Shown: positions 1 through 64,000 of the stretch, one piece after another | Layout of the letters: each line of letters begins with the position of its first letter | Numbering within the stretch: position 1 is the stretch's first letter | Assembly: GCA_020058085.1 (NCBI GenBank) | Contig: JAGVER010000010.1 | Location: 1,549-65,548 of the forward strand | Length of the DNA: 64,000 bases | From: Candidatus Omnitrophota bacterium | Lineage (GTDB): Bacteria > Omnitrophota > Gorgyraeia > Gygaellales > Profunditerraquicolaceae | Direction: 5' to 3' | Made by a program: the position numbers and the translations under genes | Notes under the pieces: model-generated | Seen by the model: only the letters and a program-made list of their open reading frames with translations | Told to the model about the DNA's origin: nothing | Databases searched by the model: none

Positions 1-1159
1 CTAATTTCTTGATTAACTTTAAGGCATTCTTCTCCGGATAGTAAAGATAATTTATCTTTAGGCCTAGAAACTGTTTCTTCAAGAGATTAACCATTGGCTT
101 GGTATCGCAAACCAAACAATCTTTAGGAAGAACCAGAGTTAATTGCACCTTCTGGGCTTCTCTAAATAAACAACGGGCATTAGAATTACCTACATTCTGA
201 CAAGAGCCAATGGAACCAGTTTTCTTACATTCAGCGTCAGAGAAACAACGTGGTAATATTGCAAGCACCTCTGGAGCATCGGATATTTCTTCAGATACCC
301 TGATCTCTTCTGCTTTATAATCTAATATCTTCTTATTCTGGATATTTAAAACCACCTTGCCAAGCCTGCGGCCCTGCCATGCCGGCCTTAAGACTATAGT
401 CTTCCCTAATTTAAAAGATATCCCTTTTTTAGAATTCACCTGGCCATCAATAATTATATCTATTCCAGACATTTCGTTAATTAACTTAGCGTCTTCCTCT
501 TCGCCTAAATTACTTAGAAGAATAATAATATCGGCGCCCTCAACTTTAAGTTGCGCGACTGAATCCTTCAGGGCAATCTTTGGTTCGATAATCTTTATAT
601 CTTTTATCTTATCTTTAGCCTTATTGTTTGTGAGCCCGATGATCCCAAACTTAATTCCTGCGGATTCTTTAATGATATACGGCAATACTTTCTCGGATTT
701 CAGATTAGCGGATATAAATCTCAATCTAAATTTATCCGCATTCTCCCCAAAAAACTTTTCTCCAAAATTAAACTCATCTTCGCCTAGATTTACCGCATCA
801 TACTTCATTAACTCCATGGCGCGTAAATTTACAATTGCTCTCTGCATATCTAACTGGGTATTCTGGGTATTTTCATCCAAGAGTCCGGAGCTAAAGAAAT
901 TGCCTGAATCTAATAGTAGGATATCGGGATTATCATTCCTTAATTGCTTAATTAAGGTAGCGCGCCGTGCTACACCGCCATCTGGCTCTATCGGGCAGTG
1001 ACAAGGATAAAGCGTAGCATGGGTTGATCCGGTATAAATTAAAGTAGCTTCTTGAGCAAAAGAACTACTATAATTTAAAGACCAAAAAACGACCGCTATA
1101 AATGAAGCTCCGCGGGCTAAGGCCCGCGGTTTCTTGAAGCGAAATACTTGAGCGGCCAT
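1..1159 (-). CDS. Secreted metallophosphoesterase / 5'-nucleotidase-like protein with Cys-rich C-terminal region; 3' end runs off the window (partial)
   Basis: Absent from the ORF track because there is no stop inside the window. Manual translation from ATG at 1159 gives MAAQVFRFKKPRALARGASFIAVVFWSLNYSSSFAQEATLIYTGSTHATLYPCHCPIEPDGGVARRATLIKQLRNDNPDILLLDSGNFF... and stays open to base 1. The N-terminus looks like a signal peptide. GGxARRATLIKQLR and LLLDSGN resemble UshA-type nucleotidases. The + ORF 357..1001 is its antisense shadow. Confidence 0.55.
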   Translation of the reverse strand, partial: MAAQVFRFKKPRALARGASFIAVVFWSLNYSSSFAQEATLIYTGSTHATLYPCHCPIEPDGGVARRATLIKQLRNDNPDILLLDSGNFFSSGLLDENTQNTQLDMQRAIVNLRAMELMKYDAVNLGEDEFNFGEKFFGENADKFRLRFISANLKSEKVLPYIIKESAGIKFGIIGLTNNKAKDKIKDIKIIEPKIALKDSVAQLKVEGADIIILLSNLGEEEDAKLINEMSGIDIIIDGQVNSKKGISFKLGKTIVLRPAWQGRRLGKVVLNIQNKKILDYKAEEIRVSEEISDAPEVLAILPRCFSDAECKKTGSIGSCQNVGNSNARCLFREAQKVQLTLVLPKDCLVCDTKPMVNLLKKQFLGLKINYLYYPEKNALKLIKKL

Positions 1160-1275
1160 TATCCATCCTTGCCTTAAAAGGCAAGGTCCTTGCGGTAGGC
1201 ACAAGGATTTCGCCGGATAAGGGCTTAAGGATCTCAATTTTAGGCCGCGAAAGTATAAACCTGCTACTTTTCCCC
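1160..1275. promoter_or_regulatory. Hairpin-rich intergenic leader between the serA stop and the next gene start
   Basis: CCTTGCC-TTAAAA-GGCAAGG hairpin at 1167-1186 abuts the SD-like AAGGATGG of the minus-strand gene. A second hairpin TCCTTGCG...CACAAGGA lies at 1187-1207. The style is similar to the hairpin-leader family but the sequence is different. Confidence 0.35.
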
Positions 1276-2862
1276 TCATATTTTTATACTTTTAACTGTT
1301 AAAATATTCTCAAGCTTTTTTATCTTCTGCCCTATCGCAACCGATATCGGGCTGTCGACGTTTAAAACGCTAATTGCCTTGCCATCAGGTTTATCACGGC
1401 CAATAGTCATAGCCGCGATATTTATGCCTTCTTTTCCTAGAAACGTACCCAGGCTACCGATTAAACCCGGCTTATCCCAATTTTCGATATAGGCCATATC
1501 GCCAAGAGGTGTAAACTCTATATAATACTCATCGATCTTAACTATCCTCGGCTGCTTATTACCGGAGAGTGTCCCGGATATAACCCTTGTCTCTTTGTCG
1601 GTTTTGATCTCCAGCTGGATCAAATTTACAAATTCTCCTTCTTTAGAAGACTTAGCCTCTTTGATCTTAATTCCTCTTTCCTTAGCCAAGGAAACAGCGT
1701 TAACGAAATTAACTGTTTCTTTTAATATCGGAAAAAGCAGGCCTTTAGATAAAGCCATCGTCAACGGACTTAAATTATATGTAGATATTTCTCCACTATA
1801 ACTTATATCGATCTCTTGGAATCTCCCCTCGACCAACTGGCCGGAAAATGCGCCCATCCTCTCCGCTAACTTTATATAAGGATCCAGCATTTTGCAAACT
1901 TCAGCTTCCAAGCACGGATAATTCGCAGCATTACGTATTCCCTTACCTAACAAGGCATCGCGCACAATCTCGGCAACTTCAATCGCAACATTTACCTGCG
2001 CCTCTTCAGTAGAAGCGCCCAAATGCGGGGTAACAATAACATTATCCAACTTTAAAAGTTCATTTTCAGGGGTAATCGGTTCTTTCTCAAAAACATCCAA
2101 TGCCGCTCCGGCAACCTTACCCTCTTTTACCGCGTTAATTAAAGCCATCTCATCTATGATCCCGCCTCTTGCGCAGTTAATAACACGCACGCCTTTCTTC
2201 ATTGCGGCAAATTGCTTCTCGGATATCATGTGTTTAGTCTCTTCAGTCATAGGGGTATGCACAGTGATGTAGTCCGCTTGCTGAAATAATTCCTTAAGTT
2301 CCACAACCTCTATTCCCAAAGATTCGGCAACATCGCGTGATAGAAAAGGATCGTATGCTAAAACACGCATCCCGAATGAAAGCGCGCGCTTGGCTACTTC
2401 TTTACCTATTCTGCCGAAACCGATTATACCTAAAACTTTAGCGTAAAGCTCAACTCCCATAAACTTTGAGCGCTTCCATTCACCCTTCTTGGTAGAAGCA
2501 CATGCTTGAGGAATGCTGCGCGAAAGTGAAAGGATCATACTGAACGCATGTTCTGCAGTAGAAATAGTATTTCCACCGGGAGTATTCATAACGATAACGC
2601 CCTTTTGCGTAGCCGCATCAAGATCAACATTATCTAAACCCACACCTGCGCGGCCGATAACTTTAAGCCTTAAAGCAGCGTCAATGATATCCTTAGTTAC
2701 CTTGGTAGCGCTACGCACCAAAAGCGCGTCGTAATCTTTTATTATATCTCTTAGCTGTTCGGGCTTAAGCTCGGTTTTTACATCAACCTGAAATTCTTTA
2801 ATCTCTCTTAAAATTTTTAAACCTTCCTCGGAAAGAGAGTCGCTAACTAGAATCTTAATCAT
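1276..2862 (-). CDS. serA: D-3-phosphoglycerate dehydrogenase (long form with ASB and ACT domains)
   Basis: 528 aa. Rossmann motif [13 protein letters not shown]; catalytic region TVHTPMT...NCARGG...HLGAST; C-terminal ACT-like domain. AAGGAGG SD lies 7 nt upstream of the ATG. Confidence 0.93.
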
Positions 2863-2972
2863 CTATAAACCTCCTTGCCCATAAGGGCACACCCGCGCAA
2901 TTTTCGCCATAAGGTGAACACTGGCCCAATTCCAATAAAGGCCAGGTGCCTTTAAGCGCGGGGTGTTGCACA
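2863..2972. repeat. Structured intergenic repeat, copy A (SD-abutting hairpin plus three-way-junction module)
   Basis: Fills the gap from the TGA of the upstream gene (2973-2975) to the serA SD. TGCCC-ATAA-GGGCA at 2876-2889. The outer stem CACACCCGCGC / GCGCGGGGTGTTG encloses TTCGCC-ATAA-GGTGAA (2903-2918) and CACTGGCC...GGCCAGGTG (2919-2949). About 95% identical to 26591-26690. Confidence 0.8.
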
Positions 2973-4112
2973 TCAGTTTTTTAAAAATACTTCTTCTGCC
3001 GCTTTAACCCCTGCGCCTAAATTGAATTTGTGCCCCATCTGATACAAAACCTTCTCTAAACAGGAAATTCCCGTTATAATATCGAACTCCTCAATAAAAC
3101 CCATATGGGCAATGCGGATTAATTTGCCTTTCATCTCGTCCTGTCCGCCAGCAATAGTTATACCGTAAGTATCGCGCATAGTCTTAACAAGCTTTTCACC
3201 GTCAATACCCTGAGGAACTTTAGCTGCAGTTACCGCGTCTGACGCGGCGCTAGGAGCAAACAATTCCAAATCAAGCGCCTTTACCGCGGACCTTGTTGCC
3301 TCCGCCATCTTCTTGTGCCGTGCGAAAGTATTCTCTAAACCATCCTGCTTCATCATCTCCAAAGCTTCATTCAAGGCGATAATCAAAGTAATCGCAGGTG
3401 TGAATGGGGTATCAGTTTTATCGAGAGCCTTTTTGGATTTTCTCAAATCAAAATAATAACGCGGCGATTTTGAAGCTTCGATCAACTTAAAGGCCTTTTG
3501 GCTTACGGAAATAAAACCTAATCCCGGAGGCAGCATAAGCCCTTTTTGCGAACCTGAAATAACCATATCGCAGGACCACTCGTCGGTTTTAATCTCAATC
3601 GCGCCCAAACCGCTAATAGCGTCAACTACTAAAACCGCTTCTGTATTTTTAACTACTTCGCCGATCCCCCGAATATCATTAGTAACACCGGTTGATGTCT
3701 CGCACAAAGTGGTAAATACCGCTTTAATCTTGGGATTTGTTTTTAATCTTTTTTCTATTTCTTTAGGATCAACGGCCTTGCCCCATTCAACATCAATAAC
3801 TTCTGCAGCTATGCCGTAAGCCTTACAAAGTTCCGTCCATCTCTCGCCAAATTTTCCGCCTTGGACAACTAATGCCGTATCTCCTGCGGATAATAGATTT
3901 ATTACTGCAGCCTCCATAGCGCCTGTTCCTGACGAAGCCAAGATAAATACGTCGTTTTTAGTCTGAAATATATACTTTAACCCTTCGGTTGCTTTCTTGA
4001 TCTCTCCCTGAAATTGCGGAGTACGATGGTGAATAATCGGCCGGCTCATCGCCTCTAAAACCTGCGGTGGCAACGGTGTCGGCCCGGGTGTCAAAAGATA
4101 GTTTTTCCTCAT
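2973..4112 (-). CDS. Class V PLP aminotransferase (serine-pyruvate / phosphoserine aminotransferase type)
   Basis: 379 aa. [15 protein letters not shown] has the PLP-lysine context of the AGXT/class V family. Adjacent to serA, suggesting a role in serine biosynthesis. 4-nt overlap with clpP. Confidence 0.8.
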
Positions 4113-4717
4113 TTTTTCTTCCCCGGCATAATTACTTCGTCAACTATCCCGTATACTTTAGCCTCGTCGGCAGACATAAAATAATCCCTATCGGTATCCT
4201 TTTGCACTTTCTCTAGCGATTGCCCGGTATGATGCGCGAGTATTTGATTAATCTTATCGCGCATATTCAAAATCTCTTTGGCATGGCGCGAAATATCTTC
4301 AGCCTGCCCCTGAACGCCTCCCCAAGGTTGATGAATCATCACCCTTGAATTGGGCAAAGATTGACGCTTACCTTTTGTGCCGGCGCATAATAAAAGCGCC
4401 CCCATGCTTGAAGCCTGGCCCACGCAATAAGTAGCGATATCGCATTTGACAAATTGCATTGTATCGTATATCGCTAAGCCAGCAGTAACCGAACCTCCGG
4501 GTGAATTAATATAAATATTTATATCCTTGTTAAAATCCTCCATCTGCAAAAATAAGATCTGTGCGATAATAAGATTTGCCACATAATCATCTACTGCAGT
4601 TCCGACAAAAATAATACGGTCTTTAAGGAGCCGGGAGTAGATATCATATGCTCGTTCATAACCGCGTTCGGTCTGCTCTATAACCATAGGAACCAAGGTC
4701 TGATTCTTAACATCCAT
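4109..4717 (-). CDS. clpP: ATP-dependent Clp protease proteolytic subunit
   Basis: 202 aa. Catalytic Ser context [11 protein letters not shown] and His context RVMIHQP; typical [12 protein letters not shown]-terminus. AGGAGG SD lies 5 nt upstream. Confidence 0.95.
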
Positions 4718-4814
4718 ATTTACCTCCTTGCGCAGAAGCGCATACTGGCCCGTCCTTTAGGGCCAGGTATTGCCAAAAGGGCACACCGGCCTATCCTTTA
4801 GGGCCGGGTGATTT
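4718..4814. repeat. Structured intergenic repeat, copy B (four consecutive hairpins from the tig stop to the clpP SD)
   Basis: TGCGC-AGAA-GCGCA 4729-4742 abuts the SD complement CCTCCT 4723-4728. TACTGGCCC...GGGCCAGGTA 4743-4769; TGCC-AAAAG-GGCA 4771-4783; CACCGGCC...GGCCGGGTG 4784-4810, followed by a T-run and the TAA complement at 4815-4817. Confidence 0.8.
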
Positions 4815-5693
4815 TTAAGCCGCTATATTCCAATTCGCCTCTCTAAATAAAAATTCCATTACCCGTCTCGGCATATGCTCATCTTGGGTAATATTCTCTT
4901 TTTTCGCTATTGCCGATAAAACTAAATAAACCTTAACCTGATTTCTGGCTTCGGGCTCCAGTTCCTCGCGCATCTTCTTCTCTTGCTCATCTATCTTCTC
5001 GCGCGGAATACCTTTTAAAGCCAGATCCACCTTAGCCTGCCGCAACATATCTTCTAACTGTCTCCTGACTAAAGACTGGGGTGATTTAAAATCTAATCCT
5101 TTAACCAAATTCTCAATAATCTCACCCTCTACCCTTTGCCTTTCAGCATTTTCTTTCTGTAGGAAGATCTGTTTCTCTAATACTTTCTCTAATTCTGTGA
5201 GAGATGGATAACCCAGAGATTTAGCTAAATTATCATCTACATTTTCTAATTTACGCGATTCTTTCAACGAATCAATACTTCGCTTTACATCATCTGCCGA
5301 AACGCTTACATTTTTATAATTAATCTTTATACCTTTATAATCCTTGATATTAATTTCCGGGCTAATCTCTACTTTGGCCTTAAAGGAGAGGTTATCACGG
5401 TCTAATTTTATTTCAGATATTTCGGGTAATTCAATAACATCAAGCGCCTCTTCATTAATAGCCTGATTATAAATATCCGGAACTAACTCCTTCAAAACCT
5501 GCTCATGGGCCGCAGAGCCATATTGTTTTTCTAAGATATCCCTGGGCGCGTGCCCCGGACGAAACCCCGGAACCTTGGCTTCAGTCGAGATACGTTTAAA
5601 TACATCTTCAAATTTATTCTTAACAACATCTCCGCTTACTTCAACATTTATCTCTCTGATGTTGCTCTCAATCTTCTTTACTTCTGTCTTCAT
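4815..5693 (-). CDS. tig: Trigger factor lacking the central FKBP-type PPIase domain
   Basis: Ribosome-binding signature VPGFRPGHAP in the N-domain, and a C-terminal arm domain. About 292 aa versus ~430 typical. The ATG at 5693 is preferred (AAAGGGA upstream); the ORF-track start at 5708 is a GTG overlapping the lptB stop. Confidence 0.8.
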   Translation of the reverse strand: MKTEVKKIESNIREINVEVSGDVVKNKFEDVFKRISTEAKVPGFRPGHAPRDILEKQYGSAAHEQVLKELVPDIYNQAINEEALDVIELPEISEIKLDRDNLSFKAKVEISPEINIKDYKGIKINYKNVSVSADDVKRSIDSLKESRKLENVDDNLAKSLGYPSLTELEKVLEKQIFLQKENAERQRVEGEIIENLVKGLDFKSPQSLVRRQLEDMLRQAKVDLALKGIPREKIDEQEKKMREELEPEARNQVKVYLVLSAIAKKENITQDEHMPRRVMEFLFREANWNIAA

Positions 5694-5704
5694 TGCTTTC
5701 CCTT

Positions 5705-6427
5705 TCACATTCTAAACTTCTCACCCAGATACACCTGACGTGCCTGGGCACTATTAATAAGTTCGTTAGCCGTTCCAGAAATGAGTATTTTCCCTTCAGC
5801 AATAAGATAAGCGCGGTCAGTTATAGATAAAGTCTCTCTTACATTATGATCAGTAAGCAAAATACCCAACCCCTTTTCCTTTAGTTCTTTAATAATCTCC
5901 TGCGCCTCGTTAACCACAATAGGATCAATACCTGAAAATGGCTCGTCTAAAAGTATAAAAGAAGGGTTAGTAACCAAAGCCCGAGTGATCTCCAGCCTCC
6001 TTCTTTCTCCACCTGATAATGTATAAGACCTATTCTTTCTCAAATGCGCGATATTTAGCTCATCAAGCAGACCATCCAGCCTTCTCTTCCTCTCGGATTT
6101 ACCTATAGGTAACGTCTCTAGAATCGCTAGAATGTTCTCTTCAACAGTCAGCTTTCTGAAAATTGAAGCTTCTTGCGAAAGATAACTTATTCCGAAACGA
6201 CAACGCTCATGAATAGGAAGATTAGTAATATCATAGTTATCAAAAACTATCCTGCCGCGATTAGGAGGAATAACCCCTACGATCATATAGAATGTCGTAG
6301 TCTTACCCGCGCCATTAGGGCCCAATAGCCCGACAATCTCGCCGCGCTTAACTAAGATATCAACACCGCGGACAACCTCTCTGGAATTATACGATTTACT
6401 TAGGTCTTTAATTTCCAAAAGATGCAT
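5705..6427 (-). CDS. lptB: LPS export ABC transporter ATP-binding protein
   Basis: 240 aa. Walker [10 protein letters not shown], signature [11 protein letters not shown], Walker B ILLDEP. Sits next to the OstA-like gene and kds genes. Confidence 0.92.
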
Positions 6428-7304
6428 CTTTGAGCTCTCCTGTGGAATAAAAAACTAATTTGGGACGGCCGCTTAAAATTATTTTTTTATCTAATGCTTT
6501 ATATTCCGCTTCTTGGCTATAAGAGATATTTTCGCCGCGCACAATTTTCACATTACCACTGGCGACTATCCTATCTATACTGCTTGCCATTGACTTATCG
6601 GTTTGATTTGCCGCAGGGCCGGTGCTTCCTCTAACAAAATAAAGATCCATCTTATCGCTATAAATTGTCAAATCCGGCCTTTCCACTTTAACATTATCAT
6701 AAAAAGAAGCAATATTTTTCTCATAGTCCACTATTAGCTCGCCGTCGCAGGTAATGACAACTTTATCCTTAAGTACTGAATCATTACCATTTGCAGTTGC
6801 CGGATTTATATCCACACGCACATCTTTATTTAAGGCAACTTTATTTAAATTCGGTTCGCCATGCGCCCCCATACCCACAATAGTTATGTTATCTTTATTT
6901 ATATTAACCTTGTCGTTGGTAGAAACCAACTGGTTCTTCCTATCCCAATCCATAGAATCAGTGGTGAGTTTAGCCCCTCCTGCTGTCGTAATTACCACAT
7001 CTTCCTCCAGATGCACCTTTCCATCTGACTTATTAAAATCCCCTTTTTTGGCAGTAAGGTTGACATTTTCTTCTTTATCATACAAATTACCATCTACATC
7101 TTTTAATTTAACTACTTCCGTAAAAATATCCGCGGACTTACCGGATATATCCCAGCTTTTTTTACCCTTATCTCCGTAGCCGGATAAAGAGAAATCGCTT
7201 ATCTGCTGATCAGATTCTTGTGGTTCGGGGGCGACAGCTCCAAAAGCGGAATTGAAAGATAACAAAAAAAAGACAAGAATAAAAGAAAAATTTTTAAGAC
7301 TCAT
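6408..7304 (-). CDS. LptC-like / LptA(OstA)-like fusion protein, periplasmic LPS bridge
   Basis: 298 aa with signal/anchor [22 protein letters not shown]. Two successive OstA-type beta-jellyroll-like segments ([15 protein letters not shown]... and [26 protein letters not shown]...[10 protein letters not shown]). Located between kdsC and lptB, where lptC and lptA normally sit. Confidence 0.65.
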
Positions 7305-7827
7305 AAAACTTTATAATATCTTCCCATTTACCTTGAGACTTAAGAATCAACTCCGCCACCTCGCGCACTGCTCCACGCCCTCCATGATTTGTAGTTATAT
7401 AAGAGGCAGCCTCTTTGATTTCAAAAGAGGCGTTAGAGACCGCAACACCAAAACCTACAAGCTTGATTAAGCCTAAATCTACCAGATCATCTCCGACAAA
7501 ACAAACTTCATCTTTCAAAACATTATATTTCTTAAGAAGCTTATCTAATATAGCGCTCTTAGGAGAAACATCGCTAAAGACTTCGGCCACGCGCATATCT
7601 CTTGCCCGCGGCTTAATAGCAGCCGAGCCCTTGGCAGTAATAAGTACTGTCTTAATTCCTGCCTTACTTAAAGCATAAACCCCCATTCCGTCGTGAACAT
7701 CAAAAAATTTTGAATCTCTTCCTTTAGAATCGTAAATTATACGTCCGTCGGTGAGTACTCCATCAACATCCAAAAGCAGTAATTTTATTTTACCGGCGCG
7801 TTCTTTTAAACTATCTTTTATTTCCAT
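7294..7827 (-). CDS. kdsC: 3-deoxy-D-manno-octulosonate 8-phosphate phosphatase
   Basis: 177 aa. HAD motif I LLLLDVDGVLTDG, then FDVHDGMG and GDDLVD. kds operon context. Confidence 0.9.
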   Translation of the reverse strand: MEIKDSLKERAGKIKLLLLDVDGVLTDGRIIYDSKGRDSKFFDVHDGMGVYALSKAGIKTVLITAKGSAAIKPRARDMRVAEVFSDVSPKSAILDKLLKKYNVLKDEVCFVGDDLVDLGLIKLVGFGVAVSNASFEIKEAASYITTNHGGRGAVREVAELILKSQGKWEDIIKFYES

Positions 7828-7836
7828 ATTTGAAAT

Positions 7837-8808
7837 TTAGACTAGGCCTACCTTGAGTAAATCCTGAACATCTAATAATCCTACTGGGTGCTTATTTTTA
7901 TCTACCACCGGAAGCTCATCAATACGCTTTTCCTGTAAGATGCGCATTGCCTCGGCGGCTAACATCTCCTGACAAATTACAGTTGGATTCTTAGTCATTA
8001 TCTCTTTAATCTTGCACTGCGGCAACATATTGTCTATTTCAAAGTTGCGGCGTAAATCTCCATCAGTGAATATTCCGGTTAATCTTCCGGTTTTATCGAC
8101 AACTGTAGCCGAACCTGCGCGGGCCTGAGTAATCTTCAATAGCACACCTGGGACCTTTTCATCCTCCTTAACTATTGGATTGGCCTTGCCTGTGCGCATA
8201 ATATCTCCCACACTTAAAAGCAGGCGCCTGCCTAACGCTCCACCCGGATGGAAAAAAGCGAAATCTTTCTCTTTGAACCCTTTTAGCTCCAGCAAACATA
8301 CAGCTAAAGCATCACTCATCGCTAATGCTGCTGTAGTAGAAGCCGTAGGAGCTAAGCCTAAAGGACAGGCCTCCTTTTTTACCGATATATCTAAGACTAC
8401 GTCGCTATATTTACTTAAAATCGACTTAGTATTACCGGTTAAAGCAATCACCTTACAACCCATCTTTTTTAAGAGAGGCAAGAGCTTCTTCATCTCTTCG
8501 GTTGAACCGCTATTTGAAAGTATAATCACTACATCTTCTGAAGTAACTTTTCCTAAATCTCCATGGATCGCCTCGGCAGTATGCAGGAATAAACTCGGGG
8601 TTCCGGTTGAAGCCAATGTAGCGGAAAATTTCTGGGCGATTATACCAGTCTTACCCATTCCACTTACTATAGCCCTTCCCTTGGTTTTTAAAATCAAATT
8701 TACGGCAAGTTTAAAGTTATTATTGATACGGCTCTTTAAATCTTTAATCGCATCCGCCTCAATATCTAAAACTTCTTTTCCTCTTTTTAATATATTTATC
8801 TTTTTCAT
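7837..8808 (-). CDS. kdsD: Arabinose-5-phosphate isomerase (SIS plus tandem CBS)
   Basis: 323 aa. SIS motif VSGMGKTGIIAQKFSATLASTG, SNSGSTEE, C-terminal CBS pair. Confidence 0.92.
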   Translation of the reverse strand: MKKINILKRGKEVLDIEADAIKDLKSRINNNFKLAVNLILKTKGRAIVSGMGKTGIIAQKFSATLASTGTPSLFLHTAEAIHGDLGKVTSEDVVIILSNSGSTEEMKKLLPLLKKMGCKVIALTGNTKSILSKYSDVVLDISVKKEACPLGLAPTASTTAALAMSDALAVCLLELKGFKEKDFAFFHPGGALGRRLLLSVGDIMRTGKANPIVKEDEKVPGVLLKITQARAGSATVVDKTGRLTGIFTDGDLRRNFEIDNMLPQCKIKEIMTKNPTVICQEMLAAEAMRILQEKRIDELPVVDKNKHPVGLLDVQDLLKVGLV

Positions 8809-9620
8809 CTCAATGCTTTCTCTATTTTCTTAGCCTGCTTAAGCAAAATCTCTAAATCCTTTAAATTAATCATATTCGGCCCGTCACAAAGAGCTTTATC
8901 CGGATCAGGATGTACTTCCAGAAATAGCCCATCACAACCAAAGGCAACTGCCGCGCGCGATAAACCGCCGACAAATTCTCTCTGGCCCCCAGAACAACTC
9001 CCCTGCCCTGCGGGAATCTGGATACTATGCGTCGCGTCATAAATTACCGGATAGCCTAACTGGCGCATAATCTCTAATGCCCTGAAATCAGTAACTAAAT
9101 TATTATAACCAAAAGATACGCCACGCTCGGTAATAATGATATTTTTATTCCCCGTGGATTCTGCTTTTTTAATTATGGGCAAGATATCCCCGGGTGCTAA
9201 GAATTGCCCTTTTTTTATATTCACTGCTTTACCGGTTTTTGCAGCAGCGACTACTATATCTGTCTGGCGGCACAAAAACGCGGGGATCTGGATGATATCT
9301 AAAACCTTTGCTGCTTCAAGGATATCCTTTACGCAATGCACATCGCTTAATACAGGTACCTTGACTTTATCTTTAACTTTATTTAATACATCTAACCCTT
9401 TTTTGATCCCCGGCCCGCGAAACGAACCTAAAGACATGCGATTAGCCTTATCAAAACTAGCCTTAAAAATAAAAGGAATATCTAACTTAACAGTCATTTC
9501 TTTTATTCTTTTAGCAAGATTGAGGCAAAGGTTCTCTGACTCAATAACACATGGCCCGGCGATAAGAACCAATTTGTTTTTATCTCCTATCCTGATATCC
9601 TTAACAGCTACCTGTCTCAT
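8805..9620 (-). CDS. kdsA: 2-dehydro-3-deoxyphosphooctonate aldolase (KDO-8-P synthase)
   Basis: 271 aa. LIAGPCVIES, FKASFDKANR, IYDATHSIQ motifs. Confidence 0.93.
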   Translation of the reverse strand: MRQVAVKDIRIGDKNKLVLIAGPCVIESENLCLNLAKRIKEMTVKLDIPFIFKASFDKANRMSLGSFRGPGIKKGLDVLNKVKDKVKVPVLSDVHCVKDILEAAKVLDIIQIPAFLCRQTDIVVAAAKTGKAVNIKKGQFLAPGDILPIIKKAESTGNKNIIITERGVSFGYNNLVTDFRALEIMRQLGYPVIYDATHSIQIPAGQGSCSGGQREFVGGLSRAAVAFGCDGLFLEVHPDPDKALCDGPNMINLKDLEILLKQAKKIEKALR

Positions 9621-10360
9621 TATATCTTCTCTCTCCCGAGATACTCTTTTACTTTCTCTAAATCTTCCGGGGTATCAACTCCTATAGTATCGAATTTGGT
9701 TTCCACAACCTTAATTCTGAAGCCTTCCTCTAAAACTCTTAATTGCTCCAATTTCTCTGTCATCTCCAGATTAGAGACAGGCAGATTCTTATAAGTAAAA
9801 AGAAAATCCTTGGTATAACCATAAAGGCCGATATGTTTATAGTAGGCTGGATTTTTTACGCTAGAATTATTAGCTAAGTAAGGAATGGCATTACGAGAGA
9901 AATATAACGCGAAGTTATTCTTATCTGTTACTACCTTAACTACATTGGGGTCATTAATCAGGCTTGGGTCTTCTATCTTCTTCATAATAGTAGCCATGGA
10001 GACTACAGGATTATCAAGCAGCGCCCTGGCGACGCTATCAATCATTGTGGGATGAATCAAAGGCTCATCCGCCTGAATATTAACTATAATCTTAACATCT
10101 AAAGGATTAACTACCTCGGCGATTCTGTCTGTACCACAGTCATGGCTCTTAGAAGTCATCACTACTTTAGCGCCAAATCCGCGGGCAGCATCTGCTATCG
10201 CCTCATGGTCACAGGCAATAATTACCTCATCCAATAATCTTACTTGTTTGGCCCTCTCCCATACATGCTGGACCATCGGCTTGCCCATTATATCCGCTAA
10301 GACCTTGCCTTCAAAACGAACAGAAGAATATCTTGCTGGTATTACTCCTATTACATCCAT
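9620..10360 (-). CDS. kdsB: 3-deoxy-manno-octulosonate cytidylyltransferase (CMP-KDO synthetase)
   Basis: 246 aa. IPARYSSVRFEGKVL, NIQADEP, GVDTPEDLEKV. Confidence 0.93.
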   Translation of the reverse strand: MDVIGVIPARYSSVRFEGKVLADIMGKPMVQHVWERAKQVRLLDEVIIACDHEAIADAARGFGAKVVMTSKSHDCGTDRIAEVVNPLDVKIIVNIQADEPLIHPTMIDSVARALLDNPVVSMATIMKKIEDPSLINDPNVVKVVTDKNNFALYFSRNAIPYLANNSSVKNPAYYKHIGLYGYTKDFLFTYKNLPVSNLEMTEKLEQLRVLEEGFRIKVVETKFDTIGVDTPEDLEKVKEYLGREKI

Positions 10361-10362
10361 AA

Positions 10363-11376
10363 TTAACCTAACCTCTCTCTTAATTCAACCTGATTAGTAG
10401 TGGCTGTCCCTACTTTACCAACGACAATTCCGGCAGCATAATTAGCAATATGCGCCGCCTCTAATTTGCTCGCGCCAACAGCTAAACTTAAGGCAAATGT
10501 GGCGATTACCGTATCCCCGGCTCCGGAAACATCAAATACCTCTTGTGCGACCGTCGGGATATGCGTAATCTTGCCCCCTTTTTCAAATAACTTCATCCCC
10601 TGCTCTCCCAAGGTAACTAATAAAGACTCCAGCTCCAGATACTCCAATATCTGCTTCCCCGCTGATTCAATATCACTATCCGAAAAAAGCTTCTCGCTAT
10701 CAAATTTAAATTTATTTTTCTTATCCTTAATCTTTAAGTTTCTTACCGCGTTCTCCAATTCTTTGCGATTTGGGGTAATTGAGGTAACTCCGCGATAATA
10801 TTGAAAATGATCTTCTTTAGGGTCAACGAGAATAATTTTTTTGTGAGTCTGGGCAAGTAGAATTAGCCCTTCGAGCAACTGGGCGTTAATCACGCCTTTG
10901 CCGTAATCCTCAATAATTATAACATCGAAACTTTTGATATTATCTTTAATAAAATTAAATATTTCCCGCGTTGTCTCTTTCGGTAAAGGTTCAGCATGCT
11001 CCCAGTCAACCCTAACTACCTGCTGATGCCCGGCGATAATACGCGTCTTAACCGTAGTGCATCTCTCTGGCATTACCGTTACGCCTTTGGTGCTGATATT
11101 TTCTTTTTTGAGCGCATTCAGAAGCAGATCGGCATTCTTGTCGCTTCCGATAACTCCGGCTAAACAAACTTTAGCCCCGTAGGAACTGATGTTATTCGCT
11201 ACATTAGCCGCTCCGCCCGGTATATGGGTCATCCTATTCGCCCAGACTACAGGCACAGGCGCTTCAGGAGAGATACGCTCTACCTTCCCCCAAATATATT
11301 CATCAAGGATTAAATCTCCGATGACCAAAACCCGCGCCTGATTAAGCTTTTTGATTATCTCTCTGAATTGCTTCAC
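10363..11376 (-). CDS. hldA: D-beta-D-heptose 7-phosphate kinase (RfaE domain I only, pfkB family)
   Basis: 337 aa. VLVIGDLILDEY...GGAANVA N-terminus, and the C-terminal pfkB signature DVSGAGDTVIA. No adenylyltransferase domain. GTG start preceded by GGAAGGAAAGG. Confidence 0.85.
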   Translation of the reverse strand: MKQFREIIKKLNQARVLVIGDLILDEYIWGKVERISPEAPVPVVWANRMTHIPGGAANVANNISSYGAKVCLAGVIGSDKNADLLLNALKKENISTKGVTVMPERCTTVKTRIIAGHQQVVRVDWEHAEPLPKETTREIFNFIKDNIKSFDVIIIEDYGKGVINAQLLEGLILLAQTHKKIILVDPKEDHFQYYRGVTSITPNRKELENAVRNLKIKDKKNKFKFDSEKLFSDSDIESAGKQILEYLELESLLVTLGEQGMKLFEKGGKITHIPTVAQEVFDVSGAGDTVIATFALSLAVGASKLEAAHIANYAAGIVVGKVGTATTNQVELRERLG

Positions 11377-11419
11377 TAGACCTTTCCTTCCTAATTAATT
11401 CTAACCGTGGGAAGTTATA

Positions 11420-11447
11420 ATTTTAGCATAATCCAGCATTAAATCAA
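11420..11447 (-). promoter_or_regulatory. Candidate sigma70-type promoter for hldA and the kds/lpt operon
   Basis: Minus strand reads TTGATT - 16 nt - TAAAAT (complements at 11442-11447 and 11420-11425). Confidence 0.3.
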
Positions 11448-11506
11448 CTATATATTTTAGATATGTTTTCACTTAGAATGCTTCTTTTAAGCTTCAAATA
11501 TTTATG

Positions 11507-11535
11507 TTAGATTTTACCTCTAGTTAGTCTATTAT
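11507..11535 (+). promoter_or_regulatory. Candidate promoter for the ORF6N gene
   Basis: TTAGAT (11507-11512) - 17 nt - TATTAT (11530-11535). AAAGGAG SD at about 11541-11547. Confidence 0.25.
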
Positions 11536-11556
11536 AGTAGAAAGGAGAAAATAAGA

Positions 11557-12105
11557 ATGTCTAACACAATCGCCGTGGAAGTTATAGCTACAAGGATTCT
11601 AGAATTAAGGGATAAGAAAGTAATACTAGATCGAGATTTAGCTAAGCTTTATGGAGTTTCAGCTAAGGTATTGAATCAGGCTGTAAAAAGGAATATGAAA
11701 CGTTTCCCGGAGGATTTTATGTTCCAGTTGTCGTGGGAAGAAGTAGCATCTTTAAGGTCACAAATTGTGACCTTAAACAATCCAAAACCAGAGACCTCTC
11801 AAAGGGGTAGGCATATTAAATATCTACCCTATGCTTTCACAGAATACGGTGTAGCTATGCTCTCAAGTGTATTAAACAGCGAAAGAGCTATACAAGTCAA
11901 TATCCTTATTATGCGAGCCTTTACCAAACTAAAAGAAGTTCTTTTAACTCATAAAGAACTAACCACAAAAATTGAGGATCTTGAAAAGAAATATGCCTCG
12001 CACGATGAGGCTATAAGAACGATATTTGAAGCAATTAAGCAACTTCTTGAACCACCACCGGTAAAACAAAAACCGCCTATCGGATTTCATACTTACGATG
12101 AGTAA
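11557..12105 (+). CDS. ORF6N (KilA-N-related) DNA-binding domain protein
   Basis: 182 aa. ILELRDKKVILDRDLAKLYGVSAKVLNQAVKRNMKRFPEDFMFQL...YAFTEYGVAMLSSVLNSERAIQVNILIMRAF is the characteristic ORF6N pattern seen in phage and mobile-element-associated proteins. One of only two plus-strand genes. Confidence 0.8.
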   Translation: MSNTIAVEVIATRILELRDKKVILDRDLAKLYGVSAKVLNQAVKRNMKRFPEDFMFQLSWEEVASLRSQIVTLNNPKPETSQRGRHIKYLPYAFTEYGVAMLSSVLNSERAIQVNILIMRAFTKLKEVLLTHKELTTKIEDLEKKYASHDEAIRTIFEAIKQLLEPPPVKQKPPIGFHTYDE

Positions 12106-12117
12106 AATAAAGTGACA

Positions 12118-12176
12118 GTTCTAACAAAACTTATTACGCAGCAATAGCTTATCTAGAAACGGTCTGGGGCTTTAAA
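12118..12176. repeat. Direct repeat copy 1 (~59 bp), degenerate GGTTCTA-type palindromic element overlapping the stop of 12149..12610
   Basis: GTTCTAACAAAACTTATTACGCAGCAATAGCTTATCTAGAAACGGTCTGGGGCTTTA matches 14805-14863 with 6 mismatches. The internal arms GTTCTA / TAGAAAC are inverted. Confidence 0.75.
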
Positions 12177-12610
12177 ACATTCTCAACCTCTTGAATATTT
12201 TCAGGACTGGCATCCCAACGCCCAAAAGAGCCTCTATATGTAGTCCGATATTTCATTTGAGAATCTTTGTCGAGAAATAGAATCCACCTTGAACCTTTTT
12301 CAGGCATTAAATCTTCAGTAAATCTCCACCCGGCTTCCGCTATGCATGCGGAACCATCGCTAAAATCATACCGTACATCCAAGACTTCAGGGACATTTGC
12401 ACCTTTTAATAAACGAATTATTTTATACTTCCCAATTGGCCCACTAAAATAATCGACTTTACCCTCCAACTTATACCCCGTATATTCAACAATAGCTATA
12501 AGTGGAGAGTTGAAAGCTTGGTCTTTTGTAGGTTCGAACATAGGTTTGGCAAAAACAGACGAGAAGCTTATAAAACAGAGTAAACTCATAATAACCAGTA
12601 ATTTTTTCAT
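12149..12610 (-). CDS. Secreted hypothetical protein
   Basis: Start moved to MKKLLVIMSLLCFISFSSVFA (GAGAAAGGA SD). Signal peptide present; no recognisable family. Confidence 0.6.
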   Translation of the reverse strand: MKKLLVIMSLLCFISFSSVFAKPMFEPTKDQAFNSPLIAIVEYTGYKLEGKVDYFSGPIGKYKIIRLLKGANVPEVLDVRYDFSDGSACIAEAGWRFTEDLMPEKGSRWILFLDKDSQMKYRTTYRGSFGRWDASPENIQEVENVLKPQTVSR

Positions 12611-12624
12611 AATTCCTTTCTCAA

Positions 12625-12671
12625 TGAAAAAACTCGGGCATTCCGGAGGAGATAACATCTGTCCCCGGAAT
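12625..12671 (-). terminator. Candidate intrinsic terminator after 12671..13339
   Basis: ATTCCGG / CCGGAAT stem (12665-12671 and 12640-12646). On the minus strand it is followed, after 7 nt, by U6 (A-run 12627-12632 on plus). The 5' arm touches the TAA stop. Confidence 0.3.
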
Positions 12672-13339
12672 TACTTATTTGCTTCAAAATCCTTTAGTTC
12701 TAACTTGGCCTTTTCAATAAAATCATCCACTACCAAGCGAAGAGTCTTTTTCCAGTTAGCTTCATTCGCTACCTGACAGAGATTCCGCGATGAAGCAGTT
12801 ATAATTATAGGTTTGTCTCTCTTAGGCACGGTTACAGTGTTTGTAGTAGTTATCTCGCTCTTTAAAGATAAAGTCCAGAATCCTGGCATAAACCAAGCCC
12901 AGAATTTGTCAATGGAGATATCCATTATAATAGCATCGGATTTAGCTTCCTTATCGTTGTTAACCACATCGTAACCAAGAGAGTATAAAGAATTACGCGT
13001 AGCTTCATAAATAACACTTTGTACGCTTTGGCCTTCTTCAAGTATGATATCCCCTAATGCCTTGCCATAGGTATTACGCTTTCTTGCTATAGCCCTACTC
13101 TTCATTTCCGGGGTAATTTTATTTAATTCCCCAAAACCTAATGACGGAATATCAGCGCTTTTAGGCTTTTCTTGAAATATCCGGCTATCTGTAATTGAAC
13201 GAATATACACCTGTTTACCATTAGAATTAGTTAAAATTCCAGCAGGTACTTGTATACCAAGATAACCCCGGTTTGTAGCACAACCAGTTAAATTAATAAT
13301 AACTACGAGCAGAACAAAAAAATTAAGTACCTTCTTCAT
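12671..13339 (-). CDS. Lipoprotein, possibly YajG/LptE-fold-like
   Basis: Start at MKKVLNFFVLLVVIINLTGCATN (AAAGGAG SD). Lipobox LTGC. The alternating helix/strand pattern resembles small YajG-like lipoproteins, but this is a weak call. Confidence 0.6.
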   Translation of the reverse strand: MKKVLNFFVLLVVIINLTGCATNRGYLGIQVPAGILTNSNGKQVYIRSITDSRIFQEKPKSADIPSLGFGELNKITPEMKSRAIARKRNTYGKALGDIILEEGQSVQSVIYEATRNSLYSLGYDVVNNDKEAKSDAIIMDISIDKFWAWFMPGFWTLSLKSEITTTNTVTVPKRDKPIIITASSRNLCQVANEANWKKTLRLVVDDFIEKAKLELKDFEANK

Positions 13340-13393
13340 CTCTTCTCCTTTCATTCTATCTAACCAAATAATTAAGTACTCTGTCCCCGGAAA

Positions 13394-14119
13394 TTAATTA
13401 ATCTTCTTGCTCATTTCTTCTACTAAATTACGATGAATTTCCAATGCTGCATAGTTAGGATCGTTTTTGTTCAAATATTTTTCTGCTTCCGAGATATAGA
13501 AAAGTGCCTGTTTCCAATCTCTCATATTTGTATAAACTGATCCAATGTTAGCGAGAGCTTGCCAACTATCAGGCATTACCTCTAAACACTTCTTGGCAGA
13601 CTGAATCGATAATTTGTAGAAACTATCATCTTTATTCCTATTATATGCTTCTATCCCCTTTTCAAGGTAATTGGAGCTTAAACTAAAATTAATCTCTGCT
13701 ATAAGGTTTCTATCATCTGTCTTTTGAAGAGCCAACTTACATAGTTCAATGGCCTTATCAAAATCATGGGTAGAATAATAATAAGTAACTTTTTTAAAAA
13801 TTTCCTCAACCGTAGATTCGGAATTAATTTCTATGTTATTTTTCATATCGGGTAGTTTTGCGTATTCTGGATTCAGGATTTCAATTGTAACGGATTTGCC
13901 CGAAGCGTATACTGGTTTACCATCGATGCTCTCAACCTCATCAAAGAAATATGTAAGCGGAACACCTAGAAAGTCTATTTTTATATACTTATCTGTCTTT
14001 TCAATTAACTTTCCTTCTACGCTCTTTCCTGATTTAAGAATTATCGTTTCGGCGAAAGTTTTAATTGGAAAACATAAAAATACTACCGCTATTAAGATAA
14101 TCGATCTTCTTTTATTCAT
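13394..14119 (-). CDS. Secreted TPR-repeat protein
   Basis: Start at MNKRRSIILIAVVFLCFPIKTFA (GGAGGAG SD). N-terminal beta-rich segment IILKSGKSVEGKLIEKTDKYIKIDF, then TPR-like helices. Confidence 0.65.
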   Translation of the reverse strand: MNKRRSIILIAVVFLCFPIKTFAETIILKSGKSVEGKLIEKTDKYIKIDFLGVPLTYFFDEVESIDGKPVYASGKSVTIEILNPEYAKLPDMKNNIEINSESTVEEIFKKVTYYYSTHDFDKAIELCKLALQKTDDRNLIAEINFSLSSNYLEKGIEAYNRNKDDSFYKLSIQSAKKCLEVMPDSWQALANIGSVYTNMRDWKQALFYISEAEKYLNKNDPNYAALEIHRNLVEEMSKKIN

Positions 14120-14184
14120 TTCTCCTCCTAGAGTAACCGAGACGCTTTCGCCAAATGAACACACTAGAATAAGTTATAAAAACA

Positions 14185-14709
14185 TTATTTTCTACCCAGT
14201 TTCTCGGTTACGGCTTTGGCCATATTTTCATTAAGCTTTCGCGCAGCACTTATCCATTCGCGGCCGGAGAATACACCGTCATCTTTGGTTGTAATCGCAT
14301 TCCTTCCATCCGCAAAAAGTTCATAGTGAATTTTAAGCGATACACCACCTGCCCCATAGCCTACAAGCATACGCGCGGCCTTACTTCCAGCGCGGTATTC
14401 AATTATTTTTACGGTAAGCAGATAGTCATTTGACTGGGGTTTAAAATCTCTGCGTTTTTCAATAAGCTTAGCCTGATAGCCAACTTTTGCATATCGAGCA
14501 AATACTCTTACTAAGTCATCATCCATCCAATCGGAGAGCTGCGTTTGCGCTTTGGCTTGACGAGCTTCAAGTTTTTCGTTTACACCATCGTCGAACAAAA
14601 TACAGATAGTAGTCTGGGCATTTTTCTCAACGGCATTTGCCGAATTAACAAAACCGATAGTAAGTGCTGCAACAATAAATACGGTTACCGCAATCAATTG
14701 TCTCTTCAT
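14185..14709 (-). CDS. Secreted protein, DUF4410-like
   Basis: 174 aa. Signal peptide ending SANA. The YRAGSKAARMLVGYGAGG motif resembles DUF4410 lipoprotein-family proteins. Confidence 0.55.
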   Translation of the reverse strand: MKRQLIAVTVFIVAALTIGFVNSANAVEKNAQTTICILFDDGVNEKLEARQAKAQTQLSDWMDDDLVRVFARYAKVGYQAKLIEKRRDFKPQSNDYLLTVKIIEYRAGSKAARMLVGYGAGGVSLKIHYELFADGRNAITTKDDGVFSGREWISAARKLNENMAKAVTEKLGRK

Positions 14710-14804
14710 ACTTTCCTCCTTTTTGCTGTTTCAACACTAAAAAACTTGTAACGCTTCTATGCTTCTTCTAAAAACCCCAACTCGCCAATATCTGTTAGGG
14801 GGCG

Positions 14805-14863
14805 GTTCTAACAAAACTTATTACACATCAATAACTTATCTAGAAACGGCCTGATGCTTTACA
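14805..14863. repeat. Direct repeat copy 2 (~59 bp) with a remnant of a gene 3' end
   Basis: GTTCTAACAAAACTTATTACACATCAATAACTTATCTAGAAACGGCCTGATGCTTTA. The minus strand reads ...VKHQAVSR-stop, versus ...LKPQTVSR-stop in copy 1, but there is no ORF upstream. It is preceded by GGGGGCG, which resembles the GGGGACG arm of the 17242 and 63431 palindromes. Confidence 0.75.
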
Positions 14864-14938
14864 ATATAAGAGATTACAAAAACCACATTCTAATATGTGC
14901 CCAAAAGTGCCTATCCTACAAGAATAATCGAACGTGTT

Positions 14939-15916
14939 TCAAAAATCCGAAGAGAATGGTATTTTTACTTTCTTAAAAAGTTCTCTAAAATCTTGATGGT
15001 CTTTTATTAATTTTACTCTGCTCAATAAATCTTCATCTTGAGCTAATGTGTACAGATTGAAAATCCGAGCAAATATAATAAAAAACGCAACTATATACTG
15101 CGTTCCACACATTATCTCTGGTTTAAAAGAATTTTCTTTGTCAGGAAAAATCGGAAAAGTAATTTTATTCAAAAAGCTGTCACTGATATTTGCCTTACAG
15201 CCTATATACCACGCATCCGGATGAGACTTAGATGAAAATATACCGTAATTCAGTTTGTAATGAAGATTGCCTAATCCAACAGTATTCGCTTTTTGTTTTA
15301 TACTTGTATATTTGTTTTTATTAATCAACCCAAACGACCAATCTCCGGTATAGACATATTGAATCTTCCCGCTTTGCTTATCTTTTTTCCTAAGTTCGAA
15401 TTTCCTCCTATATTTGAGGTAGTTTTTATATAAACTATCATAGTCTTTCCCAAGCCTATTTTTGAGGTCTTTAATAGTATCTTTTGGTTTTGAATCCGGA
15501 TATAGATAAATTAAGCGCATATATCGCGATACGTCAGCCATCGCTACAAATTGATTTAAGCGACGTTTAGTATATTTGTGGAGCATAAAAGAGAGATTAA
15601 CTAACAACTCGTAAATACGTCTTATCAACATAGTTGCCGCAGTCGTTTGACCATTCCAAGCAATGTGTATAGAGGAAACATAACAAGAAAACGCTTCACA
15701 AAATAAGGTAAAGACAACTGCTTCTTTTAATTCTCCAGCTGCGCCTGTTTTATAAGTAAAGTTGTTACCTGCTATAAGTTTTTTATTTTCTAAATAATTA
15801 GAAAGCAACAATAATCCTTCCTTGGCTCCTTCAAAAGCTTCACTTTCTTCTTTTGGCCATTTAACAGAAGTATCTGAATTTAAAAGCTTACCCTCGAGAT
15901 AGCTCTTTATGGACAT
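14939..15916 (-). CDS. Hypothetical cytoplasmic protein (orphan)
   Basis: 325 aa, very AT-rich. No signal peptide and no motif I can assign. Confidence 0.55.
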   Translation of the reverse strand: MSIKSYLEGKLLNSDTSVKWPKEESEAFEGAKEGLLLLSNYLENKKLIAGNNFTYKTGAAGELKEAVVFTLFCEAFSCYVSSIHIAWNGQTTAATMLIRRIYELLVNLSFMLHKYTKRRLNQFVAMADVSRYMRLIYLYPDSKPKDTIKDLKNRLGKDYDSLYKNYLKYRRKFELRKKDKQSGKIQYVYTGDWSFGLINKNKYTSIKQKANTVGLGNLHYKLNYGIFSSKSHPDAWYIGCKANISDSFLNKITFPIFPDKENSFKPEIMCGTQYIVAFFIIFARIFNLYTLAQDEDLLSRVKLIKDHQDFRELFKKVKIPFSSDF

Positions 15917-15994
15917 ATTTTCATGCTTTCATGTATTATCAATAAATACGAACACCTCATTCTTCAGTAAATTTTATTACTGTAATGCTAACCA

Positions 15995-16206
15995 AAACTT
16001 CAAGATGTCTCTGGCAAGGTTCGAGCGAGTGTCGATTTTAGCCAATGGAGCTTGAGTATTGAGGGAATCCGCCACAATCATTGGCGGACGGCAAAACTGT
16101 TTGAGCGCCGAGGTAGAGACTGAGGCGCGAGTTGTTTTGCCGCCGAAATGCGAAAGATCATTGGCGTTAAAAAATCGACCTTGAGCGAGAAGTTTGACAG
16201 AGACAT
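15995..16206. repeat. ~200-nt nested perfect-palindrome element (candidate structured ncRNA or MITE-like element)
   Basis: Starts right after the TAA at 16207-16209. On the minus strand the stacked closing helices are ATGTCTCTG/CAGAGACAT, CAAGG/CCTTG, GTCGATTTT/AAAATCGAC and GCCAATG/CATTGGC. They enclose GCAAAAC..GCGCC..GGCGC..GTTTTGC and CCGCCA..TGGCGG. All pairs are Watson-Crick. Confidence 0.55.
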
Positions 16207-18252
16207 TTAATCTTTTAAGACCGAGTCGGCGCAAGAGACTACGTCTTCAACGCTAATCGCCTTTAAGCAGGCGAATTGTTTTTTACAATTATGTGCCAAG
16301 CATTCGATGCATTCGATGCATCCGACGTCTTTGTGCAAGACTTTATCTCTTAGGCCTACCGGCCCCCAACGCTTCGGGCTTAAACCTCTCTGTTTCCTGC
16401 CAAATATAGAGATTACAGGCGTACCTACTCCTGAAGCAATATGCACCGGACCAGAATCATTAGAAATAAACAAACTACATCTTTTTAGTAAACTGGCTAA
16501 CTGGGATACGGAAGTTTTTCCTGCTAGAGAGACTACAGAACTGCGCATATTTTTAATTACGTTTTGAGCAATTAATAAGTCTTTTGACCCAGAGACGACT
16601 AAAATTTTAAAGCCGTATTTTTGTGCTAACTCATCCGCCACTTCGGCAAAGCGTTCATGATGCCAAACCTTGGAAGGACAACTTGCTGCGGGATTTATGG
16701 CGAGTAATTTATCCTGCGCCTTTATACCTTCTTGTTTAAATAAATCATCAACCCATTCTTCGGATTCTTTCTTTATGGGCATAAAAAGATTTTTATCTTT
16801 AACATCGATTTTTAAATATCTTAATAAATCCAGATTATATTCCAGCTCATGCTTCTCCCCACGCTCTTTAGTATGGGGAATTCTGTCAGTAAGCAAAAAA
16901 CCTAATTTTCTATCGTAACCAACCCTTTTAGGTATGCCAGCGAGAAAACTTAATAAATGCGCGCGGTTTGTCGGATGTAAAACTATCGCCAGATCAAATC
17001 TTTTTTTCTCTAAATTACGGGCGAACTTTATCGACCGCGGCCAACTCTTATGTTTTCCTTCTTTATCATAAATAATAACTTCATCCAGATAAGGATTCCC
17101 TTCAACTATATCCTTAGCATAAGGAGAGACCACCATAGCAATAAAAGCATGAGGATATTTCTCGCGCACTGCTTTTATCACCGGCGTAGATAGAAGTACA
17201 TCTCCGATCCGATCGGTACGCACGATAAGAATACGTTTAAAAATAATGGGGACGGTTCTATTTTTCTTAAAAATAGAACCGTCCCCATTATTCCCATTAT
17301 TCAGCATCTCTCTTGATTGCCTTAGCACATCCTCTACCTTTATCAATCGCAGACAATCCAGAGTTCCCAGTTTACACTGCGCCTTTTTACATGGCCGACA
17401 ATGAATCTCTTTTTTTACTATGCTACTTTTTTTTGACCAGGGGCCATACTTACTATCATCAGTTATGCCAAATATAGCTACTACCGGTATATCCAGATAA
17501 CTTGCTATATGCATCGTGGCACTGTCATTACTAATTACTAAGGATGCCTTACTTAATAAGCTAGCCAACTCCCTTAGGTTAGTCTTGGCGCCTAGGTCTA
17601 AACAAGAGCCCTTTAAACTTTCATTAATATATTTATTTATCGGCGCATCTTCCTTATCTCCTACTAATACAACCTTAACTCCAAACTCTTCTTGCAATTT
17701 AAAAATCAGCTCGGCAAACTTCTCTTTAGGCCATCTTTTAGTATGACTGCGCGCTCCGGCAGATATGACAATAAAATTATCCTTATTACTGATCCCACCG
17801 TCTTTTAATAAACGCGTTATATACTCTGCGTCATTAGCACCTATATAAAAACTGCTCTTGGGCAAAGGATTATCACTCTTATATCCTGCGAGATAAAGAT
17901 GCCTCGCCTTCATATGTCTTATCTCTTTGGGTATTTTTGTAAGGCAAGGATGTTTGCTGTAGGCCTTAAGGATAAATCCTAAGAATGAATCCTTTAAATC
18001 TACAACCAGATCGAAATTATTCTTTATTAAATCCCTGAACAATTTAAGTTTTTCTTTAAATCCTGTGCGTTTATTATAAATAATAAATTTATCTACAGAA
18101 GGATTATCCGCGAATATATCTTTGGCTCTTTCGCTGGCTAAAACCGTAATATGGCTCTGGGGAAAGTCGGCCTTGAGAGAATCTAGGGCCGGAAGCGTAA
18201 GAATCACATCCCCAATATTGCTTAAAGTAATTAATAAAATCTTTTTTTTCAT
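16207..18252 (-). CDS. Tandem GT9 (heptosyltransferase-like) fusion protein; the two modules are joined by a palindrome-encoded linker
   Basis: 681 aa. The N module starts MKKKILLITLSNIGDVILTLPAL and has SNDSATMHIA. The C module starts KRILIVRTDRIGDVLLSTP and has SNDSGPVHIA. The linker NNGNNGDGSIFKKNRTVPIIF is encoded by 17242-17301. Confidence 0.8.
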   Translation of the reverse strand: MKKKILLITLSNIGDVILTLPALDSLKADFPQSHITVLASERAKDIFADNPSVDKFIIYNKRTGFKEKLKLFRDLIKNNFDLVVDLKDSFLGFILKAYSKHPCLTKIPKEIRHMKARHLYLAGYKSDNPLPKSSFYIGANDAEYITRLLKDGGISNKDNFIVISAGARSHTKRWPKEKFAELIFKLQEEFGVKVVLVGDKEDAPINKYINESLKGSCLDLGAKTNLRELASLLSKASLVISNDSATMHIASYLDIPVVAIFGITDDSKYGPWSKKSSIVKKEIHCRPCKKAQCKLGTLDCLRLIKVEDVLRQSREMLNNGNNGDGSIFKKNRTVPIIFKRILIVRTDRIGDVLLSTPVIKAVREKYPHAFIAMVVSPYAKDIVEGNPYLDEVIIYDKEGKHKSWPRSIKFARNLEKKRFDLAIVLHPTNRAHLLSFLAGIPKRVGYDRKLGFLLTDRIPHTKERGEKHELEYNLDLLRYLKIDVKDKNLFMPIKKESEEWVDDLFKQEGIKAQDKLLAINPAASCPSKVWHHERFAEVADELAQKYGFKILVVSGSKDLLIAQNVIKNMRSSVVSLAGKTSVSQLASLLKRCSLFISNDSGPVHIASGVGTPVISIFGRKQRGLSPKRWGPVGLRDKVLHKDVGCIECIECLAHNCKKQFACLKAISVEDVVSCADSVLKD
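17242..17292. repeat. 51-bp perfect palindrome (GGTTCTA-type element) lying in frame inside the GT9-GT9 gene
   Basis: AATAATGGGGACGGTTCTATTTTT-CTT-AAAAATAGAACCGTCCCCATTATT. The same 18-19 nt arms occur at 63431-63488. The adjacent 9-nt duplication CCCATTATT lies at 17293-17301. Confidence 0.9.
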
Positions 18253-18258
18253 AATATT

Positions 18259-19281
18259 TTATAATTTTATAGCTTGGATAACATCATCGGGCGAGATCGC
18301 CTTCATACAACGATTATCTCTACATTTTAGATCATAACAAGGGATTACGCAGCCAACATTTTTTTGCAGGATTATTGTGTTCTTCAAAGGATAAGGCCCG
18401 GTAATCTCAAGCGAGGTCGGGCCAAAAATAGCAATTATCTTTTTTGCGCCTACGCTATTAGCAATATGCATCGGCCCGGAATCAGCAGTAATAAAGAGGC
18501 TCGCCTCTTTAGCTAAAGCGCCTAGTTGCTTTAGATTAAAAACTCCACAGGCAATTATGGGCTTAAATTTCATTTTTTCTTTGATCTGTACGGCCAGAGA
18601 CTGATCGCTATGCGCGCCGGTAATCACTACCTTGGCCCCAAGGCTCTCGATTAATTTATCCGCTAACTCTGCCCAATATTCTTTTGGCCAACGCTTAGAG
18701 AGCCAGTTGCCTCCGGGATTTATTGCCACTAAAAAATCTTTATTACTAACCGAATTCTTATTCAAGAATTCCTGCGCTAACTTAGTATCCTCATCACTTA
18801 AATAAAATTCCGTATACCTATCCTCAACCTTGAGCCCGGCACGTTCAATAATGTCCAAATAATAATCTATGCGGTGAAGAGAATCTCTCGGCGGAGGCAT
18901 AATCTTTTGCGTAAGAAGAAAACCCCTCTTTTTCGTATAATGGCCTATCCTCTTAGGTATGCCGGCAAGGCGGCAGATAAGCGCGCGGCTAAATGACCGA
19001 TGCAGAAGAAATACAATATCAAAATCTTTTTCCCTTAAACTACGTACAAAATTGAGGCGTTCAAATATACCCTTATGCCGGTCATTCTCATCAAATATGA
19101 TAATTTCATCTAAATTAGGGTTGTCTTTTAATACCGGATAGCAACGGCTAGGTATAATACAGGCAATAAAACTCTCCGGAAAATTACGCCGGATATTCCT
19201 GATTGTAGCCGTAGAAAACAAAACATCACCTAGCCAGTTTACGTTGAAGATTAGGATCTTTTCACCAACCAAACCCCTCAT
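18259..19281 (-). CDS. GT9 family glycosyltransferase (LPS heptosyltransferase-like)
   Basis: 340 aa. ILIFNVNWLGDVLFSTATIRNI and TADSGPMHIANSVG motifs. Confidence 0.85.
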   Translation of the reverse strand: MRGLVGEKILIFNVNWLGDVLFSTATIRNIRRNFPESFIACIIPSRCYPVLKDNPNLDEIIIFDENDRHKGIFERLNFVRSLREKDFDIVFLLHRSFSRALICRLAGIPKRIGHYTKKRGFLLTQKIMPPPRDSLHRIDYYLDIIERAGLKVEDRYTEFYLSDEDTKLAQEFLNKNSVSNKDFLVAINPGGNWLSKRWPKEYWAELADKLIESLGAKVVITGAHSDQSLAVQIKEKMKFKPIIACGVFNLKQLGALAKEASLFITADSGPMHIANSVGAKKIIAIFGPTSLEITGPYPLKNTIILQKNVGCVIPCYDLKCRDNRCMKAISPDDVIQAIKL

Positions 19282-20075
19282 TTACACCTCTTCTTGTTAT
19301 CCTTAAAAAACGCGTGATAGCCGCTCACCTTCGCCCATAAATAAAGCAAGTTCCCTGAGCTCTCAGAGATCCTTACTCTCTTTAAGGCGAAAAGATCTTG
19401 GGCAGAATAACAATATCCCGTCTTGGTGGATACCCCCAATTTATACCCGGCCCCAATAACCAATTCCTTGATATGTTTATCTAAAAAACCTTCCGGATAG
19501 CTGAACATATTGATCGGGCACGCGAGTTTACCCTCTAAAACTTTCTTGGAATAGAAAATCTGTCTCTTTAGTTCATCTTCTGAACTTATATTGATAAGTG
19601 GTTCAGCTCCCATGCTATGGCTGCCAAAAGTAATTAAACCTGAAACCTGCATCTCTTTAATTTCATCCCAGCTTAATCTATCGGGCCTGCCTACCTCATC
19701 CACGATAAGAAACATTGTAGCTGGTATTTTATATTTCTTTAACGATGGAAAAGCATATTTATAGAAATCCTTATAGCCATCATCAAAAGTTACGGCCACT
19801 GCCTTATGCGGCAGCTTTTTATTATCCCTTATTAATCCAGCTAGAGACTCAAGCGGCAATATATTATAACCACGTTCCCTTAAAAAACGCATCTGACGTT
19901 CAAATGTTTTAGGATTGACTATAAGAGACTTCATAACAGGATCTATTTCCGGATTAACCGAATGATACATCATTATCGGCACAACGTAACGCCCGGAGAC
20001 AAAGCTAAAAAAAGACAAAATAACAACTAAAAATATTAATATTACTGATAACGCTATTCTTTTTTTCTTAAACAT
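19278..20075 (-). CDS. Polysaccharide deacetylase (NodB homology) with N-terminal membrane anchor
   Basis: 265 aa. VAVTFDDGYKDFY and HSMGAEP motifs. Confidence 0.85.
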   Translation of the reverse strand: MFKKKRIALSVILIFLVVILSFFSFVSGRYVVPIMMYHSVNPEIDPVMKSLIVNPKTFERQMRFLRERGYNILPLESLAGLIRDNKKLPHKAVAVTFDDGYKDFYKYAFPSLKKYKIPATMFLIVDEVGRPDRLSWDEIKEMQVSGLITFGSHSMGAEPLINISSEDELKRQIFYSKKVLEGKLACPINMFSYPEGFLDKHIKELVIGAGYKLGVSTKTGYCYSAQDLFALKRVRISESSGNLLYLWAKVSGYHAFFKDNKKRCK

Positions 20076-21157
20076 TCTTGATATAATTCTTCCGTTTTTA
20101 AAACTATCTTTTCCTCTGAAAATTCTGCCGCAATATACTTGCGGGCATTTGCTCCTAAACTTGAGGCTTTGTTGGAATCGAATAATAAATCGATTATTGC
20201 CTTGGCAATACCGGGAGAATCTTCGGGATTAACCAATAAGCCATTTTCTCCATCTTTAATCAAGGTCTTAATCCCGCCTACAGCTGAACCAATAACCGCA
20301 AGCCCGGAGGACATTGCTTCCATAAGCGCAAGGCCTAAACCTTCTTTTAGTGAAGGCATCACAAATATATCTATCGCCGATAAGATATCTCTTGTATCTA
20401 ATCTTTCGGTTACAAAAAAAACACTCTTGCCAATACTTAGGCTCTCGCTTAATCTTTTTAGCTCTTTTTCCATCTTGCCTTCTCCGGCAATAAGCAACTG
20501 CGCATCCGGAAAATCCACTAAGACTATCTTCATTGCCTCAATCAGATACTTATGCCCTTTAACATCGGAGAGTCGGGCCAAAATACCAATCACCGGGCTG
20601 GATCTTAAACCCAGCCGAGACTTTGCTTCCTGCTTCTGAGATAAAGAAACTGGCTTAAATTTGTCTACTGCGATACCATTATTTATCAAACTTATCCTCT
20701 CTAAGCCTACCTTAAAATCATCCCTGAGATGCTCTTTAACCTGCTCGCTTATGGCAATTATCCTCTCACCCCAACACGGGAAAATCTTACGCGAGAAACG
20801 CCTTTTAAAGAAACCATGGCAAGTAGAGATATGCTTTGCACTGGTAAGCTTATGCAACAAAGACCCTAAGACCTGCGTAGTCCGGCTATGTGAATGCAAT
20901 ATATCAATTTTATTATCTTTAATTACTTTACTTAATTTAAACGCGCTTAATAGTATTTTAAGGCTTAACTCATTTTTAGTCTTGATCGGTATGGAAATAT
21001 AAATTATCCCTAAATCATTAAATTTAGGCAACAATTCTCCGCCGCTGGACGCGATAAAGACGCTATGCCCTTCTTTCTTAAGCCCGGATGCCAGGGTAAA
21101 AATATAGCTAGTTATACCCCCAACGTTAAGATGATTAACCAGAAAAAGTATTTTCAT
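20054..21157 (-). CDS. GT4 family glycosyltransferase
   Basis: 367 aa. NVGGITSY N-terminus; EGLGLALMEAMSSGLAVIGSAVGGIKTLIKDGENGLLV (E-x7-E). Confidence 0.88.
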   Translation of the reverse strand: MKILFLVNHLNVGGITSYIFTLASGLKKEGHSVFIASSGGELLPKFNDLGIIYISIPIKTKNELSLKILLSAFKLSKVIKDNKIDILHSHSRTTQVLGSLLHKLTSAKHISTCHGFFKRRFSRKIFPCWGERIIAISEQVKEHLRDDFKVGLERISLINNGIAVDKFKPVSLSQKQEAKSRLGLRSSPVIGILARLSDVKGHKYLIEAMKIVLVDFPDAQLLIAGEGKMEKELKRLSESLSIGKSVFFVTERLDTRDILSAIDIFVMPSLKEGLGLALMEAMSSGLAVIGSAVGGIKTLIKDGENGLLVNPEDSPGIAKAIIDLLFDSNKASSLGANARKYIAAEFSEEKIVLKTEELYQECLRKKE

Positions 21158-23241
21158 TTTAAAAACTTATCTACCCCTTCAAGCACTTCTTCCGCGGTTA
21201 TCATATTCATACACTTCTTATCTTTACATCTTGCTTTATAGCATGGGCTGCAAGGCAGCTCTTTACGGATGATCAAATAATCTTTTGCCGGAGGCATATG
21301 CCTTAACGGATCAGTCGGCCCGAAAAAAGCAACGATCGGAATCCTCATCGCTACGGCAATATGCAAAGGAGATGAATCAGCGGAAACATAAACAGCGCAA
21401 CGCTTAATCAAACAGGCTAACTGATTAACCGTTGTTTTACCGCAAGCGTTAATTACCTTGACGTTCTTTACCGCATTAACCAGCATATTCGCTTCTGGAA
21501 GATCATCTTCAATGCCTGTGACGACTACACGGATATTCCTTAAACCAAGTTCATCGCAAAACCTGACCATATGCTGCCTGGGCCAACATTTAGTAGCCCA
21601 TCTTTTGCTTGCGCCCATATTTATCCCGACAATCTTTTGGTCATCACTCAACCACTGCGTATTCAATAAATTCTCTATATACTCTTGATCATCTTCAGTA
21701 GGCCATAATTCTAAATGGCTATCTCTTAAATCTATGCCCAGTAACTTTAACATCCTGAATTGATGCTCTACTGGCCCTATCCGAGGCTTATCATCTTTAA
21801 TCCGATAATTAAGTAAAAAACTTAATTTTCTATTATCATACCCATAGCGGTTAAGGCTCAAAGACAAGAATGAAAGCAAGTGGCTTAGGCGATTGTTCTG
21901 AAGATCAATCACTAAATCAAAGTTTTTCTTTCTTAAGATTCGCGCAATGCTTAATAATCCCGCAATACCCTTATCTTTACCTTTAAGGTCAACTACTAAA
22001 AGTTCGTCTATATAGGGGCTCTTAAGCAAGAGATCTTTAGATTCCTCTCCAACCAAGAAACTTATCTTATGATGCACAAACTTTTCTCTTATTGCCCTGA
22101 TCCCGGGTATAGATAAAATAACATCTCCTAAAGAGCTTAACTTAATAATTAATAATCTGGGATTCTCAATAGCATCTAGATAAACCTTAAGTGTATTCTC
22201 TACCATAAGCCCGACATTATACTTCTCTCTCACCTTTAAAATAGCTGCCTCGGCAAGATTAAAAGCTAACTGCGGATCTTTAAATATCTTTATTATTGCC
22301 TCGGCCATACTCGCAGGATCACCGGGAGGGACTAAAAGGCCGTTCTTGTTATTCTCAATAATATCAACAACACCGCCAACTTCTGTGGCCACTACCGGTA
22401 CCCCTGATGCCTGCGCCTCGATAACAACCCTGCCAAAAGCTTCATGAGTAGTAGTTGCAAGCACCAAAAGATCCAAATGCGATAAGATCTCCGGAATATT
22501 CTTTTGTGTTCCTAAGAATTCGGTACAATGGCCAAGCCCCAGTCTTCTGGTTAAAACTTGCACTTGCTCCTTATAGGCCTGATGGGTAGGAGAAGCGTCT
22601 CCGACTACCCAGATTTTTAAAGATGGGACCACCCTGGCAACCTTAGCCATAGCCTTAATAAAATATAAGTGCCCCTTAATAGGCGTAATCCTGCCGATAA
22701 TTGCGATATTAAATTCCTTGCCTCTTTTTTTATTCGGGCTTAAATATTTAAATTTCTCTAAGTCTACGCTCCGAGGTATCAAAGATATTCTGTCATGCGG
22801 CACGGCAAAATCTTCAATCATATGCCGTGCGATAATATTACTTAAAACAATTACCTTCTTTCCCCAGCCCATTACATAACTAAAAGGATGTTTTTTATAA
22901 TAACCGTGACAAGTCGTAATAAAGACGGTTTTAGTCCTACGGCAGGCAAAATAAGCGATCCAAGCTGGCACGCGCGAACGCGCATGTACAATATCTATCT
23001 CCTCTTTTTTTATAATCTCAACTAAAAGAGAAACCATCTTAATCATCGTAAAGAGTGATTTTTTATGAACGGCGAGCTGGTAATGTTTGGCCCCAACCTC
23101 CTCTAAATCTTTAACTAATTTGCCACCGGCAGAGACAACAACTGCCTTATGATTCAAACGCACCAGATACTTGGCTAAATCCAAGGTCCCGGTCTCTACC
23201 CCTCCGACATTTAACTCCGGTAAAATCTGCAGTATGTTCAA
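21154..23241 (-). CDS. GT4 - GT9 two-domain glycosyltransferase fusion
   Basis: The N half has EAFGRVVIEAQASGVPVVATEVGGVVDIIENNKNGLLV. The C half has LLIIKLSSLGDVILSIPGIRAI and SADSSPLHIAVAM. TTG at 23241 with an AAGGAG SD 8 nt upstream is preferred over the ORF-track ATG at 23280, which lies inside a repeat hairpin. Confidence 0.8.
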   Translation of the reverse strand: MNILQILPELNVGGVETGTLDLAKYLVRLNHKAVVVSAGGKLVKDLEEVGAKHYQLAVHKKSLFTMIKMVSLLVEIIKKEEIDIVHARSRVPAWIAYFACRRTKTVFITTCHGYYKKHPFSYVMGWGKKVIVLSNIIARHMIEDFAVPHDRISLIPRSVDLEKFKYLSPNKKRGKEFNIAIIGRITPIKGHLYFIKAMAKVARVVPSLKIWVVGDASPTHQAYKEQVQVLTRRLGLGHCTEFLGTQKNIPEILSHLDLLVLATTTHEAFGRVVIEAQASGVPVVATEVGGVVDIIENNKNGLLVPPGDPASMAEAIIKIFKDPQLAFNLAEAAILKVREKYNVGLMVENTLKVYLDAIENPRLLIIKLSSLGDVILSIPGIRAIREKFVHHKISFLVGEESKDLLLKSPYIDELLVVDLKGKDKGIAGLLSIARILRKKNFDLVIDLQNNRLSHLLSFLSLSLNRYGYDNRKLSFLLNYRIKDDKPRIGPVEHQFRMLKLLGIDLRDSHLELWPTEDDQEYIENLLNTQWLSDDQKIVGINMGASKRWATKCWPRQHMVRFCDELGLRNIRVVVTGIEDDLPEANMLVNAVKNVKVINACGKTTVNQLACLIKRCAVYVSADSSPLHIAVAMRIPIVAFFGPTDPLRHMPPAKDYLIIRKELPCSPCYKARCKDKKCMNMITAEEVLEGVDKFLK

Positions 23242-23315
23242 CTTTATTTCTCCTTGCACAGTAAGTGCATACTGGCCCATCCTTTAAGGCCAGGTATTGC
23301 CCAGTAAGCGCACTT
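23242..23315. repeat. Structured intergenic repeat, copy C (short form)
   Basis: TGCAC-AGTAA-GTGCA 23256-23270 abuts the SD complement. TACTGGCCC...GGCCAGGTA 23271-23298, with the same bulged G as copies A and B. Runs to the stop at 23316-23318. Confidence 0.7.
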
Positions 23316-25301
23316 TTACAATATCTTTTTCAGGGCCTCGCCGACTAAATAACTATCCCTTAGGCAAGGTCTAGCCGGTTTATCGCGCCAAACCGACTTA
23401 ACCGTGTTGCTTAAACCCCCACTTTCAACCAAGTATATATATTTATTCTTAGCAAAATAATTCAGAAGATCTTTATGCTTAAAGCTTAAGGCCGGGGCAT
23501 TAAAGACAAAGACATATTTCTTGCTACTTACCGCTTCAGAGATCATAGATATGCTTTCCGGAGAAGAAATAACAATCTTGCTTAGCCCCAATATACCGCC
23601 TATGGCCTCTGGAATATTCTTTTCATTAGCTACGACCATAAGTTTAATGCGCGGACAATCCTTGAATTCCCTTTTGATGATTTCCTCCACCCCTAAAGAC
23701 GTGCGCCGGGAAGTAGTAACTAAGATTTCAGCGCCTAAGTCCTTAGCTAAAGACTTTACTTCTTTTATCAGATCAGAGATTAATTCACCGGAGAGACGAA
23801 ATCCCTTGCTATCCCCGCCTATCAACAAACCTATGTATAAACTATCTTTATTTAACCCTTGAGATTTAATAAGCCCCACTGATTCTTCTTCTAGGTATTT
23901 ATCATCTATCAGATTAAGCGCGCCTTCAATTGCCTGGATATTCTTTCTTTTTAAAGGACGATCGTGCCGCGGCATAATAACTAAATTAAATTTATCTACC
24001 CCCAATAAAGCCGGACGCAGGATAACGACTGACTTACTTAGATTCTCGCGGGAAAAAATAAAATTTACTCCTGCAATTGAAGAACCCGCCGATATCACTA
24101 TATCCGGCTTAAGCCCTGCCAAGATTCCATAAGTTTTCTCGCTTAAGAATATCTTGAGACACTTAAGGCAACCCTGACAATTGTATCTTCCCGAAAAACA
24201 AACACAGATATTAAATATAAATTTGGCAAATTTATTCTTGAAGTCTATCTCTACTATATTAACCCTGGCCCTGATATTCTTTTCGCTTAACAAATTTTGC
24301 GCTATTTTTGATACTGCCTCTGACTGGCGTAAATGCCCGGTTTTTTTGTCGCTCAAGATAACTATATCTCTCTGGTCAGAATGTTTCCATATCTTATAAG
24401 TCCAAAGATACTCTTTAGGATTCCTACGTATAAAATCTTCAAAAATAGCGACAACCTTCTGGAGATTCTGCTTTATATCCTGATCCTCATCACCGGTCGC
24501 CTCACAAGAGGCGCACTTTGCCTTCCCATAGGCAAAGGTGCCTTTCATTACAATCTCCTTACCCGCCCATACCTTTATCTTCGGCCCGCGGGTACGAACA
24601 AAAAATATCGGAATTAATGCCGAGCCATATTTTAAGGCTAATTTAACCGCTCCTGTAGGCATAGAAGCAGGACGGCCGAAAAAATCAACCAGCGTCCCTG
24701 ACCTACCACCCTGGTCTGCCATCATACCTATAGCCTGATTATTCTTTAAGGCGTTAATTAACCCTCTCAACCCTTGATCACGAGTAATTATCCGGCAATC
24801 TTTATCTTTACGATAATTATTAAGCAAACGGTTTAAACGCGGAAACTTTTGGTCTTTTACAAAGAGAACAAAGGGGAAACCTAAATTCGCAGAGATAACA
24901 TTGGAAAACTCCCAACTTCCGGCATGAACTCCAACCAGGATTGCGCCTTTACCTCTTTTTAAGGCCCCGTTAATATGCTCCACACCTTCAATCTTAATAT
25001 GCTTATCCATATAATTACGATCCACTAATGGAATAAGGAAAACTTCGATAATACTCTGGCCAAATGACTGATAGAATGACCTGGTTAAGCGAGATAATTC
25101 CATGCAGGAAATCCCAGGGCCCAGCGCGAACTTAATATTGGCATAAGCCCTGGCTTTATGTTTAAGGTCAAGATAATAAAAACAATCGCCTAAGCGCCGG
25201 CCTAAGAATAGGCTGGACTCTATGGGTAAAACCCTTAAAATCGGGCCTAAGGTCTTAAAAAGAATACAACCTAAATAATCTGCCAAAAAAAAGTTCTTCA
25301 T
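23316..25301 (-). CDS. Lipid A late acyltransferase (LpxL/HtrB family) fused to an ELM1/DUF1022-like domain
   Basis: 661 aa. The N half has the acyltransferase HAGSWE (HX4E) motif and the MADQGGR region. The C half (LLIGGDSKGFRLS...VTTSRRT) resembles ELM1-family putative glycosyltransferases. Confidence 0.7.
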   Translation of the reverse strand: MKNFFLADYLGCILFKTLGPILRVLPIESSLFLGRRLGDCFYYLDLKHKARAYANIKFALGPGISCMELSRLTRSFYQSFGQSIIEVFLIPLVDRNYMDKHIKIEGVEHINGALKRGKGAILVGVHAGSWEFSNVISANLGFPFVLFVKDQKFPRLNRLLNNYRKDKDCRIITRDQGLRGLINALKNNQAIGMMADQGGRSGTLVDFFGRPASMPTGAVKLALKYGSALIPIFFVRTRGPKIKVWAGKEIVMKGTFAYGKAKCASCEATGDEDQDIKQNLQKVVAIFEDFIRRNPKEYLWTYKIWKHSDQRDIVILSDKKTGHLRQSEAVSKIAQNLLSEKNIRARVNIVEIDFKNKFAKFIFNICVCFSGRYNCQGCLKCLKIFLSEKTYGILAGLKPDIVISAGSSIAGVNFIFSRENLSKSVVILRPALLGVDKFNLVIMPRHDRPLKRKNIQAIEGALNLIDDKYLEEESVGLIKSQGLNKDSLYIGLLIGGDSKGFRLSGELISDLIKEVKSLAKDLGAEILVTTSRRTSLGVEEIIKREFKDCPRIKLMVVANEKNIPEAIGGILGLSKIVISSPESISMISEAVSSKKYVFVFNAPALSFKHKDLLNYFAKNKYIYLVESGGLSNTVKSVWRDKPARPCLRDSYLVGEALKKIL

Positions 25302-26304
25302 TTTTTACGATCTTTAACTCTATTCGCAAAACCAAGAGCTGTAAATCGTCAAAGATACTAAACGACTCACTTAAGAATCTCGCAGCATCCTTCTCGGTAG
25401 TAACCACTACTTTAAGCCCGTTCTCCTTAACCTTTCCGGCGATTACTTTAAGTTCGCCTAAAGTATAATTATGATGATCACTAAATCTTAAATCCAGCCC
25501 CACCCTTATACCTAAGCTTAAAATAAGCTTAGAGAAAGAATCCGGATCCCCTATTCCGGAAAGCAGTGCGACTTCTTTACCTTTAAGGCAATCCACGTTA
25601 AATAATTCTTGTGGCTTTCTAATATCATAAAAACCGATTGGATGGTGTATGGATTCAACAACTAAGGCCTTAGGGTTATATTTATTTAAAACGGATATTA
25701 ATTCATTTAGGTTATTTGTTAAATTAGTCTTAGTTAGAACAAAAATATCCGCTTTCTTTAAATAAGATAATGGCTGGCGCAATATGCCCCGGGGAAGCAT
25801 CTGCCTGTTACCAAAAGGATTAAGCGCGTCAATAGTCACTATCTCTAAATCTTTTCTAATATGCCATTGTTGCATACCATCATCTAATATAACCGTATCA
25901 GAGTTATATTCCCTTATCGCTCTTTTGGCTCCTCGCTCCCTATTTTTATCCACAATAACGGGAAGATCGCCTAAATTCTTGGAAAGCATCCTAGGCTCAT
26001 CCCCCATGGAATCAGCGCCTTTACGCTTGTAACCGCGGGTAAGTATAACCAGTCTACGCCCTCTCTTCTTTAAATGAAAGGAGATAAACTCTACTAAAGA
26101 AGTCTTTCCTGTGCCTCCTACAGTAATATTACCGATACTGATAACCCTTACATCGAAACGCTTTAAATCCAGCGATGAAATAAATATTAAGATACGAATA
26201 ATAAGGCCATAGACAAAAGAGAACAACAAGAGTATGAATTTTAAGCCCGAAGCGAGAAAACCCTTGCTTTTATCTGTAGCTAGATTATAAAGGTACTCTT
26301 TCAT
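25255..26304 (-). CDS. lpxK: Tetraacyldisaccharide 4'-kinase
   Basis: 349 aa. P-loop GNITVGGTGKTS; GDEPRML. Confidence 0.9.
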   Translation of the reverse strand: MKEYLYNLATDKSKGFLASGLKFILLLFSFVYGLIIRILIFISSLDLKRFDVRVISIGNITVGGTGKTSLVEFISFHLKKRGRRLVILTRGYKRKGADSMGDEPRMLSKNLGDLPVIVDKNRERGAKRAIREYNSDTVILDDGMQQWHIRKDLEIVTIDALNPFGNRQMLPRGILRQPLSYLKKADIFVLTKTNLTNNLNELISVLNKYNPKALVVESIHHPIGFYDIRKPQELFNVDCLKGKEVALLSGIGDPDSFSKLILSLGIRVGLDLRFSDHHNYTLGELKVIAGKVKENGLKVVVTTEKDAARFLSESFSIFDDLQLLVLRIELKIVKNEELFFGRLFRLYSF

Positions 26305-26310
26305 ATTGTT

Positions 26311-26583
26311 TTAGAAAACTTTACATAACATAAGTATGCCTATAAGAATAAATGAAGACGCACCGACGTAACGTATTATCTCCGGTTTGATAAATTTCGC
26401 CATAACCGCACCGATGATAACCGAAATAATCGTAACGATGACATAGGCTGAAACCGAGCCTAACCATACTGAAATCGGCTTCCCTGTCTTAGCTGCCATG
26501 CCAATACCGACTAATTGCGTCTTATCCGCTAATTCCGCAAAGAATACCGCTGTAAAAGTAGCTAAAAAGACTCTCCAATCCAT
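26311..26583 (-). CDS. UPF0016 / GDT1-family single-domain membrane protein (putative Mn2+/Ca2+ transporter subunit)
   Basis: Start moved to MDWRVFLATFTAVFFAELADKTQLV (E-x-x-D-K-T signature), with GGAGGAG SD. The first 40 codons of ORF 26311..26703 read through the repeat element and are discounted. Confidence 0.75.
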   Translation of the reverse strand: MDWRVFLATFTAVFFAELADKTQLVGIGMAAKTGKPISVWLGSVSAYVIVTIISVIIGAVMAKFIKPEIIRYVGASSFILIGILMLCKVF

Positions 26584-26735
26584 GATTCTCCTCCTTGCCC
26601 ATAAGGGCACACCCGCGCAATTTTCGCCATAAGGCGAACACTGGCCCAATCCCAATAAGGGCCAGGTGCCTATAAGCGTGGGGTGTTGCGCAGAAGCGCA
26701 CACCGGCCTCTCCTCTTAGGCCGGGTGACATTTTT
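26584..26735. repeat. Structured intergenic repeat, copy A' (three-way junction plus two extra hairpins)
   Basis: 26591-26690 is ~95% identical to 2871-2970. It is extended by TGCGC-AGAA-GCGCA 26687-26700, CACCGGCC...GGCCGGGTG 26701-26727, and T6 at 26731-26736. Confidence 0.85.
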
Positions 26736-26844
26736 TAACAAAACAACAGATTATAATCTTATTATGATAACATAGCCTTAAATAATAAACAATATTTATA
26801 TCAGGCTGAAAAGCCTATAAAAGGCAAAGAGATCTGTAATTTCC

Positions 26845-27528
26845 TTATCTATAGCTTAGCTTACAGGCACCTTCAATAATGCCAGCGATATCAGTTAAAT
26901 TATCGGCTACGATATCTGCTTTTTTAAGGTATGCTTTTGGAAGGCTGGTAGTTAGGGCAATACAAAACATCCCTGCTTTCTTAGCAGATTCTATACCAAA
27001 GGGAGCATTTTCTATCACCACGCACTGGGAAGGTTTTAAACCTATTGATTTGGCGCATTTAATATATGGCTCGGGATGAGGCTTACCTCTCTTTACCTGG
27101 TTTCCCGCAACCAAAGAATCAAATAATGACAAGATCTTTGCAGGGAGTATTTTACTCACTTCTTCTGAAGGGCTACCGGTAACTAGGCCCAAAATATAAC
27201 CTTTGTTTTTAAGACAACGTAAGAAATCATCTGCTCCCTTAAAGATAAAACGCTTAAAATAACTCTTGAATATCTTCTGCCGTTTCAGAAAAATCTCCCT
27301 TAAAAGGCTCGCTTTAGGTTTGATACCTGCACGGATTAAGAGATCTTTTAATGTCTTCTCCCAGTTCTCGCCTTCTTTTGCATAGACATCAAAACAACTC
27401 ACGCGTACCCCGTATGCCCTCAAAGCTTCATACCAAGCGAGAAAATGATAAGGCATAGAATCAATAATAACTCCATCCATATCAAAAATTATTGCGCGCG
27501 GGCTAAATTTTAATTTAGGCATCATCAA
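26845..27528 (-). CDS. HAD-superfamily hydrolase (beta-phosphoglucomutase-like subfamily IA)
   Basis: 227 aa. Motif I IIFDMDGVIIDS, LVTGS, GKPHPEPY, IENAPFGIESAKKAGM. Confidence 0.8.
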   Translation of the reverse strand: MMMPKLKFSPRAIIFDMDGVIIDSMPYHFLAWYEALRAYGVRVSCFDVYAKEGENWEKTLKDLLIRAGIKPKASLLREIFLKRQKIFKSYFKRFIFKGADDFLRCLKNKGYILGLVTGSPSEEVSKILPAKILSLFDSLVAGNQVKRGKPHPEPYIKCAKSIGLKPSQCVVIENAPFGIESAKKAGMFCIALTTSLPKAYLKKADIVADNLTDIAGIIEGACKLSYR

Positions 27529-27529
27529 A

Positions 27530-28249
27530 CTAGTCCAATGATGAAGTAGAGAGATTTCTCTCTATAAATTCTACTAATCTCTGCTGGGTCTCTGCAGGCA
27601 TATCCGTAAACTCTACCCCCATCCCGGGATATGAATGCGGCTGTATTTGTTTATCGGGTATCCAAACTACATAGGCATCCAATTCAAGCTCATCCTGTTT
27701 CGGAGGCAGTTTCATCTTCAAAACGACTTTATCTCCTAACTTAAATTTATTACAGCCAAATATAAAAGCGCCTACCGCGCTTAAATTAATAAGATCCAAG
27801 TTCAGACAAACAGGGCTTCTCTGGTCTTTGGTCTTCAGCTCTATCTTTATATCGATAGGCAGGCGTTTAAACCTGCGGCGGAGCTGCATCTTCTTAATAT
27901 CTTCAATAATCTTATCCTCTTTAAAACTCTCTAGGGCCATCTCTTCATCCGGGCATATCTCTACAACCTTGTCTAAGCCTGCAATACAAAAAATATTCCT
28001 GACATGTATCGGGACATTGATAAATTTAATTCTACCCCGGGCATTGACCACCTCTTTATAAACGATCACGATAACGGATATGCCCATATAATCAATAAAA
28101 TCAATCTCTTCTAGATTACATATGATATCGGTGTAACCGTCGCGCAAACACTGTGCCACTGCTTCAATCAAATTAGCGCAATCCGCATCAATTCGCCCGG
28201 ATAAATCTAAAATCACAACTCCATTTCTCTGTCTTGCTTTAATATCCAT
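27530..28249 (-). CDS. STAS (anti-sigma-antagonist-like) - PilZ fusion protein
   Basis: N-terminal STAS pattern VVILDLSGRIDA...IDFIDYMGISVIV. The C-terminal PilZ c-di-GMP motifs are RRRFKR and DLINLSAVGAF. Start taken at MDIKARQ. Confidence 0.7.
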   Translation of the reverse strand: MDIKARQRNGVVILDLSGRIDADCANLIEAVAQCLRDGYTDIICNLEEIDFIDYMGISVIVIVYKEVVNARGRIKFINVPIHVRNIFCIAGLDKVVEICPDEEMALESFKEDKIIEDIKKMQLRRRFKRLPIDIKIELKTKDQRSPVCLNLDLINLSAVGAFIFGCNKFKLGDKVVLKMKLPPKQDELELDAYVVWIPDKQIQPHSYPGMGVEFTDMPAETQQRLVEFIERNLSTSSLD

Positions 28250-29513
28250 AAGATGATCCCTCAATAAATTTCCTGATTAACGCAATATTCCTCTTGGTCG
28301 CTCCCTTATTATTCAAGATTACCTCCGAGGCGTTCTTAACTAATCTTTCCACTTTAAGATTATTATTTAACAGGCTACTTACGGCAACTATGAGGCTTTC
28401 CTGATCAAAAACTTCAAGTGCTGCCTTATTCTCCAGGAATCTCTGGGCAATATCGCGAAAGTTAAACATATACGGCCCGAAAATTACCGGTTTCCCCGCG
28501 CTGGCAGGCTCCAAAATATTCTGTCCTCCCTTCTTAACTAGGCTTCCTCCCACAAAAACAATATCTGCCGCGCTATAAAATAAAACTAATTCTCCAACTG
28601 TATCTAATATAAAAACATCATTCTCAAGCGGCGCCTTCCGACCAAGCAAACTTACCTTCTCTGGCTTAAAGCCGAGGTTATTGGCTAAATTCTTCACCTC
28701 ATCTGCCCTCTCCGGATGACGAGGAGCAAGCAAGAGACGAAGATCAGGAAAGTCATTTAATAGTAAACGATACGCGTTTAATAAAATCTCTTCTTCTCCC
28801 GGATGAGTTGAACCAGCCAGAAGAAGCCTCTCCTCTATCTTTAACCCTAATCTTTTTTTATAAACCGTAGGATCCACCGTCCGGGCAGGTATTTGATCAA
28901 ACTTCATATTTCCGGTAACCACTATATTCCCCGGTTTGGCTCCCAGGGTATTTAATCTAAAACTATCACTTCCGGCCTGCGCGCAGAAAATATTTATTTT
29001 ATTTAAAATTGGTTTAAGTAGATATTTAATAGCCAAATAACCCTTAAAAGATGCGTCGGAGATCCGGGCATTAAGTATAGCAATAGGAATGCCAGATTTA
29101 TAGAGAGAGGTTATAAGATTCGGCCAGATTTCAGTCTCGGCAATAATAAAAACGCAGGGCTTAATTCTTTTAATTACTCCCCGCAGAATAAAACTAAAAT
29201 CCAACGGCAGATAAGTAATAAAATCTCCTTCTTGGGCGATCGAATGGGCGATCTTATTCCCGGTAGGAGTTACAGTAGAAATTACAAGACTTTTGAGCGG
29301 ATAGTTACGGCGAAGCTCACTAATTAACTCGCGCATAGCCATAACCTCCCCTACGCTAACCGCGTGAATCCAGATAGGCTCATTAAAAACTAATCCTTCG
29401 GGGATAAAACCTAAACGCCTTAAGAATCCCCGGTGGAACTTCCCTTTTAATAGATATACCGGAAGATAAATTAAAGTAAAAACAAAAAATATTAAATTAT
29501 AAATAATAGACAT
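28239..29513 (-). CDS. waaA: 3-deoxy-D-manno-octulosonic acid (KDO) transferase
   Basis: 424 aa. WIHAVSVGEV, GGSLVKKGGQNILEPA. Confidence 0.9.
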   Translation of the reverse strand: MSIIYNLIFFVFTLIYLPVYLLKGKFHRGFLRRLGFIPEGLVFNEPIWIHAVSVGEVMAMRELISELRRNYPLKSLVISTVTPTGNKIAHSIAQEGDFITYLPLDFSFILRGVIKRIKPCVFIIAETEIWPNLITSLYKSGIPIAILNARISDASFKGYLAIKYLLKPILNKINIFCAQAGSDSFRLNTLGAKPGNIVVTGNMKFDQIPARTVDPTVYKKRLGLKIEERLLLAGSTHPGEEEILLNAYRLLLNDFPDLRLLLAPRHPERADEVKNLANNLGFKPEKVSLLGRKAPLENDVFILDTVGELVLFYSAADIVFVGGSLVKKGGQNILEPASAGKPVIFGPYMFNFRDIAQRFLENKAALEVFDQESLIVAVSSLLNNNLKVERLVKNASEVILNNKGATKRNIALIRKFIEGSSYGY

Positions 29514-29522
29514 ACTCTTTTC

Positions 29523-30392
29523 TTAAGCATGAGGATGCGCCTTATCATAAACACTCTTTAATTTTTCCGTAGTCAGATGTGTATAAATTTGGGTAGTAGA
29601 TAGGTTAGCGTGCCCCAATAATTCTTGAACCGTACGCAAATCTGCTCCGCGATTTAATAAATGAGTAGCAAAAGAATGCCTTAACGTATGCGGAGAGAGA
29701 CCCTGATGGGCCCCGGAGCATCTTAAATACTTCTCTACGATACCATGCACCCCGCGCGTTGTAAGACGCTTACCGTTTTTATTCAAAAAGGCGGTTTCAC
29801 TCTTTTTCTTTCTTTTATCGAGGTAGCTTCTTATAGATATAAGGGCGACATCGCCTATTGGCACGATCCGTTCCTTCTTCCCTTTACCCATAACTTTAAT
29901 TATACCACTTATAAAGTCAATATCGCTTAAGTTCAAAGCCACCAGTTCAGAGATGCGCAAACCGCTGGAATAAAATGTCTCTAGAATTGCCCGATCGCGC
30001 AGCCCGCGTTCATCTCTATCGTCTTTAGCAAACGCTGACTCTATTAACTTGCCTACTTCTTCCTCGGTCATGAACGAGGGGAGATGCTTATCAAGCTTAG
30101 GGCTTGAAAGCATAAGTATAGGATTTACTTTCAGGTAATTTTCCCGGGTCAGAAACCTGAAAAAGCTGCGCAAGGTCGAAAGATGGCGGCCAACGCTCCT
30201 ATTCCCCAGGCTCTTCTCTTTTAGGACTGCGAGGTACTTCCTTAAAAAAAGGTAATCTATTTTTTCAAACTCTATCTCGCCGCAGAATTTCTTAAAATCT
30301 TCCAGATCCAATTTATAATTTAAGATGGTATGCGCGGAATAGTTCTTCTCAATCTCTAAATAACGCATGAACTTCTCGATATATTTATCCAT
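29523..30392 (-). CDS. xerC: Tyrosine site-specific recombinase XerC/XerD
   Basis: 289 aa. SAM-like N-domain; catalytic RxxxLETFYSSGLRISE, HTLRHSFATHLL, LGHANLSTTQIYTH. Confidence 0.9.
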   Translation of the reverse strand: MDKYIEKFMRYLEIEKNYSAHTILNYKLDLEDFKKFCGEIEFEKIDYLFLRKYLAVLKEKSLGNRSVGRHLSTLRSFFRFLTRENYLKVNPILMLSSPKLDKHLPSFMTEEEVGKLIESAFAKDDRDERGLRDRAILETFYSSGLRISELVALNLSDIDFISGIIKVMGKGKKERIVPIGDVALISIRSYLDKRKKKSETAFLNKNGKRLTTRGVHGIVEKYLRCSGAHQGLSPHTLRHSFATHLLNRGADLRTVQELLGHANLSTTQIYTHLTTEKLKSVYDKAHPHA

Positions 30393-30408
30393 AACTACCC
30401 AGGAATTT

Positions 30409-31758
30409 TTAATTTATCCCCTTCATAATCTTATCTTCTCGTTGTTTATCTAAATTAATAACCTCGAAAATCTTTCCCAACTCACTTTTTTTTAGGCCGG
30501 TGGCAGATTGAAATTCAGCCTGAACAATATCATAAACTCCTTTATGACCATTATCAATTAAGGTCTTGAGAACTTCTCCTGCGGCATCAAATAATTTTTG
30601 AGTTTCAGATTTATTCCAGGAATGCCTAGGCAAGTTAACAAATTTAGGCACATTATTATAAACATCTAATATTTTTCTTACAATTCCACTGTCACCCGTA
30701 GCTTCAAATTCTTCATTTAAACTCGATAAGCTATCAGGAGAATCAGCGTTGGGAGACTTAAAATTTTCAGCCTCCTTTATTATATTTTGTATTATTTTCT
30801 TCTGTTTTCCTAAATAGTAACTCTGCATTTCTTGTATCTTACTTAAAACCGTTTTATCATTACGCGCTACTGTCGCATAAAAATGGAAAGTTCGAGGGTG
30901 AAAATATTCATAATTGCTACAGTAAATTGGATCGGCTAAGTTTACTTTTAACAAAGCGAGTAACTTATCTGGTTGCGGATATTTATAGTAGTAAATTGTA
31001 ATCCTTTGAACATCTTGTGTGGTTAATCCTACCTCTTTTAAAGCAACATTGTAGTCGAATACCTGCCCTTGCAATGACTTTTTTGCAATATTATTATCTA
31101 CTTGAAATTGTAAAGTTTGAGCAAATGCAATAGCCGCATCTTTTATATTTTTTCTTATTTCTTCTTTCTTTTTAAGTGAATGATCTTCTTCAGCTACGAA
31201 TCCAACGCTAACAAAATAAACATAATCTCCGAAAATGAATGTCAAAATTCCTCTTCTGCCATCAGCCTTTATAAGCGGGCCACCATTGGTGCTAACGCTA
31301 CAAGTCGCACCTTTTGGTATATACACCTCTGCATAATATGATCCTTCAAAAAGTTCACCTAGATATTTCTGATAGTCAATCGTTGCTTCTTTAATAGAAT
31401 CCCAAATAGTAAGCGGCATATACCATTTCTCAAATGTCCCCTTCAGGTATTGCTCTCTACCAATTTCTTCCAAATCAGTTAATCCTTCTGTAGAAATTGG
31501 CGTAAATTCAATACGATATAAATGACAGAGATCATCGGTGAAACTAATACTATTTTCATGATCGTCAATTTTACCACCAAAATGTTCATCCACCGGAATT
31601 ATAACTTTATATATTCGCGATGGCGGATAATAGTATTTACTATCTATAATCCCTACAGTAACATTTTTTGACTCTGTCTCCCCATTGCAAATATCTGGAA
31701 TAAACATGTTAATTAGCAGACAACCGAATATTAAATTAGGCAATATATTATTTTTCAT
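30409..31758 (-). CDS. Hypothetical secreted protein (orphan)
   Basis: Start moved to MKNNILPNLIFGCLLINMF, just after the topA stop. AT-rich. No recognisable family. Confidence 0.55.
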   Translation of the reverse strand: MKNNILPNLIFGCLLINMFIPDICNGETESKNVTVGIIDSKYYYPPSRIYKVIIPVDEHFGGKIDDHENSISFTDDLCHLYRIEFTPISTEGLTDLEEIGREQYLKGTFEKWYMPLTIWDSIKEATIDYQKYLGELFEGSYYAEVYIPKGATCSVSTNGGPLIKADGRRGILTFIFGDYVYFVSVGFVAEEDHSLKKKEEIRKNIKDAAIAFAQTLQFQVDNNIAKKSLQGQVFDYNVALKEVGLTTQDVQRITIYYYKYPQPDKLLALLKVNLADPIYCSNYEYFHPRTFHFYATVARNDKTVLSKIQEMQSYYLGKQKKIIQNIIKEAENFKSPNADSPDSLSSLNEEFEATGDSGIVRKILDVYNNVPKFVNLPRHSWNKSETQKLFDAAGEVLKTLIDNGHKGVYDIVQAEFQSATGLKKSELGKIFEVINLDKQREDKIMKGIN

Positions 31759-31771
31759 TCTTTCTGCAATG

Positions 31772-33757
31772 CTACTTATCTTCCGGCAAGTCGCGGGAAA
31801 CAAACCTACACTTGGGGAAATTCGAACAACCATAAAAAAATCCACGCGCAGAGCGACGTTCGATCAATTCTCCGCCGCAGCCTTCTTGCGGGCATTTAAC
31901 CCCAGAAGTAATAGATTTTGAACCTTTACATTCCGGAAACCCCGAGCAGCTTAAGAACTTTCCCCGTCGTCCCCATTTAACAATCATAGGCTTACCGCAA
32001 AGATCACAAACCTTATCAGTAGTAATAACCTCTTTTTTAACATTACTCTGGGCAAAATCAAGGCTGACCTTAAAAGGAGCGTAAAAATCTTCCAGAACCT
32101 TAAGTTTTTTAAGCCTGCCTTCTTCAATTTCGTCCAGCTGCTCTTCCATTAACGCGGTAAATTTTATATCTACAACCTTAGGGAAATATTCCACTAATAA
32201 ATCACATACCTTAAAACCTAATTCCGTGGGATTAAAATAGCCTTTTATCCGGCGTGCGTAATCACGCAGGATTATTGTATAAATTATCGGCGCATAGGTA
32301 GAAGGCCTGCCTATACCATCCTCCTCGAGTGCCTTAATTAATGAGCTATCTGAATAACGCGCCGGCGGCTTAGTAAAATGCTGTGAAGGAGTAATTTTAA
32401 GCAAATCTAAAATATCTCCCTTTTCCAATAAAGGTATTTTATTTTTCTTACCCCCTTGATCATCATCTTCTTCTTCGTCTTCGTTATTCTTATATGCTAA
32501 AAGAAATCCATCAAAGAGAAGCGTACTGCCGGAAGCGCTAAATAGATATTTGCCTGCCTCTATATCTACTGAAATTACAGCGAAAAGAGCTGGCTTCATC
32601 TGGCTGGCGAGAAAACGATTATAAATAAGGGTATATAATTTATGCTGATCGGGAGTTAAAAAATTCTTTAAACTCTCCGGATGGCGCGATACAAACGTTG
32701 GCCGAATCGCCTCATGGGCTTCTTGTGCGAGTTTTTTTACTTTATAATAATTAGGCTTATCCGGCAGGTAATCTTTGCCAAAACTTAAAGCGATATAATC
32801 ACGTACTTCATTAATCGCTTCCGGCGCAACACGCGGAGAATCCGTACGCATATAAGTGATAAGGCCTACTGGATTATCCTGCCCAATATCAATACCTTCG
32901 TAAAGTTGTTGCGCCAAGAGCATAGTCTTATTAGCATTAAACCTAAGCTTATTAAAAGCATCCTGTTGCATAGTGCTGGTAATAAAAGGCGCGCTGGGGT
33001 AACGTTTTTTCTCGCTTTTCTTTATCTCTAAAACTATGAATTTTTCGATCTTGGCTTCTTGGCAAACCTTCTCTGTCTCTTGCTCATTTTTTATCTCGGC
33101 TTTTTGACCACTTACTTTATTTAATTTCGCGAGAAAATTATTCTCGCCCTTAGCTAATTCCGCTTCAACTTCCCAATATTCCTTAGCAATAAATTTCTGA
33201 ATCTCTCGTTCTCTCTCTATTATTAGCCTTAAAGCTACTGATTGGACCCGCCCAGCGCTTAAACCACGGGCAATCTTCTTCCAGAGCAGAGGGCTTAAAA
33301 AATATCCCACAATCCTATCTAAAACCCGACGGCCTACCTGCGCCTCAACCATATTAAGGTCAAAATCCCTTGGGCTTTTGAATGCCTCATTTACCGCCGC
33401 AGGAGTAATCTCATGAAAAGTAACCCTCAAGACATTATTATTCTTCTTAAAAACACGCTCTTTCAACTGCCAGCCGATAGCTTCACCTTCTCGATCAGGA
33501 TCAGTAGCAATATAAATAGCGTCTTTGTTCTTGGCTTCTTTTTTGAGGCTGGCCAAAACCTTCTGCCTGCCCGGTAAGGTAACATACTCCGGCTCAAATC
33601 CTTTTTCAAGGTCAACCCCTAATTTCTTCTGGGGCAGATCAATAATATGCCCCATAGAAGAGACTACACTAAAATTATCTCCTAATATCTTTTTAATAGT
33701 TTTAGCCTTAGTCGGCGACTCTACGATTACTAAACTCTTTCCCTGCATTAAGAGCAC
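31772..33757 (-). CDS. topA: DNA topoisomerase I with C-terminal zinc ribbons
   Basis: 661 aa. TOPRIM LVIVESPTKAKTI, DPDREGE, active-site region YMRTDS, C-terminal CxxC zinc fingers. Confidence 0.95.
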   Translation of the reverse strand: MLLMQGKSLVIVESPTKAKTIKKILGDNFSVVSSMGHIIDLPQKKLGVDLEKGFEPEYVTLPGRQKVLASLKKEAKNKDAIYIATDPDREGEAIGWQLKERVFKKNNNVLRVTFHEITPAAVNEAFKSPRDFDLNMVEAQVGRRVLDRIVGYFLSPLLWKKIARGLSAGRVQSVALRLIIEREREIQKFIAKEYWEVEAELAKGENNFLAKLNKVSGQKAEIKNEQETEKVCQEAKIEKFIVLEIKKSEKKRYPSAPFITSTMQQDAFNKLRFNANKTMLLAQQLYEGIDIGQDNPVGLITYMRTDSPRVAPEAINEVRDYIALSFGKDYLPDKPNYYKVKKLAQEAHEAIRPTFVSRHPESLKNFLTPDQHKLYTLIYNRFLASQMKPALFAVISVDIEAGKYLFSASGSTLLFDGFLLAYKNNEDEEEDDDQGGKKNKIPLLEKGDILDLLKITPSQHFTKPPARYSDSSLIKALEEDGIGRPSTYAPIIYTIILRDYARRIKGYFNPTELGFKVCDLLVEYFPKVVDIKFTALMEEQLDEIEEGRLKKLKVLEDFYAPFKVSLDFAQSNVKKEVITTDKVCDLCGKPMIVKWGRRGKFLSCSGFPECKGSKSITSGVKCPQEGCGGELIERRSARGFFYGCSNFPKCRFVSRDLPEDK

Positions 33758-34836
33758 CTCACGAACTGTTTGCCCGGTAATTGCTTGACTAATTTTCGTA
33801 TTTGCAACTTTAAAAGCATATCGGAGATTCGGGGAATATCCATCTCTGTTCTTTCAACTAACTCCTCTAATTGAATAGCCTGAAGGGATATTAAATTAAG
33901 GAGCTTCTCTTCTTCGCCGCTCCCTAGAGATTCCTTATTCTTGACTAATTCTTTTTTATCAACGGGCAGAGACAAGACAAACTCCTCTAAAATGTCAAAA
34001 ACATTGGAAGTTAATTTTGCCCCCTGCTTGATTAATTCATTGGTGCCAAAAGAAGTAGGAGAATCAATCTTTCCGGGGATAGCGAAAACTTCCCTATTTT
34101 GCTCCAAGGCAAAATCAGCAGTAATTAAAGCGCCGCTATTTCTGGCTGCCTCAACTACTAATATCCCTAAACTCATCCCGCTGATCAAACGGTTGCGCCG
34201 GGGAAAATTTTGCGGCAATGGTTTAGTGTCTAAAGAAAACTCAGAAATTACCGCCCCATTTTCGGAGATTTCCTCGGCTAATTTCTTATTTTCCGCGGGA
34301 TATAGATAATTAAAACCGCTTCCGATTATGGCAATTGTACGCCCGCCTGATTTCAATGCTCCCCTATGGCTATAAGTATCTATACCGCGAGCCATACCCG
34401 AAACAATGGTAAAACCATGCGTAGCCAATTCGGAAGAAAACCCTTCAGCTTGGCTTAATCCGTAAAAAGAGGCCCTGCGTGAACCTATAAGGCCAATAGC
34501 AAAGCTATCTTCCGGTTTTAATTTACCTTTGAGATAAAGCACTATTGGCGGATCAAAAATATTCTTAAGATTAATCGGATAATCATCGTCTTCAATTGTA
34601 ATAATCTTCAACCCTAATTTTTTGGCCAGATCTAATTCTTTTCCTATGCTCTCTTTCTTCAAAGAAATAATCTTGTCAGCGATTTTTTCTCCAATTCCAT
34701 AGATTGCCGTTAGTCTCTGCCGGGAAGCCATTAAAATCTCCTCTGGGCTGCCTAAATATTCAACGAGTTTTTTAAACCTGACGCTGCCGATTTCACCAAC
34801 CATATTTAAAGCAACCAATGCCTCTAGCCTTGTCAT
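33748..34836 (-). CDS. dprA: DNA processing protein A (Smf)
   Basis: 362 aa. GSRRASFYG, VSGMARGIDT, FPRRNRLISG motifs. Confidence 0.92.
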   Translation of the reverse strand: MTRLEALVALNMVGEIGSVRFKKLVEYLGSPEEILMASRQRLTAIYGIGEKIADKIISLKKESIGKELDLAKKLGLKIITIEDDDYPINLKNIFDPPIVLYLKGKLKPEDSFAIGLIGSRRASFYGLSQAEGFSSELATHGFTIVSGMARGIDTYSHRGALKSGGRTIAIIGSGFNYLYPAENKKLAEEISENGAVISEFSLDTKPLPQNFPRRNRLISGMSLGILVVEAARNSGALITADFALEQNREVFAIPGKIDSPTSFGTNELIKQGAKLTSNVFDILEEFVLSLPVDKKELVKNKESLGSGEEEKLLNLISLQAIQLEELVERTEMDIPRISDMLLKLQIRKLVKQLPGKQFVRCS

Positions 34837-34841
34837 TTATT

Positions 34842-35933
34842 TTAATATAGGTTTTTTTCGCGGATTAACTTTGCTTTTCCCGATACTTCTTCAGCCTTAT
34901 CAAATTTACGCATCTTTCGATAAAACTTGGCCATATTATCCAAAACCTTGGCTACATTTAAATGATCAGGCCCAAGGTTACTTAGCATTATCTCTAAATA
35001 ATCTTCATAAATATTCTCTGCCTCAATATACCTTGTTTGTTTTAAATAGAGATTAGGAAGACTATCGATAATTTTGGGCGCATCCGGATGCCAAGGCCCA
35101 AGATAAAGATCGTTGATATCTAGTAAACGTTTATAGATAGGCTCATTACGCTGATTCCATAATTTATCCGCTTCTGATTGAAGACGGTTTAGAGCCTCAC
35201 CAACACTTGCATCTTCCTGATAAAAATTGCCTTTAAACAAGCCCCATGCATATCTGTAATATTGTTCTGCTTCTTTATCTTTACCTTGCATTTCATAGAG
35301 CTTACCTATATCGTCAAGCGGGCGAATCAAAATAGGATGCCCTTCTCCATAAGCCCCTGCGATTGATTGCAAAGAAAACATTAGCATTTTTTCTGCTTCT
35401 TCATATTTACGCTCATCTTTATACAAAGAACCCAGGTGGCTAAGAATAAGTGACGTATTAGGATTGCCACTGCCAAAATTCTTCTCTAATATTGCCTGAG
35501 AATTCTTATAAGACTTTTCCGCCTCAAAATATTTACGCCTAATCTGGTAATTCTCCCCTATATTATTCCAGACTTTAGCTGTATTAAAGTTGTCTAATCC
35601 TAAATTTTTTTCGTATATCGCTAATGCGCGACTATAAAGTTTATCTGCTTCCAAATATTTGCCCTTGATTTTATAAAGAGCAGCTAAATTATTTAGCATT
35701 ACAGCAGCATTAAGATGCTCCGGGCCAAATTTTTTTTCTATAGAATGTAAGGCATCCTCACTCAAATCTATAGCCTTCTGGTATTTAGCATTAAAATACG
35801 CATCTATGTAACCTTCTAGATACTCCTCTATCTCCCAAGATATATCTTCCTGAGCATAAGAGAAAGAGAGAAAAGCTATAGCAACTAAGATTAATACAAG
35901 CCTCTTTGATAATTTCATAAATTCCCTTATCAT
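34842..35933 (-). CDS. Secreted TPR-repeat protein (TPR_10/12-like)
   Basis: 363 aa. Signal peptide, then repeated NLAxLYxxxGKYxEAExLY units. Confidence 0.75.
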   Translation of the reverse strand: MIREFMKLSKRLVLILVAIAFLSFSYAQEDISWEIEEYLEGYIDAYFNAKYQKAIDLSEDALHSIEKKFGPEHLNAAVMLNNLAALYKIKGKYLEADKLYSRALAIYEKNLGLDNFNTAKVWNNIGENYQIRRKYFEAEKSYKNSQAILEKNFGSGNPNTSLILSHLGSLYKDERKYEEAEKMLMFSLQSIAGAYGEGHPILIRPLDDIGKLYEMQGKDKEAEQYYRYAWGLFKGNFYQEDASVGEALNRLQSEADKLWNQRNEPIYKRLLDINDLYLGPWHPDAPKIIDSLPNLYLKQTRYIEAENIYEDYLEIMLSNLGPDHLNVAKVLDNMAKFYRKMRKFDKAEEVSGKAKLIREKNLY

Positions 35934-35943
35934 TCTTACGCCC

Positions 35944-36438
35944 CTAAATAATCTTTACGATCTTTTCAACTATCTCTTTTACGGAAAGTTTTGAAGTATC
36001 GATACACCTATTTGCCATGGCATAATACGGTGCTCGCAATTTAAGCAGAAGGCTTATTCTTTCTTTAGGATTACCGGCATTGAGAAGCGGACGGTTAGCC
36101 GCTCTCGAGGTCCTTTTCAAGATAACAGAGGGATCGGCCTTAAGACAAATCATCACCCCACTCTCCTTCATTCTCTTTATATTTTCTTTATTAATAACGA
36201 CTCCGCCTCCGCAGGCAACTACAAATTTTCCTTGAGAAGAGACTTCTTTGAGTACTCTCTTCTCAAGAATCCTAAAATAAGACTCTCCTTTTTTACTAAA
36301 AATATCCGAAACAGTCTTCCCTTCTCTTAATTCGATCAGCTCATCCAAATCGGCAAACCGCCACTTCTTTTTCTTAGCAAGTTCGCGGCCGACCGTAGTC
36401 TTCCCAGTCCCCATAAATCCAACTAAATAAATATTCAT
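35944..36438 (-). CDS. aroK: Shikimate kinase
   Basis: 164 aa. P-loop GFMGTGKTTVGR, DLD, GGGVV. Confidence 0.92.
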   Translation of the reverse strand: MNIYLVGFMGTGKTTVGRELAKKKKWRFADLDELIELREGKTVSDIFSKKGESYFRILEKRVLKEVSSQGKFVVACGGGVVINKENIKRMKESGVMICLKADPSVILKRTSRAANRPLLNAGNPKERISLLLKLRAPYYAMANRCIDTSKLSVKEIVEKIVKII

Positions 36439-36450
36439 ATTCTTAATAAT

Positions 36451-36503
36451 CGAGACGCTTTCCCCAGCCCTATACTTGTCATAGAGTTAGCGAAAGCGTC
36501 TCG
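36451..36503 (-). terminator. 12-bp-stem hairpin between spoVG and aroK (terminator/attenuator candidate)
   Basis: CGAGACGCTTTC (36451-36462) and GAAAGCGTCTCG (36492-36503) with a 29-nt loop. On the minus strand it is followed by AUUAUUAAGAAU. The large loop is atypical for an intrinsic terminator. Confidence 0.3.
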
Positions 36504-36507
36504 AAGC

Positions 36508-36762
36508 TTATTCTTTGTAAGCCTGTAAGACTAACTCGCTTAACTCCTGACGTTTTTCTCTGGTAACAGGGTAAACCGTGTCATACCATTTACCATCTTT
36601 ACCCTGATGGCAAGGCATACTCACAAATAGGCCATTTACGCCTGAGACAACACGTAGCCCCTTGATTACTACTCCGTCTAACGATATATCCACAAAAGCC
36701 TTAAGCTTAGAATCGCCTTCAATTTTGTGGATACGATCAACCTGAATCGCGATATCGCTCAT
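36508..36762 (-). CDS. spoVG: Septation/regulatory protein SpoVG
   Basis: KLKAFVDISLDGVVIKGLRVVSGVNGLFVSMP...GKWYDTVYPVTRE is the SpoVG pattern. The ATG at 36762 lies 8 nt after AGGAGG; the ORF-track GTG at 36771 has no spacing from the SD. Confidence 0.9.
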   Translation of the reverse strand: MSDIAIQVDRIHKIEGDSKLKAFVDISLDGVVIKGLRVVSGVNGLFVSMPCHQGKDGKWYDTVYPVTREKRQELSELVLQAYKE

Positions 36763-36808
36763 CCTGATCACCTCCTTCTACACTAATAGACGAAGAAGGT
36801 AAGGAAAT

Positions 36809-37849
36809 CTAACTAATTCTTTTTATGTAGCTTTTATAATTAGCTTTGATCTCTCTCAAGGAATCCGAGCCGAATTTCTCTAAGATCGCGTCCGCCAAAA
36901 CAAAAGCGCAAGCAGATTCAGCCACAACTCCGGCAGCTTCAACTACACAGGTATCTGATCGTTCTACAGCCGCTTTAGAAGACTTATTAGTTTTAATATT
37001 AACTGAATCCAATGGCTTCATTAAAGTGCTTATAGGTTTCATACACGCGCGCAGAACTAATTCCTCACCATTGCTAATGCCACCCTCAATCCCTCCGGCA
37101 TTATTAGTCTTACGTAAATAACCTTTACCCTTAGCATGATAAATTTCATCGTGGACCTCGGAACCAAAACTTATAGCATAACCAGATCCCAAACCAACTT
37201 CAAATGACTTTATCCCCGGTATAGAGATGATCGCTTGAGCAAGACGGCCATCTAATCTTTTATCCGCTTGGACATAACTACCCAAACCAACGGGAAGGCC
37301 CTTGGCTCTAACTTCAAATATCCCTCCGACTGTATCCTTAAGCCTGATAGCCTCACTAATTTTATCTCTCATAGAACCGGGAGTATTTTCTCCGCCAACA
37401 GACAAAATTCTGCTAGATATACGCACATTAAATTCATTTAAGAAAATTTTACATAACGCACCTATGCCTACGCTAGCAACAGTACTGCGCGCAGAAGCAC
37501 GCTCTAGGACTTCCCTTATATCCGTAAAACCGTATTTTAGTAACCCCGCTAAGTCCGCATGTCCGGGACGAGGAGAGAATACCTTATACAGCTTCTCAAT
37601 ACTAAAATCATTATTCTTAATCAAGAGAGTAAGCGGACTCCCTAAGGTTAAATTATTTTTCAACCCGGAGAATATTTCGGCACGGTCATTCTCAAGCTGC
37701 ATCCGCTTCCCACGGCCAAAACCCGCCTGCCTGCGCTTTAATTCCTGATTGACTTTAAGTAAATCTATTTTCAAACCTGCCGGCATACCTTCTAATATTG
37801 CTACAATCGCCCTGCCGTGCGATTCACCCGCTGTTAGACATCTTAACAT
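36809..37849 (-). CDS. aroC: Chorismate synthase
   Basis: Start at MLRCLTAGESHG (AAGGAGG SD). GRGKRM and RSDTCVVEAAGVV motifs. The first 9 codons of the ORF track lie in the repeat. Confidence 0.93.
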   Translation of the reverse strand: MLRCLTAGESHGRAIVAILEGMPAGLKIDLLKVNQELKRRQAGFGRGKRMQLENDRAEIFSGLKNNLTLGSPLTLLIKNNDFSIEKLYKVFSPRPGHADLAGLLKYGFTDIREVLERASARSTVASVGIGALCKIFLNEFNVRISSRILSVGGENTPGSMRDKISEAIRLKDTVGGIFEVRAKGLPVGLGSYVQADKRLDGRLAQAIISIPGIKSFEVGLGSGYAISFGSEVHDEIYHAKGKGYLRKTNNAGGIEGGISNGEELVLRACMKPISTLMKPLDSVNIKTNKSSKAAVERSDTCVVEAAGVVAESACAFVLADAILEKFGSDSLREIKANYKSYIKRIS

Positions 37850-38098
37850 ATTAAACCTCCTTGCGCAGTAGCGCACATCCCGCAGAAAACGGGATACTCG
37901 ACATTCGCCTCAGATGAGGCGCACTTTGCCTCGATTGGCAAAGGTGCATTTATGTCGAGGTACCGGCCTCTCGCCCAGAATGGGCCGCCCCCTGAAGGGA
38001 ACGCTTGGCAATCGCTTCAGAAGAAGCGTACTTTGCTTTCAAATAGGCAAAGGTACATTTATGCCAAGGTGCAAATAAGGCCGGGTGCTAACACTTTC
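37850..38098. repeat. Structured intergenic repeat, copy D (249 nt; two tandem three-way-junction modules plus flanking hairpins)
   Basis: TGCGC-AGTA-GCGCA 37862-37875; ATCCCG..CGGGAT 37877-37895. Module M1 37897-37959 and module M2 38004-38068. Outer stem GTACCGGCC 37960-37968 / GGCCGGGTGC 38079-38088. Spans the SNase stop to the aroC SD. Confidence 0.85.
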
Positions 38099-38668
38099 TT
38101 ACTCCTTCCAAAGACCGCGCTTATTTTCACGCGCCTCTCGGTATAATTTTAAAAATAAATCCGCGTATTTTACATTCGGCGGATAAGTCATTAGTGAGGC
38201 ATAGCCCTCTTTGACTATCTCCGCATTCACAAATGTGCCGTCTTTTAAATAAACATAGGCAAGTAACCTCTTATACCTATCCTGCCTCTCTACGTCGAAC
38301 TCTAAACTGACAACTTTGCCTTCAACCAAATCTTTGGTAAACTGATAGGAGCGCTGGCCCACCTCTTTAATCTCTAAGACACTCTCTTGACTGCGCTTGG
38401 AATCGCGATAAAGCTTATCGGACTCGTGTATTTCAGGCGTATCAATTCCTATTAAACGCACCCTCTCCCCGCTAGCCAAAACAAACGTATCCCCATCCAC
38501 CACTCTCTTGACTACAATATTCGCATAATCATAGGATTTGCCAACGGGGATCTTAAACTTAACCTCTTCTCGGGAATGAAAACTAGGATCCAGGTCTCCA
38601 GCATAAAGGTAAACGCTAAAAATTAAGATACCTACTATAGAAAACAAAATGAATCTAAATCTCTTCAT
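38099..38668 (-). CDS. Secreted/anchored thermonuclease (staphylococcal nuclease homologue)
   Basis: 189 aa. Hydrophobic N-terminus; VVDGDTF...VRLIGIDTPE, and the YGRLLAYV-like RYKRLLAYVY. Confidence 0.85.
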   Translation of the reverse strand: MKRFRFILFSIVGILIFSVYLYAGDLDPSFHSREEVKFKIPVGKSYDYANIVVKRVVDGDTFVLASGERVRLIGIDTPEIHESDKLYRDSKRSQESVLEIKEVGQRSYQFTKDLVEGKVVSLEFDVERQDRYKRLLAYVYLKDGTFVNAEIVKEGYASLMTYPPNVKYADLFLKLYREARENKRGLWKE

Positions 38669-38691
38669 CTTACTCCCCCCGTTATTAATTA

Positions 38692-40635
38692 TTGCCTATG
38701 TTCATTTTACTATTTATTATAGATAAATCAATGATTTTAGAATATAATGACCCTATGATTTACGATAAATTCCAACAAGAAGCTATTGATCATATTAATC
38801 AAGGGTATTCGGTTATCGTTTCAGCGCCTACTGGCGCAGGCAAGACTGCGATTGCTGAACATGTAATCAGCACTTCTTTAGAGAAAAAAATAGGGGTAAT
38901 CTACACCGCGCCGATTAAAGCCCTATCCAACCAGAAATTCCGCGACTTCCAAGGGAGCTTTAAAGATAATATCGGCATATTAACCGGCGATGTATCCTTA
39001 AATCCTTTCGCCCCAGTTTTAATCATGACCACCGAAATATTCCGCAATAAGATCCTGGACGAACCAGAAAGCCTAAAAAGATACTCTTGGGTAATATTTG
39101 ACGAGATCCATTATATTGATAATCCTGAACGTGGGACGGTCTGGGAAGAATCCCTCATCTTCCTGCCTAAATATATGAATATATTAGGACTCTCCGCGAC
39201 AATACCTAACATTAAACAATTCGCTTCTTGGATTGAATCCGTGCACAATAAACCGGTTAAAACTGTAATTGAAGAAAAACGCCCGGTTCCTTTACACTTC
39301 TTCTTTCAGGCGGGCAATGAAATAGTAGACAAAATAGACCGCCTTAGAAGGACTAAATTCAGCAAACCCAGTAAATTATACGAGCTTATAAATTATCTCC
39401 GTAATCAAGAAGGCCTCCCTTGTATATATTTTGTCTTTGGCAGAAGGCGCGCTGAAGAATTAGCTTCGGAACTGGCGAACACGAACTTTTTAAATAAAGA
39501 TGAAAAAATAAAAATCACCGAGCTTTACACTTCCCTCTGCGAACGCTTTAATCTAAAAACCGACCGCACGGCGCAAGATTTATACCAACTTGTGCAGCAA
39601 GGCATTGCCTATCACCACGCTGGAATGCTTCCTACTTTAAAAGAAGTAATCGAGAGGCTATTCACCAGCAAGCTTATTAAGGTTATATTCACTACTGAAA
39701 CATTCGCCCTGGGGATAAATATGCCCAGCCGCTCAGTTATATTCGACGGGCTACGTAAATTCTACGGCCGATATATGCGTAATTTAAAAACCCGGGACTT
39801 TTATCAGATGGCCGGACGCGCTGGCAGGCGTGGTATAGATACAGAAGGATTTGTTTATTCCCGTATTAATCTTCAGAGGATAAGGATTGACGAAGCAAAG
39901 CGCATTATTTACGGGCCAGCTGAAGAAGTAAAGAGCCAACTAAATACATCTTATGCCACGATTCTTAATCTTTACGAAAAATATAAAGACGAGCTCTTTA
40001 AGGTCTACCCTTTATCGCTGCATTATTTTCAGTCGCGCAAAAACGAACAAAAAGAAGCCTTAAGGTTAATTGAGGCAAAGCTAAAGCTGCTTAAAGATTG
40101 GGGTCATATTGACGGCGAAGGCCTGACTCAAAAAGGACTCTTTGCCAAAACCACCTATGGCTATGAACTAATATTAAGCGAGCTCTATGACCAACAAATC
40201 CTGGAGCAACTTGATGAATTTGGCTTAGGGATAGTAGCTGCGGCAGTTGTCTTTGAGCCGCGTAAAAACCAACGCATACCTTCAAGTCTATCAAAACCAA
40301 CACACAAGATTAAGAAAATATGTGAAGAGGTGTATGATAAAATTAAGCATAAGGAGCAAAGATTCCATATTTATCCTTTCAGCAAAATCCCCTACTTTCA
40401 CATGAGCATGGCTATGGAAGCTTGGCTGCGCGGGACAACATTTGATAAAATCCTAAGGTTTAGCGATACTGACGAAGGAGAAGTAGTGCGTTATTTTAGG
40501 ATGAGCGTACAGGTCTTGCGGGAGATCTCCGAGGCAAAAGTAGTTTCTTACCTCTTAAAAGATAAAATCAAAGAAACTATCCGAGTGATTAACCGCGACG
40601 TAGTCGACGCAGAGAAACAGCTTAGAGAAGGTTAA
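38692..40635 (+). CDS. Ski2-like (HelY/DSH-type) superfamily 2 RNA/DNA helicase
   Basis: 647 aa. Motif [36 protein letters not shown]; C-terminal Ski2-type region. The start is uncertain (ATGs at 38692, 38731, 38755) and there is no clear SD. Confidence 0.8.
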
Positions 40636-41566
40636 GGTAATCCTCTAGGATTTTCTTGTGATCAAAAGCAAAATCGTATTTCTTTAGATCCTTTAAACTT
40701 ACAACCTTAAGGCCTGCGGCATCATCTCCTGCTTGAGGTTTACCTTTAGCCTTAGCGATAAAAACCGTACCAATGGTATGAAAACGCGGATCGCGTTTAG
40801 GGTCAGAATAAGTATGTAGCTGTTTAATCTCAGTTAAATCTAAACCTGTTTCTTCTTTGGCTTCCCTTTTTACCGCTTCCTCCAGGCTCTCTCCGTAATC
40901 CACGAATCCCCCGGGAAGCGCCCAACCAAAAGGCGGATTGCTTCTTTGAATAATCACTATCCCCTCGGGCAACTCTATAATCGCGTCAACTGTAGTAAAG
41001 GGTCCGTTTTGTAATTTATAAAGAATATGCTCGAGGTATTTTATAACGCCTTGATTAAAAACTTCATACGCCTCTTTATTATAAAGGCAAAATACGACCT
41101 CTTTTATTCTCGAATCCTCTTCTCTTAAATACCGCCATATCTCCTGCGCCATGATTTTAGCAGAAGCTAATAAGGGAAATCCGCCTGTGCCGCAGCCTAG
41201 CGCCGGAAAAACAATTGAGCCTACGCCTAACTCATCAGCAACCTTCAGAGAATTCCTACAAGAATTACGAATCTTTATTTCATCGGTTTTATAATCAATC
41301 CCCATAGTCGCAGCATGAATAACATATTTTGCCTTTAAATCTCCGGCAGAGGTAAAAATTGCTTCGCCTATACCTATAGGACACTTTTTTACTGCCTCAT
41401 CTTCAATAATCTTACCGCCTTTTTTCTTTATCGCTGCGGCAACTCCTCCACCCATAACCCCTCTGTTATTGGCAGCATTCACAATCGCATCTACTTTAAA
41501 ATCGGTAATATCCCCTAAAACAACTTTAATTTCGGTATCTTTTATTTTCATAATTACCTCAGACAA
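40622..41566 (-). CDS. Macro domain - Nudix hydrolase fusion (ADP-ribose processing)
   Basis: 314 aa. The N-terminal macro domain has [25 protein letters not shown]. The C-terminal Nudix box is [24 protein letters not shown]. Confidence 0.85.
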
Positions 41567-42132
41567 ATTTTATGCATCAGCCAAGCCATGTTTTTACCTA
41601 GTGTAATCATCGTATCTATCCCTTCTTCATCTTTATCTACTTCCCCTATCTCTCGTCCAATACCAATATTCCAATAGGAAGAACCTACTGTAATCATCTG
41701 GCTTATGGTAAAAAAATGGTTGATAGTATCAAAAGCATGGATTGCACCGGCGCGCCTTACTGCAATTACCGCGGCCCCGATTTTACGCTTAAACATCTGA
41801 TCGTTAGCTCTGGCAACCATACCCGCGCGCTCTATCAAAGCTTTTATCTGTATAGTACAGTCGGCAAAATAAGTGGGTGAACCTAAAATAATCCCGTCTG
41901 CTTCGAGCATCTTGGCGATATAGTCATTAATTAGATCATCGGTTACCGCGCATCTCTTGTTTTTTGCGGAAAAACATTTACGGCAAGCAATACATCCTTG
42001 TATCTTTTGCCCCGCAAGTTGAATAAGCTCGACCTCAACCCCTTCTTTTTCAAGCTCTTTAAGAACGCGTTTGATCAGGATTGCGGTATTGCCGTCCTTA
42101 CGCGCGCTACCATTAAAAGCAACAACCTTCAT
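41554..42132 (-). CDS. Iron-sulfur flavoprotein / NADPH-dependent FMN reductase family
   Basis: 192 aa. [16 protein letters not shown], Cys cluster CIACRKC...C, flavodoxin-like fold. 13-nt overlap with the macro-Nudix gene. Confidence 0.75.
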
Positions 42133-42174
42133 TATTTAATCCCTCCCCCCCTATCCGCTAATTAAAATATATTA

Positions 42175-42251
42175 GATTAGCGGGTGACGAGGACTGATTC
42201 CGAGCGAGCGTGATGCGAGCGAGGAACAGCCCTCGGCAGGACCCGCTAATC
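42175..42251 (-). terminator. Long imperfect hairpin overlapping the yjbQ stop; terminator candidate
   Basis: 11-bp closing stem GATTAGCGGGT (42175-42185) / ACCCGCTAATC (42241-42251), with inner CGAGG/CCTCG pairing. On the minus strand it is followed by UCUAAUAUAUUUUAAUU. A third CCGCTAA copy lies at 42145-42151. Confidence 0.4.
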
Positions 42252-42665
42252 TCCAATTATTTTAATTAACACCCTCTTCTTACGCTGGCCGTCAAACTCA
42301 CCATAGAATATTTGCTCCCATGGCCCAAAATCCAACTTTCCTTGAGTAATTGCCGCTACCACTTCTCGGCCCATAATCGTCCTCTTTAAATGCGCGTCAG
42401 CATTATCCTCGCCGGTAAGATTGTGCTGATATTTATCTTTACCGTAAGGAGCCAGCTTTTCAACCCAAAGAGCAAAATCTTTATGCAGGCCAGCCTCATC
42501 ATCGTTAATAAATACGCTTGAAGTAATATGCATAGCATTAACCAAACATAACCCTTCTTTGACCCCGCTTTTTCTAAGCGCGCCTTCCACTTGTTCAGTT
42601 ATATTTACAAACTCTAGGCGCTTGGGAGTATTGAACCAAAGGTATTCTGTATAACTTTTCATCAT
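42246..42665 (-). CDS. yjbQ: YjbQ/UPF0047 family protein (secondary thiamine-phosphate synthase-like)
   Basis: 139 aa. [12 protein letters not shown]...[10 protein letters not shown]...[13 protein letters not shown] is the family pattern. Confidence 0.88.
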
Positions 42666-43357
42666 AATTTCTCCAAGATTAGTCTCTTCTCTTTTTGATC
42701 AATCTTAAAATTAAAATTCTTTAGAAAAGACATCCCCAACAATCCGTCTCCAAACCCGAAATCACCTTTTTCTTCCATCAAAACAGAAGCAGCTACATTC
42801 TTAATTTCAGAATTCTCAACCTTAACATTATCCAAAACAATACGCGCGGCATCAACTGACCGGCCATCAGCTAGCGACACTTTCATATCGGGTTTAAGTT
42901 TATCTAAATCAATCCCCAATTTTTTAGCTACGCCTCTTGTTATCAAAATTAGCGACGCGCCGGTATCTAAAACCATCTCGGCCTCGACTTTATTGTTTAG
43001 AGTAACTCCAATAGTCATACCCCTAGCATCATGCGAGAAAACTGCCTTGCGCGGCTTACTCTCTTCTTCCATTTTCTGCTTAGCTAATCTATTATCGAGC
43101 TCAAGCTTATTTCTTTGCCAACGGTCGCGTAAAGAATCTAAATCTTCTGCCGAAGATCTAAAAATATCCGCTATCTCGTTCTTTGAGAATTTAACCAAAC
43201 CTGAACCTACTTCAAGCTCAAGGCTCTCCGCATCTTCTTCTCTAATAATCCCCTCAATACTACGGCCATTCTTAAGCTTAAGAGTATCTGCGAATACTTG
43301 AGAGAATATAATAAACAAAAGAAGTTGGCAACAACTAAACTTAAATATATTTTTCAT
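42662..43357 (-). CDS. Secreted retropepsin-like (clan AA) aspartic protease
   Basis: 231 aa. Signal peptide; [11 protein letters not shown] active-site motif; LLGMSFL. Confidence 0.8.
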
Positions 43358-43447
43358 TCTCTATCCTTTATTGTCCTTTAGGATAAGGGCCATCTTCTTC
43401 TTGCCCTCTTTCTTGGCTTTAGGCGCAAGGAATATGCCGACTTCTCT

Positions 43448-45958
43448 TTACTTTTTAGAGATTGCATTCCTAAGGACATCTGTTAAGCCTTTGATAATAT
43501 TCTCCATGACTGGTTTAAGCTTATATTTAGGATCACTAAGGGTACCAGTTATATTTATGGTTGCAAATTTACCAGCTTTCTCAATAACCGCGGTAGTAAC
43601 GTCTTTCAACGTACCACTTAAAGGGACAAGATTATCAAGAATATCGATATTAAGAGAAGCATCTATGGAACTATTAAACCCTAATTTGACTAATCCGGAT
43701 AAATAGGCTATATTGCTTTTAAGCATGAGATCTTTTGTAAAAATGTAGCTATCCTGTATAACAAAATTACATGATCCTTCATGAAAAACTATCTGGGCAA
43801 AATCTTTAGTAAATAATATTTTACCCAATCCTTTAAAGATATTGAGTTCCCATAGCTTGCCTTTAGTGATAGCCAGATTTCCGACGCCAGTGAGCTTGGA
43901 TAAATCATTATAGAACCCATTGGCCTTAACCTCGCCTTGTATAATTCCTGCTATATCTTTATCCTTAGCTCCGGTATCTAATTTCAGCTCTTCAACCTTT
44001 ATCTCCTGCATGAATAAATTAATCGAATACGGTAAATTATCGGATTTTAGATTTGCTTTGGCTGAAGCATTAACCGTGCCTCCATAAAAATAAAAATTTA
44101 AAGATGGAACATCCATAATCCCGGACTGCTGATTATAATCACAGGAGAACCCGCTCCCCTTTAACCCGTAGAGAGATATTTGCGGGCTTAAAATCTGAGC
44201 CTGTATCGCGCAACCCTTGAGGTCTCTTATATCTCCGCCCAAAGTAAATTTAACCTGCATATCGCCTTCGGGCGAAATTCGCGCCATCTCTTCCTTAAAC
44301 TTTGCTAACGGCTTCTTTAAGTCTTGCAGCTTTATACCTAATACCCCTGAAATATCAGCATCGGAACTTGAAGTATCAAAATTACCAGTAAGATTAAAAT
44401 CTGAATGCAAGTATCTTCCGGAGAGGGCAGATATATTAATCTTGGATCCATCCAGAGTAAAATTAGATTTAACAGTTAGATCTTCAGAGAGAAGCCCCAG
44501 AACAACAGCCGGGGACTTGAAATTATTAATCAACACGGATAATTTATACGGAAGGCCTTGATATTTAAAGTTTATTTCTTCAGCTTGAAACTGATCGGAA
44601 GTAAAATCCAAACGGCCCTTAACCTCCTGAATTGGATCATTAATTTTATCTAGTTTTAAAATAGCGCTCATAATATCCAGATAACCGCTTAGGTCAAAAA
44701 CCCCCTTATTCAATTTATTTGTAGAGATATTCAACAAGAGGTCAGCATTTCCGCTTAACGCTGCAGGTAATATAAAATTAAACTTAACCTTCAATAAATC
44801 TTGGGCCTTGGCTAAATCAAGGGTGGAGACTAAATCAACATTTAAGACTGGACTATTAAAATCATTTAATTTTAATCTAGCCTTCACCGGTAGATTCCAG
44901 ATATTAACTTGGATATTATCTGAAACTAGCCCATTGTTATCAAAATTAAATATGGCGTTTAATCCGTTAACTGACTCCACTAAATCTAAGCCGGAAATAG
45001 CCGAGTCTGTAAAAATGGCTTTTCCGGAATACAAGACCTTCCCTTCATTTAATGTGTATTTTACAGAAGCGTTAATTTGCGAGTTTAAATTAAATAAGAT
45101 CTTGTCTTTTACCAGATTAAGACCGGATGATCTTAACTGGCAATCGATATTCATAAGATCATTCTTCAATCCTAAAGAAACCGTGGCATCAATCAAACCA
45201 TTCTTTATCCCTACGCCTAAAGGTTGAAAGTAGGCCGCGATTTTATCAGGCGAAAAATTATTTATTGATATATTCGCGCTTAGTTCTTCTTGCACTATCT
45301 TGAATTCACCGGCTATGGCAATATTAGATTTAGGTTCTCCCCCCCGGGGGATTTGAGCAGAAGCCTTAAATCTTAATGAAGCTGGTAATGATAAATAGAT
45401 GTTAATATTGACATCATCTAAATCTTGGCTGAACGGCACGCTAAGACTATTATCCCTGAAATTAATCATAGAATCAGTGATACTAATCCTATAGATCTCC
45501 ATGCTGAACCCGGCGGATGGTTTAGTCCCGCTAGTTACTGCCGCAGGTTTAAGGACAGGCTGCTTGGAAAGATCTTTTTGTTTAGTGGGAAACAAATCCG
45601 CCAGATTAAAGGTATTGTCTTTGCGTTTTTCCAGAAATATTTGAGCAGAATCGAAATTAATACTCGGGATAATGACCTTTTTCTGGATAAACCCCCAAAC
45701 CCAAAATATGCAAGAAGCCTCTTTTACTTTTATAATTGCCAGATCCCTATCGTAGATATTAAGATCTTTTAAAACCAAACCCTTGAATATATTTATCCTT
45801 AAAGAACCAAGGGTAACTTTCTTTTGGGTTTGATTCTCAATCGCCTTAATAATCAGACCCTTGACTTTCTTAGGAAGCAGAACGTTATTAAGATATGTTA
45901 ATCCTGAAGCGGATAAAATAATTAGGGTAATTAAAATAATAATTATTGTTTTTTTCAT
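43448..45958 (-). CDS. asmA: AsmA-family outer-membrane biogenesis protein
   Basis: Start at MKKTIIIILITLIILSASG, right after the upstream stop. Single N-terminal TM helix, then a long beta-rich repetitive body with a conserved AsmA-like C-terminal end. Confidence 0.75.
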   Translation of the reverse strand: MKKTIIIILITLIILSASGLTYLNNVLLPKKVKGLIIKAIENQTQKKVTLGSLRINIFKGLVLKDLNIYDRDLAIIKVKEASCIFWVWGFIQKKVIIPSINFDSAQIFLEKRKDNTFNLADLFPTKQKDLSKQPVLKPAAVTSGTKPSAGFSMEIYRISITDSMINFRDNSLSVPFSQDLDDVNINIYLSLPASLRFKASAQIPRGGEPKSNIAIAGEFKIVQEELSANISINNFSPDKIAAYFQPLGVGIKNGLIDATVSLGLKNDLMNIDCQLRSSGLNLVKDKILFNLNSQINASVKYTLNEGKVLYSGKAIFTDSAISGLDLVESVNGLNAIFNFDNNGLVSDNIQVNIWNLPVKARLKLNDFNSPVLNVDLVSTLDLAKAQDLLKVKFNFILPAALSGNADLLLNISTNKLNKGVFDLSGYLDIMSAILKLDKINDPIQEVKGRLDFTSDQFQAEEINFKYQGLPYKLSVLINNFKSPAVVLGLLSEDLTVKSNFTLDGSKINISALSGRYLHSDFNLTGNFDTSSSDADISGVLGIKLQDLKKPLAKFKEEMARISPEGDMQVKFTLGGDIRDLKGCAIQAQILSPQISLYGLKGSGFSCDYNQQSGIMDVPSLNFYFYGGTVNASAKANLKSDNLPYSINLFMQEIKVEELKLDTGAKDKDIAGIIQGEVKANGFYNDLSKLTGVGNLAITKGKLWELNIFKGLGKILFTKDFAQIVFHEGSCNFVIQDSYIFTKDLMLKSNIAYLSGLVKLGFNSSIDASLNIDILDNLVPLSGTLKDVTTAVIEKAGKFATINITGTLSDPKYKLKPVMENIIKGLTDVLRNAISKK

Positions 45959-45959
45959 T

Positions 45960-47390
45960 TTACCTTCGCAGCTTTGCTGCTGCCTTAAGCGCTTCTTTTC
46001 TATTTTTGACCTTTCCAATCGCCTGAAGTTCTTCTATCTCAGAGAGAATCTTACCAATTAACGGTGAAGGTCCTAATTTAAACTCTTTCATTATATCATT
46101 GCCGCTAAGCAAACGTTCTGGAATCTTTTCTTTACCTTTCTTTAAATATTCTTTTATCAACTTTGCCACTACCTTCTCATGCTGTTTACGCGCATTAAAA
46201 GTAGTAAGCGGCCCCTTGGTTGAACGCTGGTCAGCCAACGATAATAAAAGTACGCTTAGAGCCTCAACTCCTGCATCGCGGAAATAGCGGAATTTTGCCC
46301 TTGGAGTAGGGCTATTGGTATCAGCAAGATACCCCGGACGAAGATGCCAAAGGACCATCTTATGCAAAGAATATATTTCATCATTAGAGAGCTTCAATCT
46401 TCTGGCGATATCCTCGGCGATCCTTAGACCCACTCTCTCATGGCCATGGAATGTAGTCCTACCTTTCTGATGGCGTAAAGTCTTAGGCTTACCAAAATCA
46501 TGCAAAAAAGCGCCAAATTTTAATAGTGCCTTCCGCCTTCTCGAAGCGCAAATATCGGTATTTAAATATGCCGCAATTTCTTCGTTCTTAATTCCCTTAA
46601 AAATGAGCTCCAATTGCCTAACAGTCTCTAGGGTATGCTGCCAGACATCCAGATGATGATATGGGCCCTGCCCTATCCTGCGCATCTTTTTGATCTCGGG
46701 GAAAACAGTATCCAGTATCTTTAGTTTATCCAGAGCCAGAAAATAATCATGAGCCCTCTCTGTAGCAAAGACTTTAAATATTTCATCCCGGATCCGTTCC
46801 CCAGAGACAGAAATTAATCTATTCCTGTTAAGCTTTGCTAACTTCAAAGTATTTTTATCAATATTAAAATTTAATATAGCCGAGAAACTAAAGGCACGTA
46901 ATATTCTTAAAGGATCTTCGGCAAAGGCCCCGGTATCTACTACCCTGATTATCTTTTTCTTAATATCAACTCTGCCTTCATAAGGATCTATTAGTATTTT
47001 ACTTAAATCCACATCATCTAATGCTTCTTCTAATCTTAAGGCAATTGCATTTATGGTAAAATCGCGGTGCCTAAGATCTTCCTCCAGGCACTTGCCGCGA
47101 AAATCCGTAAAATCAAAGGTATAAATCTGTCCGCCATATTTTTTGACTAGCCGACAGGAGCCATGCTCTTTATCCAGAATAACAAATCCGCATCTTAATT
47201 CCTTGGCTAATCTTCTCCCGAAACTTATCGCCCCGCTCCTAATAGCAAAATCAAAATCTGGATTCTCCTTCTCTCTCTTCAAGATCAAATCGCGCAAAAC
47301 ACCACCCACCAAATAAAGCTTAAGCCCTCTATTTGTGGCAAAATTATACACCGGCATAAGCATGCCGCGTTCTTTCAACGTAAATCTCAT
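45960..47390 (-). CDS. cca: CCA-adding enzyme / poly(A) polymerase family nucleotidyltransferase with HD domain
   Basis: 476 aa. LVGGVLRDLIL, DFDF, RDFTINA, HD-domain HDFGKP. Confidence 0.85.
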   Translation of the reverse strand: MRFTLKERGMLMPVYNFATNRGLKLYLVGGVLRDLILKREKENPDFDFAIRSGAISFGRRLAKELRCGFVILDKEHGSCRLVKKYGGQIYTFDFTDFRGKCLEEDLRHRDFTINAIALRLEEALDDVDLSKILIDPYEGRVDIKKKIIRVVDTGAFAEDPLRILRAFSFSAILNFNIDKNTLKLAKLNRNRLISVSGERIRDEIFKVFATERAHDYFLALDKLKILDTVFPEIKKMRRIGQGPYHHLDVWQHTLETVRQLELIFKGIKNEEIAAYLNTDICASRRRKALLKFGAFLHDFGKPKTLRHQKGRTTFHGHERVGLRIAEDIARRLKLSNDEIYSLHKMVLWHLRPGYLADTNSPTPRAKFRYFRDAGVEALSVLLLSLADQRSTKGPLTTFNARKQHEKVVAKLIKEYLKKGKEKIPERLLSGNDIMKEFKLGPSPLIGKILSEIEELQAIGKVKNRKEALKAAAKLRR

Positions 47391-47391
47391 C

Positions 47392-47802
47392 TTATTTATC
47401 TTTATTAAATATCTCTGACTGTTTTATAATTTCATCTTCAACAAAGATGGGGGCGTGGGCCCTGACTGCAAGGGCGATACTATCAGATGGCCGAGCATCA
47501 ATAATCTTCTCATTACCGGAGGAAGACTTCAGAACTATTTTTGCATGAAAAGTATTCTCTTCTAACTTATCAATAATAATCTTCTCAATATTAGCTTCAA
47601 GGTATTTTATGGTTGTATACAGAAGGTCGTGCGTTAATGGGCGAGTTGGCTCAAACCCACTTATTTTCAGTTTTATAGCTGAAGCTTCGGCTAACCCAAT
47701 AACAATAGGCAAGAGGCGCTCTCCGTTTTTTTCCTTTAAGACAATCAGCTGCTCATGCCTTTTCTCGTCTATAACAATCTTATTTAACTCCATCTCTAGC
47801 AT
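47392..47802 (-). CDS. Bifunctional nuclease family protein (DUF151/BFN)
   Basis: 136 aa. LPIVIGLAEASAI...RPLTHDLL...ARPSDSIALAVR pattern. Confidence 0.85.
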   Translation of the reverse strand: MLEMELNKIVIDEKRHEQLIVLKEKNGERLLPIVIGLAEASAIKLKISGFEPTRPLTHDLLYTTIKYLEANIEKIIIDKLEENTFHAKIVLKSSSGNEKIIDARPSDSIALAVRAHAPIFVEDEIIKQSEIFNKDK

Positions 47803-47815
47803 AGGAATTAACCCT

Positions 47816-48307
47816 CTACCTTATCCTTCTCTTTTCTTTGCGAAAAATGCGCTTGTCTTTTTCTAGTATATCCTTTAACTCGACCATAAACTGGCCTACA
47901 TCTTTAAATTGCCGATAGACCGAAGCAAAACGCACATAAGCTACATCATCCAAGTTTTTTAATCTTTCCATCACTAGCTCACCGACTCGGCTAGCCAAGA
48001 CTTCACGGTCGGATTTCTTCTGGATTGAACGCTCAACTTGAGTAACTATCTCTTCCATCTTTTCAACACTTATTGGCCGCTTTTCGCAAGCTCGGATAAT
48101 ACCGGCTAAAACTTTTTTACGGTCAAAAGGCTCGCGCCGGCCGTCTTTCTTAATAACCATAAGAGAAATTTCTTCTATATATTCATAAGTAGTAAAGCGT
48201 TTACCGCACTTTAAGCATTCACGCCTGCGTCTAACCGCAGATTTCTCAGCTGTACCCCTAGAATCCACAACCTTATCCTCTTTATATCCGAAAAAAGGGC
48301 ATCTCAT
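47816..48307 (-). CDS. nrdR: Transcriptional repressor NrdR (variant zinc ribbon)
   Basis: 163 aa. [13 protein letters not shown]...[17 protein letters not shown] plus an ATP-cone. The second Cys of the first CxxC is Phe (TTC). Confidence 0.9.
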
Positions 48308-48765
48308 ATCTTTCGTATTTTTATTTTAGCTTGCTTTAAAAAATCCGCGGCCATCTTATCCGGATAACCCGCAACAATAACAATCTCTTTTATTCCGGCG
48401 TTAATCAACATTTTGGCGCAGATTACACATGGCTGATTTGTGGCATAGAGGGTGCTCCCCGCTACACTTATCCCATATAACGACGCTTGAATCAACGCGT
48501 TTTGCTCCGCATGTAGCGCACGACAAAGTTCATGGCGCTCTCCAGAAGGAATCTTTAATTTCTGACGCATGCATCCCATATCTATGCAATGCTTAAGCCC
48601 TGCCGGAGCTCCATTATAACCTGTAGCCAATATCCTTTTGTCTTTTACCAAAACAGCGCCTACGCTACGGCGTAAACAAGTTGACCTCTTAGCCACAAGC
48701 TTCGACATCTCCAAAAAATATTCATCCCAACTTGGTCTTTGATGTAAATTATTCTTTTTTTTCAT
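48304..48765 (-). CDS. comEB: dCMP deaminase (ComEB type)
   Basis: 153 aa. HAEQNAL and [14 protein letters not shown] zinc motifs. Confidence 0.9.
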
Positions 48766-48767
48766 CT

Positions 48768-50015
48768 TTATTTAATTAACTCCGGATAAACAGGAAACTG
48801 ATTGGTTAATATTATCACCTCTTTTTTAATGACCTCGAGTTTTTCCGGGTCATTATTTGCCTCTAAGCAATCGTTCATAAACTTAGCAATCTTACGCATC
48901 TGGGGCTCTTTTAACCCACGGGTTGTTACCGCCGGAGTGCCCACCCTTATCCCGCTAGTTACGTCTGCGCCTTTCTGATCAAAAGGAATAAGATTTTTAT
49001 TTACCGTAATATTAACCTGCCCTAAAGCGCTGGATGCATCCTTACCGGTGATTCCTTTTCCACTTAAATCTACGAGCATTAAATGCGTATCCGTCCCTTT
49101 AGAGACAATACGAAAACTATACTCAGTCAAAGCGCTGGCTAACTCTTTAGCATTTTTAATAACCTGATTCTGATAAGTCTTAAATTCCGGGCTCATCGCT
49201 TCTTTAAAGGCCACGGCCTTACCGGCGATAACATGCATCAGCGGCCCACCTTGTATCCCGGGAAAGATCCGGGAATTTATTTTCTTCGCGAATTCTTCCC
49301 TGCATAATATAAAACCTCCGCGCGGCCCACGCAAAGTCTTATGTGTAGTTGAGGTAACAAACTCGGCAAAAGGTATCGGAGATTCATGCAGGCCCGCAGC
49401 AACCAGACCGGCAATATGCGCCATATCCGCAAATAAATAAGCGCCGACCTTATCGCATATGCTTCTGAAAGCTTTAAAATCTATCTTCCTGGGATAGGCG
49501 GAAGCACCGGCAAGAATCATCTTAGGTTTATGTTTCTTGGCCAGATCCATAATTAAATCATAATCCAACATCTCGGTTTTCTGATCAACCCCATACCCTA
49601 TGATCTTATAAAACATCCCGGAAAAATTATTCGGATGGCCATGAGTCAAATGGCCTCCGGCAGCTAAATCCATAGCCAATACTGTATCGCCGGGCATAAG
49701 CACTGAAAAATAAACTGCCATATTTGCCTGAGAGCCTGAATGCGGCTGGACATTAGCATGCTCAGCTCCAAATAATTTCTTAACCCGGTCAATAGCTAAA
49801 CTTTCAACTTCATCCACATGGCTACATCCGCCATACCAACGCCTTCCGGGATAACCTTCCGCGTATTTATTTGTTAAAACCGAGCCTTGAGCTTCGAGCA
49901 CAGCCAAAGAAGTAAAATTTTCAGAGGCAATTAGCTCTAAATTTTCCTCTTCTCTTTTAAGCTCACCTTTAATCGCGCTATAAATTTCCGGGTCAACTTT
50001 CCTTAAAAAATCCAT
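48768..50015 (-). CDS. glyA: Serine hydroxymethyltransferase
   Basis: 415 aa. [19 protein letters not shown]. Confidence 0.96.
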
Positions 50016-50473
50016 TATCTTCTACTCCTTATCTTTTTTTCAATCTCTCTAATTTGGGTTAATCGCCTTTTGTGCCTTCCTCCAACAAAATCCGTATTCA
50101 ACCATGCCATAGTTATTTTTTTAGCTAAATCCGGACGGACAAATATAGAACCCAAAACTAATACATTGCTATCATTATGCATACGGGATAATTTAGCTAT
50201 TTTTACGTTAGAAGATAAAGCTGCACGCACACCGGGTAACCTATTGGCAACGATAGAATTCCCTATCCCGCTTTTACAGATAAGAATCCCTCTTTTAAAT
50301 TTCCCTTTGGATATCTTATCCGCAAGAGCATAAGCAAACTTAGGATAATCGCAGCGGTCTCCGTTAAAAGGCCCTAAATCTTTTACCTTAATTCCCTTTT
50401 TATTAAGAAATGAGATTAACTTCTCTTTTAAGGAAAAACCTCCGTGATCCGAAGAAATAAGTATTGGCATCAT
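50015..50473 (-). CDS. rpiB: Ribose-5-phosphate isomerase B
   Basis: 152 aa. [25 protein letters not shown]. Confidence 0.92.
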
Positions 50474-51531
50474 ATTAAATTACTCACCCTTTCTACAGCT
50501 TCCTTAATGGAAACAAGTGTTTTCTCATAAAAATCCAAAGACCTGCCGATAGGATCGGAGATATCCAGATGGCTATCATTTATTTTAGCAAATTCCTTTA
50601 ATAAAAACACCCTATTTTTGACTTCAGGGGCAAGATGCAAAATCGCATCTTCATGCAACCTCTCCATAACTAGAATAAGGTCGGACCTTCTAATCATTTC
50701 CTTAGTAACTTTCTGCGATAGATGTTTAGAGACATCTATCCCCTCTTTAGCTAATACATCCTTTGTCCCTTGTGAAGCACCAAGCCCCGCGAGCATCATT
50801 ATCCCGGCAGAAGAAACCTCCACATCGTCTCTTCTTTTATCCTTCATCATCTTTTTTAATACTGCTTCAGCCATAACCGAACGGCAAGAATTACCGGTAC
50901 ATATAAAAAGAATATTCTTTTTAGAAATAGTAGCCTCAATCTCTTCTTTCTTTATAGCCCCTATCCTGGCAATTGCAGGTTGCTCAATTGTTAAATCAAC
51001 GATTGAAGATTCTAACCCTAATTTTGTCTGACCTGCATCAATAGCAAAATCCACTAAGCCATCTAGATCTTTTATCGCCTCCTCAAAATCAACCGGCGCA
51101 GGATTACCGGAGATATTTGCCGAAGGGCAAATTATCGGATCATGCGCTTCAGCAATAACCCTTAAAGCAATCTCATTATCCGGCATACGCAAACCTACAC
51201 TCCCACCCTTGATCGCTTTAAGTATCAGCGTTAACGGCCCGGGCCAGAATTTATCCATAAGTTTATATGCACTAACCGGAATGTTTCTGGCGAAATCTTC
51301 AACCTTTTCTTTTTTTGCAATATGTATTGAGAATGGCTTATCCTTGGGTCTTTTCTTAATCTCATAAAGCCTATCTACGGCTTTTTGATTAAGCATATTC
51401 GCGGCAATACCATAAACTGTTTCAGTAGGGATAATGACTAAGCCGCCTGATTTTAGGATATGCGCGGCTTCACGGATATAATCATCTTTAATTTGCTTAG
51501 GATCAATCCTAACTATCTTGGTCGTATTCAT
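50470..51531 (-). CDS. L-threonylcarbamoyladenylate synthase (TsaC/Sua5/YwlC) fused to a low-molecular-weight protein phosphatase (YwlE-like)
   Basis: 353 aa. The N half has IPTETVYGIAAN...KKRPKDKPFSIHI. The C half has ILFICTGNSCRSVMAE (CX5R(S/T)) and a DP loop DISDPIG. Confidence 0.85.
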   Translation of the reverse strand: MNTTKIVRIDPKQIKDDYIREAAHILKSGGLVIIPTETVYGIAANMLNQKAVDRLYEIKKRPKDKPFSIHIAKKEKVEDFARNIPVSAYKLMDKFWPGPLTLILKAIKGGSVGLRMPDNEIALRVIAEAHDPIICPSANISGNPAPVDFEEAIKDLDGLVDFAIDAGQTKLGLESSIVDLTIEQPAIARIGAIKKEEIEATISKKNILFICTGNSCRSVMAEAVLKKMMKDKRRDDVEVSSAGIMMLAGLGASQGTKDVLAKEGIDVSKHLSQKVTKEMIRRSDLILVMERLHEDAILHLAPEVKNRVFLLKEFAKINDSHLDISDPIGRSLDFYEKTLVSIKEAVERVSNLI

Positions 51532-52010
51532 AATTTAATCTTGGTATTCTTTATTTTAATACGCATTACCTTTTTATAAGCTAATAATTTTCCCCCGATT
51601 TTCTTATCGCTTATGCCTAATATCTCTGCAGCAAAAATTCCTGCATTCCTTGCGCCGGCCTTACCTATGCTCATCGAAGCTACGGGTATGCCTGCGGGCA
51701 TCTGCACAGTAGACAAAAGCGAATCTAAGCCTTTTAAGCTTTTAGTCTCCATAGGAATTCCGATAACCGGTAATATCGTATGCGCTGCTACAACTCCTGC
51801 TAAGGCAGCAGACATGCCGGCTGCAGCAATGAAAACTTTTGTTCCTTTTTTAGGCGCCTGCTCTATATATTTAATAAGCTCTTTAGGAGTCCTATGTGCG
51901 GATAAGACTTTAGCTTCAAAAGGAATCTTAAATTCTTTTAAAATATTTATTGCCTCACCCACAGTCTCTAAATCCGAAACGCTACCCATAATTATGCTTA
52001 CTCTATTCAT
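51528..52010 (-). CDS. purE: N5-carboxyaminoimidazole ribonucleotide mutase
   Basis: 160 aa. IIMGSVSD, SAHRTP, AAGMSAALAGVVAA. Confidence 0.93.
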   Translation of the reverse strand: MNRVSIIMGSVSDLETVGEAINILKEFKIPFEAKVLSAHRTPKELIKYIEQAPKKGTKVFIAAAGMSAALAGVVAAHTILPVIGIPMETKSLKGLDSLLSTVQMPAGIPVASMSIGKAGARNAGIFAAEILGISDKKIGGKLLAYKKVMRIKIKNTKIKL

Positions 52011-53304
52011 GACAACCTCCTCGTCCTATATCTTTCCGATAATGCATCCCCTGAAAACTTATCTTTCCTACCGCCTGATAAGTATTATCTATCGCATCCT
52101 TTATAGTTTTTCCTAAACCGGTTATTCCTAAAACTCTTCCACCATTAGTGAAATACTCTACTTCCTGCCTCTGCCCAGGATCATTTATTATCCGGGCCTT
52201 GGTGCCGGCATGAAACACATTTATATCTTCCATTCTCTCTACATCTTCTAATCCTGAAATCACCTTATCTTTTTCATAATTGCCCGGATAACCGCCTGAC
52301 GCACAAACCACACACACACAAGTGCGTGGATCCCACTCTAAAGCCCCCAGACGAGAAAGTTTTCCTTCTGAAAGAGCAAGCATCACTTCAACTAAATCTG
52401 ACTTAAGCCGCGGCAGAATCGCTTCTGTCTCCGGATCTCCGAAACGCACATTAAACTCTAATGTTTTCGGCCCGTCTTTAGTAACCATGATCCCGGCGTA
52501 TAAAACACCTTTATATTCTATACCCTCTTTTGCTAAACCATCTATAGTTCGATAAATTACTTTTTCTAAGATCTCTTTAAATAATCCTTCTGTAACTACT
52601 GGCGCCGGAGAATACGCACCCATCCCGCCGGTATTGGGGCCTTGATCATTATTAAAGACGCGCTTGTAATCTTGAGCCGAAGCAAAAGGCACAACGCTCT
52701 TTGAGTCGGTAAAAACTAAGATTGATGCCTCTTCACCCTGAAGGCACTCTTCCACAATAATTCTTCTGCCAGCCTCACCGAAAATCTTATCCTTTAACAT
52801 TGACTCTGCCGCTGCTATTGCCTCTTCAACGCTTTTGGCGACAACTACACCTTTACCCGCGGCAAGCCCGTCTGCCTTGATTACACATGGAGCGCCGATT
52901 TTATTAATGTATTCTTTCGCTTCGCCAAGATCATCGAAAAACTTAAAATCAGCTGTCGGCACATTATATTTTGCCATCAACTCCTTAGAAAATATTTTAC
53001 TCCCCTCCATACGGGCAGCAGACTTATTCGGCCCAAATATCTTTAGATTATATCTCAAGAATTCATCTACTATACCTAATGATAAAGGAACCTCCGGGCC
53101 GACAACAGTAAGATCTATTTTCTCTCTTCTGGCGAAATCCAGAAGACGGGGAATATCTTCTGCTTTTATATCGATACACTCCGCTATTTTAGTAATGCCG
53201 GCATTACCCGGTACGCAAAAAATTTTATCAACTAATTTTGACTGCGCGATTTTCCAAACTAACGCATGTTCACGACCGCCAGAACCGATAACTAGAATTT
53301 TCAT
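52003..53304 (-). CDS. purD: Phosphoribosylamine-glycine ligase
   Basis: 433 aa. MKILVIGSGGREHAL, ATP-grasp, RFGDPETE. Confidence 0.95.
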   Translation of the reverse strand: MKILVIGSGGREHALVWKIAQSKLVDKIFCVPGNAGITKIAECIDIKAEDIPRLLDFARREKIDLTVVGPEVPLSLGIVDEFLRYNLKIFGPNKSAARMEGSKIFSKELMAKYNVPTADFKFFDDLGEAKEYINKIGAPCVIKADGLAAGKGVVVAKSVEEAIAAAESMLKDKIFGEAGRRIIVEECLQGEEASILVFTDSKSVVPFASAQDYKRVFNNDQGPNTGGMGAYSPAPVVTEGLFKEILEKVIYRTIDGLAKEGIEYKGVLYAGIMVTKDGPKTLEFNVRFGDPETEAILPRLKSDLVEVMLALSEGKLSRLGALEWDPRTCVCVVCASGGYPGNYEKDKVISGLEDVERMEDINVFHAGTKARIINDPGQRQEVEYFTNGGRVLGITGLGKTIKDAIDNTYQAVGKISFQGMHYRKDIGRGGCHE

Positions 53305-53323
53305 AATATTCTCAATTTATCTC

Positions 53324-53650
53324 TCAAACCTTTATCATTATCAAAAGCATCTTGAAGCGCTCTATAGCCTTCAAAGAATGCGGCTTATTAGCGGGCATAA
53401 TAATGGTTTCGCCGGCGCTTAGGTAATGTTGCTTACCGGCAATTTTAATTTCTACCTTGCCATCAAAGATATAAACTAAAGCATCGAATGATGCAGTATG
53501 TTCGCTTAAACCCTGACCTTTATCAAAGGCAAAAATCGTAACTGTCCCTTTTTCTTTCCTAATAACTTCTTTACTAACAACAGAATCGTCTTGATAATCT
53601 ACTAGGCTAATCAGGCTCCTAGCTTCTTCGACAATATTGATCATAGCCAC
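53324..53650 (-). CDS. Cupin domain protein
   Basis: 108 aa. GLSEHTASFDALVYIFDGKVEIKIAG...GETIIMPANKPHSL cupin motifs. Confidence 0.75.
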   Translation of the reverse strand: MAMINIVEEARSLISLVDYQDDSVVSKEVIRKEKGTVTIFAFDKGQGLSEHTASFDALVYIFDGKVEIKIAGKQHYLSAGETIIMPANKPHSLKAIERFKMLLIMIKV

Positions 53651-53724
53651 TCCCAGTAACTAATATTCTCATATAATTGTTTCCACAATCATCTTTTAAT
53701 TAAATCTATTGCGTAATTCCAGGA

Positions 53725-53985
53725 CTACGAATAAACTTCTTTCCTATGGCTTATCCGTAAAATATAAATCAAAATTTCCTTCTCCGCTATCTTGTAGATT
53801 ACGCGATAATCTCCCCAACGATATCGCCAATAACCTTGAAAATCGCCTTTTAATGACTTACCTAGACCCTTAGGATCTTTAGCAAGATAGGTTTCAATAC
53901 GATTAAGGATCTTCTTAGCTATGGATTTATCGAGTTTCTTAAGATCCTCTTCGATAGAATCAAGATAAGAAACTTTATAAACCAA
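53725..53985 (-). CDS. Type II toxin, RelE/ParE family
   Basis: 86 aa. WRYRWGDYRVIYKI...ILIYILRISHRKEVY is the RelE/ParE fold pattern. 11-nt overlap with the upstream antitoxin gene. Confidence 0.85.
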   Translation of the reverse strand: MVYKVSYLDSIEEDLKKLDKSIAKKILNRIETYLAKDPKGLGKSLKGDFQGYWRYRWGDYRVIYKIAEKEILIYILRISHRKEVYS

Positions 53986-54193
53986 GCCTATTCCTCAACT
54001 CTTTGGCAGAAATAATTTTAGATTTGGGATCGCTGAAACGATCCTTGGCAATCTGTGCATCGGCATAATCTTCCAAATAGTGCGCCAAAGCATCAGTAAC
54101 ATAAAAAGTTTCGCTTCGACGCGTAGCTTTTGCCAATGAGGTTAGCCTATTAACTAATCCAACAGGTAAACGAAATGCTTTTAATAAGGTCAT
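53975..54193 (-). CDS. Type II antitoxin (ribbon-helix-helix type)
   Basis: 72 aa. The N-terminal beta-strand FRLPVGLVNRL, followed by helices, is typical of RHH. Precedes and overlaps the toxin gene. Confidence 0.75.
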   Translation of the reverse strand: MTLLKAFRLPVGLVNRLTSLAKATRRSETFYVTDALAHYLEDYADAQIAKDRFSDPKSKIISAKELRNRLGL

Positions 54194-54218
54194 GTTTTCA
54201 ACCTCCTCTCACAATAAG

Positions 54219-54247
54219 AGTATAACACTGTTATACAAGTATTGCAA
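54219..54247 (-). promoter_or_regulatory. Promoter with embedded palindromic operator for the TA operon
   Basis: Minus strand TTGCAA (54242-54247) - 17 nt - TATACT (54219-54224). The spacer contains the inverted repeat GTATAAC-A-G-TGTTATAC (54220-54236). GAGGAGG SD downstream. Confidence 0.55.
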
Positions 54248-54264
54248 GATTATTTTTTACATCC

Positions 54265-55140
54265 TTACTTCTCTTTCTTGTCTTCCTTATTCTTGATCGG
54301 TAAAAAACCTGCCATTTCGCCAATTACATTTACTAACTCTGTATTCGCGGGAATAACAATCTTGGCATTATTCACCAATGCCTTCTCAACCGCTTCGAGT
54401 TTTCGCAGTACCTGCGCGTTACCGGTAAAATATTTTTCCGCTGCTTCATTAACCAACTTAATCGCCTCAGCTTCACCTTCAGCCTCTAAAATACGCGCCT
54501 GCTTTATACCTTCAGCCTTCTTAATCTCTGCTCTTTTCTGTCCGTCAGCTACAGTTTCAGTGGCTGTAGCATAATCAACCGCAGAAATTTTTTCATTCTC
54601 TGCTTTAACTACTTTATTCATGGTTTCTTGAACATCTTTGGGAGGATCGATCTCCTTAAGCTCTGTCCTGACGATCTCCAGGCCCCAACTAGCAGTTTCT
54701 TCACAAAGAGTTTTATGCAACTCCGCGTTAATCTTCCCTCTTTCGCTATTTGCGGATTTTAAAGTAAGCGTTCCGATTATATTCCTTAAAGTTGTGCGAG
54801 CTAAGTTTACAATCTGCCACTGGTAATTATTTACGCTATACTGACAGTTCTTAACATCATTCTCATCAGCTTTTACTTTAAAATAAACCTGCGCGTCAAC
54901 CTTAGCATTCAAATTATCGTTGGTAATGATCTCCTGCGGCTCGGCATCAACCATCTGTTCAGTTACATTAACCTGATAAAGATTTTCAATTATCGGAAAG
55001 ACCCAATTGAAACCCGGGTTTGCAAAACGATTATACTTTCCCAGTCTTTCAACTAGCCCTCTATGTGTAGGCCGCACAATCCTGATACCCATGAAGAAAA
55101 CTACTACTACTAATACAATAGCTAATCCCAAAATACTCAT
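54265..55140 (-). CDS. SPFH/band 7 (stomatin-prohibitin) family membrane protein
   Basis: Start at MSILGLAIVLVVVVFFMG (GGAGGTGGGG SD). VRPTHRGLVERLGKY, and a coiled-coil AEGEAEA C-terminus. The first 18 ORF-track codons lie in the repeat. Confidence 0.85.
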   Translation of the reverse strand: MSILGLAIVLVVVVFFMGIRIVRPTHRGLVERLGKYNRFANPGFNWVFPIIENLYQVNVTEQMVDAEPQEIITNDNLNAKVDAQVYFKVKADENDVKNCQYSVNNYQWQIVNLARTTLRNIIGTLTLKSANSERGKINAELHKTLCEETASWGLEIVRTELKEIDPPKDVQETMNKVVKAENEKISAVDYATATETVADGQKRAEIKKAEGIKQARILEAEGEAEAIKLVNEAAEKYFTGNAQVLRKLEAVEKALVNNAKIVIPANTELVNVIGEMAGFLPIKNKEDKKEK

Positions 55141-55292
55141 ACCCCACCTCCTGTAAGTGCACATCCCGCAGAAAGCGGGATACTCGACATTCATTTATGT
55201 CGATGTACCGGCCTCTTAGATATTGAGCACCTTATGCTTTAATCTAGCGAAATCCTTGATCGAACACAAGTGAGATCAAGGAAGGCCGGGTG
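55141..55292. repeat. Structured intergenic repeat, copy E
   Basis: ATCCCGC..GCGGGAT 55163-55181. CTCGACAT-TC-ATTTATGTCGA 55183-55203 is the M1 outer stem with the two inner hairpins absent. Outer GTACCGGCC 55205-55213 / GGCCGGGTGT 55284-55293 encloses TCCTTGATC...GATCAAGGA. Runs from the purM TAA to the SD. Confidence 0.8.
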
Positions 55293-56291
55293 TTAGATTA
55301 TTTGAACAGTTTTCTTACCTTTTGTAACTTCACCGATAACCCATGATTTTAAACCAAAGTTTGCGAGTTTGGAAATTATTGTTTTTACTGACACGGGCTC
55401 AACTATTAAGACCATTCCTATCCCCATATTCAAAGTATGATACATCTCTCGGTCATCAATATTTCCTTTATTCTGGATTAAACGAAAGATACGAGGAATA
55501 ATCCAAGCATGCTTATTTATTATAACATCAACATTATCCGGAAGAATACGACTTATTTTATCATAAAATGCACCACCGGTAATATGCGCAATTCCTTTAA
55601 TATTATTATCTAGTAATAGGCTTAGCACCGGCTTAACATAAATACGCGTAGGCTTAAGCAGTTCATTGGCTATGCGCTTTAATTCATTAGCTGATAATGC
55701 CTTTCTTACCAGAGAATATCCATTTGAGTGAATCCCGCTGGACTCCAAGCCTATTACCGAATCTCCGGGCTTGATCCGGCTTCCATCAATAATATTCTTA
55801 CGCTCGGCTACACCGACACAAAACCCGGCGATGTCATATTCTCCCTCTCTGTACATCCCGGGCATCTGCGCGGTCTCTCCGCCGATTAAGGAGGATCCTG
55901 ATTCAATACACCCCTGGTTTATCCCTTTTACTACATCTATCAGAACCGTTTCTTTAACTTTACTAAAAGCAATATAATCTAAGAAAAAAAGCGGTTCGGC
56001 TCCGGTGCAGAGTATATCGTTTACATTCATCGCCACCGCATCAATCCCAACAGTATCATGCTTATTAGCTAACTGGGCAATCTTTAACTTTGTCCCCACG
56101 CCATCGCTGGAGGAGACCAAAACAGGATCTTTATACTTATTCTTATCTAATCTAAAAAAACTTCCGAACCCGCCGATATCTTTTAAAACTTCCGCACGAA
56201 AAGATTTTCTAACTATCGGCTTTAACTTTGCCTTAAAAGTTGAAGCAGCTTTGATATCCACACCCGATTTTTTATAATCAAGCCTTCTCAT
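55293..56291 (-). CDS. purM: Phosphoribosylformylglycinamidine cyclo-ligase (AIR synthetase)
   Basis: Start at MRRLDYKKSGVDI, with an ATGA overlap on the purF stop and GGGAGGA SD. DGVGTK, GGETAQMPG. Confidence 0.93.
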   Translation of the reverse strand: MRRLDYKKSGVDIKAASTFKAKLKPIVRKSFRAEVLKDIGGFGSFFRLDKNKYKDPVLVSSSDGVGTKLKIAQLANKHDTVGIDAVAMNVNDILCTGAEPLFFLDYIAFSKVKETVLIDVVKGINQGCIESGSSLIGGETAQMPGMYREGEYDIAGFCVGVAERKNIIDGSRIKPGDSVIGLESSGIHSNGYSLVRKALSANELKRIANELLKPTRIYVKPVLSLLLDNNIKGIAHITGGAFYDKISRILPDNVDVIINKHAWIIPRIFRLIQNKGNIDDREMYHTLNMGIGMVLIVEPVSVKTIISKLANFGLKSWVIGEVTKGKKTVQII

Positions 56292-57682
56292 GAAGTCCTC
56301 CCTGTCCAACAATAGAGGCAAAGTTTGTTCTTAGGCATCCCAATCGCAGCAATCATATCTTTTAATCTCTGATATTTTAGTGTAGTTACGCCGATGTCTT
56401 TCCTAATCCACTCTACAATCGCTTTATGCTCTTTGGAGTTTTCATTTATATACTTGCTTACATTTTTCACGTCTTTACCTGTTAAGGCTTTGATAGCCTT
56501 ACGCGCTGCCAATTCTACGATACTGCGGGTCGAATAATTAAACTTACAAGGAAACATCAGCGGCGGGCAAGCAATCCTCATATGAATCTTTTTTACCCCA
56601 TGTTCGCGCAATTTCTTAATCGTATAATTTCTAAGCTGGGTTCCGCGCACAATAGAATCATCGCAGAAAACTATGTTCTTGCCTTTAATAATCTCGGGGA
56701 TCGGTATCAATTTCATTTTAGCGATTAAATCACGTTTCTCCTGCGTGACCGGAGTATAGCTACGGTCAAAACCAGGGGTATATTTTACCAAAGGCCTGCG
56801 TAGAGGTATTCCCGATTCCATACTATAACCGATAGCATGGGCAGTCCCCGAATCCGGTATCCCAGCTACCATATCAGCAGTAACGTCATCTTCTTTAGCC
56901 AAATTCGCGCCACATCTTTCCCTGGAGATCTCCACATTAATCCCGTCATATTTAGATGCTGGAAATCCGGTATAAACCCAGAGGAATGAACAAATCTTAT
57001 TATTCTTCAGCCCTTTCCTTTTTGTCTTTAAACCTGATTTCCCAATCAAGACTATCTCCCCAGGCTCAAGAAATTTTACAATCTTATAGCCGAGATTTAA
57101 AAATGCTGAAGTCTCGGTAGTAACTGCCCAATCCCTTCCTTTCCTGCCGATCGCCAATGGCGTGCAGCCAAATTTATCCCGAGCAGCATAGATCCCGTCT
57201 TTATTTAAAATTAATAAAGAAGATGAACCTTGAATTTGACCCTGCATCTCTTCAATACCTTTAGCAATATTCCTTCCGCTAATAATCAATTTAGCCGTTA
57301 ATTCGGAAAAATTTATTTTCCCGTCAGCTATCTCACTAAACGATCTTCCCTGCTTGTAAATTTTTTTAGCAAGTTTATCTGCATTATCAATAAATCCGTT
57401 AGTTACAATCGCGAAAGGGCCGAATTTTGAACTCATCGTAATCGGTTGTTCATCTTTGGCACTGATAACGCCTATCCCCATTTTCCCCGGCATCTTCTGA
57501 TAATCCTCATAAAACTTGGCTTTAAATTGAGAACCCCGGATATCATGGATCTTTCGCTGGATATCTTTGCCAAACACGGCCAGGCCGGCAAATTGAGTAC
57601 CTAAATGTGAGTGATACTCTGTCCCGTAATACAGGTCATCGTTACAATTATTCTTTGAGACTACCCCGAATATACCACTCAT
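56288..57682 (-). CDS. purF: Amidophosphoribosyltransferase-like protein with Ser in place of the N-terminal nucleophile Cys
   Basis: 464 aa. Begins MSGIFGV (canonical MCGI[VF]G); NG oxyanion TNGFIDN; PRPP loop VFCDDSIVRGTQL. GGAGGAG SD, and an in-frame TGA 4 codons upstream excludes a propeptide. Confidence 0.75.
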   Translation of the reverse strand: MSGIFGVVSKNNCNDDLYYGTEYHSHLGTQFAGLAVFGKDIQRKIHDIRGSQFKAKFYEDYQKMPGKMGIGVISAKDEQPITMSSKFGPFAIVTNGFIDNADKLAKKIYKQGRSFSEIADGKINFSELTAKLIISGRNIAKGIEEMQGQIQGSSSLLILNKDGIYAARDKFGCTPLAIGRKGRDWAVTTETSAFLNLGYKIVKFLEPGEIVLIGKSGLKTKRKGLKNNKICSFLWVYTGFPASKYDGINVEISRERCGANLAKEDDVTADMVAGIPDSGTAHAIGYSMESGIPLRRPLVKYTPGFDRSYTPVTQEKRDLIAKMKLIPIPEIIKGKNIVFCDDSIVRGTQLRNYTIKKLREHGVKKIHMRIACPPLMFPCKFNYSTRSIVELAARKAIKALTGKDVKNVSKYINENSKEHKAIVEWIRKDIGVTTLKYQRLKDMIAAIGMPKNKLCLYCWTGRTS

Positions 57683-57694
57683 ATTCTCCTCCGC

Positions 57695-58468
57695 TCAAAA
57701 ATACTTTTTAATATAGTCAATACCATTCTTAAAAATCTGTAAACCTATGCCAGCTTCATTATTCTTCCAACCGGGATGCTGCTCTAAACTAATATTTCTC
57801 TCCGGATGGGGCATAAGCCCTAATATTCTTCCTGTTTTATCGCAAATACCGGCGATATTCTCCTCTGCCCCATTTGGATTATCCGGATATCCGCAAAATT
57901 TTCCTTGAGCATTAGAATATTGAAAAACAATTTGGCCATTATTTTTTAGCCGTTTGAGAATTTTCTTATCCTGCAGAATAAATTTACCTTCGCCATGGGC
58001 TACAGGAAGACAAATAATCTCCGGCAAGTTCTTGGCCCATACACATTTATTTTTAGCTTTGCGTAAATGCGACCACCTATCTTCAAATTTACCGGAATCG
58101 TTAATAATAAGGCTCGCCTCTTGTACTAATGAATCATTCCCCGGTAATAAACCGCTCTTAACCAGTATCTGGAAACCATTACATATGCCAATAATTAATT
58201 TACCATCCTGAATAAACTTCTTTAAATCTCCGGCTAACTTATACTTTAGCTCATTAGCAAAGATCTTACCCGAAGCTATATCATCGCCATAGCTAAAACC
58301 TCCGGGCAAAGCCAGTATATGGTAATCCGCAAGGCTGACCTTAGCACTAACTAAATTATTGATATGCACTAAATCAGCGCTTGCCCCGGCAAGAGAAAAA
58401 GCAAAAGCAGTCTCTTTATCGCAATTTGTCCCGGCTGTCCTTAAAATACAGACCTTAGGCTTTTTCAT
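57695..58468 (-). CDS. purQ: Phosphoribosylformylglycinamidine synthase, glutaminase subunit
   Basis: 257 aa. GGFSYGDD, nucleophile elbow GICNGFQ, MPHPER. Confidence 0.92.
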   Translation of the reverse strand: MKKPKVCILRTAGTNCDKETAFAFSLAGASADLVHINNLVSAKVSLADYHILALPGGFSYGDDIASGKIFANELKYKLAGDLKKFIQDGKLIIGICNGFQILVKSGLLPGNDSLVQEASLIINDSGKFEDRWSHLRKAKNKCVWAKNLPEIICLPVAHGEGKFILQDKKILKRLKNNGQIVFQYSNAQGKFCGYPDNPNGAEENIAGICDKTGRILGLMPHPERNISLEQHPGWKNNEAGIGLQIFKNGIDYIKKYF

Positions 58469-59132
58469 AAAATTTCTTTACTACCTCTACCACTTCTTTA
58501 GGTTTATCTACTAGAGTAAATATATCCAGATCGCTTTTACTGATATTGCCATGCTTAAGCATAACATTCTTTAACCAATCCAAAAGCCCTTCCCAATACC
58601 GACTGTTAAATAAAACTACGGGAAATTTTGGTATACGTGCAGTCTGGATTAAATTAATCGCCTCAAAGAATTCATCCAGCGTGCCGTAGCCTCCGGGCAA
58701 TATCACAAATGCCTTGGCGTATTTTACAAACATTACTTTCCTGATAAAGAAATAACGAAAATCCAAAAGAGTATCCACATATTGGTTTGGCTTCTGCTCA
58801 CAGGGTATATGTATATTCAATCCTATGGAATGCCCTCCCCCGCGCTTAGCTCCTTTATTAGCAGCCTCCATTAATCCCGGGCCACTTCCGGTAATTACAG
58901 CATACCCTGCCTTAGCCATATAATAAGCAACCTCTTCGCCCAGTTTATAATGTGGATCATTAGGCTTAGTGCGAGCCGAACCAAATATAGATACCGCCTT
59001 ATCTAACTTGGAGAGGACTTCAAAACCTTCGACGAACTCCGACATGATCCGGAATATCCTCCAGGGGTCCTCGCGCGTAAAATCTTCTTTTTCCATAAAA
59101 TTATCCGACAAACAGATCTTTTTCTTTACCAT
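58455..59132 (-). CDS. LOG family / TIGR00730 nucleotide 5'-monophosphate nucleosidase-like protein
   Basis: 225 aa. SGPGLMEAANKGA and PGGYGTLDEFFE motifs. Confidence 0.85.
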   Translation of the reverse strand: MVKKKICLSDNFMEKEDFTREDPWRIFRIMSEFVEGFEVLSKLDKAVSIFGSARTKPNDPHYKLGEEVAYYMAKAGYAVITGSGPGLMEAANKGAKRGGGHSIGLNIHIPCEQKPNQYVDTLLDFRYFFIRKVMFVKYAKAFVILPGGYGTLDEFFEAINLIQTARIPKFPVVLFNSRYWEGLLDWLKNVMLKHGNISKSDLDIFTLVDKPKEVVEVVKKFYEKA

Positions 59133-59147
59133 CTTTTGCCTCCGTAT

Positions 59148-62030
59148 TTACCACTTTAAAGGTTTTTGCCAAGCACTTTTCAGTTTATTAATATCAGCAT
59201 CAACACAAATCTTCCCATCTAGGCCATAAATCCTAAAATTATTTTTCGCGCCTACACAACCTATCAACCCGATGGGCAGGCCTTTTAGCGCCTTCTCGAA
59301 TTCTTTCTGCTTATTTTTTTCTACCTCTACGATGAACCTTGAATTTGATTCCGAGAACAAAAGATAATCATTACGTTTATTTTTAGAGAGATAAGGAGCC
59401 TCGCTCAAAAAGGCTTCCAGACCTAACCCTCCGGAGAAACTCATCTCAGCTAAAGCAACAGCTAGCCCGCCTTCAGAGCAATCATGCATAGCCCTGATTA
59501 TTCCCTTAGTTGTGGCGTTGCTTAAAGCATCAAATATTTTCTTTGCTCTCTCTACCCTTACTTGCGGAACGGAATTTCCAATTACCTTAGACAAACCATA
59601 ATAATGTGAACCGCCTAATTCATCGTAAGTACTCCCTACAACATAAATCAAGTTCCCTTTATTTTTCAGATACATAGAGACCGCCTTATCAACATCTTCC
59701 ATAACTGATATCGCGGAAATAAGTATAGTCCCGGGTATACTCAAAGATTTCCCGTGCACAGTATATTCATTGTAAAGGCTGTCTTTTCCTGAAATAAACG
59801 GGATACTAAATCCCTTAGCAATATCATAGCAGCCATAAGCGCAACGCACTAAACTTCCTAGCCTATCCGGTTTGTCAGGATTACCCCAGCAGAAATTATC
59901 CAAAATAGCTGTTTCTTTTAATGATCCGCCTACACTGATAATCTGGCGCAGGGATTCATCAATACAAGAAGCTGCCATCCAATAAGGATCGATAAAACCG
60001 TAGCGGAAATTTATACCATTGGAGACAATTATTCCTTTTTTAGAACCAAGGACTGGCTTTACAATAGCGGCATCAGATGGACCGTCATTTAGAACTCCGA
60101 CTAAAGGCTTCAAAACCGAACCACCTTGAACTTCATGATCATACCTGCGAATTACTGACTCCTTAGAACAAATATCATAACGCGAAAGTAATTTAAATAA
60201 CGCCGGTGTAAGGTCTCTCGGACAGTTTATCTTTGCATCTTTATGCTTTGGCTGGATATAAATTGCCTCTTTCTCTATTCTCGGCAAACCTTCATGCAGA
60301 AAATTCATATCCAGTTTACAAACTAAATTATCTTGATAATAAAGTTCCAGTTTTTTACTATCCGTGAATTCCCCAATGACTGTAGCCTCGACATTCTCTT
60401 CGGCAAAAACATTCAATAAGGCCTCTATATCTTTGGGCGGAACCGAGAGAGTCATTCTCTCCTGCGATTCAGATATCCAAATCTCCATATAAGATAAACC
60501 GCTATATTTTAAGGGGACTTTATCCAAGTCAACCCTTACCCCTAATTCTGCGCCCATCTCTCCTATTGCGCTAGATAAACCTCCTGCGCCGCAGTCAGTA
60601 ATCGCACTATAAAGATTCTCATCGCGCGCCTTAATTAATGTGTCCAAGACCTTTTTTTCCTGGATAGGATTACCAATCTGCACTGCGCCTCCGGAAACAG
60701 TTTCAGACTCATGGGTTAATTCTCCTGAAGAGAATGTTGCTCCGTGAATACCGTCTCTACCTGTCCTGCCCCCTACTACCACAGCCAGATCTCCAACATT
60801 TGTTTTCTTAAAAGATTTACCTTTAGGCATAATCCCTACTGTGCCGCAATAAACCAGAGGATTACCGGTAAAGCCTTCATCAAATAATATGGCACCATTT
60901 ACAGTAGGAATTCCCATTTTGTTCCCATAATCCTGTACTCCGCTTACTACCCCCTTCATTACGCGCTTAGGATGCAATGCGCCTACAGGCAACTTACTAA
61001 AAGGATAATCAACAAGCCCAAAACAAAACACATCAGTATTTAAAATTGGCTTAGCCCCTAAACCTGTCCCCATCGGGTCGCGAATAACTCCTCCGATACC
61101 GGTATTTGCTCCGCCGAATGGCTCCAGAGCCGAAGGATGATTATGCGTCTCAACCTTGAAACAAACATTATTTTTATCGTCAAAGCGTATCACTCCTGAA
61201 TTATCCTTGAAGACCGAAACACACCAAGGCTTATTTAATTCTTTAGTAACTTTCATTATTGTGGACTTAAGAAGACTGTCAATTAATTTTGTTTTGGATT
61301 TATTTTGGATTTTTTCCGTATACTTTATCCTGCCCCGAAAAGTCTTGTGGAAGCAGTGTTCGGACCAGGTCTGTGCTACGGTCTCTAATTCGCAATCCGT
61401 AGGATTACGGCCTAAACCCTTAAAGTAGCTCTTAATCGCGCGCATCTCAAAAAGATTAAGGAATAACTGGCCTTTCTTGCTTATCTCTAATAATTTTTTA
61501 TCAGAGGCATTAAGCAAATCAACATGCGTAAGATTAAATTGATAGCCGGATTCATTTTTGAAATTATGTTCTTCAGATTTTACAATATGCTGAATAAGTT
61601 TATTGTAAAGAAGCCTATCGCAAATTGTCTTTAGCTGTTGAAGCGAGAGTTTACCGCGGATTATATATTTTTTGGCAGTTTTGACTGAATCCACGCCTGC
61701 AATTCCTAAATCTTTGATGCCTTTTAGCGTGGATTCCTCAACCGGATCCATAACTCCGGGGTTATAGGCGACTTCAATAACAAATTCTTCTTTATTGTAT
61801 TCTCTGCTTGCCCGATTTATAAAATAATTCTGGCAGATTCTATCAGTAAGAAGTTCCTGGCAGATCCTCTTGGCATCGCCATCTAAGATATCGCCTTCAA
61901 GATTATAGACCTGAATAAAGCGGGCATCTCGGACAGTGCCAATACCTAAATCCAGAATGCCTTTTTTAACGCTTTCTCCAACAGCGTCAAAAATACCGGA
62001 TTTATCCTGTATCTCAATTTTATAAAACAT
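59148..62030 (-). CDS. purL: FGAM synthase subunit PurL with two N-terminal PurS-like domains (PurS-PurS-PurL fusion)
   Basis: 960 aa. Residues ~1-72 and ~83-150 each show the PurS pattern (..GVMDPVEESTLKGIKDLGI..V..V...K). PurL proper starts near TDCELETVAQTWSEHCFHKTF, with the ETHNHPSALEPFGGANTG motif. Confidence 0.85.
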   Translation of the reverse strand: MFYKIEIQDKSGIFDAVGESVKKGILDLGIGTVRDARFIQVYNLEGDILDGDAKRICQELLTDRICQNYFINRASREYNKEEFVIEVAYNPGVMDPVEESTLKGIKDLGIAGVDSVKTAKKYIIRGKLSLQQLKTICDRLLYNKLIQHIVKSEEHNFKNESGYQFNLTHVDLLNASDKKLLEISKKGQLFLNLFEMRAIKSYFKGLGRNPTDCELETVAQTWSEHCFHKTFRGRIKYTEKIQNKSKTKLIDSLLKSTIMKVTKELNKPWCVSVFKDNSGVIRFDDKNNVCFKVETHNHPSALEPFGGANTGIGGVIRDPMGTGLGAKPILNTDVFCFGLVDYPFSKLPVGALHPKRVMKGVVSGVQDYGNKMGIPTVNGAILFDEGFTGNPLVYCGTVGIMPKGKSFKKTNVGDLAVVVGGRTGRDGIHGATFSSGELTHESETVSGGAVQIGNPIQEKKVLDTLIKARDENLYSAITDCGAGGLSSAIGEMGAELGVRVDLDKVPLKYSGLSYMEIWISESQERMTLSVPPKDIEALLNVFAEENVEATVIGEFTDSKKLELYYQDNLVCKLDMNFLHEGLPRIEKEAIYIQPKHKDAKINCPRDLTPALFKLLSRYDICSKESVIRRYDHEVQGGSVLKPLVGVLNDGPSDAAIVKPVLGSKKGIIVSNGINFRYGFIDPYWMAASCIDESLRQIISVGGSLKETAILDNFCWGNPDKPDRLGSLVRCAYGCYDIAKGFSIPFISGKDSLYNEYTVHGKSLSIPGTILISAISVMEDVDKAVSMYLKNKGNLIYVVGSTYDELGGSHYYGLSKVIGNSVPQVRVERAKKIFDALSNATTKGIIRAMHDCSEGGLAVALAEMSFSGGLGLEAFLSEAPYLSKNKRNDYLLFSESNSRFIVEVEKNKQKEFEKALKGLPIGLIGCVGAKNNFRIYGLDGKICVDADINKLKSAWQKPLKW

Positions 62031-62066
62031 GGTTACAAAATAAGATGTGCTAGGTAGGTAAAATTT

Positions 62067-63359
62067 TTACAATCCGACTCTTTTGAAAATCACATTTACC
62101 TTACGCAGGTAATAGTTTAAATCAAATATTTTATCCAGCTCTTTTTCGTCGAGGCGCTTTAAAACTTCACTATCCAGCATAAGGCTATTTTTGAAATCTA
62201 TTCCTTTTTTCCAAGTCCGCATAGCAGAGCGCTGCACAATATCATAAGCTTCAGTCCGGGGCATTCCTGAATCCATAAGGCTCAAAAGAACCCTCTGTGA
62301 GAATATCAGCCCTTTGGTCTTAATCAAATTCGCCATCATATTCTGAGGATAAACATTTAAACCTTCGATTACTTGGATAAATTTATTCAACATATAGTCC
62401 AGGCCTAAAGTTGAATCCGGTATGATTACCCGCTCAACAGATGAATGCGATATATCACGCTCATGCCATAAAGCAATATTTTCCATTGCAGCCAAGGCGT
62501 TACCGCGCAAAAGACGGGATAACCCGCAGATACGCTCGCAGATCACAGGATTTCGCTTATGCGGCATAGCTGATGAACCTTTTTGTCCTTTGCCAAACGG
62601 CTCTTCCACTTCTAAAACCTCTGTACGCTGCAGATGCCTTATTTCAGTTGCAAATTTTTCTAGGCTTGAACCGACAATCGCAATCCTCGCCATAAATACG
62701 GCGTAAATATCCCGCTGAATTATCTGGGTGGAAATCTTTGCCGGCTTAAGGCCAAGTTTCTTACAAATATAACTTTCCACTCTGGGATCAATATTAGCAA
62801 AAGTACCGACAGCTCCGGAGACTTTACCAATGGCTGCCTCTTCCTTCGCGAGTTTAAGCCGTGTGAGATTACGTTGCATCTCATCATACCAGAGTGCAAG
62901 TTTTAAACCGAACGTAATCGGTTCAGCATGCACGCCATGGGTGCGGCCAATACAAGCAGTATCCTTATAAAGTTTGGCTTTCTTAGCTAAAACCTTGAGT
63001 AACCTATTTATATCGTCAATTAAAATACCCGCGGCTGCTTTTAATTGCACCCCAAGTGTTGTATCCAAAATATCGGATGAAGTTAACCCAAGATGTAGAT
63101 ATTTGGCATCACTACCTATATATTGGGCCACATTGGTAACAAATGCCACTACATCATGTTGTGTCTTCTCTTCAATCTTCTGGATTTGCTTAAGATTAAA
63201 CTTGGCTTTCTTGCGGATTCTTTTTACTGCTTGAGGCGGCACCTCTTTAAGCTTGGCTAATGCTTCTAAGGCGAGTATCTCAATATCTAGCATAGTCTTA
63301 AACTTAAACTCTTCCTGCCAGATACTCTTCATTTTAGGTAAGCTATAACGCTCAATCAT
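62067..63359 (-). CDS. purB: Adenylosuccinate lyase
   Basis: 430 aa. Fumarate-lyase signature GSSAMPHKRNP. Confidence 0.95.
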   Translation of the reverse strand: MIERYSLPKMKSIWQEEFKFKTMLDIEILALEALAKLKEVPPQAVKRIRKKAKFNLKQIQKIEEKTQHDVVAFVTNVAQYIGSDAKYLHLGLTSSDILDTTLGVQLKAAAGILIDDINRLLKVLAKKAKLYKDTACIGRTHGVHAEPITFGLKLALWYDEMQRNLTRLKLAKEEAAIGKVSGAVGTFANIDPRVESYICKKLGLKPAKISTQIIQRDIYAVFMARIAIVGSSLEKFATEIRHLQRTEVLEVEEPFGKGQKGSSAMPHKRNPVICERICGLSRLLRGNALAAMENIALWHERDISHSSVERVIIPDSTLGLDYMLNKFIQVIEGLNVYPQNMMANLIKTKGLIFSQRVLLSLMDSGMPRTEAYDIVQRSAMRTWKKGIDFKNSLMLDSEVLKRLDEKELDKIFDLNYYLRKVNVIFKRVGL

Positions 63360-63391
63360 TAATGCTATCCTTTCATCCTGTAGGAATTTAT

Positions 63392-63419
63392 ATTATAGCA
63401 GAAATAGCGCTTTTCGCAA
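63392..63419 (-). promoter_or_regulatory. Candidate strong promoter for purB and the downstream pur genes
   Basis: Minus strand TTGCGA (63414-63419) - 16 nt - TATAAT (63392-63397), directly downstream of the terminator hairpin. Confidence 0.5.
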
Positions 63420-63430
63420 TCGAAAATAAT

Positions 63431-63488
63431 GGGGACGGTTCTATTTTTCCGCCTTTTTAGGCTTCTATAGAAAAATAGAACCGTCCCC
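63431..63488 (-). terminator. 19-bp-stem hairpin (GGTTCTA-type palindromic element) acting as an intrinsic terminator
   Basis: GGGGACGGTTCTATTTTTC (63431-63449) / GAAAAATAGAACCGTCCCC (63470-63488) with a 20-nt loop. It begins 7 nt after the stop of 63495..64000. AUUAUUUU follows on the minus strand and UUGUUUUU on the plus strand. Confidence 0.65.
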
Positions 63489-63494
63489 TTGTTT

Positions 63495-64000
63495 TTAACG
63501 CACGTCAATAAGGTCGAAGGTGTAATCTGTGATGCCAGAGGGTGAAACTAAAACTAGGCCGATCATCTTAGTCCCTTGATTCTTATAGAGAGCCTTAAAT
63601 TCAGATTGCTTTGTGTTCGGTTTAAAATCCCCGAGGCTTCCTGACCAGAGATATTGCAGCTCGACATTAAAACATCCACTTGAGGCGAGATAAACGGAAG
63701 ATTTTATCTCCGCTTCTTCACCTGATTTAGGATAGTAGATATTTGATCTTAAGTCAATCTTACTCATATCAAAGTTGGCGGATGATTCTTTTAAAGAAAC
63801 ATCCATAAAAGTCTTCAAATTGTGCTCCATGGCTGCGCCTTCTTCTGATTCCTTTAGCCTCTCCTGGGCCATCTGAAGGGTATCCGTAGGATACCCTTCA
63901 GATTTTTCAATTAATTTCTTATAGTATCCTTTAGCAGGCGCCAGATCTCCCTCCCATTGCTTAAGCAGGCCCAATTGGTATAAACTTGCTAAAGAATGCG
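63495..64000 (-). CDS. C-terminal part of a larger (TPR-like N-terminal) protein; 5' end outside the window
   Basis: The ORF-track start at 63974 is TTG, and the frame stays open upstream to base 64000 (..HSLASLYQLGLLKQWEGDLAPAKGYYKKLIE). The C-terminal 110 aa are beta-rich and of unknown family. Confidence 0.6.
   Translation of the reverse strand, partial: HSLASLYQLGLLKQWEGDLAPAKGYYKKLIEKSEGYPTDTLQMAQERLKESEEGAAMEHNLKTFMDVSLKESSANFDMSKIDLRSNIYYPKSGEEAEIKSSVYLASSGCFNVELQYLWSGSLGDFKPNTKQSEFKALYKNQGTKMIGLVLVSPSGITDYTFDLIDVR

Follow-up and report, generated by a model that had tools for sequence, protein, structure and literature searches.

The element of about 100 nt that precedes both serA and a GDT1/UPF0016 gene is a composite, in which a two-hairpin module of approximately 45 nt is nested in the hairpin-1 loop of a second module. 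Both composites are recent insertions, and their modules belong to a family of interspersed, GC-rich palindromic repeats that is limited to Omnitrophota and scattered through AT-rich genomes. We consider it probable that the module is a non-autonomous palindromic repeat that spreads at the DNA level, and that its RNA serves at most as an insulator or an exonuclease barrier. Omnitrophota are abundant, uncultivated, ultra-small bacteria and, to our knowledge, almost nothing is known about their gene expression.

Architecture of the two near-identical copies

In the window, that is, the whole 64-kb stretch of DNA analysed here (40% G+C, with nearly all genes on the minus strand), positions 2870-2972 and 26590-26692 show 94% identity in a gap-free alignment of 103 nt (repeat family D1), and no other repeat in the 64 kb reaches this length. 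Homologues of SerA and GDT1 place the source of this DNA in Candidatus Omnitrophota. The preliminary description had reported a pair about 95% identical over 100 nt upstream of unrelated genes, in good agreement with the five mismatches that we count within the 100-nt core (five to six over the aligned copies). Both copies lie on the minus strand, the same strand as their downstream genes: serA, encoding a 528-aa D-3-phosphoglycerate dehydrogenase (1276-2862), and the gene for a 90-aa GDT1/UPF0016 protein (26311-26583). At the 3′ end of each copy, the hairpin UGCCC-UUAU-GGGCA is followed immediately by AGGAGG and, after 6-7 nt, by ATG; the terminal hairpin abuts the AAGGAGG of the downstream gene at both loci, as had been claimed.

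In the predicted fold of both copies, an outer helix (ACACCCCGCGC/GCGCGGGUGU) surrounds two hairpins. Hairpin A, CACCUGGCC...GGCCAGUG, contains a bulged C (a G on the plus strand), and hairpin B is UCRCC-UUAU-GGCGA, while the Shine-Dalgarno (SD) sequence is unpaired. The three-way-junction fold and the bulged base described earlier are both found here. However, the notion of a single element with a dedicated junction has to be given up, as the structure is a module nested in a module; insertion into the loop of a resident module would thereby create the apparent three-way junction. The parts of the two composites are listed below, where R1 denotes a covariance model that we built from the alignment of 44 simple modules.

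2876..2966, minus strand: composite of the serA leader, defined by sequence and fold; a partial R1 match at 2876-2898 is the 3′ half of the outer module.
2956-2965 and 2890-2898 (hairpin-1 arms) and 2877-2888 (hairpin 2), minus strand: outer module of the serA composite, its loop interrupted by the inner module.
2903..2949, minus strand: inner module of the serA composite, GCACCUGGCC..GGCCAGUG-U-UCACC-UUAU-GGCGA-A (R1 37.3 bits, E = 1.5e-7).
2870..2876, minus strand: SD sequence AAGGAGG of serA, right after hairpin 2; the ATG is at 2860-2862.
26596..26686, minus strand: composite of the GDT1/UPF0016 leader, the paralogous copy; R1 match at 26596-26618 (outer module).
26623..26669, minus strand: inner module of the GDT1 composite (R1 E = 1.9e-8).
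26687..26728, minus strand: simple module that adjoins the GDT1 composite on its 5′ side, UCACCCGGCC..GGCCGGUG-U-GCGC-UUCU-GCGC-A (R1 44.2 bits, E = 3e-9).
26590..26596, minus strand: SD sequence AAGGAGG of GDT1; the ATG is at 26581-26583.

Could this pair be an assembly artefact (the objection named in the preliminary description), for example from collapsed, duplicated, or chimeric contig ends? Only the general tendency of repeats to break assemblies favors this explanation. Both copies are internal to the window, their flanks are unique and collinear with those of relatives, the copies differ at 5-6 positions, and the same architecture recurs in dozens of independent assemblies, so that the probability of an artefact is negligible. 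Two other structural candidates were also rejected: k-turns, as the tandem G·A pairs are absent, and an RNA thermometer, as the SD sequence is unpaired.

The module family in Omnitrophota

What is the unit from which the composites are built? In the consensus of the simple module, hairpin 1 comprises an A, (C/U)ACC(C)CCGCGC, a loop of about 12 nt (UUAUAAGGAAUU), and GCGCGGGU(G/A), the 3′ end of the stem being GGU(G/A). This is followed by U, the second hairpin GCCC-UUNU-GGGC, A, AGGAGG and, after 5-9 nt, the start codon. Hairpin 1 has a conserved CACC/GGUG head with a bulged C, and it covaries.

We scanned a genome collection with the pattern GTRTGCSCTNNTGSGCAAGGAGG, which represents the 3′ end of the element plus the SD sequence, and obtained 67 loci. 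Sixty-one of them lie in MAGs that carry the label Omnitrophota or, in third-party (TPA) records, ‘uncultured Planctomycetales’, and the remaining six match coding sequence by chance; most genome-scan matches have the simple module of about 45 nt. A second scan, which used hairpin 1 alone and is unbiased with respect to the SD sequence, yielded 56 metagenome loci in 50 distinct contexts. The search for further copies, suggested with the preliminary description, has thus found many in other genomes (61 genome-scan and 56 metagenome loci). The pattern of module plus SD had no match in viral contigs, and the exact 32-mer across the inner/outer junction had none in the metagenomes, the window's strain being apparently not in the collection.

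The fold is backed by covariation. In the alignment of 44 distinct simple modules, 98% of the cells are paired and 8 of the 13 pairs show double-sided changes; within hairpin 1, both sides change in 7 of the 9 pairs. The hairpin-1 covariants include CCCCGCGC/GCGCGGG, CCCGGCGC/GCGCCGG, and CCCAAUC/GAUUGG, and the closing pair changes from C-G to U-A. In the unbiased metagenome set, hairpin 1 nearly always has a short hairpin after it, and this hairpin 2 also covaries (GCCC/GGGC, GUGC/GCAC, GUGU/ACAC, and ACCC/GGGU). Both helices also hold up across 11 composites taken from different genomes: 98% of the cells are paired, and 9 pairs have changed on both sides. Of the mismatches, 21 are G·U and 14 are A·C, counts that do not single out one strand as the functional one.

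When applied to the window, R1 detects six strong modules, all on the minus strand, two of which are the inner parts of the D1 copies. The 64-kb window contains at least eight modules, and the density extrapolated to unselected sequence is approximately one module per 5-10 kb. The proposed kinship with the modules of the aroC leader holds, as related modules are present at 37850-38098 and elsewhere; in another genome (L027), a simple module occupies the same place before aroC. The other modules and related insertions in the window are as follows.

4729..4811, minus strand: two tandem modules filling the tig-clpP spacer (4718-4814) up to the AAGGAGG of clpP (R1 E = 5.5e-11 and 1.4e-8).
23255..23297, minus strand: module upstream of a glycosyltransferase gene, in the spacer 23241-23315 (R1 E = 6e-8).
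37850..38098, minus strand: aroC leader; several modules of a related sub-family are nested here, and the leader ends in GCGC-UACU-GCGC-A-AGGAGG (repeats D4 and D14-D16).
37862-37897, minus strand: R1 match in the aroC leader (E = 0.018).
55141..55292, minus strand: leader of an SPFH/Band-7 gene, with nested GC-rich hairpins of a related sub-family (repeat D16; R1 E = 0.11).
24497..24545, minus strand: module-like element inside an LpxL/Elm1 fusion gene, 93% identical to 37905-37931 (D14, D15).
1104..1256, minus strand: related insertion of 153 nt with several GC-rich hairpins; it keeps the reading frame and lies in the 5′ part of the coding region of the gene that follows serA.

The family is undescribed, being without a match in Rfam or in the searchable literature. 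At gathering thresholds, Rfam 15 gives no match in the whole window. In E-value mode, the only match around the element, the leu/phe leader, is at chance level (15 bits, where the threshold is 70; E = 4), and those around 900-1400 are likewise at chance level. In the searchable literature on hairpins, REP, or RNA motifs, we found no paper that mentions Omnitrophica or Omnitrophota.

Filled, empty, and nested insertion sites

The serC-serA gap is 110 nt in the window, as compared to 14-17 nt, free of modules, in five orthologous junctions. The module-free relatives are close, with SerA identities of 95% (L001), 93% (L079/L080), 89% (L002), and 86% (L004/L005). In the alignment, the extra nucleotides of the window, about 100 in number, lie between the serC stop codon and GGAGG, which is already present at the empty sites of the relatives. 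The comparison of orthologous junctions, which had been proposed as a check, therefore speaks clearly for recent copying at serA. In addition, the window and its closest relative share only 0.71 identity at synonymous sites, while the D1 copies are 94% identical; if evolution is neutral, the copying is thus much younger than the split of the two genomes. The serA copy also retains UGUGCA, the 3′ part of a preceding short hairpin, in the same manner as in the GDT1 arrangement, which suggests that it was derived from a GDT1-like tandem context.

The same check at the second locus reveals three orthologue sets without the element, with GDT1 protein identities of 89% (L073/74), 86% (L075/76), and 84% (L077/78). 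The contigs L073 and L074 start 27 and 35 nt upstream of the gene, and their leader is an empty site: L074 reads AAAATG|GAGGTTAATAAGCATG where the window has approximately 146 nt of modules. According to the gene tables, two GDT1 relatives (92-93% identical) have spacers of 125-135 nt, as compared to about 260 nt in the window. The simple module at 26687-26728 is absent in L074, L075, and L077 and is kept in L113, a Hainich groundwater contig of a close relative, which shares the promoter-like upstream region, this first module, and the outer module with the window. In L113, the loop of the outer module is intact (TTATAAGGAATT) and the inner module is missing; the window differs from it by a unit-length insertion of 45-46 nt, which splits the loop at TTATAAGG^AATT. 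L113 represents the un-nested precursor state. Besides Hainich groundwater, close relatives came from Lac Pavin and from the JGI samples 3300029288 and 3300028032.

These comparisons yield the following history. First, two modules settled in the GDT1 leader. Second, a third module of unit length entered the loop of the second one. Finally, a copy of this composite reached the serC-serA junction, where it came to lie immediately before a GGAGG that the junction already had.

Modules are found singly, in tandem (up to about nine), nested, and in frame within coding genes. On one contig, about nine tandem modules stretch the S3-L16 spacer to 555 nt, and the number and nesting of the modules in the tig-clpP spacer vary among the window, L002, L004, and L030. 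Simple and nested forms stand at orthologous sites in atpB-atpE (L041 versus L037/L059), ferredoxin (L014 versus L060), and tig-clpP (L002 versus L004). Independent nestings, in L097 and L101, use the same loop position as in the window, with the inner and outer types swapped. One MAG contains a composite interior in both orientations, identical at 44 of 45 positions. Integron attC sites were considered as a further candidate and rejected: the GTTRRRY core is missing, and the flanking genes are core housekeeping genes.

How do the modules multiply? We propose that they do so at the DNA level as non-autonomous units, and that the agent of their spread may be a trans-acting enzyme, or copying and gene conversion between copies. 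Copies would then persist only where they are harmless: between a stop codon and a strong SD sequence, within the loop of a module already in place, in tandem, or, occasionally, in frame in tolerant parts of proteins. Classical MITEs derive from an IS element and have terminal inverted repeats plus a target-site duplication. In the modules, the arms of hairpin 1 can be read as inverted repeats. No target-site duplication is visible at three filled/empty comparisons, and these three pairs together with the nested sites reveal no general consensus of the insertion target; the shared features are the loop position (after AAGG and before AATT) and the location directly 5′ of GGAGG. Among the annotated neighbouring genes (genome fragments of up to 21.6 kb), we found no transposase, RAYT or other, and no further candidate for a mobilising enzyme. 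The identity of modules is 0.768 within and 0.747 between genomes, a non-significant difference (permutation p = 0.12), and there is thus no signal of within-genome bursts.

Such behaviour resembles that of known repeats. Like REP, BIME, and REPIN sequences (PMC3116915, PMC3337134), the modules are short, GC-rich, imperfect palindromes with a bulge and a conserved head (CACC...GGUG in the modules); they are extragenic, located within operons, arrayed, non-autonomous, and conserved across related species, and they are co-transcribed and expected to block exonucleases. In Enterobacteria and Pseudomonas, REPs and REPINs are mobilised by RAYT transposases (PMC3116915, PMC3337134). In contrast, the modules form direct tandem or nested arrangements rather than inverted doublets; we met them singly, as direct tandem repeats, or nested with both modules pointing the same way, and the only inverted case concerns the interior of one hairpin. 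Moreover, each module has a second, short tetraloop hairpin, fills the space from a stop codon to a strong SD sequence without a gap, whereas REPs simply lie downstream of genes, and also occurs in frame within genes.

The BOX, RUP, and SPRITE repeats of Streptococcus pneumoniae (PMC10969869) are likewise modular, vary in the number of their sub-units, insert into one another, and form stable intergenic stem-loops near gene starts, for which effects on neighbouring genes have been proposed. However, the Omnitrophota module is unrelated in sequence and phylum. With 45 nt it is far smaller, it inserts at a precise point of its own loop, and its position is tied to the SD sequence.

The Rickettsia palindromic elements (RPEs; PMC10969869) are in-frame palindromic insertions in housekeeping proteins, and we found three comparable insertions, which represent shared behaviour and not homology. 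A module lies in frame inside a PurQ-like gene, whose product contains a segment that PDB 3d54 lacks. The LpxL protein of the window is 14 aa longer than its orthologues at the module. The insertion at 1104-1256 adds 51 codons without a stop, is absent in L001, L079, and L002, and in part is an inverted copy of 55222-55258 (repeat I1). Another module apparently lies inside a HycI-like ORF. RPEs are approximately 150 bp long and mostly intragenic, whereas intragenic copies of the modules are a minority and the main niche is the gap between stop codon and SD sequence.

By analogy, the module family appears to work like the REP/BIME, BOX, and RPE repeats, and we do not assign it as a member of any of these. 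Its distinguishing features are the small two-hairpin unit, the precise self-nesting, the flush fit between a stop codon and a strong SD sequence, and the phylum-wide conservation.

Placement at the ribosome-binding site

The usual site of a module is flush with the upstream stop codon and directly 5′ of a strong SD sequence. In the unbiased metagenome scan, (A)AGGAG and a start codon follow immediately after hairpin 2 in 37 of the 50 contexts; in the remaining contexts, the module is a nested or tandem copy or lies at a 3′ end, next to a convergent terminator. The upstream stop codon lies within 2 nt of the module in about a quarter of the R1 matches and in nearly half of the metagenome contexts. 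Within the window, an SD match of 6-8 nt to AAGGAGGUGA is present in all six module-preceded genes, as compared to 4 of the 51 others (Fisher p = 6e-6), and most genes of the window have weak SD sequences. This association with the strongest SD sequences fits a purely selfish element only through survivorship.

Nearly all copies are in the sense orientation. Selection could cause this bias, since the reverse complement would bring an anti-SD UCCUU loop next to the SD sequence; a strand-specific insertion mechanism could also cause it.

What kinds of genes lie downstream? The 66 downstream proteins match 68 Pfam families. They often are typically abundant proteins, such as ATP synthase c, DnaK, ClpP, Skp, ACP, L19, and P-II, and the metagenome set includes EF-Tu, S3, and L6. 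Because the downstream genes span about 68 Pfam families, no single ligand is plausible. A ligand-binding riboswitch or signal-sensing leader common to serA and the GDT1 transporter, which the preliminary description had already judged unlikely, would account for a three-way junction with covarying P1 and P2 helices in 5′ leaders next to the ribosome-binding site. However, the SD sequence is free in every predicted fold, and the inner arm is optional and interchangeable, with simple and nested forms at orthologous sites. Furthermore, the junction strands are the two halves of an interrupted loop, close relatives have the same genes without the element, and no Rfam family matches. Such a switch is thus extremely improbable.

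GC-rich stems after stop codons would also suit transcription terminators or attenuators between genes. Neither hairpin is followed by a U-tract, though, and a terminator scan finds none at either locus. Modules also lie inside essential operons (S3-L16 and atpB-atpE), where termination would be lethal, and we regard this explanation as very improbable. A promoter scan revealed nothing relevant at either locus, and a promoter role of the loop was rejected, as its TATAAG-like hexamer is not conserved.

For a repeat spreading at the DNA level, we propose that the module is co-transcribed with its host operon and folds autonomously, leaving the ribosome-binding site single-stranded, and that its terminal AA would extend the SD sequence by two pairs. 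With an autonomous fold and a free ribosome-binding site, it would probably be a passive insulator or exonuclease barrier rather than a switch. The module may stabilise the mRNA or insulate translation.

Alternatively, the module could be a selected, portable expression cassette, in which the two-hairpin fold beside a strong SD sequence tunes or raises translation and stability, and mobility explains only its distribution. Hairpin 2 could stack coaxially on the SD/anti-SD helix, the loop could offer an SD-like UAAGGA as a standby site, or a dedicated RNA-binding protein, such as a CsrA-like factor, could recognise the GGA motifs of the loop and the SD sequence. The loop UUAUAAGGAAUU indeed carries an SD- or CsrA-like GGA in most copies, approximately 31 nt from the SD sequence AAGGAGG. 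The sense orientation, the 0-nt spacing to AGGAGG in those 37 contexts (retrieved with a pattern lacking the SD sequence), the strongest SD sequences on module-preceded genes in a weak-SD genome, the persistence of modules at orthologous sites before typically abundant proteins, and conservation well above that of synonymous sites with compensatory changes all favor this reading. On the other hand, close relatives lack the module at serA and GDT1, modules are also located within coding sequences and at 3′ ends by convergent terminators, about a quarter of the copies lack the loop GGA, which nesting destroys in the outer loops of composites, and the module interior can be inverted. We therefore consider such a cassette unlikely, albeit compatible with mobility and not exclusive of it.

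A bolder form of this idea, a phylum-wide mobile ‘ribosome-docking cassette’, in which the 45-nt RNA would sit on the 30S platform by the SD helix, or be bound by a protein, seems rather doubtful to us. If it were true, gene junctions near GGAGG would be converted into high-efficiency, nuclease-protected translation starts, and the relative expression of cistrons in weak-SD, AT-rich genomes would be open to transposable re-tuning. Nesting of the module in its own SD-like loop would then be a by-product of the same targeting.

Stabiliser leaders offer a parallel on the RNA side. The ompA 5′ UTR of E. coli, the aprE and cryIIIA leaders of Bacillus, and leaders of the STAB-SD type combine a stabilising hairpin with an exposed SD sequence, which protects 5′ segments of the mRNA and supports high expression. 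In the modules, too, a stable hairpin directly precedes a strong and accessible SD sequence, and an SD-like sequence lies upstream. However, stabiliser leaders are single-locus features, whereas the modules are a dispersed, self-nesting family.

The repeat family accounts for conspicuous GC-rich structured leaders that would otherwise be mis-annotated as riboswitch candidates, and with the consensus and the covariance model, modules can be masked or annotated. Such repeats may break assemblies, in-frame insertion can lengthen or alter proteins, and modules may serve as markers of strain-level genome dynamics. Moreover, the strict positional rule, which applies even between ribosomal protein genes, shows what RNA structure a bacterial ribosome-binding site tolerates or exploits. 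Should they increase expression or stability, the modules would offer small, portable building blocks for the design of synthetic operons.

Finally, modules at orthologous sites are conserved far above synonymous sites. In the grpE-dnaK spacers of L053 and L061, the modules are identical at 41 of 46 positions and share an unusual loop, with a compensatory change from C-G to A-U, while identity at the third codon positions of dnaK is only 0.54. Identical 46-mers are also present in different species. These observations point to selection on the sequence itself; the constraint would come from a mobilising enzyme, as it does in REPs, or from a function of the RNA. The preliminary description had offered recent copying and purifying selection as alternatives for the near-identical pair; the empty sites establish the copying, and, given the conservation of orthologous modules, purifying selection may act at the level of the family as well.

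Hairpin modules within coding sequences

The following elements of the window lie inside genes.

24497-24545, minus strand: element resembling a module, of the same sub-family as those in the aroC leader; host gene, the LpxL/Elm1 fusion (ORF 23316-25301)
1104-1256, minus strand: GC-rich multi-hairpin insertion of 153 nt, in the part of the gene 3′ of serA that encodes the signal-peptide region

The element in the LpxL/Elm1 fusion gene is 93% identical to positions 37905-37931 in the aroC leader, and at this site the window protein has 14 more residues than the orthologues from L075 and L077, the relatives with 86 and 84% identical GDT1. Elsewhere in the alignment (A6, columns 449-467), the L075 and L077 proteins share an additional repetitive segment (PEGRGLASDSQSHWPKGRGLAS) that is missing from the window protein; this segment may be another in-frame repeat insertion.

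The 153-nt insertion keeps the reading frame, as it comprises 51 stop-free codons, and it has no counterpart in L001, L079, and L002, the relatives whose SerA proteins are 95, 93, and 89% identical to that of the window. The product of the gene in the relatives consists of 577 amino acids and lacks Pfam domains. Positions 1202-1238 of the insertion are an inverted copy of positions 55222-55258 in the SPFH leader. Also within the insertion, AAGGA and an ATG come after a hairpin (GGCAAGGATGGATAATG), and this ATG could provide a new start.

Modules also occur within long ORFs of other genomes, in the sense orientation. In L062, the module at 3736-3777 adds 14 codons in frame to the gene for a PurQ-like glutamine amidotransferase, and L008 bears two tandem modules (66-148), apparently close to the N-terminal end of a HycI-like protease.

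A tandem array and an inverted interior

The 555-nt spacer between the S3 and L16 ribosomal protein genes in the metagenome contig L126 (2938-3492) is filled by about nine tandem modules, five of which are near-identical units of about 50 nt, each retaining the Shine-Dalgarno-like GAAGGAG or CAAGGAA. In the MAG SO_2017_SWC_55, the entire interior of a nested composite is found in opposite orientations at L006 5076-5137 and L068 4382-4462, with 44 of 45 positions identical; this arrangement fits a flip of the segment between the two outer-hairpin arms.

Shine-Dalgarno sites and upstream regions

Among all of the gene starts compared in the window, Shine-Dalgarno complementarity is mostly weak (3-5 nt) or absent, and the strong AAGGAGG(U) sites belong nearly exclusively to genes with hairpin modules upstream.

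Upstream of GDT1, the module-free relatives L075 (3905-3960) and L077 (2920-2975) share a conserved stretch of about 50 nt (CCTAAAATCATTTGCYTGGGTG..GATATCATATTT), possibly a promoter or some other element of the leader; the GDT1 leader of the window lacks this stretch.

Unconnected with the hairpin repeats, the seemingly “intergenic” 614 nt at 53651-54264 (minus strand) hold two small ORFs, which by eye resemble a RelB/ParD-type antitoxin and a RelE/ParE-type toxin.

Follow-up and report, generated by a model that had tools for sequence, protein, structure and literature searches.

A 42-base two-hairpin DNA repeat fills the short spacers before Shine-Dalgarno sequences in Omnitrophota bacteria

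Palindrome loops are hot spots for insertion, as illustrated by IS1397, which enters the loops of REP sequences, and the PATEs derived from IS200/IS605 have single-strand hairpins with an extrahelical base as their recognition element. Hairpin features of the kind represented by a conserved foot, bulge and loop are read by both IS608 TnpA and RAYT. The cyanobacterial SDRs of Elhai et al. (2008) are reportedly very small hairpin repeats that nest in one another and lack a transposase of their own. The Omnitrophota, ultra-small bacteria that have yet to be cultured, possess compact genomes, and we know of no report on their repeat content. One end of a REP sequence is marked by an unpaired tag, GTAG or CGTC (PMC3733652), and the replicative unit of a REPIN is an inverted REP doublet (PMC3116915). 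Rickettsia palindromic elements (RPEs) can enter the reading frames of protein-coding genes without disrupting them, while the Correia/NEMIS and ERIC MITEs are intergenic, co-transcribed, often located just upstream of genes and associated with altered mRNA processing or expression (PMC10969869).

The DNA analysed here is a stretch of 64,000 nucleotides from a Candidatus Omnitrophota bacterium (hereafter the window). It has ~40% G+C; the GC skew of its + strand is strongly negative, and the minus strand carries nearly all of its genes. Pfam matches identified phosphoglycerate dehydrogenase (1276-2862), a class-V aminotransferase, ClpP (4109-4717), a short trigger factor (4815-5708), a GT4/GT9 glycosyltransferase (21154-23241), a lipid A acyltransferase/ELM1 fusion (23316-25301) and, among the other flanking genes, LpxK, GDT1, a HAD hydrolase, chorismate synthase, SNase, an SPFH protein and PurM; given this gene set, the organism is a diderm. 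The original prediction held that a hairpin family fills six regions from stop to start (2863-2972, 4718-4814, 23242-23315, 26584-26735, 37850-38098 and 55141-55292), and sequence inspection, a covariance model (R1) and shuffles all bore this out. Each of the six extends exactly from the stop of one gene to the start of the next and has 45-56% G+C versus ~40% overall, whereas a looser relative proposed at 1160-1275 is not a member (R1 E 0.36). These GC-rich inter-gene "leaders" are copies of a 42-base DNA repeat composed of two hairpins, A and B (Table 1).

Table 1. Repeat units and arrays in the window (SD, Shine-Dalgarno sequence; ^, point at which a nested unit interrupts a loop)
Feature	Positions	Strand	Parts and adjoining signals	Evidence
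tig/clpP unit 1	4771..4810	-	A 4784-4810, CACCCGGCC-CTAAAGGATA-GGCCGGTG; B 4771-4783, TGCC-CTTTT-GGCA; begins 4 nt past tig stop (4815-4817)	R1 4770-4810, E 7.5e-12; sequence, fold
tig/clpP unit 2	4729..4769	-	A 4743-4769, TACCTGGCCC-TAAAGGAC-GGGCCAGTA; B 4729-4742, TGCGC-TTCT-GCGCA; abuts SD AGGAGG at 4723-4728; clpP ATG at 4717	R1 4728-4769, E 9.4e-13
serA outer unit	2876..2965	-	CACCCCGCGC..GCGCGGGTG plus TGCCC-TTAT-GGGCA; A loop TTAAAGG^AATT contains inner unit 2903-2948; B abuts serA SD at 2870-2875	R1, fold, sequence
Acyltransferase/glycosyltransferase single unit	23255..23296	-	Abuts SD AGGAG at 23250-23254; preceded by orphan B-like hairpin 23297-23312	R1 E 1.2e-12; sequence
Intragenic unit, lipid A acyltransferase/ELM1 gene (23316-25301)	24498..24540	-		R1 E 3.2e-09
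GDT1 5'-region array	26596..26727	-	Unit 26687-26727, linker A, outer unit 26596-26685 with nested unit 26622-26668; SD at 26590-26595	Sequence, R1
SNase/aroC three-level nested composite	37862..38087	-	Holds units 38013-38055 and 37906-37946, TACCTCGACAT..ATGTCGAGTA plus TCCCG..CGGGA; terminal B 37862-37875; SD 37856-37861	Sequence, R1; RNA fold -112 kcal/mol, z -6.8, reproducing the nested architecture
purM/SPFH outer A and unit	55164..55292	-	Outer A starts at 55292, 3' arm 55206-55213, loop filled with other hairpins; then unit 55164-55207, then ancestral GTGCACTTAC, then SD 55145-55152	Sequence, R1; fold z -5.3

Read on the gene strand, the unit measures 41-46 nt and typically ~42 nt. Hairpin A, 27-30 nt in total, consists of YAC, a bulged base that is nearly always C but rarely A or T, a variable stem of 5-7 bp, a loop, the complementary arm and GTR. 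The loop is 6-12 nt long with the consensus YTAWAGGAW (also given as UAAAGGAU) and carries GGA in 97 of the 114 units collected from all loci, the variants without it being TTATTTGAATT, AATCGA and ATAAATGAT. Hairpin B follows directly 3' with zero spacer and has a stem of 4-7 bp, mostly T-A closed, and a TTNT-type loop (TTCT, TTTCT, TTGT or TTAT). The four interchangeable modules of the earlier view reduce to these two: A covers CACCGGCC..GGCCGGGTG and TACTGGCCC..GGGCCAGGTA, and also TACCTCGACAT..ATGTCGAGTA, whereas B covers both TGCRC..GYGCA and ATCCCG..CGGGAT. A and B always occur together as one unit, and units are either tandem, spaced by a single A, or nested inside A loops, the nesting reaching three levels at 37862-38087. 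The serA region shares 103 nt at 94% identity with 26590-26692, and an empty-loop form of the serA-type unit is present at another locus (L006; L numbers denote loci sampled outside the window). A further candidate, GTGCACTTAC before the SD at 55154-55163, was rejected as a B hairpin because it is ancestral sequence.

The repeat far exceeded what shuffled sequence produces. A strict structural scan of 400 kb, which allows for the bulged C of hairpin A, counted 95 A hairpins, where block shuffles gave 0-3, and 74 A+B units, where they gave 0-1, and a 25-nt core had four matches in the window versus 0.00 expected (100 shuffles). In the window, R1 detected 10 units with E-values between 9e-13 and 1e-5; every one is on the minus strand, and the + strand gave no significant match. 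Nine of the 10 lie in the ~7% of the DNA that is non-coding (non-ORF) and the tenth lies inside a gene. Over the window and further loci, E-values reached 1e-13 to 1e-15. That the structures are terminators, arise from assembly errors or are GC-rich hairpins formed by chance has a negligible probability: their GC richness and one A hairpin that resembles a terminator, on the antisense strand only, are all that speaks for it, while the sense strand of the units has no T runs, the shuffles and E-values argue against chance, and the units recur in 36 independent MAGs.

To determine how widely the repeat is distributed, the exact core pattern ACCYGGCCNTAAAGGANNGGCCRGT was searched in 185,579 species genomes, and 52 stretches were found in 36 MAGs, with a chance expectation of ~0.3 by our own arithmetic; there were no matches in viral contigs. 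The records with the core are mostly labelled Omnitrophota or Omnitrophica and the rest 'uncultured Planctomycetales' or just 'bacterium', one of the latter group having flanks near-identical to those of an Omnitrophota MAG. The repeat thus appears so far only in Omnitrophota bacteria, and in certain lineages of them. Applied to the window and the core-matching loci, R1 yielded 114 units in 74 arrays. Density was very uneven: the 64 kb window held 10 hits, and 291 kb of DNA around clpP in relatives held 6. B hairpins were more alike within a genome than between genomes (similarity 0.50 versus 0.41, reached by 0 of 500 permutations), and some A+B combinations, TTTGCC with CGCCTC and CCAGC with CGTCCT, recurred across species; both observations fit subfamilies of a replicating element.

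As had been foreseen, the sequence corresponds to no described family, there being no match in Rfam or in the searched literature. Rfam gave no hit on the window at the gathering score and only spurious ones (E > 0.6) in the focal regions, and searches on Omnitrophota hairpins, repeats, transposases, CsrA and the core sequence brought up nothing relevant in the literature searched. Among ten loci submitted to Rfam, the only match was a c-di-GMP-I riboswitch in L020 (7190-7318, minus strand; 38.1 bits, gathering 35) with a terminator; three antisense hairpin units stand after this riboswitch and terminator and before the SD of the regulated gene. In four MAGs, a motif, AGAGACCAGCTTTACCCCGGTATTA, lies immediately 5' of unit arrays (L002, L023, L037 at ~6775-6800 and L048 at ~2547-2572); it has no Rfam match and could be another repeat or an unannotated RNA.

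The stems were strongly constrained. On the model-fitted alignment, 96% of the helix A cells were paired and both sides changed in 8/9 pairs, giving a covariation score of 0.47 versus 0.16 in shuffles and 0.06-0.21 with slid partners. Pair counts were 852 WC, 6 GT and 9 AC for helix A and 538, 4 and 7 for helix B; neither stem had an excess of wobble pairs, G-T being no commoner than A-C, so the wobble signature that would mark RNA is missing. The stems seem to be bound to strict complementarity, which fits a hairpin in DNA or single-stranded DNA or young copies of master elements. The base at -1 of the unit was a purine in 105/114, in an otherwise variable left flank, and covaried with the base that directly follows GTR (Fisher p 1e-4), which could reflect an extra base pair or a 1-nt duplication.

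Comparison between species, from which gains and losses were deduced, showed that junctions filled in one genome are empty in others. Three scan loci (L020, L021 and L027) are syntenic with the window at ~70% protein identity. At SNase/aroC, L020 is empty (TAA|AGGAGGATTTATG), L021 has one nested unit and the window has a composite of 226 nt; at purM/SPFH, L027 is empty and the window has 129 nt inserted right after the stop. Conversely, the overlapping genes at 52003-52010 have no spacer in the window and are separated in L027 by a 41-nt unit directly 5' of AGGAGG, and those at 40622-40635, likewise without spacer in the window, correspond to a site with three units in L020. The latter overlap (14 nt) is that between a Ski2/Mtr4-like RNA helicase gene (DEAD + DSHCT; 38692-40635, + strand), which adjoins the SNase gene, and the Macro-NUDIX fusion gene on which it converges (40622-41566, minus strand). 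Two contigs with close homologues of the window acyltransferase, L053 and L055, document stepwise states of the GDT1 5' region: L055 has one unit, L053 has two in tandem, the second with an empty loop (TTATAAGGAATT), and the window has L053's two units plus a third complete unit in that loop (TTATAGG[unit]AATT).

At the tig/clpP junction, 38 metagenome ClpP loci (~71-93% identity) were compared. The spacer is 2-28 nt long with only an SD in 26 of the 38 relatives, including one at 93% ClpP identity (L058), and it is filled by the repeat only in the window, L059 and L088, in a different arrangement each time. Unrelated inserts were observed at this junction in L074, L082, L090 and L070, namely gggacaccct/agggtgtccc palindromes and aaactc/tttagg-type tandem repeats; small repeats in general seem to land here. 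Within coding sequence, the unit at 24498-24540 is a 42-nt in-frame insertion encoding 14 residues, KGTFAYGKAKCASC, which are absent in 14/14 aligned homologues (57-86% identity); it lies in a variable stretch of the acyltransferase, whose DNA was aligned with L053, L054 and L055. Taken together, the sequence comparisons show that whole units are gained, and possibly lost, at the DNA level. Neither a target-site duplication beyond a possible 1 nt nor terminal inverted repeats other than the hairpin stems were found in the filled/empty comparisons. A fixed insertion target was considered and rejected, the flanks being different (TAA^AGGAGG, TAA^GTGCAC, AGG^AATT and AAAGG^GACC).

Other small elements were noted in the same DNA. 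L053 carries a second, unrelated miniature element at 10189-10264 and 13164-13246 (empty sites in the window at 21154-21157 and 18252-18259), with terminal inverted repeats ACCCCGCAYCTTCT...AGAAGGTGCGGGGT; its insertion point is precisely the ATGA overlap of a stop and a start codon, the TGA becomes duplicated, and the downstream gene acquires a new SD (AAGGAGAAGG) together with a GTG start. A different long GC-rich palindrome, TTAGCGGGT...ACCCGCTAA, fills the UPF0047/FMN-reductase spacer of the window (42133-42245, minus strand), and a similar sequence, 'tttagcgggtggcg', adjoins a unit in L040. A 63-nt direct repeat (12118-12180 and 14805-14867, 87% identical) surrounds a low-GC (0.35-0.36) block of genes with no Pfam match or only TPR or DUF4410, an ORF6N gene and a DUF5677 gene lying just outside the repeats; the arrangement could be an island, or else a regulatory region that has been duplicated.

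With regard to position, the copies were proposed to span exactly from stop to SD. This is accurate for the 3' side, where B abuts AGGAGG, but not for the 5' side, which begins anywhere from 0 to 21 nt from the stop. Some 37 of the 114 units end at an AGGAGG-type SD with a 0-nt gap, the start codon following 9-14 nt further on. The proposed constant module order and sense orientation was upheld, the order being A, B, SD: 94/114 units (82%) are sense with the dominant coding strand, as are 59 arrays versus 9 that are antisense. Copies are neither equally frequent inside genes nor randomly oriented, 9/10 window copies being non-coding and 94/114 units sense. In nearly all loci the GC skew follows the coding strand, so that orientation to transcription and orientation to replication are inseparable there; the only informative locus is L034, in which a unit follows a minority-strand gene. 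The gene flanked by units in L047 reads as a cold-shock gene in the ORF listing, and inspection of such listings identified no transposase among the unit-flanked genes of L031, L034 and L047.

These regularities would be expected if a conserved cis-acting RNA leader had evolved at the junctions themselves, with B clamping or insulating the SD and A providing an SD-like AAGGA standby site or a mark for RNase processing or 5' stabilisation. The ~37 abutting units, the 59 sense arrays, the GGA loop in 97/114 units and an SD that is unpaired in the predicted folds of most window regions folded all favour such a leader, and the 82% sense bias together with a core conserved across many species would also fit a functional RNA motif. 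Yet the orthologous junctions are empty in most relatives, a state that makes a conserved processing, stability or insulator leader, among the roles first put forward, unlikely as the primary explanation, and the genes served are unrelated: clpP, serA, aroC, SPFH, GDT1 and a glycosyltransferase in the window and csp, rpsC, purE, parA and ribH, as read from their N-termini, in other loci. Copies also occur between convergent genes or antisense in 5' regions (L014, L020, L025 and L047) and in coding sequence; five arrays are antisense beside a gene start, and further arrays sit past terminators. With no Rfam match and no wobble-pair excess or wobble-tolerant covariation of the kind associated with structured cis-regulatory RNA, we consider a leader that evolved in place unlikely.

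A more specific version would have the units serve as dispersed docking sites for a global CsrA/RsmA-type RNA-binding protein, the loop GGA ~30 nt upstream of the SD GGA allowing bridging repression and the arrays acting as sponges. GGA is indeed common to the loop consensus and the SD AGGAGG, and the geometry of a loop GGA with an SD GGA agrees with known CsrA targets. However, some loops lack GGA, coding and antisense copies exist, and tblastn found no CsrA homologue in the 727 kb of Omnitrophota DNA sampled, a sample too small to decide the matter; the CsrA-type reading is very improbable.

The alternative of a REP-like repeat system, also named in the original prediction, agreed better with the gain and loss between close relatives, the nesting, the one intragenic copy and the restriction to certain lineages. 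Like REP, BIME and REPIN sequences, the A hairpin is a bulged imperfect palindrome (27-30 nt with a bulged C), high-copy, extragenic (9/10 window copies non-coding) and located between co-directional genes, and it shares with them clusters that arise by insertion into or beside copies, rare intragenic copies and compensatory stem variation. Membership in the strict sense does not follow, as the behaviour is REP-like while the tag and the doublet organisation are missing. The Omnitrophota ends are a paired YAC...GTR with no unpaired GTAG or CGTC tag, CGTC appearing only within one B stem subtype; the units are head to tail or nested instead of inverted doublets, with mixed orientation in 6/27 multi-unit arrays; an obligatory second small hairpin is present; the unit stands against the downstream SD and not after the upstream gene; and units regularly nest in the apical loop. 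A tblastn search with E. coli RayT gave no match at E < 1 in 727 kb from ~100 loci, all of them from partial genomes. A true REP/REPIN family whose RAYT lies outside the sampled DNA is supported by the short, bulged, imperfect, extragenic, clustered and sometimes intragenic palindrome (PMC3733652, PMC3116915), but given the paired ends, the head-to-tail units, their position upstream of the next SD and the lack of a RayT-like ORF in those 727 kb, we regard it as quite improbable.

Other families share single traits with the unit. RPEs are also palindromic repeats with in-frame coding insertions, but they are ~100-150 bp long and very often intragenic, whereas the unit is 42 nt long and 1/10 of the window copies is coding. 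The Correia and ERIC elements have a similar upstream-of-gene, co-transcribed position; Correia/NEMIS and ERIC differ, however, in being 100-200 bp long with terminal inverted repeats, target duplications, promoters or IHF sites, none of which was present here, there being no inverted repeats beyond the stems and no duplication larger than a possible 1 nt. Bulged hairpins and loop-directed insertion recall the IS200/IS605 PATEs, and two hairpins are present, but there is no conserved 5' target tetra- or pentanucleotide, only the -1 purine (105/114), and no tnpA was found. Cyanobacterial SDRs resemble the unit, by description only, in size class and nesting, and differ in sequence, phylum and size, no tie of SDRs to the SD having been reported. 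The family is apparently an undescribed relative of REP/MITE-type repeats and probably not a conserved regulatory leader.

The explanation that we favour, at a probability of roughly 0.7, is that a non-autonomous miniature insertion element, ~42 nt long (A + B), has given rise to these copies by multiplying at the DNA level in certain Omnitrophota lineages. Its landing sites are the apical loops of existing A hairpins, positions beside existing units, positions directly 5' of AGGAGG and, once, a position 3' of AAAGG in a gene. Copies would survive only where nothing breaks, which in compact genomes means the few bases between a stop and the next Shine-Dalgarno sequence, and would therefore seem to 'span exactly' that interval; because empty spacers are only 2-28 nt long, nearly all of a filled spacer is repeat. 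The YAC/GTR foot, the bulged C, the conserved loop and the Watson-Crick stems suggest a trans-acting enzyme that reads a folded single strand, in a manner that would resemble HUH/Y1 transposases acting on REP and IS200/IS605 ends. Inserted units would be co-transcribed, placing stable hairpins before an SD that is predicted to remain free. The sense bias might be explained most simply by selection, since the antisense loop UCCUUUA could pair with the SD, or alternatively by strand-specific insertion.

The zero-nt abutment of B and AGGAGG is sharper than lack of space predicts, because empty spacers have 4-10 nt before the SD, and targeting of AGG-type motifs or selection/function must be added to the explanation; B's terminal A(A) could, for instance, extend the SD to AAGGAGG. 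It is conceivable, though in our view a long shot, that Omnitrophota-specific, non-RAYT machinery copies the cassette specifically to sites adjoining SD-like AGG motifs, on the 5' side of AGGAGG or, in hairpin loops and in a gene, on the 3' side of AAGG, and that the cassette has been co-opted as a portable translation leader with the GGA loop as a standby or protein site and B as an SD clamp. If true, a mobile element would be rewiring post-transcriptional control across a candidate phylum.

Whatever its origin, the repeat affects annotation. The mechanically called ORFs 26311-26703, 36809-37876 and 54265-55194 run into repeats from spurious GTG/ATG starts, the SD-supported starts being 26583, 37849 and 55140, so automated annotation will over-extend N-termini. 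The repeat probably also breaks assemblies, as suggested by L013, with its runs of N, and L038. It inflates and restructures 5' leaders, up to a predicted fold of -112 kcal/mol before aroC, and can add peptide segments to enzymes. An element multiplying at the DNA level would give the Omnitrophota a REP-like system with three unusual traits, namely hairpins that always come as a pair, units nested recursively in the element's own loop and an exact junction with the ribosome-binding site, and would provide a natural test bed for the movement of miniature palindromes without a nearby transposase and for whether such sequences stay neutral or are exapted for translation control.

Follow-up and report, generated by a model that had tools for sequence, protein, structure and literature searches.

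Correia/NEMIS, ERIC/IRU, RPE and BIME elements are small non-coding intergenic repeats, often located just after genes, which can provide stop codons, form hairpins upon transcription and are markers of variable regions, and REP/BIME, ERIC and Correia elements have been reported to act in cis on mRNA or transcription. The attC sites of integrons are ~57-141 nt long, carry the core sites RYYYAAC (R'') and GTTRRRY (R') at the base of the folded stem, and occur in cassette arrays next to intI. Their folding strand is antisense to the upstream ORF, at or over its stop codon, and they lie near variable genes. Among the structured RNAs, 6S, Y RNA and SRP RNA are processed stable RNAs with paired 5' and 3' ends, HEARO accompanies IscB, and the msr-msd ncRNA of retrons is closed by a1/a2 repeats and lies directly upstream of the reverse transcriptase gene. 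In IS200-like HUH chemistry, no target-site duplication is expected. Among the closest described systems are REPINs, which are REP doublets that form hairpins and are mobilised by RAYT transposases (Bertels & Rainey 2011, PMC3116915; bioRxiv 10.1101/2021.07.10.451892). REP sequences have a conserved GTAG or CGTC tetranucleotide at one end (PMC3733652). The cognate RAYT, an IS200-like Y1 transposase, is encoded in the genome that carries the REPs and usually has REPs on its flanks.

The element described here is one copy of a ~215-nt family and lies in a 64-kb stretch of Omnitrophota DNA (the window). Similar to REPINs, it is non-autonomous, extragenic and multi-copy and carries no gene for a protein. 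As single-stranded DNA or RNA, the entire unit is predicted to form one long imperfect hairpin; it clusters and nests with other repeats, and it persists and diversifies within lineages. In contrast to REPINs, it is about twice as long and is not a doublet of inverted REPs but an asymmetric three-way junction with two unlike hairpins. Both of its arms read GAGCGA in the 5'->3' direction on the same strand and are not reverse complements, and its ends are without the GTAG or CGTC tag. Furthermore, it is ~80% conserved between genomes in which proteins are only 55-60% identical, and no RAYT-type (IS200-like Y1) family was found among the 25 most frequent families listed for 144 neighbouring proteins and for the 60 window proteins. 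REPINs and the hairpin ends of IS200/IS605 show a behaviour similar to the one proposed here, but the element is much larger, asymmetric and conserved over a greater evolutionary distance.

Position and fold of the copy in the window

The element lies between the 3' end of a GT9 gene and an accessory segment. The features of the locus and the parts of the fold are as follows.

11377-16004, no strand: accessory segment, reported as 4.8 kb, absent from the closest relative (L001)
14939-15916, minus strand: DUF5677 gene (Pfam DUF5677, E = 2.4e-12), first gene of the accessory segment
16003-16208, plus strand: whole element, supported by the nhmmer family profile and the fold; functional strand
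16003-16013, plus strand: 5' arm of helix P1, AGAUGUCUCUG, pairs with 16198-16208, with compensatory changes
16005-16013 / 16198-16206: closing helix as first named, ATGTCTCTG/CAGAGACAT
16023-16028, plus strand: GAGCGA, 5' strand of the non-canonical helix (G.A, A.G, G-C, C-G, G.A, A.G)
16031-16039, plus strand: 5' arm of P2, GUCGAUUUU, pairs with 16171-16179
16041-16047, plus strand: 5' arm of P3, GCCAAUG, pairs with 16159-16165 (GCCAATG/CATTGGC as DNA)
16049-16064, plus strand: 5' strand of P4/P5, AGCUUGAGUAUUGAGG, pairs with 16143-16158, two tandem G.A pairs included
16068-16088, plus strand: hairpin A of the three-way junction, UCCGCCA...UGGCGGA, arms 16068-16074 / 16082-16088
16089-16142, plus strand: hairpin B of the three-way junction, CGGCAAAAC...GUUUUGCCG, with covariation and G.A columns
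16089-16097 / 16134-16142: stem of hairpin B, CGGCAAAAC/GTTTTGCCG, enclosing GCGCC/GGCGC
16143-16158, plus strand: 3' strand of P4/P5, CCGAAAUGCGAAAGAU, supported by family pairing and G.A columns
16159-16165, plus strand: 3' arm of P3, CAUUGGC
16171-16179, plus strand: 3' arm of P2, AAAAUCGAC; the helix is GTCGATTTT/AAAATCGAC
16183-16188, plus strand: GAGCGA, 3' strand of the non-canonical helix, within the 19-base block used to find the family, AAAATCGACC(T)TGAGCGAGA
16198-16208, plus strand: 3' arm of P1, CAGAGACAUUU, last two bases within the GT9 stop codon of the opposite strand
16207-18252, minus strand: fused double GT9 heptosyltransferase gene, 681 aa (Pfam Glyco_transf_9, E = 3.4e-83)

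An earlier note on this DNA had described a nested palindrome after the GT9 stop, and all the helices that it named, including a CAAGG/CCTTG helix, were found where it had placed them. The last two pairs of the closing stem extend into the TAA stop codon of the GT9 gene (16207-16209, minus strand). The family profile matched 16005-16207 on the plus strand with an E value of 3.8e-49, and this was the sole copy in the 64-kb window. The G+C content of the element was 0.50 compared to ~0.32 on the DUF5677 side and ~0.44-0.47 in the adjoining 3' end of the GT9 gene, in agreement with the GC-richness noticed before. An exact lookup of the window GT9 protein found it not on record.

The stability of the fold was evaluated on both strands against shuffled sequences, as the earlier note had proposed. 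The plus strand of 16003-16208 folded at -93.9 kcal/mol (z = -7.65) and the minus strand at -69.9 kcal/mol (z = -5.10), and none of the 200 shuffles was as low in either case. These results indicated that the folding of the window element is far beyond chance. The full fold includes G.U pairs and tandem G.A pairs, contrary to the view that every pair is Watson-Crick. The two direct repeats reported inside the element do occur: ATCATTGGCG is present twice, the 3' half of hairpin A duplicating the 3' strand of P3 in the window copy, but the two occurrences of GAGCGAG turned out to be the two strands of the tandem-G.A helix. Short ORFs overlap the element. The 85-aa frame on the minus strand was already listed, and the inventory is corrected here to 85 aa and 42 aa on the minus strand and 41 aa and 48 aa on the plus strand. 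The two minus-strand frames, which were the two scanned, gave no Pfam match. A scan of both strands found no terminator-like site at the element, the sole match lying at 16257-16274 inside the GT9 ORF. No U-tract follows the stem of the window element on either strand, and the 3' flank of the family is A-rich. An intrinsic terminator was rejected on these grounds.

The element is located at the GT9-proximal border of the accessory segment, yet it is independent of the segment. The genes of the segment encode an ORF6N protein, two unannotated proteins, and TPR, DUF4410 and DUF5677 proteins. The DUF5677 gene, with its start at a distance of 89 nt from the element's 5' end, is no more than a neighbour outside the element and does not recur at other loci. 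In L001, the orthologue of window 10363-11376 follows 90 nt after the GT9 gene. The element does border a segment that is absent in L001, and the earlier note had called it the right edge of an accessory island, but in L110 and L009 a copy occupies the same GT9 site without the island.

This position would be explained by a recombination or attachment site for accessory genes, acting as a folded single strand like the attC bottom strand or the CTX phage attP. Other copies also border variable regions (L097, L130), and at L099 and L134 the downstream flank is common and the upstream flanks are unrelated. Moreover, as in attC, the folded strand runs antisense to the upstream ORF and extends into the stop codon of that ORF; action as a strand-specific folded single strand may apply to both, and both keep their structure better than the sequence at the ends of the stem. 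We nevertheless regard such a function as very improbable. Besides the island-free copies of L110 and L009, most copies lie between housekeeping genes without accessory DNA, no second copy or fragment was found at the other end of the island, and an integrase was found neither in the window island nor among the 25 families most frequent in the neighbourhood of the copies. The ends AATGAAT...ATTCATT do not match RYYYAAC/GTTRRRY, the length of 185-270 nt exceeds the attC range, the interior sequence is strongly conserved, and there are no cassette arrays. An integron attC site proper was rejected on account of the missing core sites, the length, the single copy in the 64-kb window and the absence of an integrase from the neighbour families listed.

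The 144 flanking proteins of the copies matched 147 Pfam families, mostly housekeeping, and no transposase or reverse transcriptase was present among the 25 most frequent of them. No recurrent linked protein or partner gene was found beside the copies, and no pair of element arms enclosing a gene was found. A retron ncRNA was rejected, given the absence of reverse transcriptase from these 25 families and a window neighbour that is DUF5677.

The family, its covariation and the strand that folds

The family was found by a scan of metagenome contigs with the 19-base block AAAATCGACC(N0-1)TGAGCGAGA, which returned at least 120 stretches. Among the stretches listed, most continue with AAAnnGACAGnnnCATT and have GTCGATTTT ~150 nt upstream. 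A search for further copies had been recommended, and the nhmmer profile recovered 93 near-full copies in 1.06 Mb. Since the sample was picked by the exact 19-base block, it under-represents the diversity and decay of the family. The copies are ~215 nt long (range 185-270 nt) and 74-88% identical where the flanking proteins are 52-90% identical. Their consensus ends are (A)AATGAATCTGG ... CAGnTTCATT(T/A), and the P1 variants AATGAATCTG, AATGCCTCTG, TTGCAGCTTGG and AATCTCCCTATTGT are all found across the family. These results indicated an intergenic, non-coding family dispersed in Omnitrophota and close relatives.

The Rfam check suggested in the earlier note was also run. At the gathering score of Rfam 15, the window and 15 loci gave no match to the element, only tRNAs and chance matches, and at E ≤ 10 there was no match on the element in the window, L009 and 13 other members. 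Accordingly, 6S, SRP, RNase P, tmRNA, Y RNA, HEARO/omega RNA, raiA and OLE were rejected for want of a covariance-model match. The element shares a multi-helix covarying fold, conserved internal and GNRA loops and an occurrence in uncultivated lineages with HEARO/omega RNA, OLE, raiA, ROOL and GOLLD. It differs from them in its several copies per genome and exact boundaries, and from HEARO also in having no associated gene. In IMG/VR, the 3' block and a first version of the 5' block each returned a single chance match (L031, an HNH coding region, and L032), and a second version of the 5' block returned none; blastn against phages and plasmids found no match. A limited literature search (Omnitrophota ncRNA, structured RNA, repeats, MITEs and sequence strings) returned no description of the family, which is apparently undescribed so far.

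For alignment A1, which comprises 49 copies, RNAalifold predicted 52 pairs, and double changes were seen at 38 of these. A 71-pair structure was 94.9% paired across the 49 copies compared to 37-47% with the partners slid, and double changes occurred at 47 pairs (386 cells); none of the 500 shuffles reached any of these measures. The members have a common fold which consists of a closing rod (P1, the GAGCGA x GAGCGA helix and P2-P5), a three-way junction and two hairpins. Compensatory changes were found at 10/10 pairs of P1 and 7/7 pairs of hairpin A, whose sequence is variable in the family. The G.A/A.G columns of the GAGCGA helix were present in 47-49 of the 49 copies, the outermost G.A in 32. 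Most pairs of P2 are invariant (49/49 copies), two of them (38-240 and 39-239) being Watson-Crick in 42/49, and one subfamily carries GGAGAUUUU at the 5' arm, which leads to tandem G.A. P3 was paired in 99.7% of the cells, with double changes at three pairs. In P4/P5, columns 61.192 (G.A) and 62.191 (A.G) were kept in 46/49 copies, and the tandem G.A of P5 is replaced by Watson-Crick pairs in other copies. Hairpin B has a base with conserved UGAGC/GCGAG tandem G.A and a variable tip, and its subtype GGCAAAAC is common to the window, L040 and the second copy of L052.

A chance palindrome or a decayed coding remnant of no significance, the latter considered already in the earlier note, would fit the short ORFs that overlap the element. 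However, the z scores on both strands, more than 90 homologous copies with compensatory changes, indels (including the variable hairpins) that break every reading frame in the family alignment, and the two scanned ORFs without a Pfam match leave it with practically no probability. The family alignment refuted it.

The functional strand, which had been thought not inferable, is the plus strand of the window, as the G.U and tandem G.A pairs in the fold favour it. G.U pairs outnumbered A.C pairs in the family alignment by 159 to 21, and the plus strand folded more stably in 64/65 copies with RNA parameters and in 65/65 with DNA parameters. GAGC and GCGA occurred 4.7 and 5.5 times per copy on the plus strand compared to 0.14 and 0.35 times on the minus strand, and the G.A columns were kept in 46-49 of the 49 copies. 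In addition, GNRA loops made up 23 of 102 predicted tetraloops on the plus strand and 1 of 94 on the minus strand. By GC skew as a proxy of replication direction, the folding strand was on the C-rich strand in 26 cases and on the other in 16, a bias which is not significant (p = 0.16) and gives a replication-coupled model no support.

The orientation relative to the neighbouring genes bears on a function in cis. Most copies sit between co-directional genes, and the 3' end of the element was ≤5 nt from a convergent stop codon in 11/44 cases, with a distance of 0 in the window. Together with the folding of both strands far better than shuffles, this could suggest an operon element that acts in cis after the stop, such as a 3'-end stabiliser, an RNase III site, a terminator or an insulator, and the element resembles Correia/NEMIS, ERIC/IRU, RPE and BIME in being small, non-coding, intergenic and hairpin-forming. 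Between co-directional genes, however, the folding strand, on which selection acts, was antisense in 24 cases and sense in 9, so the operon transcript would usually contain the less stable fold, in which C.U and A.C mismatches occur. Moreover, a U-tract after the stem is missing on both strands, and a simple stabiliser needs neither a conserved three-way junction nor invariant G.A helices. We therefore consider an operon element improbable. The same antisense bias makes a simple model of RNA expression by read-through awkward.

Boundaries, dispersal and turnover of the copies

The copies are dispersed and have diverse flanking genes. One 379-kb contig carries three of them, and a 149-kb contig and a Hainich contig carry two each. 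Copy pairs with 95-99.5% identity were found at loci with unrelated flanks, and the identity between near-identical copies ends at the base of the closing stem (..A|AATG...CATT|A..). Duplicated copies bring along zero flanking sequence and hence no promoter. Target-site duplications of 2-8 nt were searched at all boundary offsets and found in at most 3/64 copies, which is the chance level; this fits IS200-like HUH chemistry. A conserved terminal sequence is absent, P1 covarying instead. The earlier note had considered an ncRNA and a DNA-level element, either MITE-like or a recombination site, equally likely. The element is indeed structured and non-coding and behaves as a dispersed mobile repeat, but a MITE in the strict sense does not hold. 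In contrast to bacterial MITEs, it has no target-site duplication, a covarying terminal stem in place of a conserved inverted repeat, strand-specific non-canonical motifs and a conserved junction, and no parent insertion sequence was seen.

The occupancy of sites varies from site to site between close relatives. At least four sites syntenic with the window are filled in relatives and empty in the window, and the element site of the window is empty in L001, a comparison confounded by the island. There was no clean pair of a filled and an empty site with alignable flanks, the variable region differing between the window and L097. At L073 the copy at the GT9 site is in reverse orientation. Truncated, internally deleted, chimeric and nested copies exist (L150, L148, L009 and L076/L124/L149). 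Furthermore, 28 copies were near contig ends compared to 16.8 expected (P ~0.0008), and 10 contigs terminate inside a copy or ≤5 nt from one. The family behaves as a recently copied dispersed unit that leaves no target duplication and has no conserved ends or linked enzyme.

Several observations would also suit a family of trans-acting structured ncRNA genes, e.g., an RNP scaffold or a protein-sequestering RNA, of which the copies are paralogous genes. Such an RNA would come from the plus strand and be trimmed to the paired P1 ends, like the ends of 6S, Y RNA and SRP RNA. In favour of it are the strong covariation, the invariant non-canonical helices and junction bases, the enrichment of GNRA loops solely on the plus strand, and the conservation of copies beyond that of proteins. 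With its three-way junction, conserved unpaired bases and GNRA loops, the element is so complex that a functional RNA accounts for it better than the known ends of single-stranded-DNA transposons do. A contig with two copies can moreover harbour two subtypes that diverged long ago and differ by compensatory changes (L052, L130), which also fits maintained paralogous RNA genes. On the other hand, the duplicated copies lack flanks and so a promoter, and no position-specific promoter or terminator signal was found at a fixed distance around the copies, with sigma-70-like scores equal to those of shuffles. The truncated, chimeric and nested copies, the differences in occupancy between close relatives, the two orientations at one site and the lack of a recurrent partner gene also argue against RNA genes, which we hold to be rather unlikely, processing to the P1 ends included.

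Proposed mode of spread and significance

On balance, the element is probably mobile but non-autonomous and active as a folded single strand, REPIN-like in its behaviour though not one of the REPINs. The unit of spread would be exactly the closed fold. The folded single strand may be recognised in trans via the invariant G.A-rich helices and the junction, after which the element would insert, by copying or by movement, into intergenic sites of A/T-rich sequence, typically just after a stop codon and without target duplication. We infer that the family spread by active transposition and that a trans-acting mobilising enzyme exists; among the loci examined, neither a trans-acting enzyme nor an autonomous parent element was found. 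We slightly prefer single-stranded DNA over RNA as the active form. The window copy would be a passenger at the 3' end of the GT9 gene, and its reverse complement would be the first stretch transcribed past the GT9 stop.

A bolder proposal, to which we give only tentative credence, is that the family represents a novel class of structured RNAs in bacteria, the copies in the genome being exactly as long as the mature RNA with its paired ends. If so, one option would be a SINE-like retro-copied element of processed-RNA size with a reverse transcriptase in trans. The other would be an RNA-protein machine specific to Omnitrophota, with the family as its RNA subunit and rods rich in tandem G.A pairs as the structures it recognises. 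In that case, the same machinery would also use the two rod-like repeat families described below as substrates.

In Omnitrophota, a widespread, uncultivated phylum, the literature searches returned no description of non-coding elements. With 47 covarying pairs, near-invariant tandem G.A helices and a conserved three-way junction, the fold is among the better-supported new ones obtained from sequence alone. If it is REPIN-like, the family would extend long-lived intragenomic replicators to a new phylum with a far more elaborate architecture, and would point to a novel enzyme recognising folded strands; if RNA, it would represent a new class of large structured RNAs. For the annotation and binning of Omnitrophota genomes, the family matters because its copies break assemblies, are located at stop codons and flank variable regions.

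Two other rod-like repeat families cluster and nest with the element. In L110, the GC-rich neighbouring repeat (family ii) favours the strand opposite to that of the element, whereas a location on the same strand would suggest co-transcription.

The element at the GT9 stop codon

The window carries one copy of the palindromic repeat, which adjoins a GT9 gene and lies next to an accessory segment:

16003-16208, functional strand +: whole element
16207-18252, - strand: fused GT9 heptosyltransferase, 681 aa (Pfam E = 3.4e-83)
11377-16004: accessory segment, 4.8-kb, absent from the closest relative, locus L001
11557-12105, + strand: ORF6N-domain protein of the accessory segment

The GT9 stop codon TAA (16207-16209) overlaps the closing stem of the element over its two terminal pairs; read as its reverse complement, the element would open the GT9 3' untranslated region. 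Each helix that an earlier note had listed was present at its coordinates, and so were its two internal direct repeats. The reported rise in G+C was also found, with 0.50 in the element compared to ~0.32 on the DUF5677 side and ~0.44-0.47 at the 3' end of the GT9 gene. From its list of reading frames the 85-aa frame stood and the rest did not: the frames overlapping the element were two on the - strand (85 and 42 aa), for which Pfam gave no match, and two on the + strand (41 and 48 aa). Both strands were folded and compared with shuffles as that note had proposed, and both were far outside chance and unequal, at -93.9 kcal/mol (z = -7.65) for the + strand and -69.9 (z = -5.10) for the - strand. 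The + strand fold is clearly stronger, and the statement that every pair is Watson-Crick and the strand cannot be inferred was therefore incorrect.

By its GT9 protein the window belongs to Candidatus Omnitrophota. The best genome match of the GT9 protein was in L001 (83% identical), and eight more Omnitrophota-labelled MAGs encoded it at 52-66% identity. In L001, where the window's own element site is empty, the orthologue of window 10363-11376 (PfkB-family kinase, 91% identical) comes 90 nt after the GT9 gene, so the segment 11377-16004 is an insertion in the window. It codes for ORF6N, TPR, DUF4410 and DUF5677 proteins and two unannotated proteins, and its five genes other than the ORF6N gene, including the TPR, DUF4410 and DUF5677 genes, are on the - strand. 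Neither an integrase within the segment nor a repeat at its far end was detected. The element had been said to mark the right edge of this island. It does lie at the GT9-proximal border, but the tie to the island did not hold, as a homologous element occupies the same GT9 site in loci L009 (GT9 58% identical) and L110 (62%), which lack the island. The element is thus independent of the accessory island. Apart from its border position, no evidence linked it to any role for the island or the GT9 gene. In locus L073, a copy downstream of GT9 was in reversed orientation.

A dispersed family with a conserved fold

A search pattern was taken from two blocks common to the window and L009. The metagenome scan with AAAATCGACC(N0-1)TGAGCGAGA gave at least 120 matching stretches, and about 100 of those listed continued into the family 3' arm, with GTCGATTTT 119-216 nt upstream. 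The family sample thus comes from listed stretches that share an exact 19-base block; it yielded 75 distinct full-length copies of 185-270 nt, and the 49 copies with a length of ≤ 232 nt formed the alignment A1. The profile search with A1 found 93 near-full copies in 1.06 Mb of collected sequence and exactly one in the window, which bore out the suggestion that further copies might exist. Rfam 15 gave no match at gathering score in the window or in 15 loci, and none over the element at E ≤ 10 in the window, L009 and 13 other members. No copies were found in IMG/VR, GenBank phages or PLSDB plasmids, and full-text literature searches did not find a description of the family.

The family consensus was AAUGAAUCUGGCGnnUUUUCGAGCGAAUGUCGAUUUUAGCCAAUGGAGCUUGAGCAUUGAGGGAAUCCC[hairpin A]GGGAyGGCGAwGCUGUUUGAGC[tip of hairpin B]GCGAGUUCnGCAGCCrCCGAAAUGCGAAAGAyCAUUGGCGUU[optional hairpin]AAAAAAUCGACCUGAGCGAGAAAAnnGnCAGnUUCAUU. 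It folds into a long rod that leads to a three-way junction, from which hairpin A, which is variable, and the longer hairpin B extend. Inward from the closing stem P1, which covaries and is not conserved in sequence, the rod consists of a short covarying helix, UUUUC/GAAAA, GAGCGA x GAGCGA, P2 (GUCGAUUUU/AAAAUCGAC), P3 and P4/P5. The GAGCGA x GAGCGA helix is symmetric (G.A, A.G, G-C, C-G, G.A, A.G), and two further tandem G.A pairs are located in P4/P5. The repeat CTCGCTC, described as direct, is indeed present twice and represents the two strands of this GAGCGA helix. The tandem G.A columns were nearly invariant (46-49 of 49 copies); Watson-Crick pairs take the place of one of them in other copies, and those positions are therefore structurally paired.

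RNAalifold on A1 predicted 52 pairs, with compensatory double changes in 38. A 71-pair structure had 94.9% of its cells paired, compared to 37-47% when the 3' partners were slid by 1-3 columns, and showed both-side changes in 47 pairs (386 cells). None of 500 column shuffles attained any of the five measures. The 3' half of hairpin A (ATCATTGGCG; 16077-16086) repeats the P3 3' strand (16157-16166) in the window copy alone, so GCCAATG (16041-16047) could pair with either. Since hairpin A differs among other members, the family does not share this alternative pairing.

The paired columns contained 159 G.U against 21 A.C and 63 G.A against 14 C.U. RNA parameters made the + strand the more stable one in 64 of 65 copies (mean -102.1 vs -89.4), and DNA parameters did so in all 65. 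Each copy had on average 4.7 GAGC and 5.5 GCGA on the + strand, compared to 0.14 and 0.35 on the - strand; among predicted tetraloops, GNRA accounted for 23 of 102 on the former and 1 of 94 on the latter. Of 65 copies, 28 contained GCGAAGC and none its complement. The functional strand is thereby fixed as +. These features are compatible with RNA and with single-stranded DNA alike: DNA hairpins too are stabilised by sheared G.A pairs and by GNA/GNNA loops, d(GCGAAGC) being the classic case. It is secure that the family is new, has a strand-specific conserved fold, and is multi-copy and dispersed.

Placement, dispersal and the proposed mobile unit

The copies lie between housekeeping genes of many kinds, and 144 flanking proteins fell into 147 Pfam families. 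No transposase, integrase or reverse transcriptase was among the 25 most frequent of these. An ORF6N protein neighboured copies three times. Between co-directional genes the folding strand was antisense in 24 and sense in 9 cases, which were not phylogenetically independent (binomial p = 0.014). In 11 of 44 cases a convergent gene had its stop codon ≤ 5 nt from the 3' end of the element, as it does in the window, and the terminal TCATTA of the element gives TAA/TGA on the opposite strand. Flanks were T-rich 5' and A-rich 3'. No promoter or terminator signal was found at a fixed distance from the copies, with upstream sigma-70-like scores equal to those of shuffles (6.10 vs 5.90), and orientation relative to local GC skew was not significant (26 vs 16).

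Three copies were found on a 379-kb contig, two on a 149-kb contig and two on one Hainich contig. The expected number of copies within 300 nt of contig ends was 16.8 and the observed number 28 (P about 0.0008); 10 contigs ended inside a copy or ≤ 5 nt from one, as is typical of a repeat in an assembly. At least 9 copy pairs were 95-99.5% identical with unrelated flanks, and their identity ended at the base of P1 (..A|AATG...CATT|A..). At least 14 carrier contigs had a window-like gene order (55-90% amino-acid identity), and four sites filled in syntenic carriers were empty in the window. Same-site copies were 74-88% identical whether the flanking proteins were 52% or 92% identical, and two copies on one contig can belong to different subtypes with compensatory differences. 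Variant copies were also found:

L150: truncated copy
L148: internally deleted copy
L009: chimeric copy, interior swapped for another palindrome
L076, L124, L149: nested copies, within the loop of another palindrome family

The mobile unit would be the fold itself. The main rival is a trans-acting structured RNA family, a less likely but still plausible reading in view of the three-way junction and GNRA loops and of how deeply the family is conserved. A mobile fold is favoured over ordinary paralogous RNA genes because new copies come without flank and hence without a promoter, because the unit ends exactly at the stem base, and because the family includes fragments, chimeras and nested copies. 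A retro-copied RNA would be compatible with both readings. The 'MITE-like' label proposed earlier did not hold: the element is not a DDE-type MITE, with a covarying P1 and no target-site duplication of 2-8 nt at any boundary offset. The family resembles REPIN/RAYT and IS200/IS605 ends in having no target-site duplication, no conserved terminal sequence, a strand-specific fold, clustering with palindromic repeats and long persistence (PMC3116915; bioRxiv 10.1101/2021.07.10.451892). Membership in REPIN/RAYT failed, as the element is not a REP doublet and has no GTAG/CGTC tag. An attC site, a terminator and a retron ncRNA were each rejected as its identity. We know of no RAYT for this family.

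Neighbouring palindromes and variable regions

Two other palindromic families accompany the main element:

Second, rod-like, ends TTAGCGG(G/A)T...A(C/T)CCGCTAA: window 42170-42250 (- strand); L009 8318-8482; L110 5068-5237
Third, GCGTGCATTAGAAAATTTTTGGC ... GCCAAAAATTTTCAGCACGC, plus related GCACACGGCGAAAATCTTCGTGCC: L076 480-520 and 725-770; L124; L149; L110 5474-5520; L009 interior 8080-8250

The second family is ~75 nt in the window and GC-rich and ~170 nt in relatives, is spaced 15-25 nt from the main element at ~20 loci, and had no Rfam match. In L110, its more stable strand was opposite to that of the main element. The third family is absent from the window. The main element sits inside its loop at the three nested loci, and the palindrome replacing the L009 interior is similar to it.

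A perfect 24+24-nt palindrome (AATAATGGGGACGGTTCTATTTTT/AAAAATAGAACCGTCCCCATTATT; window 17242-17292) lies in frame within the fused GT9 ORF, in the linker that joins its two GT9 domains. A second, intergenic copy at 63423-63496 has arms 89% complementary, and the flanks of family members L061, L074 and L139 contain similar GGGAC...GTCCC palindromes. The GT9-ORF palindrome looks like a short palindromic repeat able to sit within a gene. In the 3' part of the same ORF, GCATTCGAT is duplicated in tandem (16300-16317).

Two copies in L071 (1394-1605 and 2740-2951) have mirrored flanks within a large inverted duplication of the contig, which probably arose as an artefact of assembly or amplification at this strongly folding repeat. 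In L130 (1140-2179), two diverged, inverted copies with 5' ends inward surround a 123-aa ORF that had no Pfam match, and the pair is placed between two genes adjacent in the window. Window 53305-54264 is a variable region flanked by two conserved genes:

53324-53650: small cupin protein
53725-53985: ParE-like toxin
53975-54193: probable partner ORF of the toxin

Relatives carry very different genes in this region, often with copies of the element (L097, L070, L093, L142).

What the first reader, a model, noticed from the sequence alone, without database searches (positions are those of the whole stretch)
17242..17292. Perfect 51-bp palindrome lies in frame as the linker of a GT9-GT9 fusion gene
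AATAATGGGGACGGTTCTATTTTT-CTT-AAAAATAGAACCGTCCCCATTATT is translated as ..NNGDGSIFKKNRTVPII.. between two complete heptosyltransferase-like modules in ORF 16207..18252. The same arms form an intergenic terminator hairpin at 63431-63488. The second module begins KRILIV, where such enzymes normally begin MKRILI, and it has no start codon of its own. The element is 17 codons long, and 9 nt at its edge are directly duplicated (17284-17292 and 17293-17301). One explanation is that a palindromic intergenic element or terminator was captured, replacing a stop/start junction and fusing two genes. The alternative is a small mobile palindrome that inserted without breaking the frame.
Basis: seen in the sequence. 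Interest (0 to 1): 0.65.

Follow-up and report, generated by a model that had tools for sequence, protein, structure and literature searches.

The report
Mobile hairpin repeat inside enzyme linker
The perfect 51-bp palindrome is real, but it did not fuse two genes: it is a miniature copy of a transposase-associated hairpin repeat that replaced the floppy, unconstrained tether of an anciently fused double glycosyltransferase, a known kind of event.

Summary
Observation confirmed. Window 17242-17292 is a perfect 24+3+24 palindrome read in frame as codons 321-337 of a 681-aa GT9-GT9 protein. A 9-nt duplication lies beside it, and a second copy lies at 63423-63496.

The GT9-GT9 fusion is ancient: the 120 best-scoring Omnitrophota homologues listed are all full-length fusions (59-89% identity), each with a variable linker of about 15-20 aa and no palindrome. 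The closest relatives share a different, homologous linker. The window lineage replaced all 16 of those codons.

The arm GGGGACGGTTCTATTTTT is the terminal inverted repeat of a RAYT-like HUH/Y1 transposase element. Eight distinct transposase genes (three found through the arm, five chosen by protein homology alone) are all flanked by it. Arms-only hairpins with variable loops (3-84 nt) are scattered, mostly between genes, through Omnitrophota, Aminicenantes, Clostridia and other groups. A few sit in frame inside giant genes.

The copy is tolerated because the tether is unstructured (pLDDT below 50), the change in length is a multiple of three, and two of the three frames have no stop codon.

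This is a new member of a known kind (REPIN/TIR repeats, intragenic REPs, Rickettsia RPEs). Interest is modest.

The parts
17242..17292 (.). Perfect 51-bp palindrome (24-nt arms, 3-nt loop). It is a minimal, arms-only copy of the Y1-transposase-associated hairpin repeat, translated as codons 321-337 (NNGDGSIFKKNRTVPII).
17248..17265 (+). Family-wide constant 18-mer GGGGACGGTTCTATTTTT (left arm core). 17242-17247 (AATAAT) is the variable A-rich outer stem.
17269..17286 (-). Inverted copy of the constant 18-mer (right arm core). 17287-17292 (ATTATT) is the outer stem.
17293..17301 (.). 9-nt tandem duplicate of the arm's outer end (CCCATTATT; AATAATGGG on the coding strand), codons 318-320. Similar partial tandem duplications of the outer end of the left arm occur next to Y1 genes in relatives.
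16207..18252 (-). Anciently fused GT9-GT9 (double heptosyltransferase-like) gene, 681 aa. Module 1 is about aa 1-317 and module 2 about aa 338-681.
63423..63496 (.). Second, typical copy of the same repeat (20-nt loop), intergenic, directly after the stop codon of the 159-aa ORF and upstream of the purB-like gene. It shares the rare outer flank CCCCATTATTTT with the linker copy.
14798..14809 (+). Possible degenerate arm fragment (GGGGGCGGTTCT, 1 mismatch) in the intergenic flank of a DUF5677 gene that is absent from the orthologous loci. Weak evidence.

Best explanation
The palindrome is a minimal, arms-only derivative of a mobile element. The full-length element is a RAYT-like (IS200-superfamily, HUH/Y1) transposase gene bracketed by inverted arms of about 24-26 bp, with core GGGGACGGTTCTATTTTT. 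Non-autonomous hairpins of this family (two arms plus a variable loop of 3-84 nt, usually about 20 nt) are scattered through Omnitrophota and several other phyla whose MAGs here come largely from groundwater, lake and sediment samples. They lie mostly just downstream of genes, where they look like bidirectional intrinsic terminators.

After the window lineage split from its closest sampled relative (P0002), a copy of the same subfamily as the intergenic copy at 63.4 kb replaced the 16-codon tether that joins the two GT9 modules of an anciently fused enzyme. The copy survives for three reasons. The tether is hypervariable and unstructured. The net change in length is a multiple of three. Two of the three reading frames of the palindrome have no stop codon.

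What is shown: the ancient fusion; the family and its transposase link; the replacement of the linker; the disordered context; the terminator-like shape.

What is inferred: (1) arrival was by Y1-mediated single-strand transposition or by recombination with another genomic copy; (2) the perfect symmetry, the minimal loop and the adjacent 9-nt duplication reflect hairpin-templated repair or slippage afterwards; (3) on the mRNA the -39 kcal/mol hairpin with its U-rich tail is largely melted by translating ribosomes and causes at most some pausing or polarity.
For: Ancient fusion.

Ancestral linker: TGxQxEDSG..LGNDN is shared by P0002, P0005 and P0006 and is absent in the window. The window and P0002 genes are 86.6% identical at the nucleotide level.

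The family: the exact 18-mer occurs in at least 119 genome stretches (scan truncated). These hold 52 perfect inverted pairs, 30 imperfect pairs and 52 single arms. The stem extends 6-8 bp beyond the 18-mer, and loops are 3-84 nt with a mode of 17-22.

Transposase link: in L033, L080 and L122 a Y1_Tnp gene sits between the arms. The proteins have HUH and YIxxNPVR motifs, and their best NCBIfam match is REP-associated tyrosine transposase (62-68 bits, against about 19 bits for IS200).

Unbiased test: 5 of 5 homologues chosen only by protein similarity (83-49% identity) carry the left arm 35-175 nt upstream of the start codon and the right arm over the stop codon. L180 has a matching change in both arms.

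Other in-frame copies: L042 and L050, inside giant ORFs.

Context and shape: AF2 gives pLDDT below 50 for residues 320-335, a coil between helix 306-318 and strand 340-344. Frames 0 and 1 are open and frame 2 is closed. The palindrome matches the terminator pattern on the coding strand. Both window copies share the outer flank ATTATTTT, which is rare elsewhere.
Against: No Y1 gene lies in the 64-kb window, and the rest of the source genome could not be examined. The window holds only two copies.

No target-site duplication or empty-site/filled-site pair was found. The ancestral linker was replaced, not simply interrupted.

P0004 (83% identity) carries the arm core at exactly the same codon offset but has no second arm. 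A single recent insertion does not explain this.

Each arm is not itself a small palindrome and lacks a terminal GTAG, so how a Y1 enzyme would recognise it is unknown.

The junction rests on one assembly. The exact protein was not found on any other contig.
Confidence: 0.8

Rival explanations
1. Same family-derived sequence, but not a fresh whole-element insertion. A half element (one arm) was already in the linker, or entered by short-patch recombination. The second arm was then written in situ by intramolecular template switching (quasi-palindrome correction). This would give a perfect palindrome with the smallest possible loop and overwrite the rest of the linker.
For: P0004 has AAACAA-GGGGACGGTTCTAT at the same codon offset and in the same frame, with no right arm. 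Symmetry is perfect even in the outer 6 nt, which vary between family members and are imperfect in copy 2. A 3-nt loop is seen in only 2 of 54 perfect pairs. The whole linker was replaced. The adjacent 9-nt partial arm duplication and similar tandem partial arms in relatives point to slippage or template switching at these hairpins. Single arms are common: 52 of 134.
Against: The sister P0002, and also P0005 and P0006, have an unrelated-looking linker. The arm is therefore not ancestral on the window's branch and still had to arrive from elsewhere. No intermediate was sampled. The right arm plus flank is identical to copy 2 over 26 nt, which is equally well explained by copying from such an element.
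Confidence: 0.25
2. One reading: an intergenic terminator or palindrome between two separate GT9 genes lost its stop/start context and fused them.
For: The hairpin has the shape of an intrinsic terminator, and the same element is intergenic at 63.4 kb. Module 2 lacks its own start codon.
Against: All 120 best-scoring homologues listed are already fused (665-716 aa, 97-100% coverage). All 22 aligned proteins have a linker of similar length with the invariant FKRILIVRTDRIGD directly after it, and none of the others has the palindrome. A GT4-GT9 fusion lies in the same cluster, so fusions are normal here.
Confidence: 0.02
3. Assembly or sequencing artefact. The true locus carries an ordinary linker or a normal-loop element, and the perfect short-loop palindrome arose from assembly collapse or a chimeric read at a repeated hairpin.
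For: The junction is known from a single assembly. Repeated hairpins are hard to assemble and sequence. A perfect palindrome with a 3-nt loop is unusual.
Against: The k-mers spanning TTTTT-CTT-AAAAA cannot come from copy 2, whose loop differs. The frame stays open and the net length change is a multiple of 3. An artefact would achieve this in only about 2 of 9 cases. Short-loop members exist in independent assemblies: L028 has 3 nt, L078 has 4 and 5 nt, and L039, L047 and L118 have 6 nt. The flanks are collinear with the orthologues.
Confidence: 0.05
4. The hairpin is kept by selection as an intragenic regulator: an attenuator or pause site that sets the ratio of module-1-only product to full-length product, or that coordinates folding of the two modules.
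For: Strong hairpin followed by AUUAUUUUU on the coding strand, which matches the terminator pattern. It sits exactly at the domain boundary.
Against: It is absent from every sampled orthologue, so it is not needed for the enzyme. Termination inside an ORF would give non-stop mRNAs. Its occurrence is adequately explained by neutral tolerance of a selfish repeat.
Confidence: 0.05

Closest known systems
TIR-flanked RAYT-like transposase genes with dispersed TIR repeat families (Di Nocera et al. 2013, PMC3733652)
   Same: A Y1 (IS200-superfamily) transposase gene bracketed by inverted repeats that are not GTAG REPs. The same inverted repeats occur as a moderately abundant family of short hairpins elsewhere in the genome, mostly downstream of genes and sometimes inside genes.
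   Different: Different sequence and hosts (Omnitrophota, Aminicenantes, Clostridia and others). The same 18-mer is kept across phyla while the transposases are only 28-47% identical among the three arm-found proteins (the protein-picked homologues are 49-83% identical to the L033 protein). The element carries its own TTGACA-17-TAnAAT promoter, and the arm's TAG serves as the transposase stop codon.
REPINs / REP sequences and RAYTs (Bertels & Rainey 2011, PMC3116915; Bertels et al. 2017, PMC5581495)
   Same: Non-autonomous hairpins made of two inverted units separated by a spacer. They are linked to a flanking HUH/Y1 transposase, are mostly extragenic, and are frequent as singletons that are remnants of doublets.
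   Different: Each unit here is not itself a small palindrome and has no terminal GTAG. The transposase scores below the NCBIfam RAYT cut-off. One identical protein is found in several genomic contexts, and the family crosses phyla, which resembles an IS rather than a domesticated, single-copy, vertically inherited gene.
Rickettsia palindromic elements (RPEs) inserted in frame in protein-coding genes (Ogata et al. 2000, from my own knowledge; RPEs are also discussed in PMC3733652)
   Same: A selfish palindromic repeat that is translated as part of a functional protein and is tolerated at surface or linker positions. This is the closest analogue for what the finding works like.
   Different: RPEs are about 100-150 bp, restricted to Rickettsia, and have no known transposase. 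The element here is 51 bp, has a candidate transposase, and replaced a linker rather than adding a new segment.
Intragenic REPs at the same site in recB of two Xanthomonas species (PMC3733652)
   Same: Different repeat copies occupy about the same position of orthologous genes. This parallels the window and P0004 both carrying the arm at one codon offset of the linker.
   Different: Different gene, repeat family and phylum. In P0004 only a half element remains.
IS200/IS605 insertion sequences
   Same: The same transposase superfamily (Pfam PF01797, HUH plus catalytic Tyr), and presumably single-strand DNA chemistry without target duplication.
   Different: IS200/IS605 elements lack terminal inverted repeats and use separate subterminal hairpins. 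The IS200 model scores only about 19 bits against a cut-off of 55. The proteins here are 220-290 aa rather than about 130-150 aa.

Membership tests
RAYT/REPIN system | Y1 (HUH + Tyr) transposase gene flanked by the repeat in inverted orientation | tested here: met
   Eight distinct genes (L033, L080, L122, L165/166, L169, L170/171, L172-179, L180) have an arm on each side. HUH and YIxxNPVR motifs are present. This holds in relatives only; no such gene lies in the window.
RAYT/REPIN system | Protein reaches the curated RAYT model threshold | tested here: not met
   NF047646 is the best hit, but at 62-68 bits against a cut-off of 80. The proteins are RAYT-like, not certified equivalogs.
RAYT/REPIN system | Repeat unit is itself a short imperfect palindrome tagged by a terminal GTAG (or CGTC) | tested here: not met
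   The 18-24-nt arm has no internal self-complementarity and no terminal GTAG. CGTC occurs internally (AACCGTCCCC), not at the end.
RAYT/REPIN system | Flanking repeat is abundant and mostly extragenic in the same genome | tested here: met
   Examples from a truncated scan: 25 exact arms in 9 loci of one Omnitrophota MAG and 11 in 7 loci of a complete Aminicenantes chromosome. Only 3 of 82 paired copies lie inside ORFs of at least 150 aa.
RAYT/REPIN system | Transposase is single-copy and vertically inherited (domesticated) | tested here: inconclusive
   The identical protein P0217 occurs in three different flank combinations and in 102 index blocks. The family spans several phyla. Both point to IS-like mobility, but copy number per genome was not measured.
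TIR-flanked RAYT-like elements with TIR repeat families (PMC3733652) | Y1 gene bracketed by terminal inverted repeats unrelated to GTAG REPs, with the same TIRs dispersed as short hairpins | tested here: met
.
IS200/IS605 | Match to the IS200 transposase model; no TIRs; separate subterminal hairpins | tested here: not met
   NF033573 scores about 19 bits against a cut-off of 55. Inverted arms are present.
MITE (classical) | Terminal inverted repeats plus a direct target-site duplication | tested here: not met
   TIRs are present, but the flanks are inverted-complementary A-rich/T-rich stems, not direct repeats. The 9-nt duplicate lies on one side only.
Rickettsia palindromic elements | Member of the RPE sequence families of Rickettsia | not tested
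   No RPE sequences were compared. Host and size differ. RPEs are used only as a functional analogue.
Intrinsic terminator | G+C-containing stem-loop followed by a U-tract that stops RNA polymerase | tested here: inconclusive
   The pattern is met on the coding strand (20-bp stem, tail TTTTTAAACG), with dG = -38.9 kcal/mol. Function cannot be tested with these tools.
Fused GT9-GT9 heptosyltransferase-like proteins of Omnitrophota | Two GT9 modules in one polypeptide, joined by a short variable linker before FKRILIVRTDRIGD | tested here: met

The most novel reading that the evidence does not exclude
The arm-flanked Y1 element is an undescribed, horizontally spreading RAYT-like family whose recognition sequence has stayed almost invariant across several phyla while the transposase diverged to 28-47% identity. 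Because its arms are stop-free in two frames, it repeatedly contributes peptide segments to proteins: this linker, the linker of P0004, giant Omnitrophota genes, and the C-terminus of an Aminicenantes protein. In this gene the terminator-shaped hairpin at the exact domain boundary might additionally act as an attenuator or pause that uncouples production or folding of the two GT9 modules.
Probability: 0.1. Interest if true: 0.6.

Novelty: new member of a known kind. Interest (0 to 1): 0.35.

Why it matters
For annotation: the fused GT9-GT9 gene is genuine and ancient and should not be split. The palindrome should be annotated as a repeat, not as a terminator between genes.

For biology: it adds a clear case from an uncultivated phylum of a transposase-associated hairpin repeat being translated inside a functional protein. 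It shows that inter-domain tethers, and giant genes, are where such elements survive.

The associated Y1 element has a nearly invariant 18-mer arm across several phyla, its own promoter, and a stop codon supplied by the arm. This makes it a convenient candidate for biochemical work on how RAYT-like enzymes recognise non-REP inverted repeats.

Tried and rejected
- **Rfam** on the region: only generic hairpin hits, far below gathering scores.
- **Full-text literature search** for the arm sequence: only unrelated primer or eukaryotic hits.
- **Exact-protein look-up** of the window's fusion protein and of P0001: not on record, so there is no independent assembly of the junction.
- **Source contig:** not found in the metagenome scan. 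L145, the only other relative above 85% identity, covers only residues 394-680 and so lacks the linker.
- **ORF clustering across the 119 arm loci:** the largest clusters were generic families (response regulators, SDRs, ABC ATPases, radical SAM) and were dismissed. Only the Y1_Tnp cluster was specific.
- **Not every Y1 gene carries these arms:** L018 and the first Y1 gene of L169 are flanked by different hairpins, and L008 shows no flanking pair.
- **PDB sequence search** with the Y1 protein: no hit.
- **Viral contigs:** one single-arm hit, so the family is not typically phage-borne.
- **Residual homology** between the palindrome and the ancestral linker (GEDSGIY against GDGSIF; my hand comparison of the linker codons gave about 45% nt identity): too weak to claim.
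- **DNA check of the direct peptide repeats** in distant orthologue linkers: only weak 21-nt periodicity in the few loci available.
- **Integron attC, CRISPR repeat, tRNA/tmRNA-derived sequence, library-adapter hairpin:** considered by inspection only and rejected, because the motifs do not fit.
Full report
**1. The observation**

The sequence is as described. Window 17242-17292 is a perfect palindrome: 24-nt arms, 100% complementary, with a 3-nt loop. The arm, allowing 3 mismatches, occurs four times in the window (two arms at each of two sites). It occurs in none of 100 dinucleotide-preserving shuffles. As RNA on the coding (minus) strand it folds at -38.9 kcal/mol, z = -9.4.

The palindrome lies in ORF 16207-18252 (minus strand, 681 aa) at an offset that is a multiple of three. 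It is codons 321-337 and reads NNGDGSIFKKNRTVPII. The 9 nt next to it (17293-17301) duplicate the outer end of the arm and form codons 318-320. Pfam finds two GT9 stretches in the protein.

A second copy at 63423-63496 has a 20-nt loop and three mismatches in the outer stem. It starts right after the TAA stop of the upstream gene and lies about 100 nt upstream of the purB-like start codon.

**2. The palindrome did not create the fusion**

A search with the 681-aa protein returned 914 proteins at E <= 1e-10. The 120 best are all 665-716 aa and cover 97-100% of the query at 59-100% identity. Those that carry a name from a source are named as Omnitrophota proteins.

In an alignment of 22 of them, both modules are conserved. 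They are joined by a variable stretch of about 15-20 residues between ...VLRxxRxIL and the invariant FKRILIVRTDRIGD. None of the other linkers encodes the palindrome. The linker DNA I could fetch folds at only -6 to -24 kcal/mol.

The next gene upstream is a third GT9. Further upstream lies a GT4-GT9 fusion that is also present in relatives, so fused glycosyltransferases are normal in this cluster.

**3. What happened in the linker**

Among the closest relatives whose DNA I could fetch, P0002, P0005 and P0006 share a homologous linker: T-G-x-Q-x-E-D-S-G...L-G-N-D-N, ending GAT AAT TTT AAA CGT. P0002 is the window's sister, with 86.6% nucleotide identity across the gene. That linker is therefore the ancestral state for the clade that contains the window.

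In the window all 16 of those codons are gone. In their place are 20 codons: the 9-nt duplicate and the 51-nt palindrome. This is a replacement, not a simple insertion.

P0004 (83% identity) has an otherwise unrelated 29-residue linker. It begins AAACAA-GGGGACGGTTCTAT, which is the arm core at the same codon offset and in the same frame as in the window, once the window's 9-nt duplicate is discounted. P0004 has no recognisable second arm.

**4. What the arms are**

It is most frequent in Omnitrophota MAGs. It also occurs in:
- a complete Aminicenantes chromosome (7 loci, 11 exact arms);
- other Aminicenantes;
- Clostridia/Eubacteriales;
- Planctomycetia;
- Desulfobacterota-type and Nitrospirota MAGs.

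One hit, a 3.3-kb "Aenigmatarchaeota" contig of low coverage, is probably misbinned.

Of 134 arm occurrences, 52 are perfect inverted pairs, 30 have a partner with 1-5 mismatches, and 52 are single. Across 54 perfect pairs:
- the stem continues for 6-8 bp beyond the 18-mer, as an A-rich 5' stretch and a T-rich 3' stretch, variable but 70-89% complementary;
- complementarity falls to background by position 9;
- loops are unrelated in sequence and 3-84 nt long, mostly 17-22 nt.

The window's 24-nt arms therefore match the family's unit. Its 20-nt-loop copy is typical. Its 3-nt-loop copy is the rare minimum, seen in 2 of 54 pairs (the window and L028).

**5. The link to a transposase**

I clustered all ORFs of the 119 loci. 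The only specific recurrent family was Pfam Y1_Tnp. In L033 (Omnitrophota), L080 (Aminicenantes) and L122 (an unclassified bacterium) the gene lies exactly between a left arm and an inverted right arm.

The proteins are 224-293 aa. They carry HUH (HIH, HVH or HFH) and a YIxxNPVR tyrosine motif. They are 47% and 28% identical to the L033 protein. They match the NCBIfam model for REP-associated tyrosine transposase best: 62-68 bits against a cut-off of 80, compared with about 19 bits for the IS200 model.

As an unbiased test I searched with the L033 protein, which returned 542 homologues at E <= 1e-20. I then fetched the contigs of five homologues chosen only by identity: 83, 70, 63, 58 and 49%. 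All five have:
- the left arm 35-175 nt upstream of the start codon;
- a TTGACA-17-TAnAAT promoter-like sequence after it (read directly in three of the five: L165, L170, L172);
- the right arm over the stop codon, so the arm's own TAG is the stop.

L180 carries the same substitution in both arms (GGGGACGtTTCT / AGAAaCGTCCCC). One identical protein (P0217) sits in three different combinations of flanking genes, which indicates mobility or recombination at the element.

Several loci have tandem partial copies of the outer end of the left arm, for example GTAAAGGG|CGTAAAGGGGACGG in L175. This is the same kind of scar as the window's AATAATGGG|AATAATGGGGACGG.

**6. Why it is tolerated, and what it may do**

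AlphaFold2 was run on the 22-sequence alignment (mean pLDDT 81, pTM 0.76). It models two Rossmann-type modules. Residues 320-335 have pLDDT below 50, and the block 321-330 averages 33. They form a coil between the last helix of module 1 (306-318) and the first strand of module 2 (340-344).

The palindrome has no stop codon in two of its three frames. Because it is a palindrome, this holds in either orientation.

Other members are read through in the same way:
- L042: ...NGDGSIF-HPVVELP-KIEPSP..., inside a giant Omnitrophota ORF;
- L050: ...QGDGSVF-LTPNSG-KIEPSP..., inside a giant Omnitrophota ORF;
- half arms inside giant ORFs in L023, L035 and L088;
- L080: the arm supplies the last residues (GDGSI) and the stop codon of a 766-aa protein.

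On the coding strand the palindrome matches the simple intrinsic-terminator pattern, with a 20-bp stem followed by TTTTTAAACG. From general knowledge of transcription-translation coupling, I infer that a ribosome following the polymerase would largely suppress termination. Some pausing or polarity cannot be excluded. A perfect palindrome is also a likely hotspot for slippage or SbcCD-type processing.

**7. How it got there (inferred)**

Both window copies share the outer flank CCCCATTATTTT on the minus strand. The ATTATT outer stem is seen in only one other perfect pair. The linker copy therefore belongs to the same within-genome subfamily as the intergenic copy.

I favour arrival from such a copy, either by Y1-mediated single-strand transposition or by short-patch recombination. 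Hairpin-templated repair or deletion afterwards would have made the arms perfect, shrunk the loop to 3 nt and left the 9-nt duplicate.

The rival is that only one arm arrived, or was already present, and the second was written in situ by template switching. It explains the perfect outer stem, the minimal loop and the P0004 half element equally well. I give it about 0.25.

The shared codon offset in the window and P0004 may reflect target preference, survivorship (only the tether tolerates such inserts) or recombination between lineages. A parallel case is reported in the literature: different REPs at about the same site in recB of two Xanthomonas species.

An assembly artefact is unlikely but not excluded, because only one assembly holds the junction.

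**8. Comparison with what is known**

Di Nocera et al. 2013 describe RAYT genes flanked either by GTAG REPs or by long TIRs unrelated to them. They also describe moderately abundant TIR repeat families, and REPs inside genes. Bertels and Rainey describe REPINs as inverted REP doublets mobilised by RAYTs, and characterise RAYTs as usually single-copy and vertically inherited. Rickettsia palindromic elements are the classic in-frame selfish repeats (my own knowledge; they are mentioned).

The present element works like these and fits the TIR-flanked RAYT-like class. It does not meet the strict REP definition, because the units are not self-palindromic and carry no GTAG tag, and the protein scores below the RAYT cut-off. 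It is not IS200/IS605.

No Rfam family and no paper in the searchable library mentions the sequence.

**9. Verdict**

- The fusion-by-captured-terminator reading is refuted.
- The mobile-palindrome reading is supported and made specific.
- The finding is a new member of a known kind. Its interest is modest.
- The most notable by-product is the cross-phylum Y1 element with an almost invariant 18-mer arm.

Noticed in passing
window 16300-16320 (minus strand, aa 645-651): A second in-frame 9-nt tandem duplication in the same gene (TGCATCGAA x2, giving CIECIEC). It lies inside the conserved Cys-rich motif GCIECLAHNC and is absent from all 21 other aligned orthologues. AF2 gives low confidence for residues 644-656.
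   Followed up: partly
proteins P0019-P0116 (linker region); loci L128-L144: Many distant orthologues carry a lineage-specific direct peptide repeat of period about 7 aa in the linker, for example VTNYQLP-ITNYQ, NIDHRPS-TIDHRP, APSPKLR-APSP and VQSSKFK-VQSS. The repeated sequence differs between orthologues but the duplicated layout recurs, which suggests repeated slippage or concerted evolution. The DNA available showed only weak 21-nt periodicity.
   Followed up: partly
window 14710-16206: About 1.5 kb, holding a DUF5677 gene (14939-15916) and an 85-aa ORF, lies between the fusion gene and the DUF4410 gene. In L001 and L002 these two genes are adjacent (13-80 nt apart). A 1-mismatch arm fragment (14798-14809) lies in its flank.
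   Followed up: partly
L042 1-7998 (-), L050 669-8000 (+), L023, L088; L170 gene 1-409: Stop-free frames spanning whole 8-kb loci in Omnitrophota (giant genes; one neighbouring gene is called at 4297 aa). They have almost no Pfam domains and carry in-frame full or half copies of the hairpin repeat.
   Followed up: partly
L031 4489-4608: The 84-nt loop of one hairpin contains a second, unrelated nested palindrome with GTAG motifs (...GTAGACCGCGTAGGTCTAC...). It looks like a GTAG-type REP inserted into the loop.
   Followed up: no
L170 1390-1450; L173, L175, L177, L178 1370-1470: Two to four tandem full or partial copies of the left arm (period about 25 nt) lie directly upstream of Y1 transposase genes. 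They may be scars of repeated cleavage and rejoining, or of slippage, at the left end.
   Followed up: partly
L080 4358-6658: The arm provides the last five residues (GDGSI) and the stop codon of a 766-aa protein in a complete Aminicenantes chromosome.
   Followed up: no
L018 907-1389; L169 263-925: Other Y1_Tnp genes in the same MAGs are flanked by different hairpins, for example CTTCCATTTCGTAAATGGAAG. Several RAYT-like/repeat pairs therefore coexist in one genome.
   Followed up: no
L003 4982-5013: The linker of P0004 contains its own 10-bp perfect inverted repeat (ATACTTGATT...AATCAAGTAT) directly after the half arm.
   Followed up: no
window 21154-23280 (-): A 708-aa GT4-GT9 fusion protein lies in the same glycosyltransferase cluster and is conserved in relatives (695 aa in L002 and L003).
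   Followed up: yes
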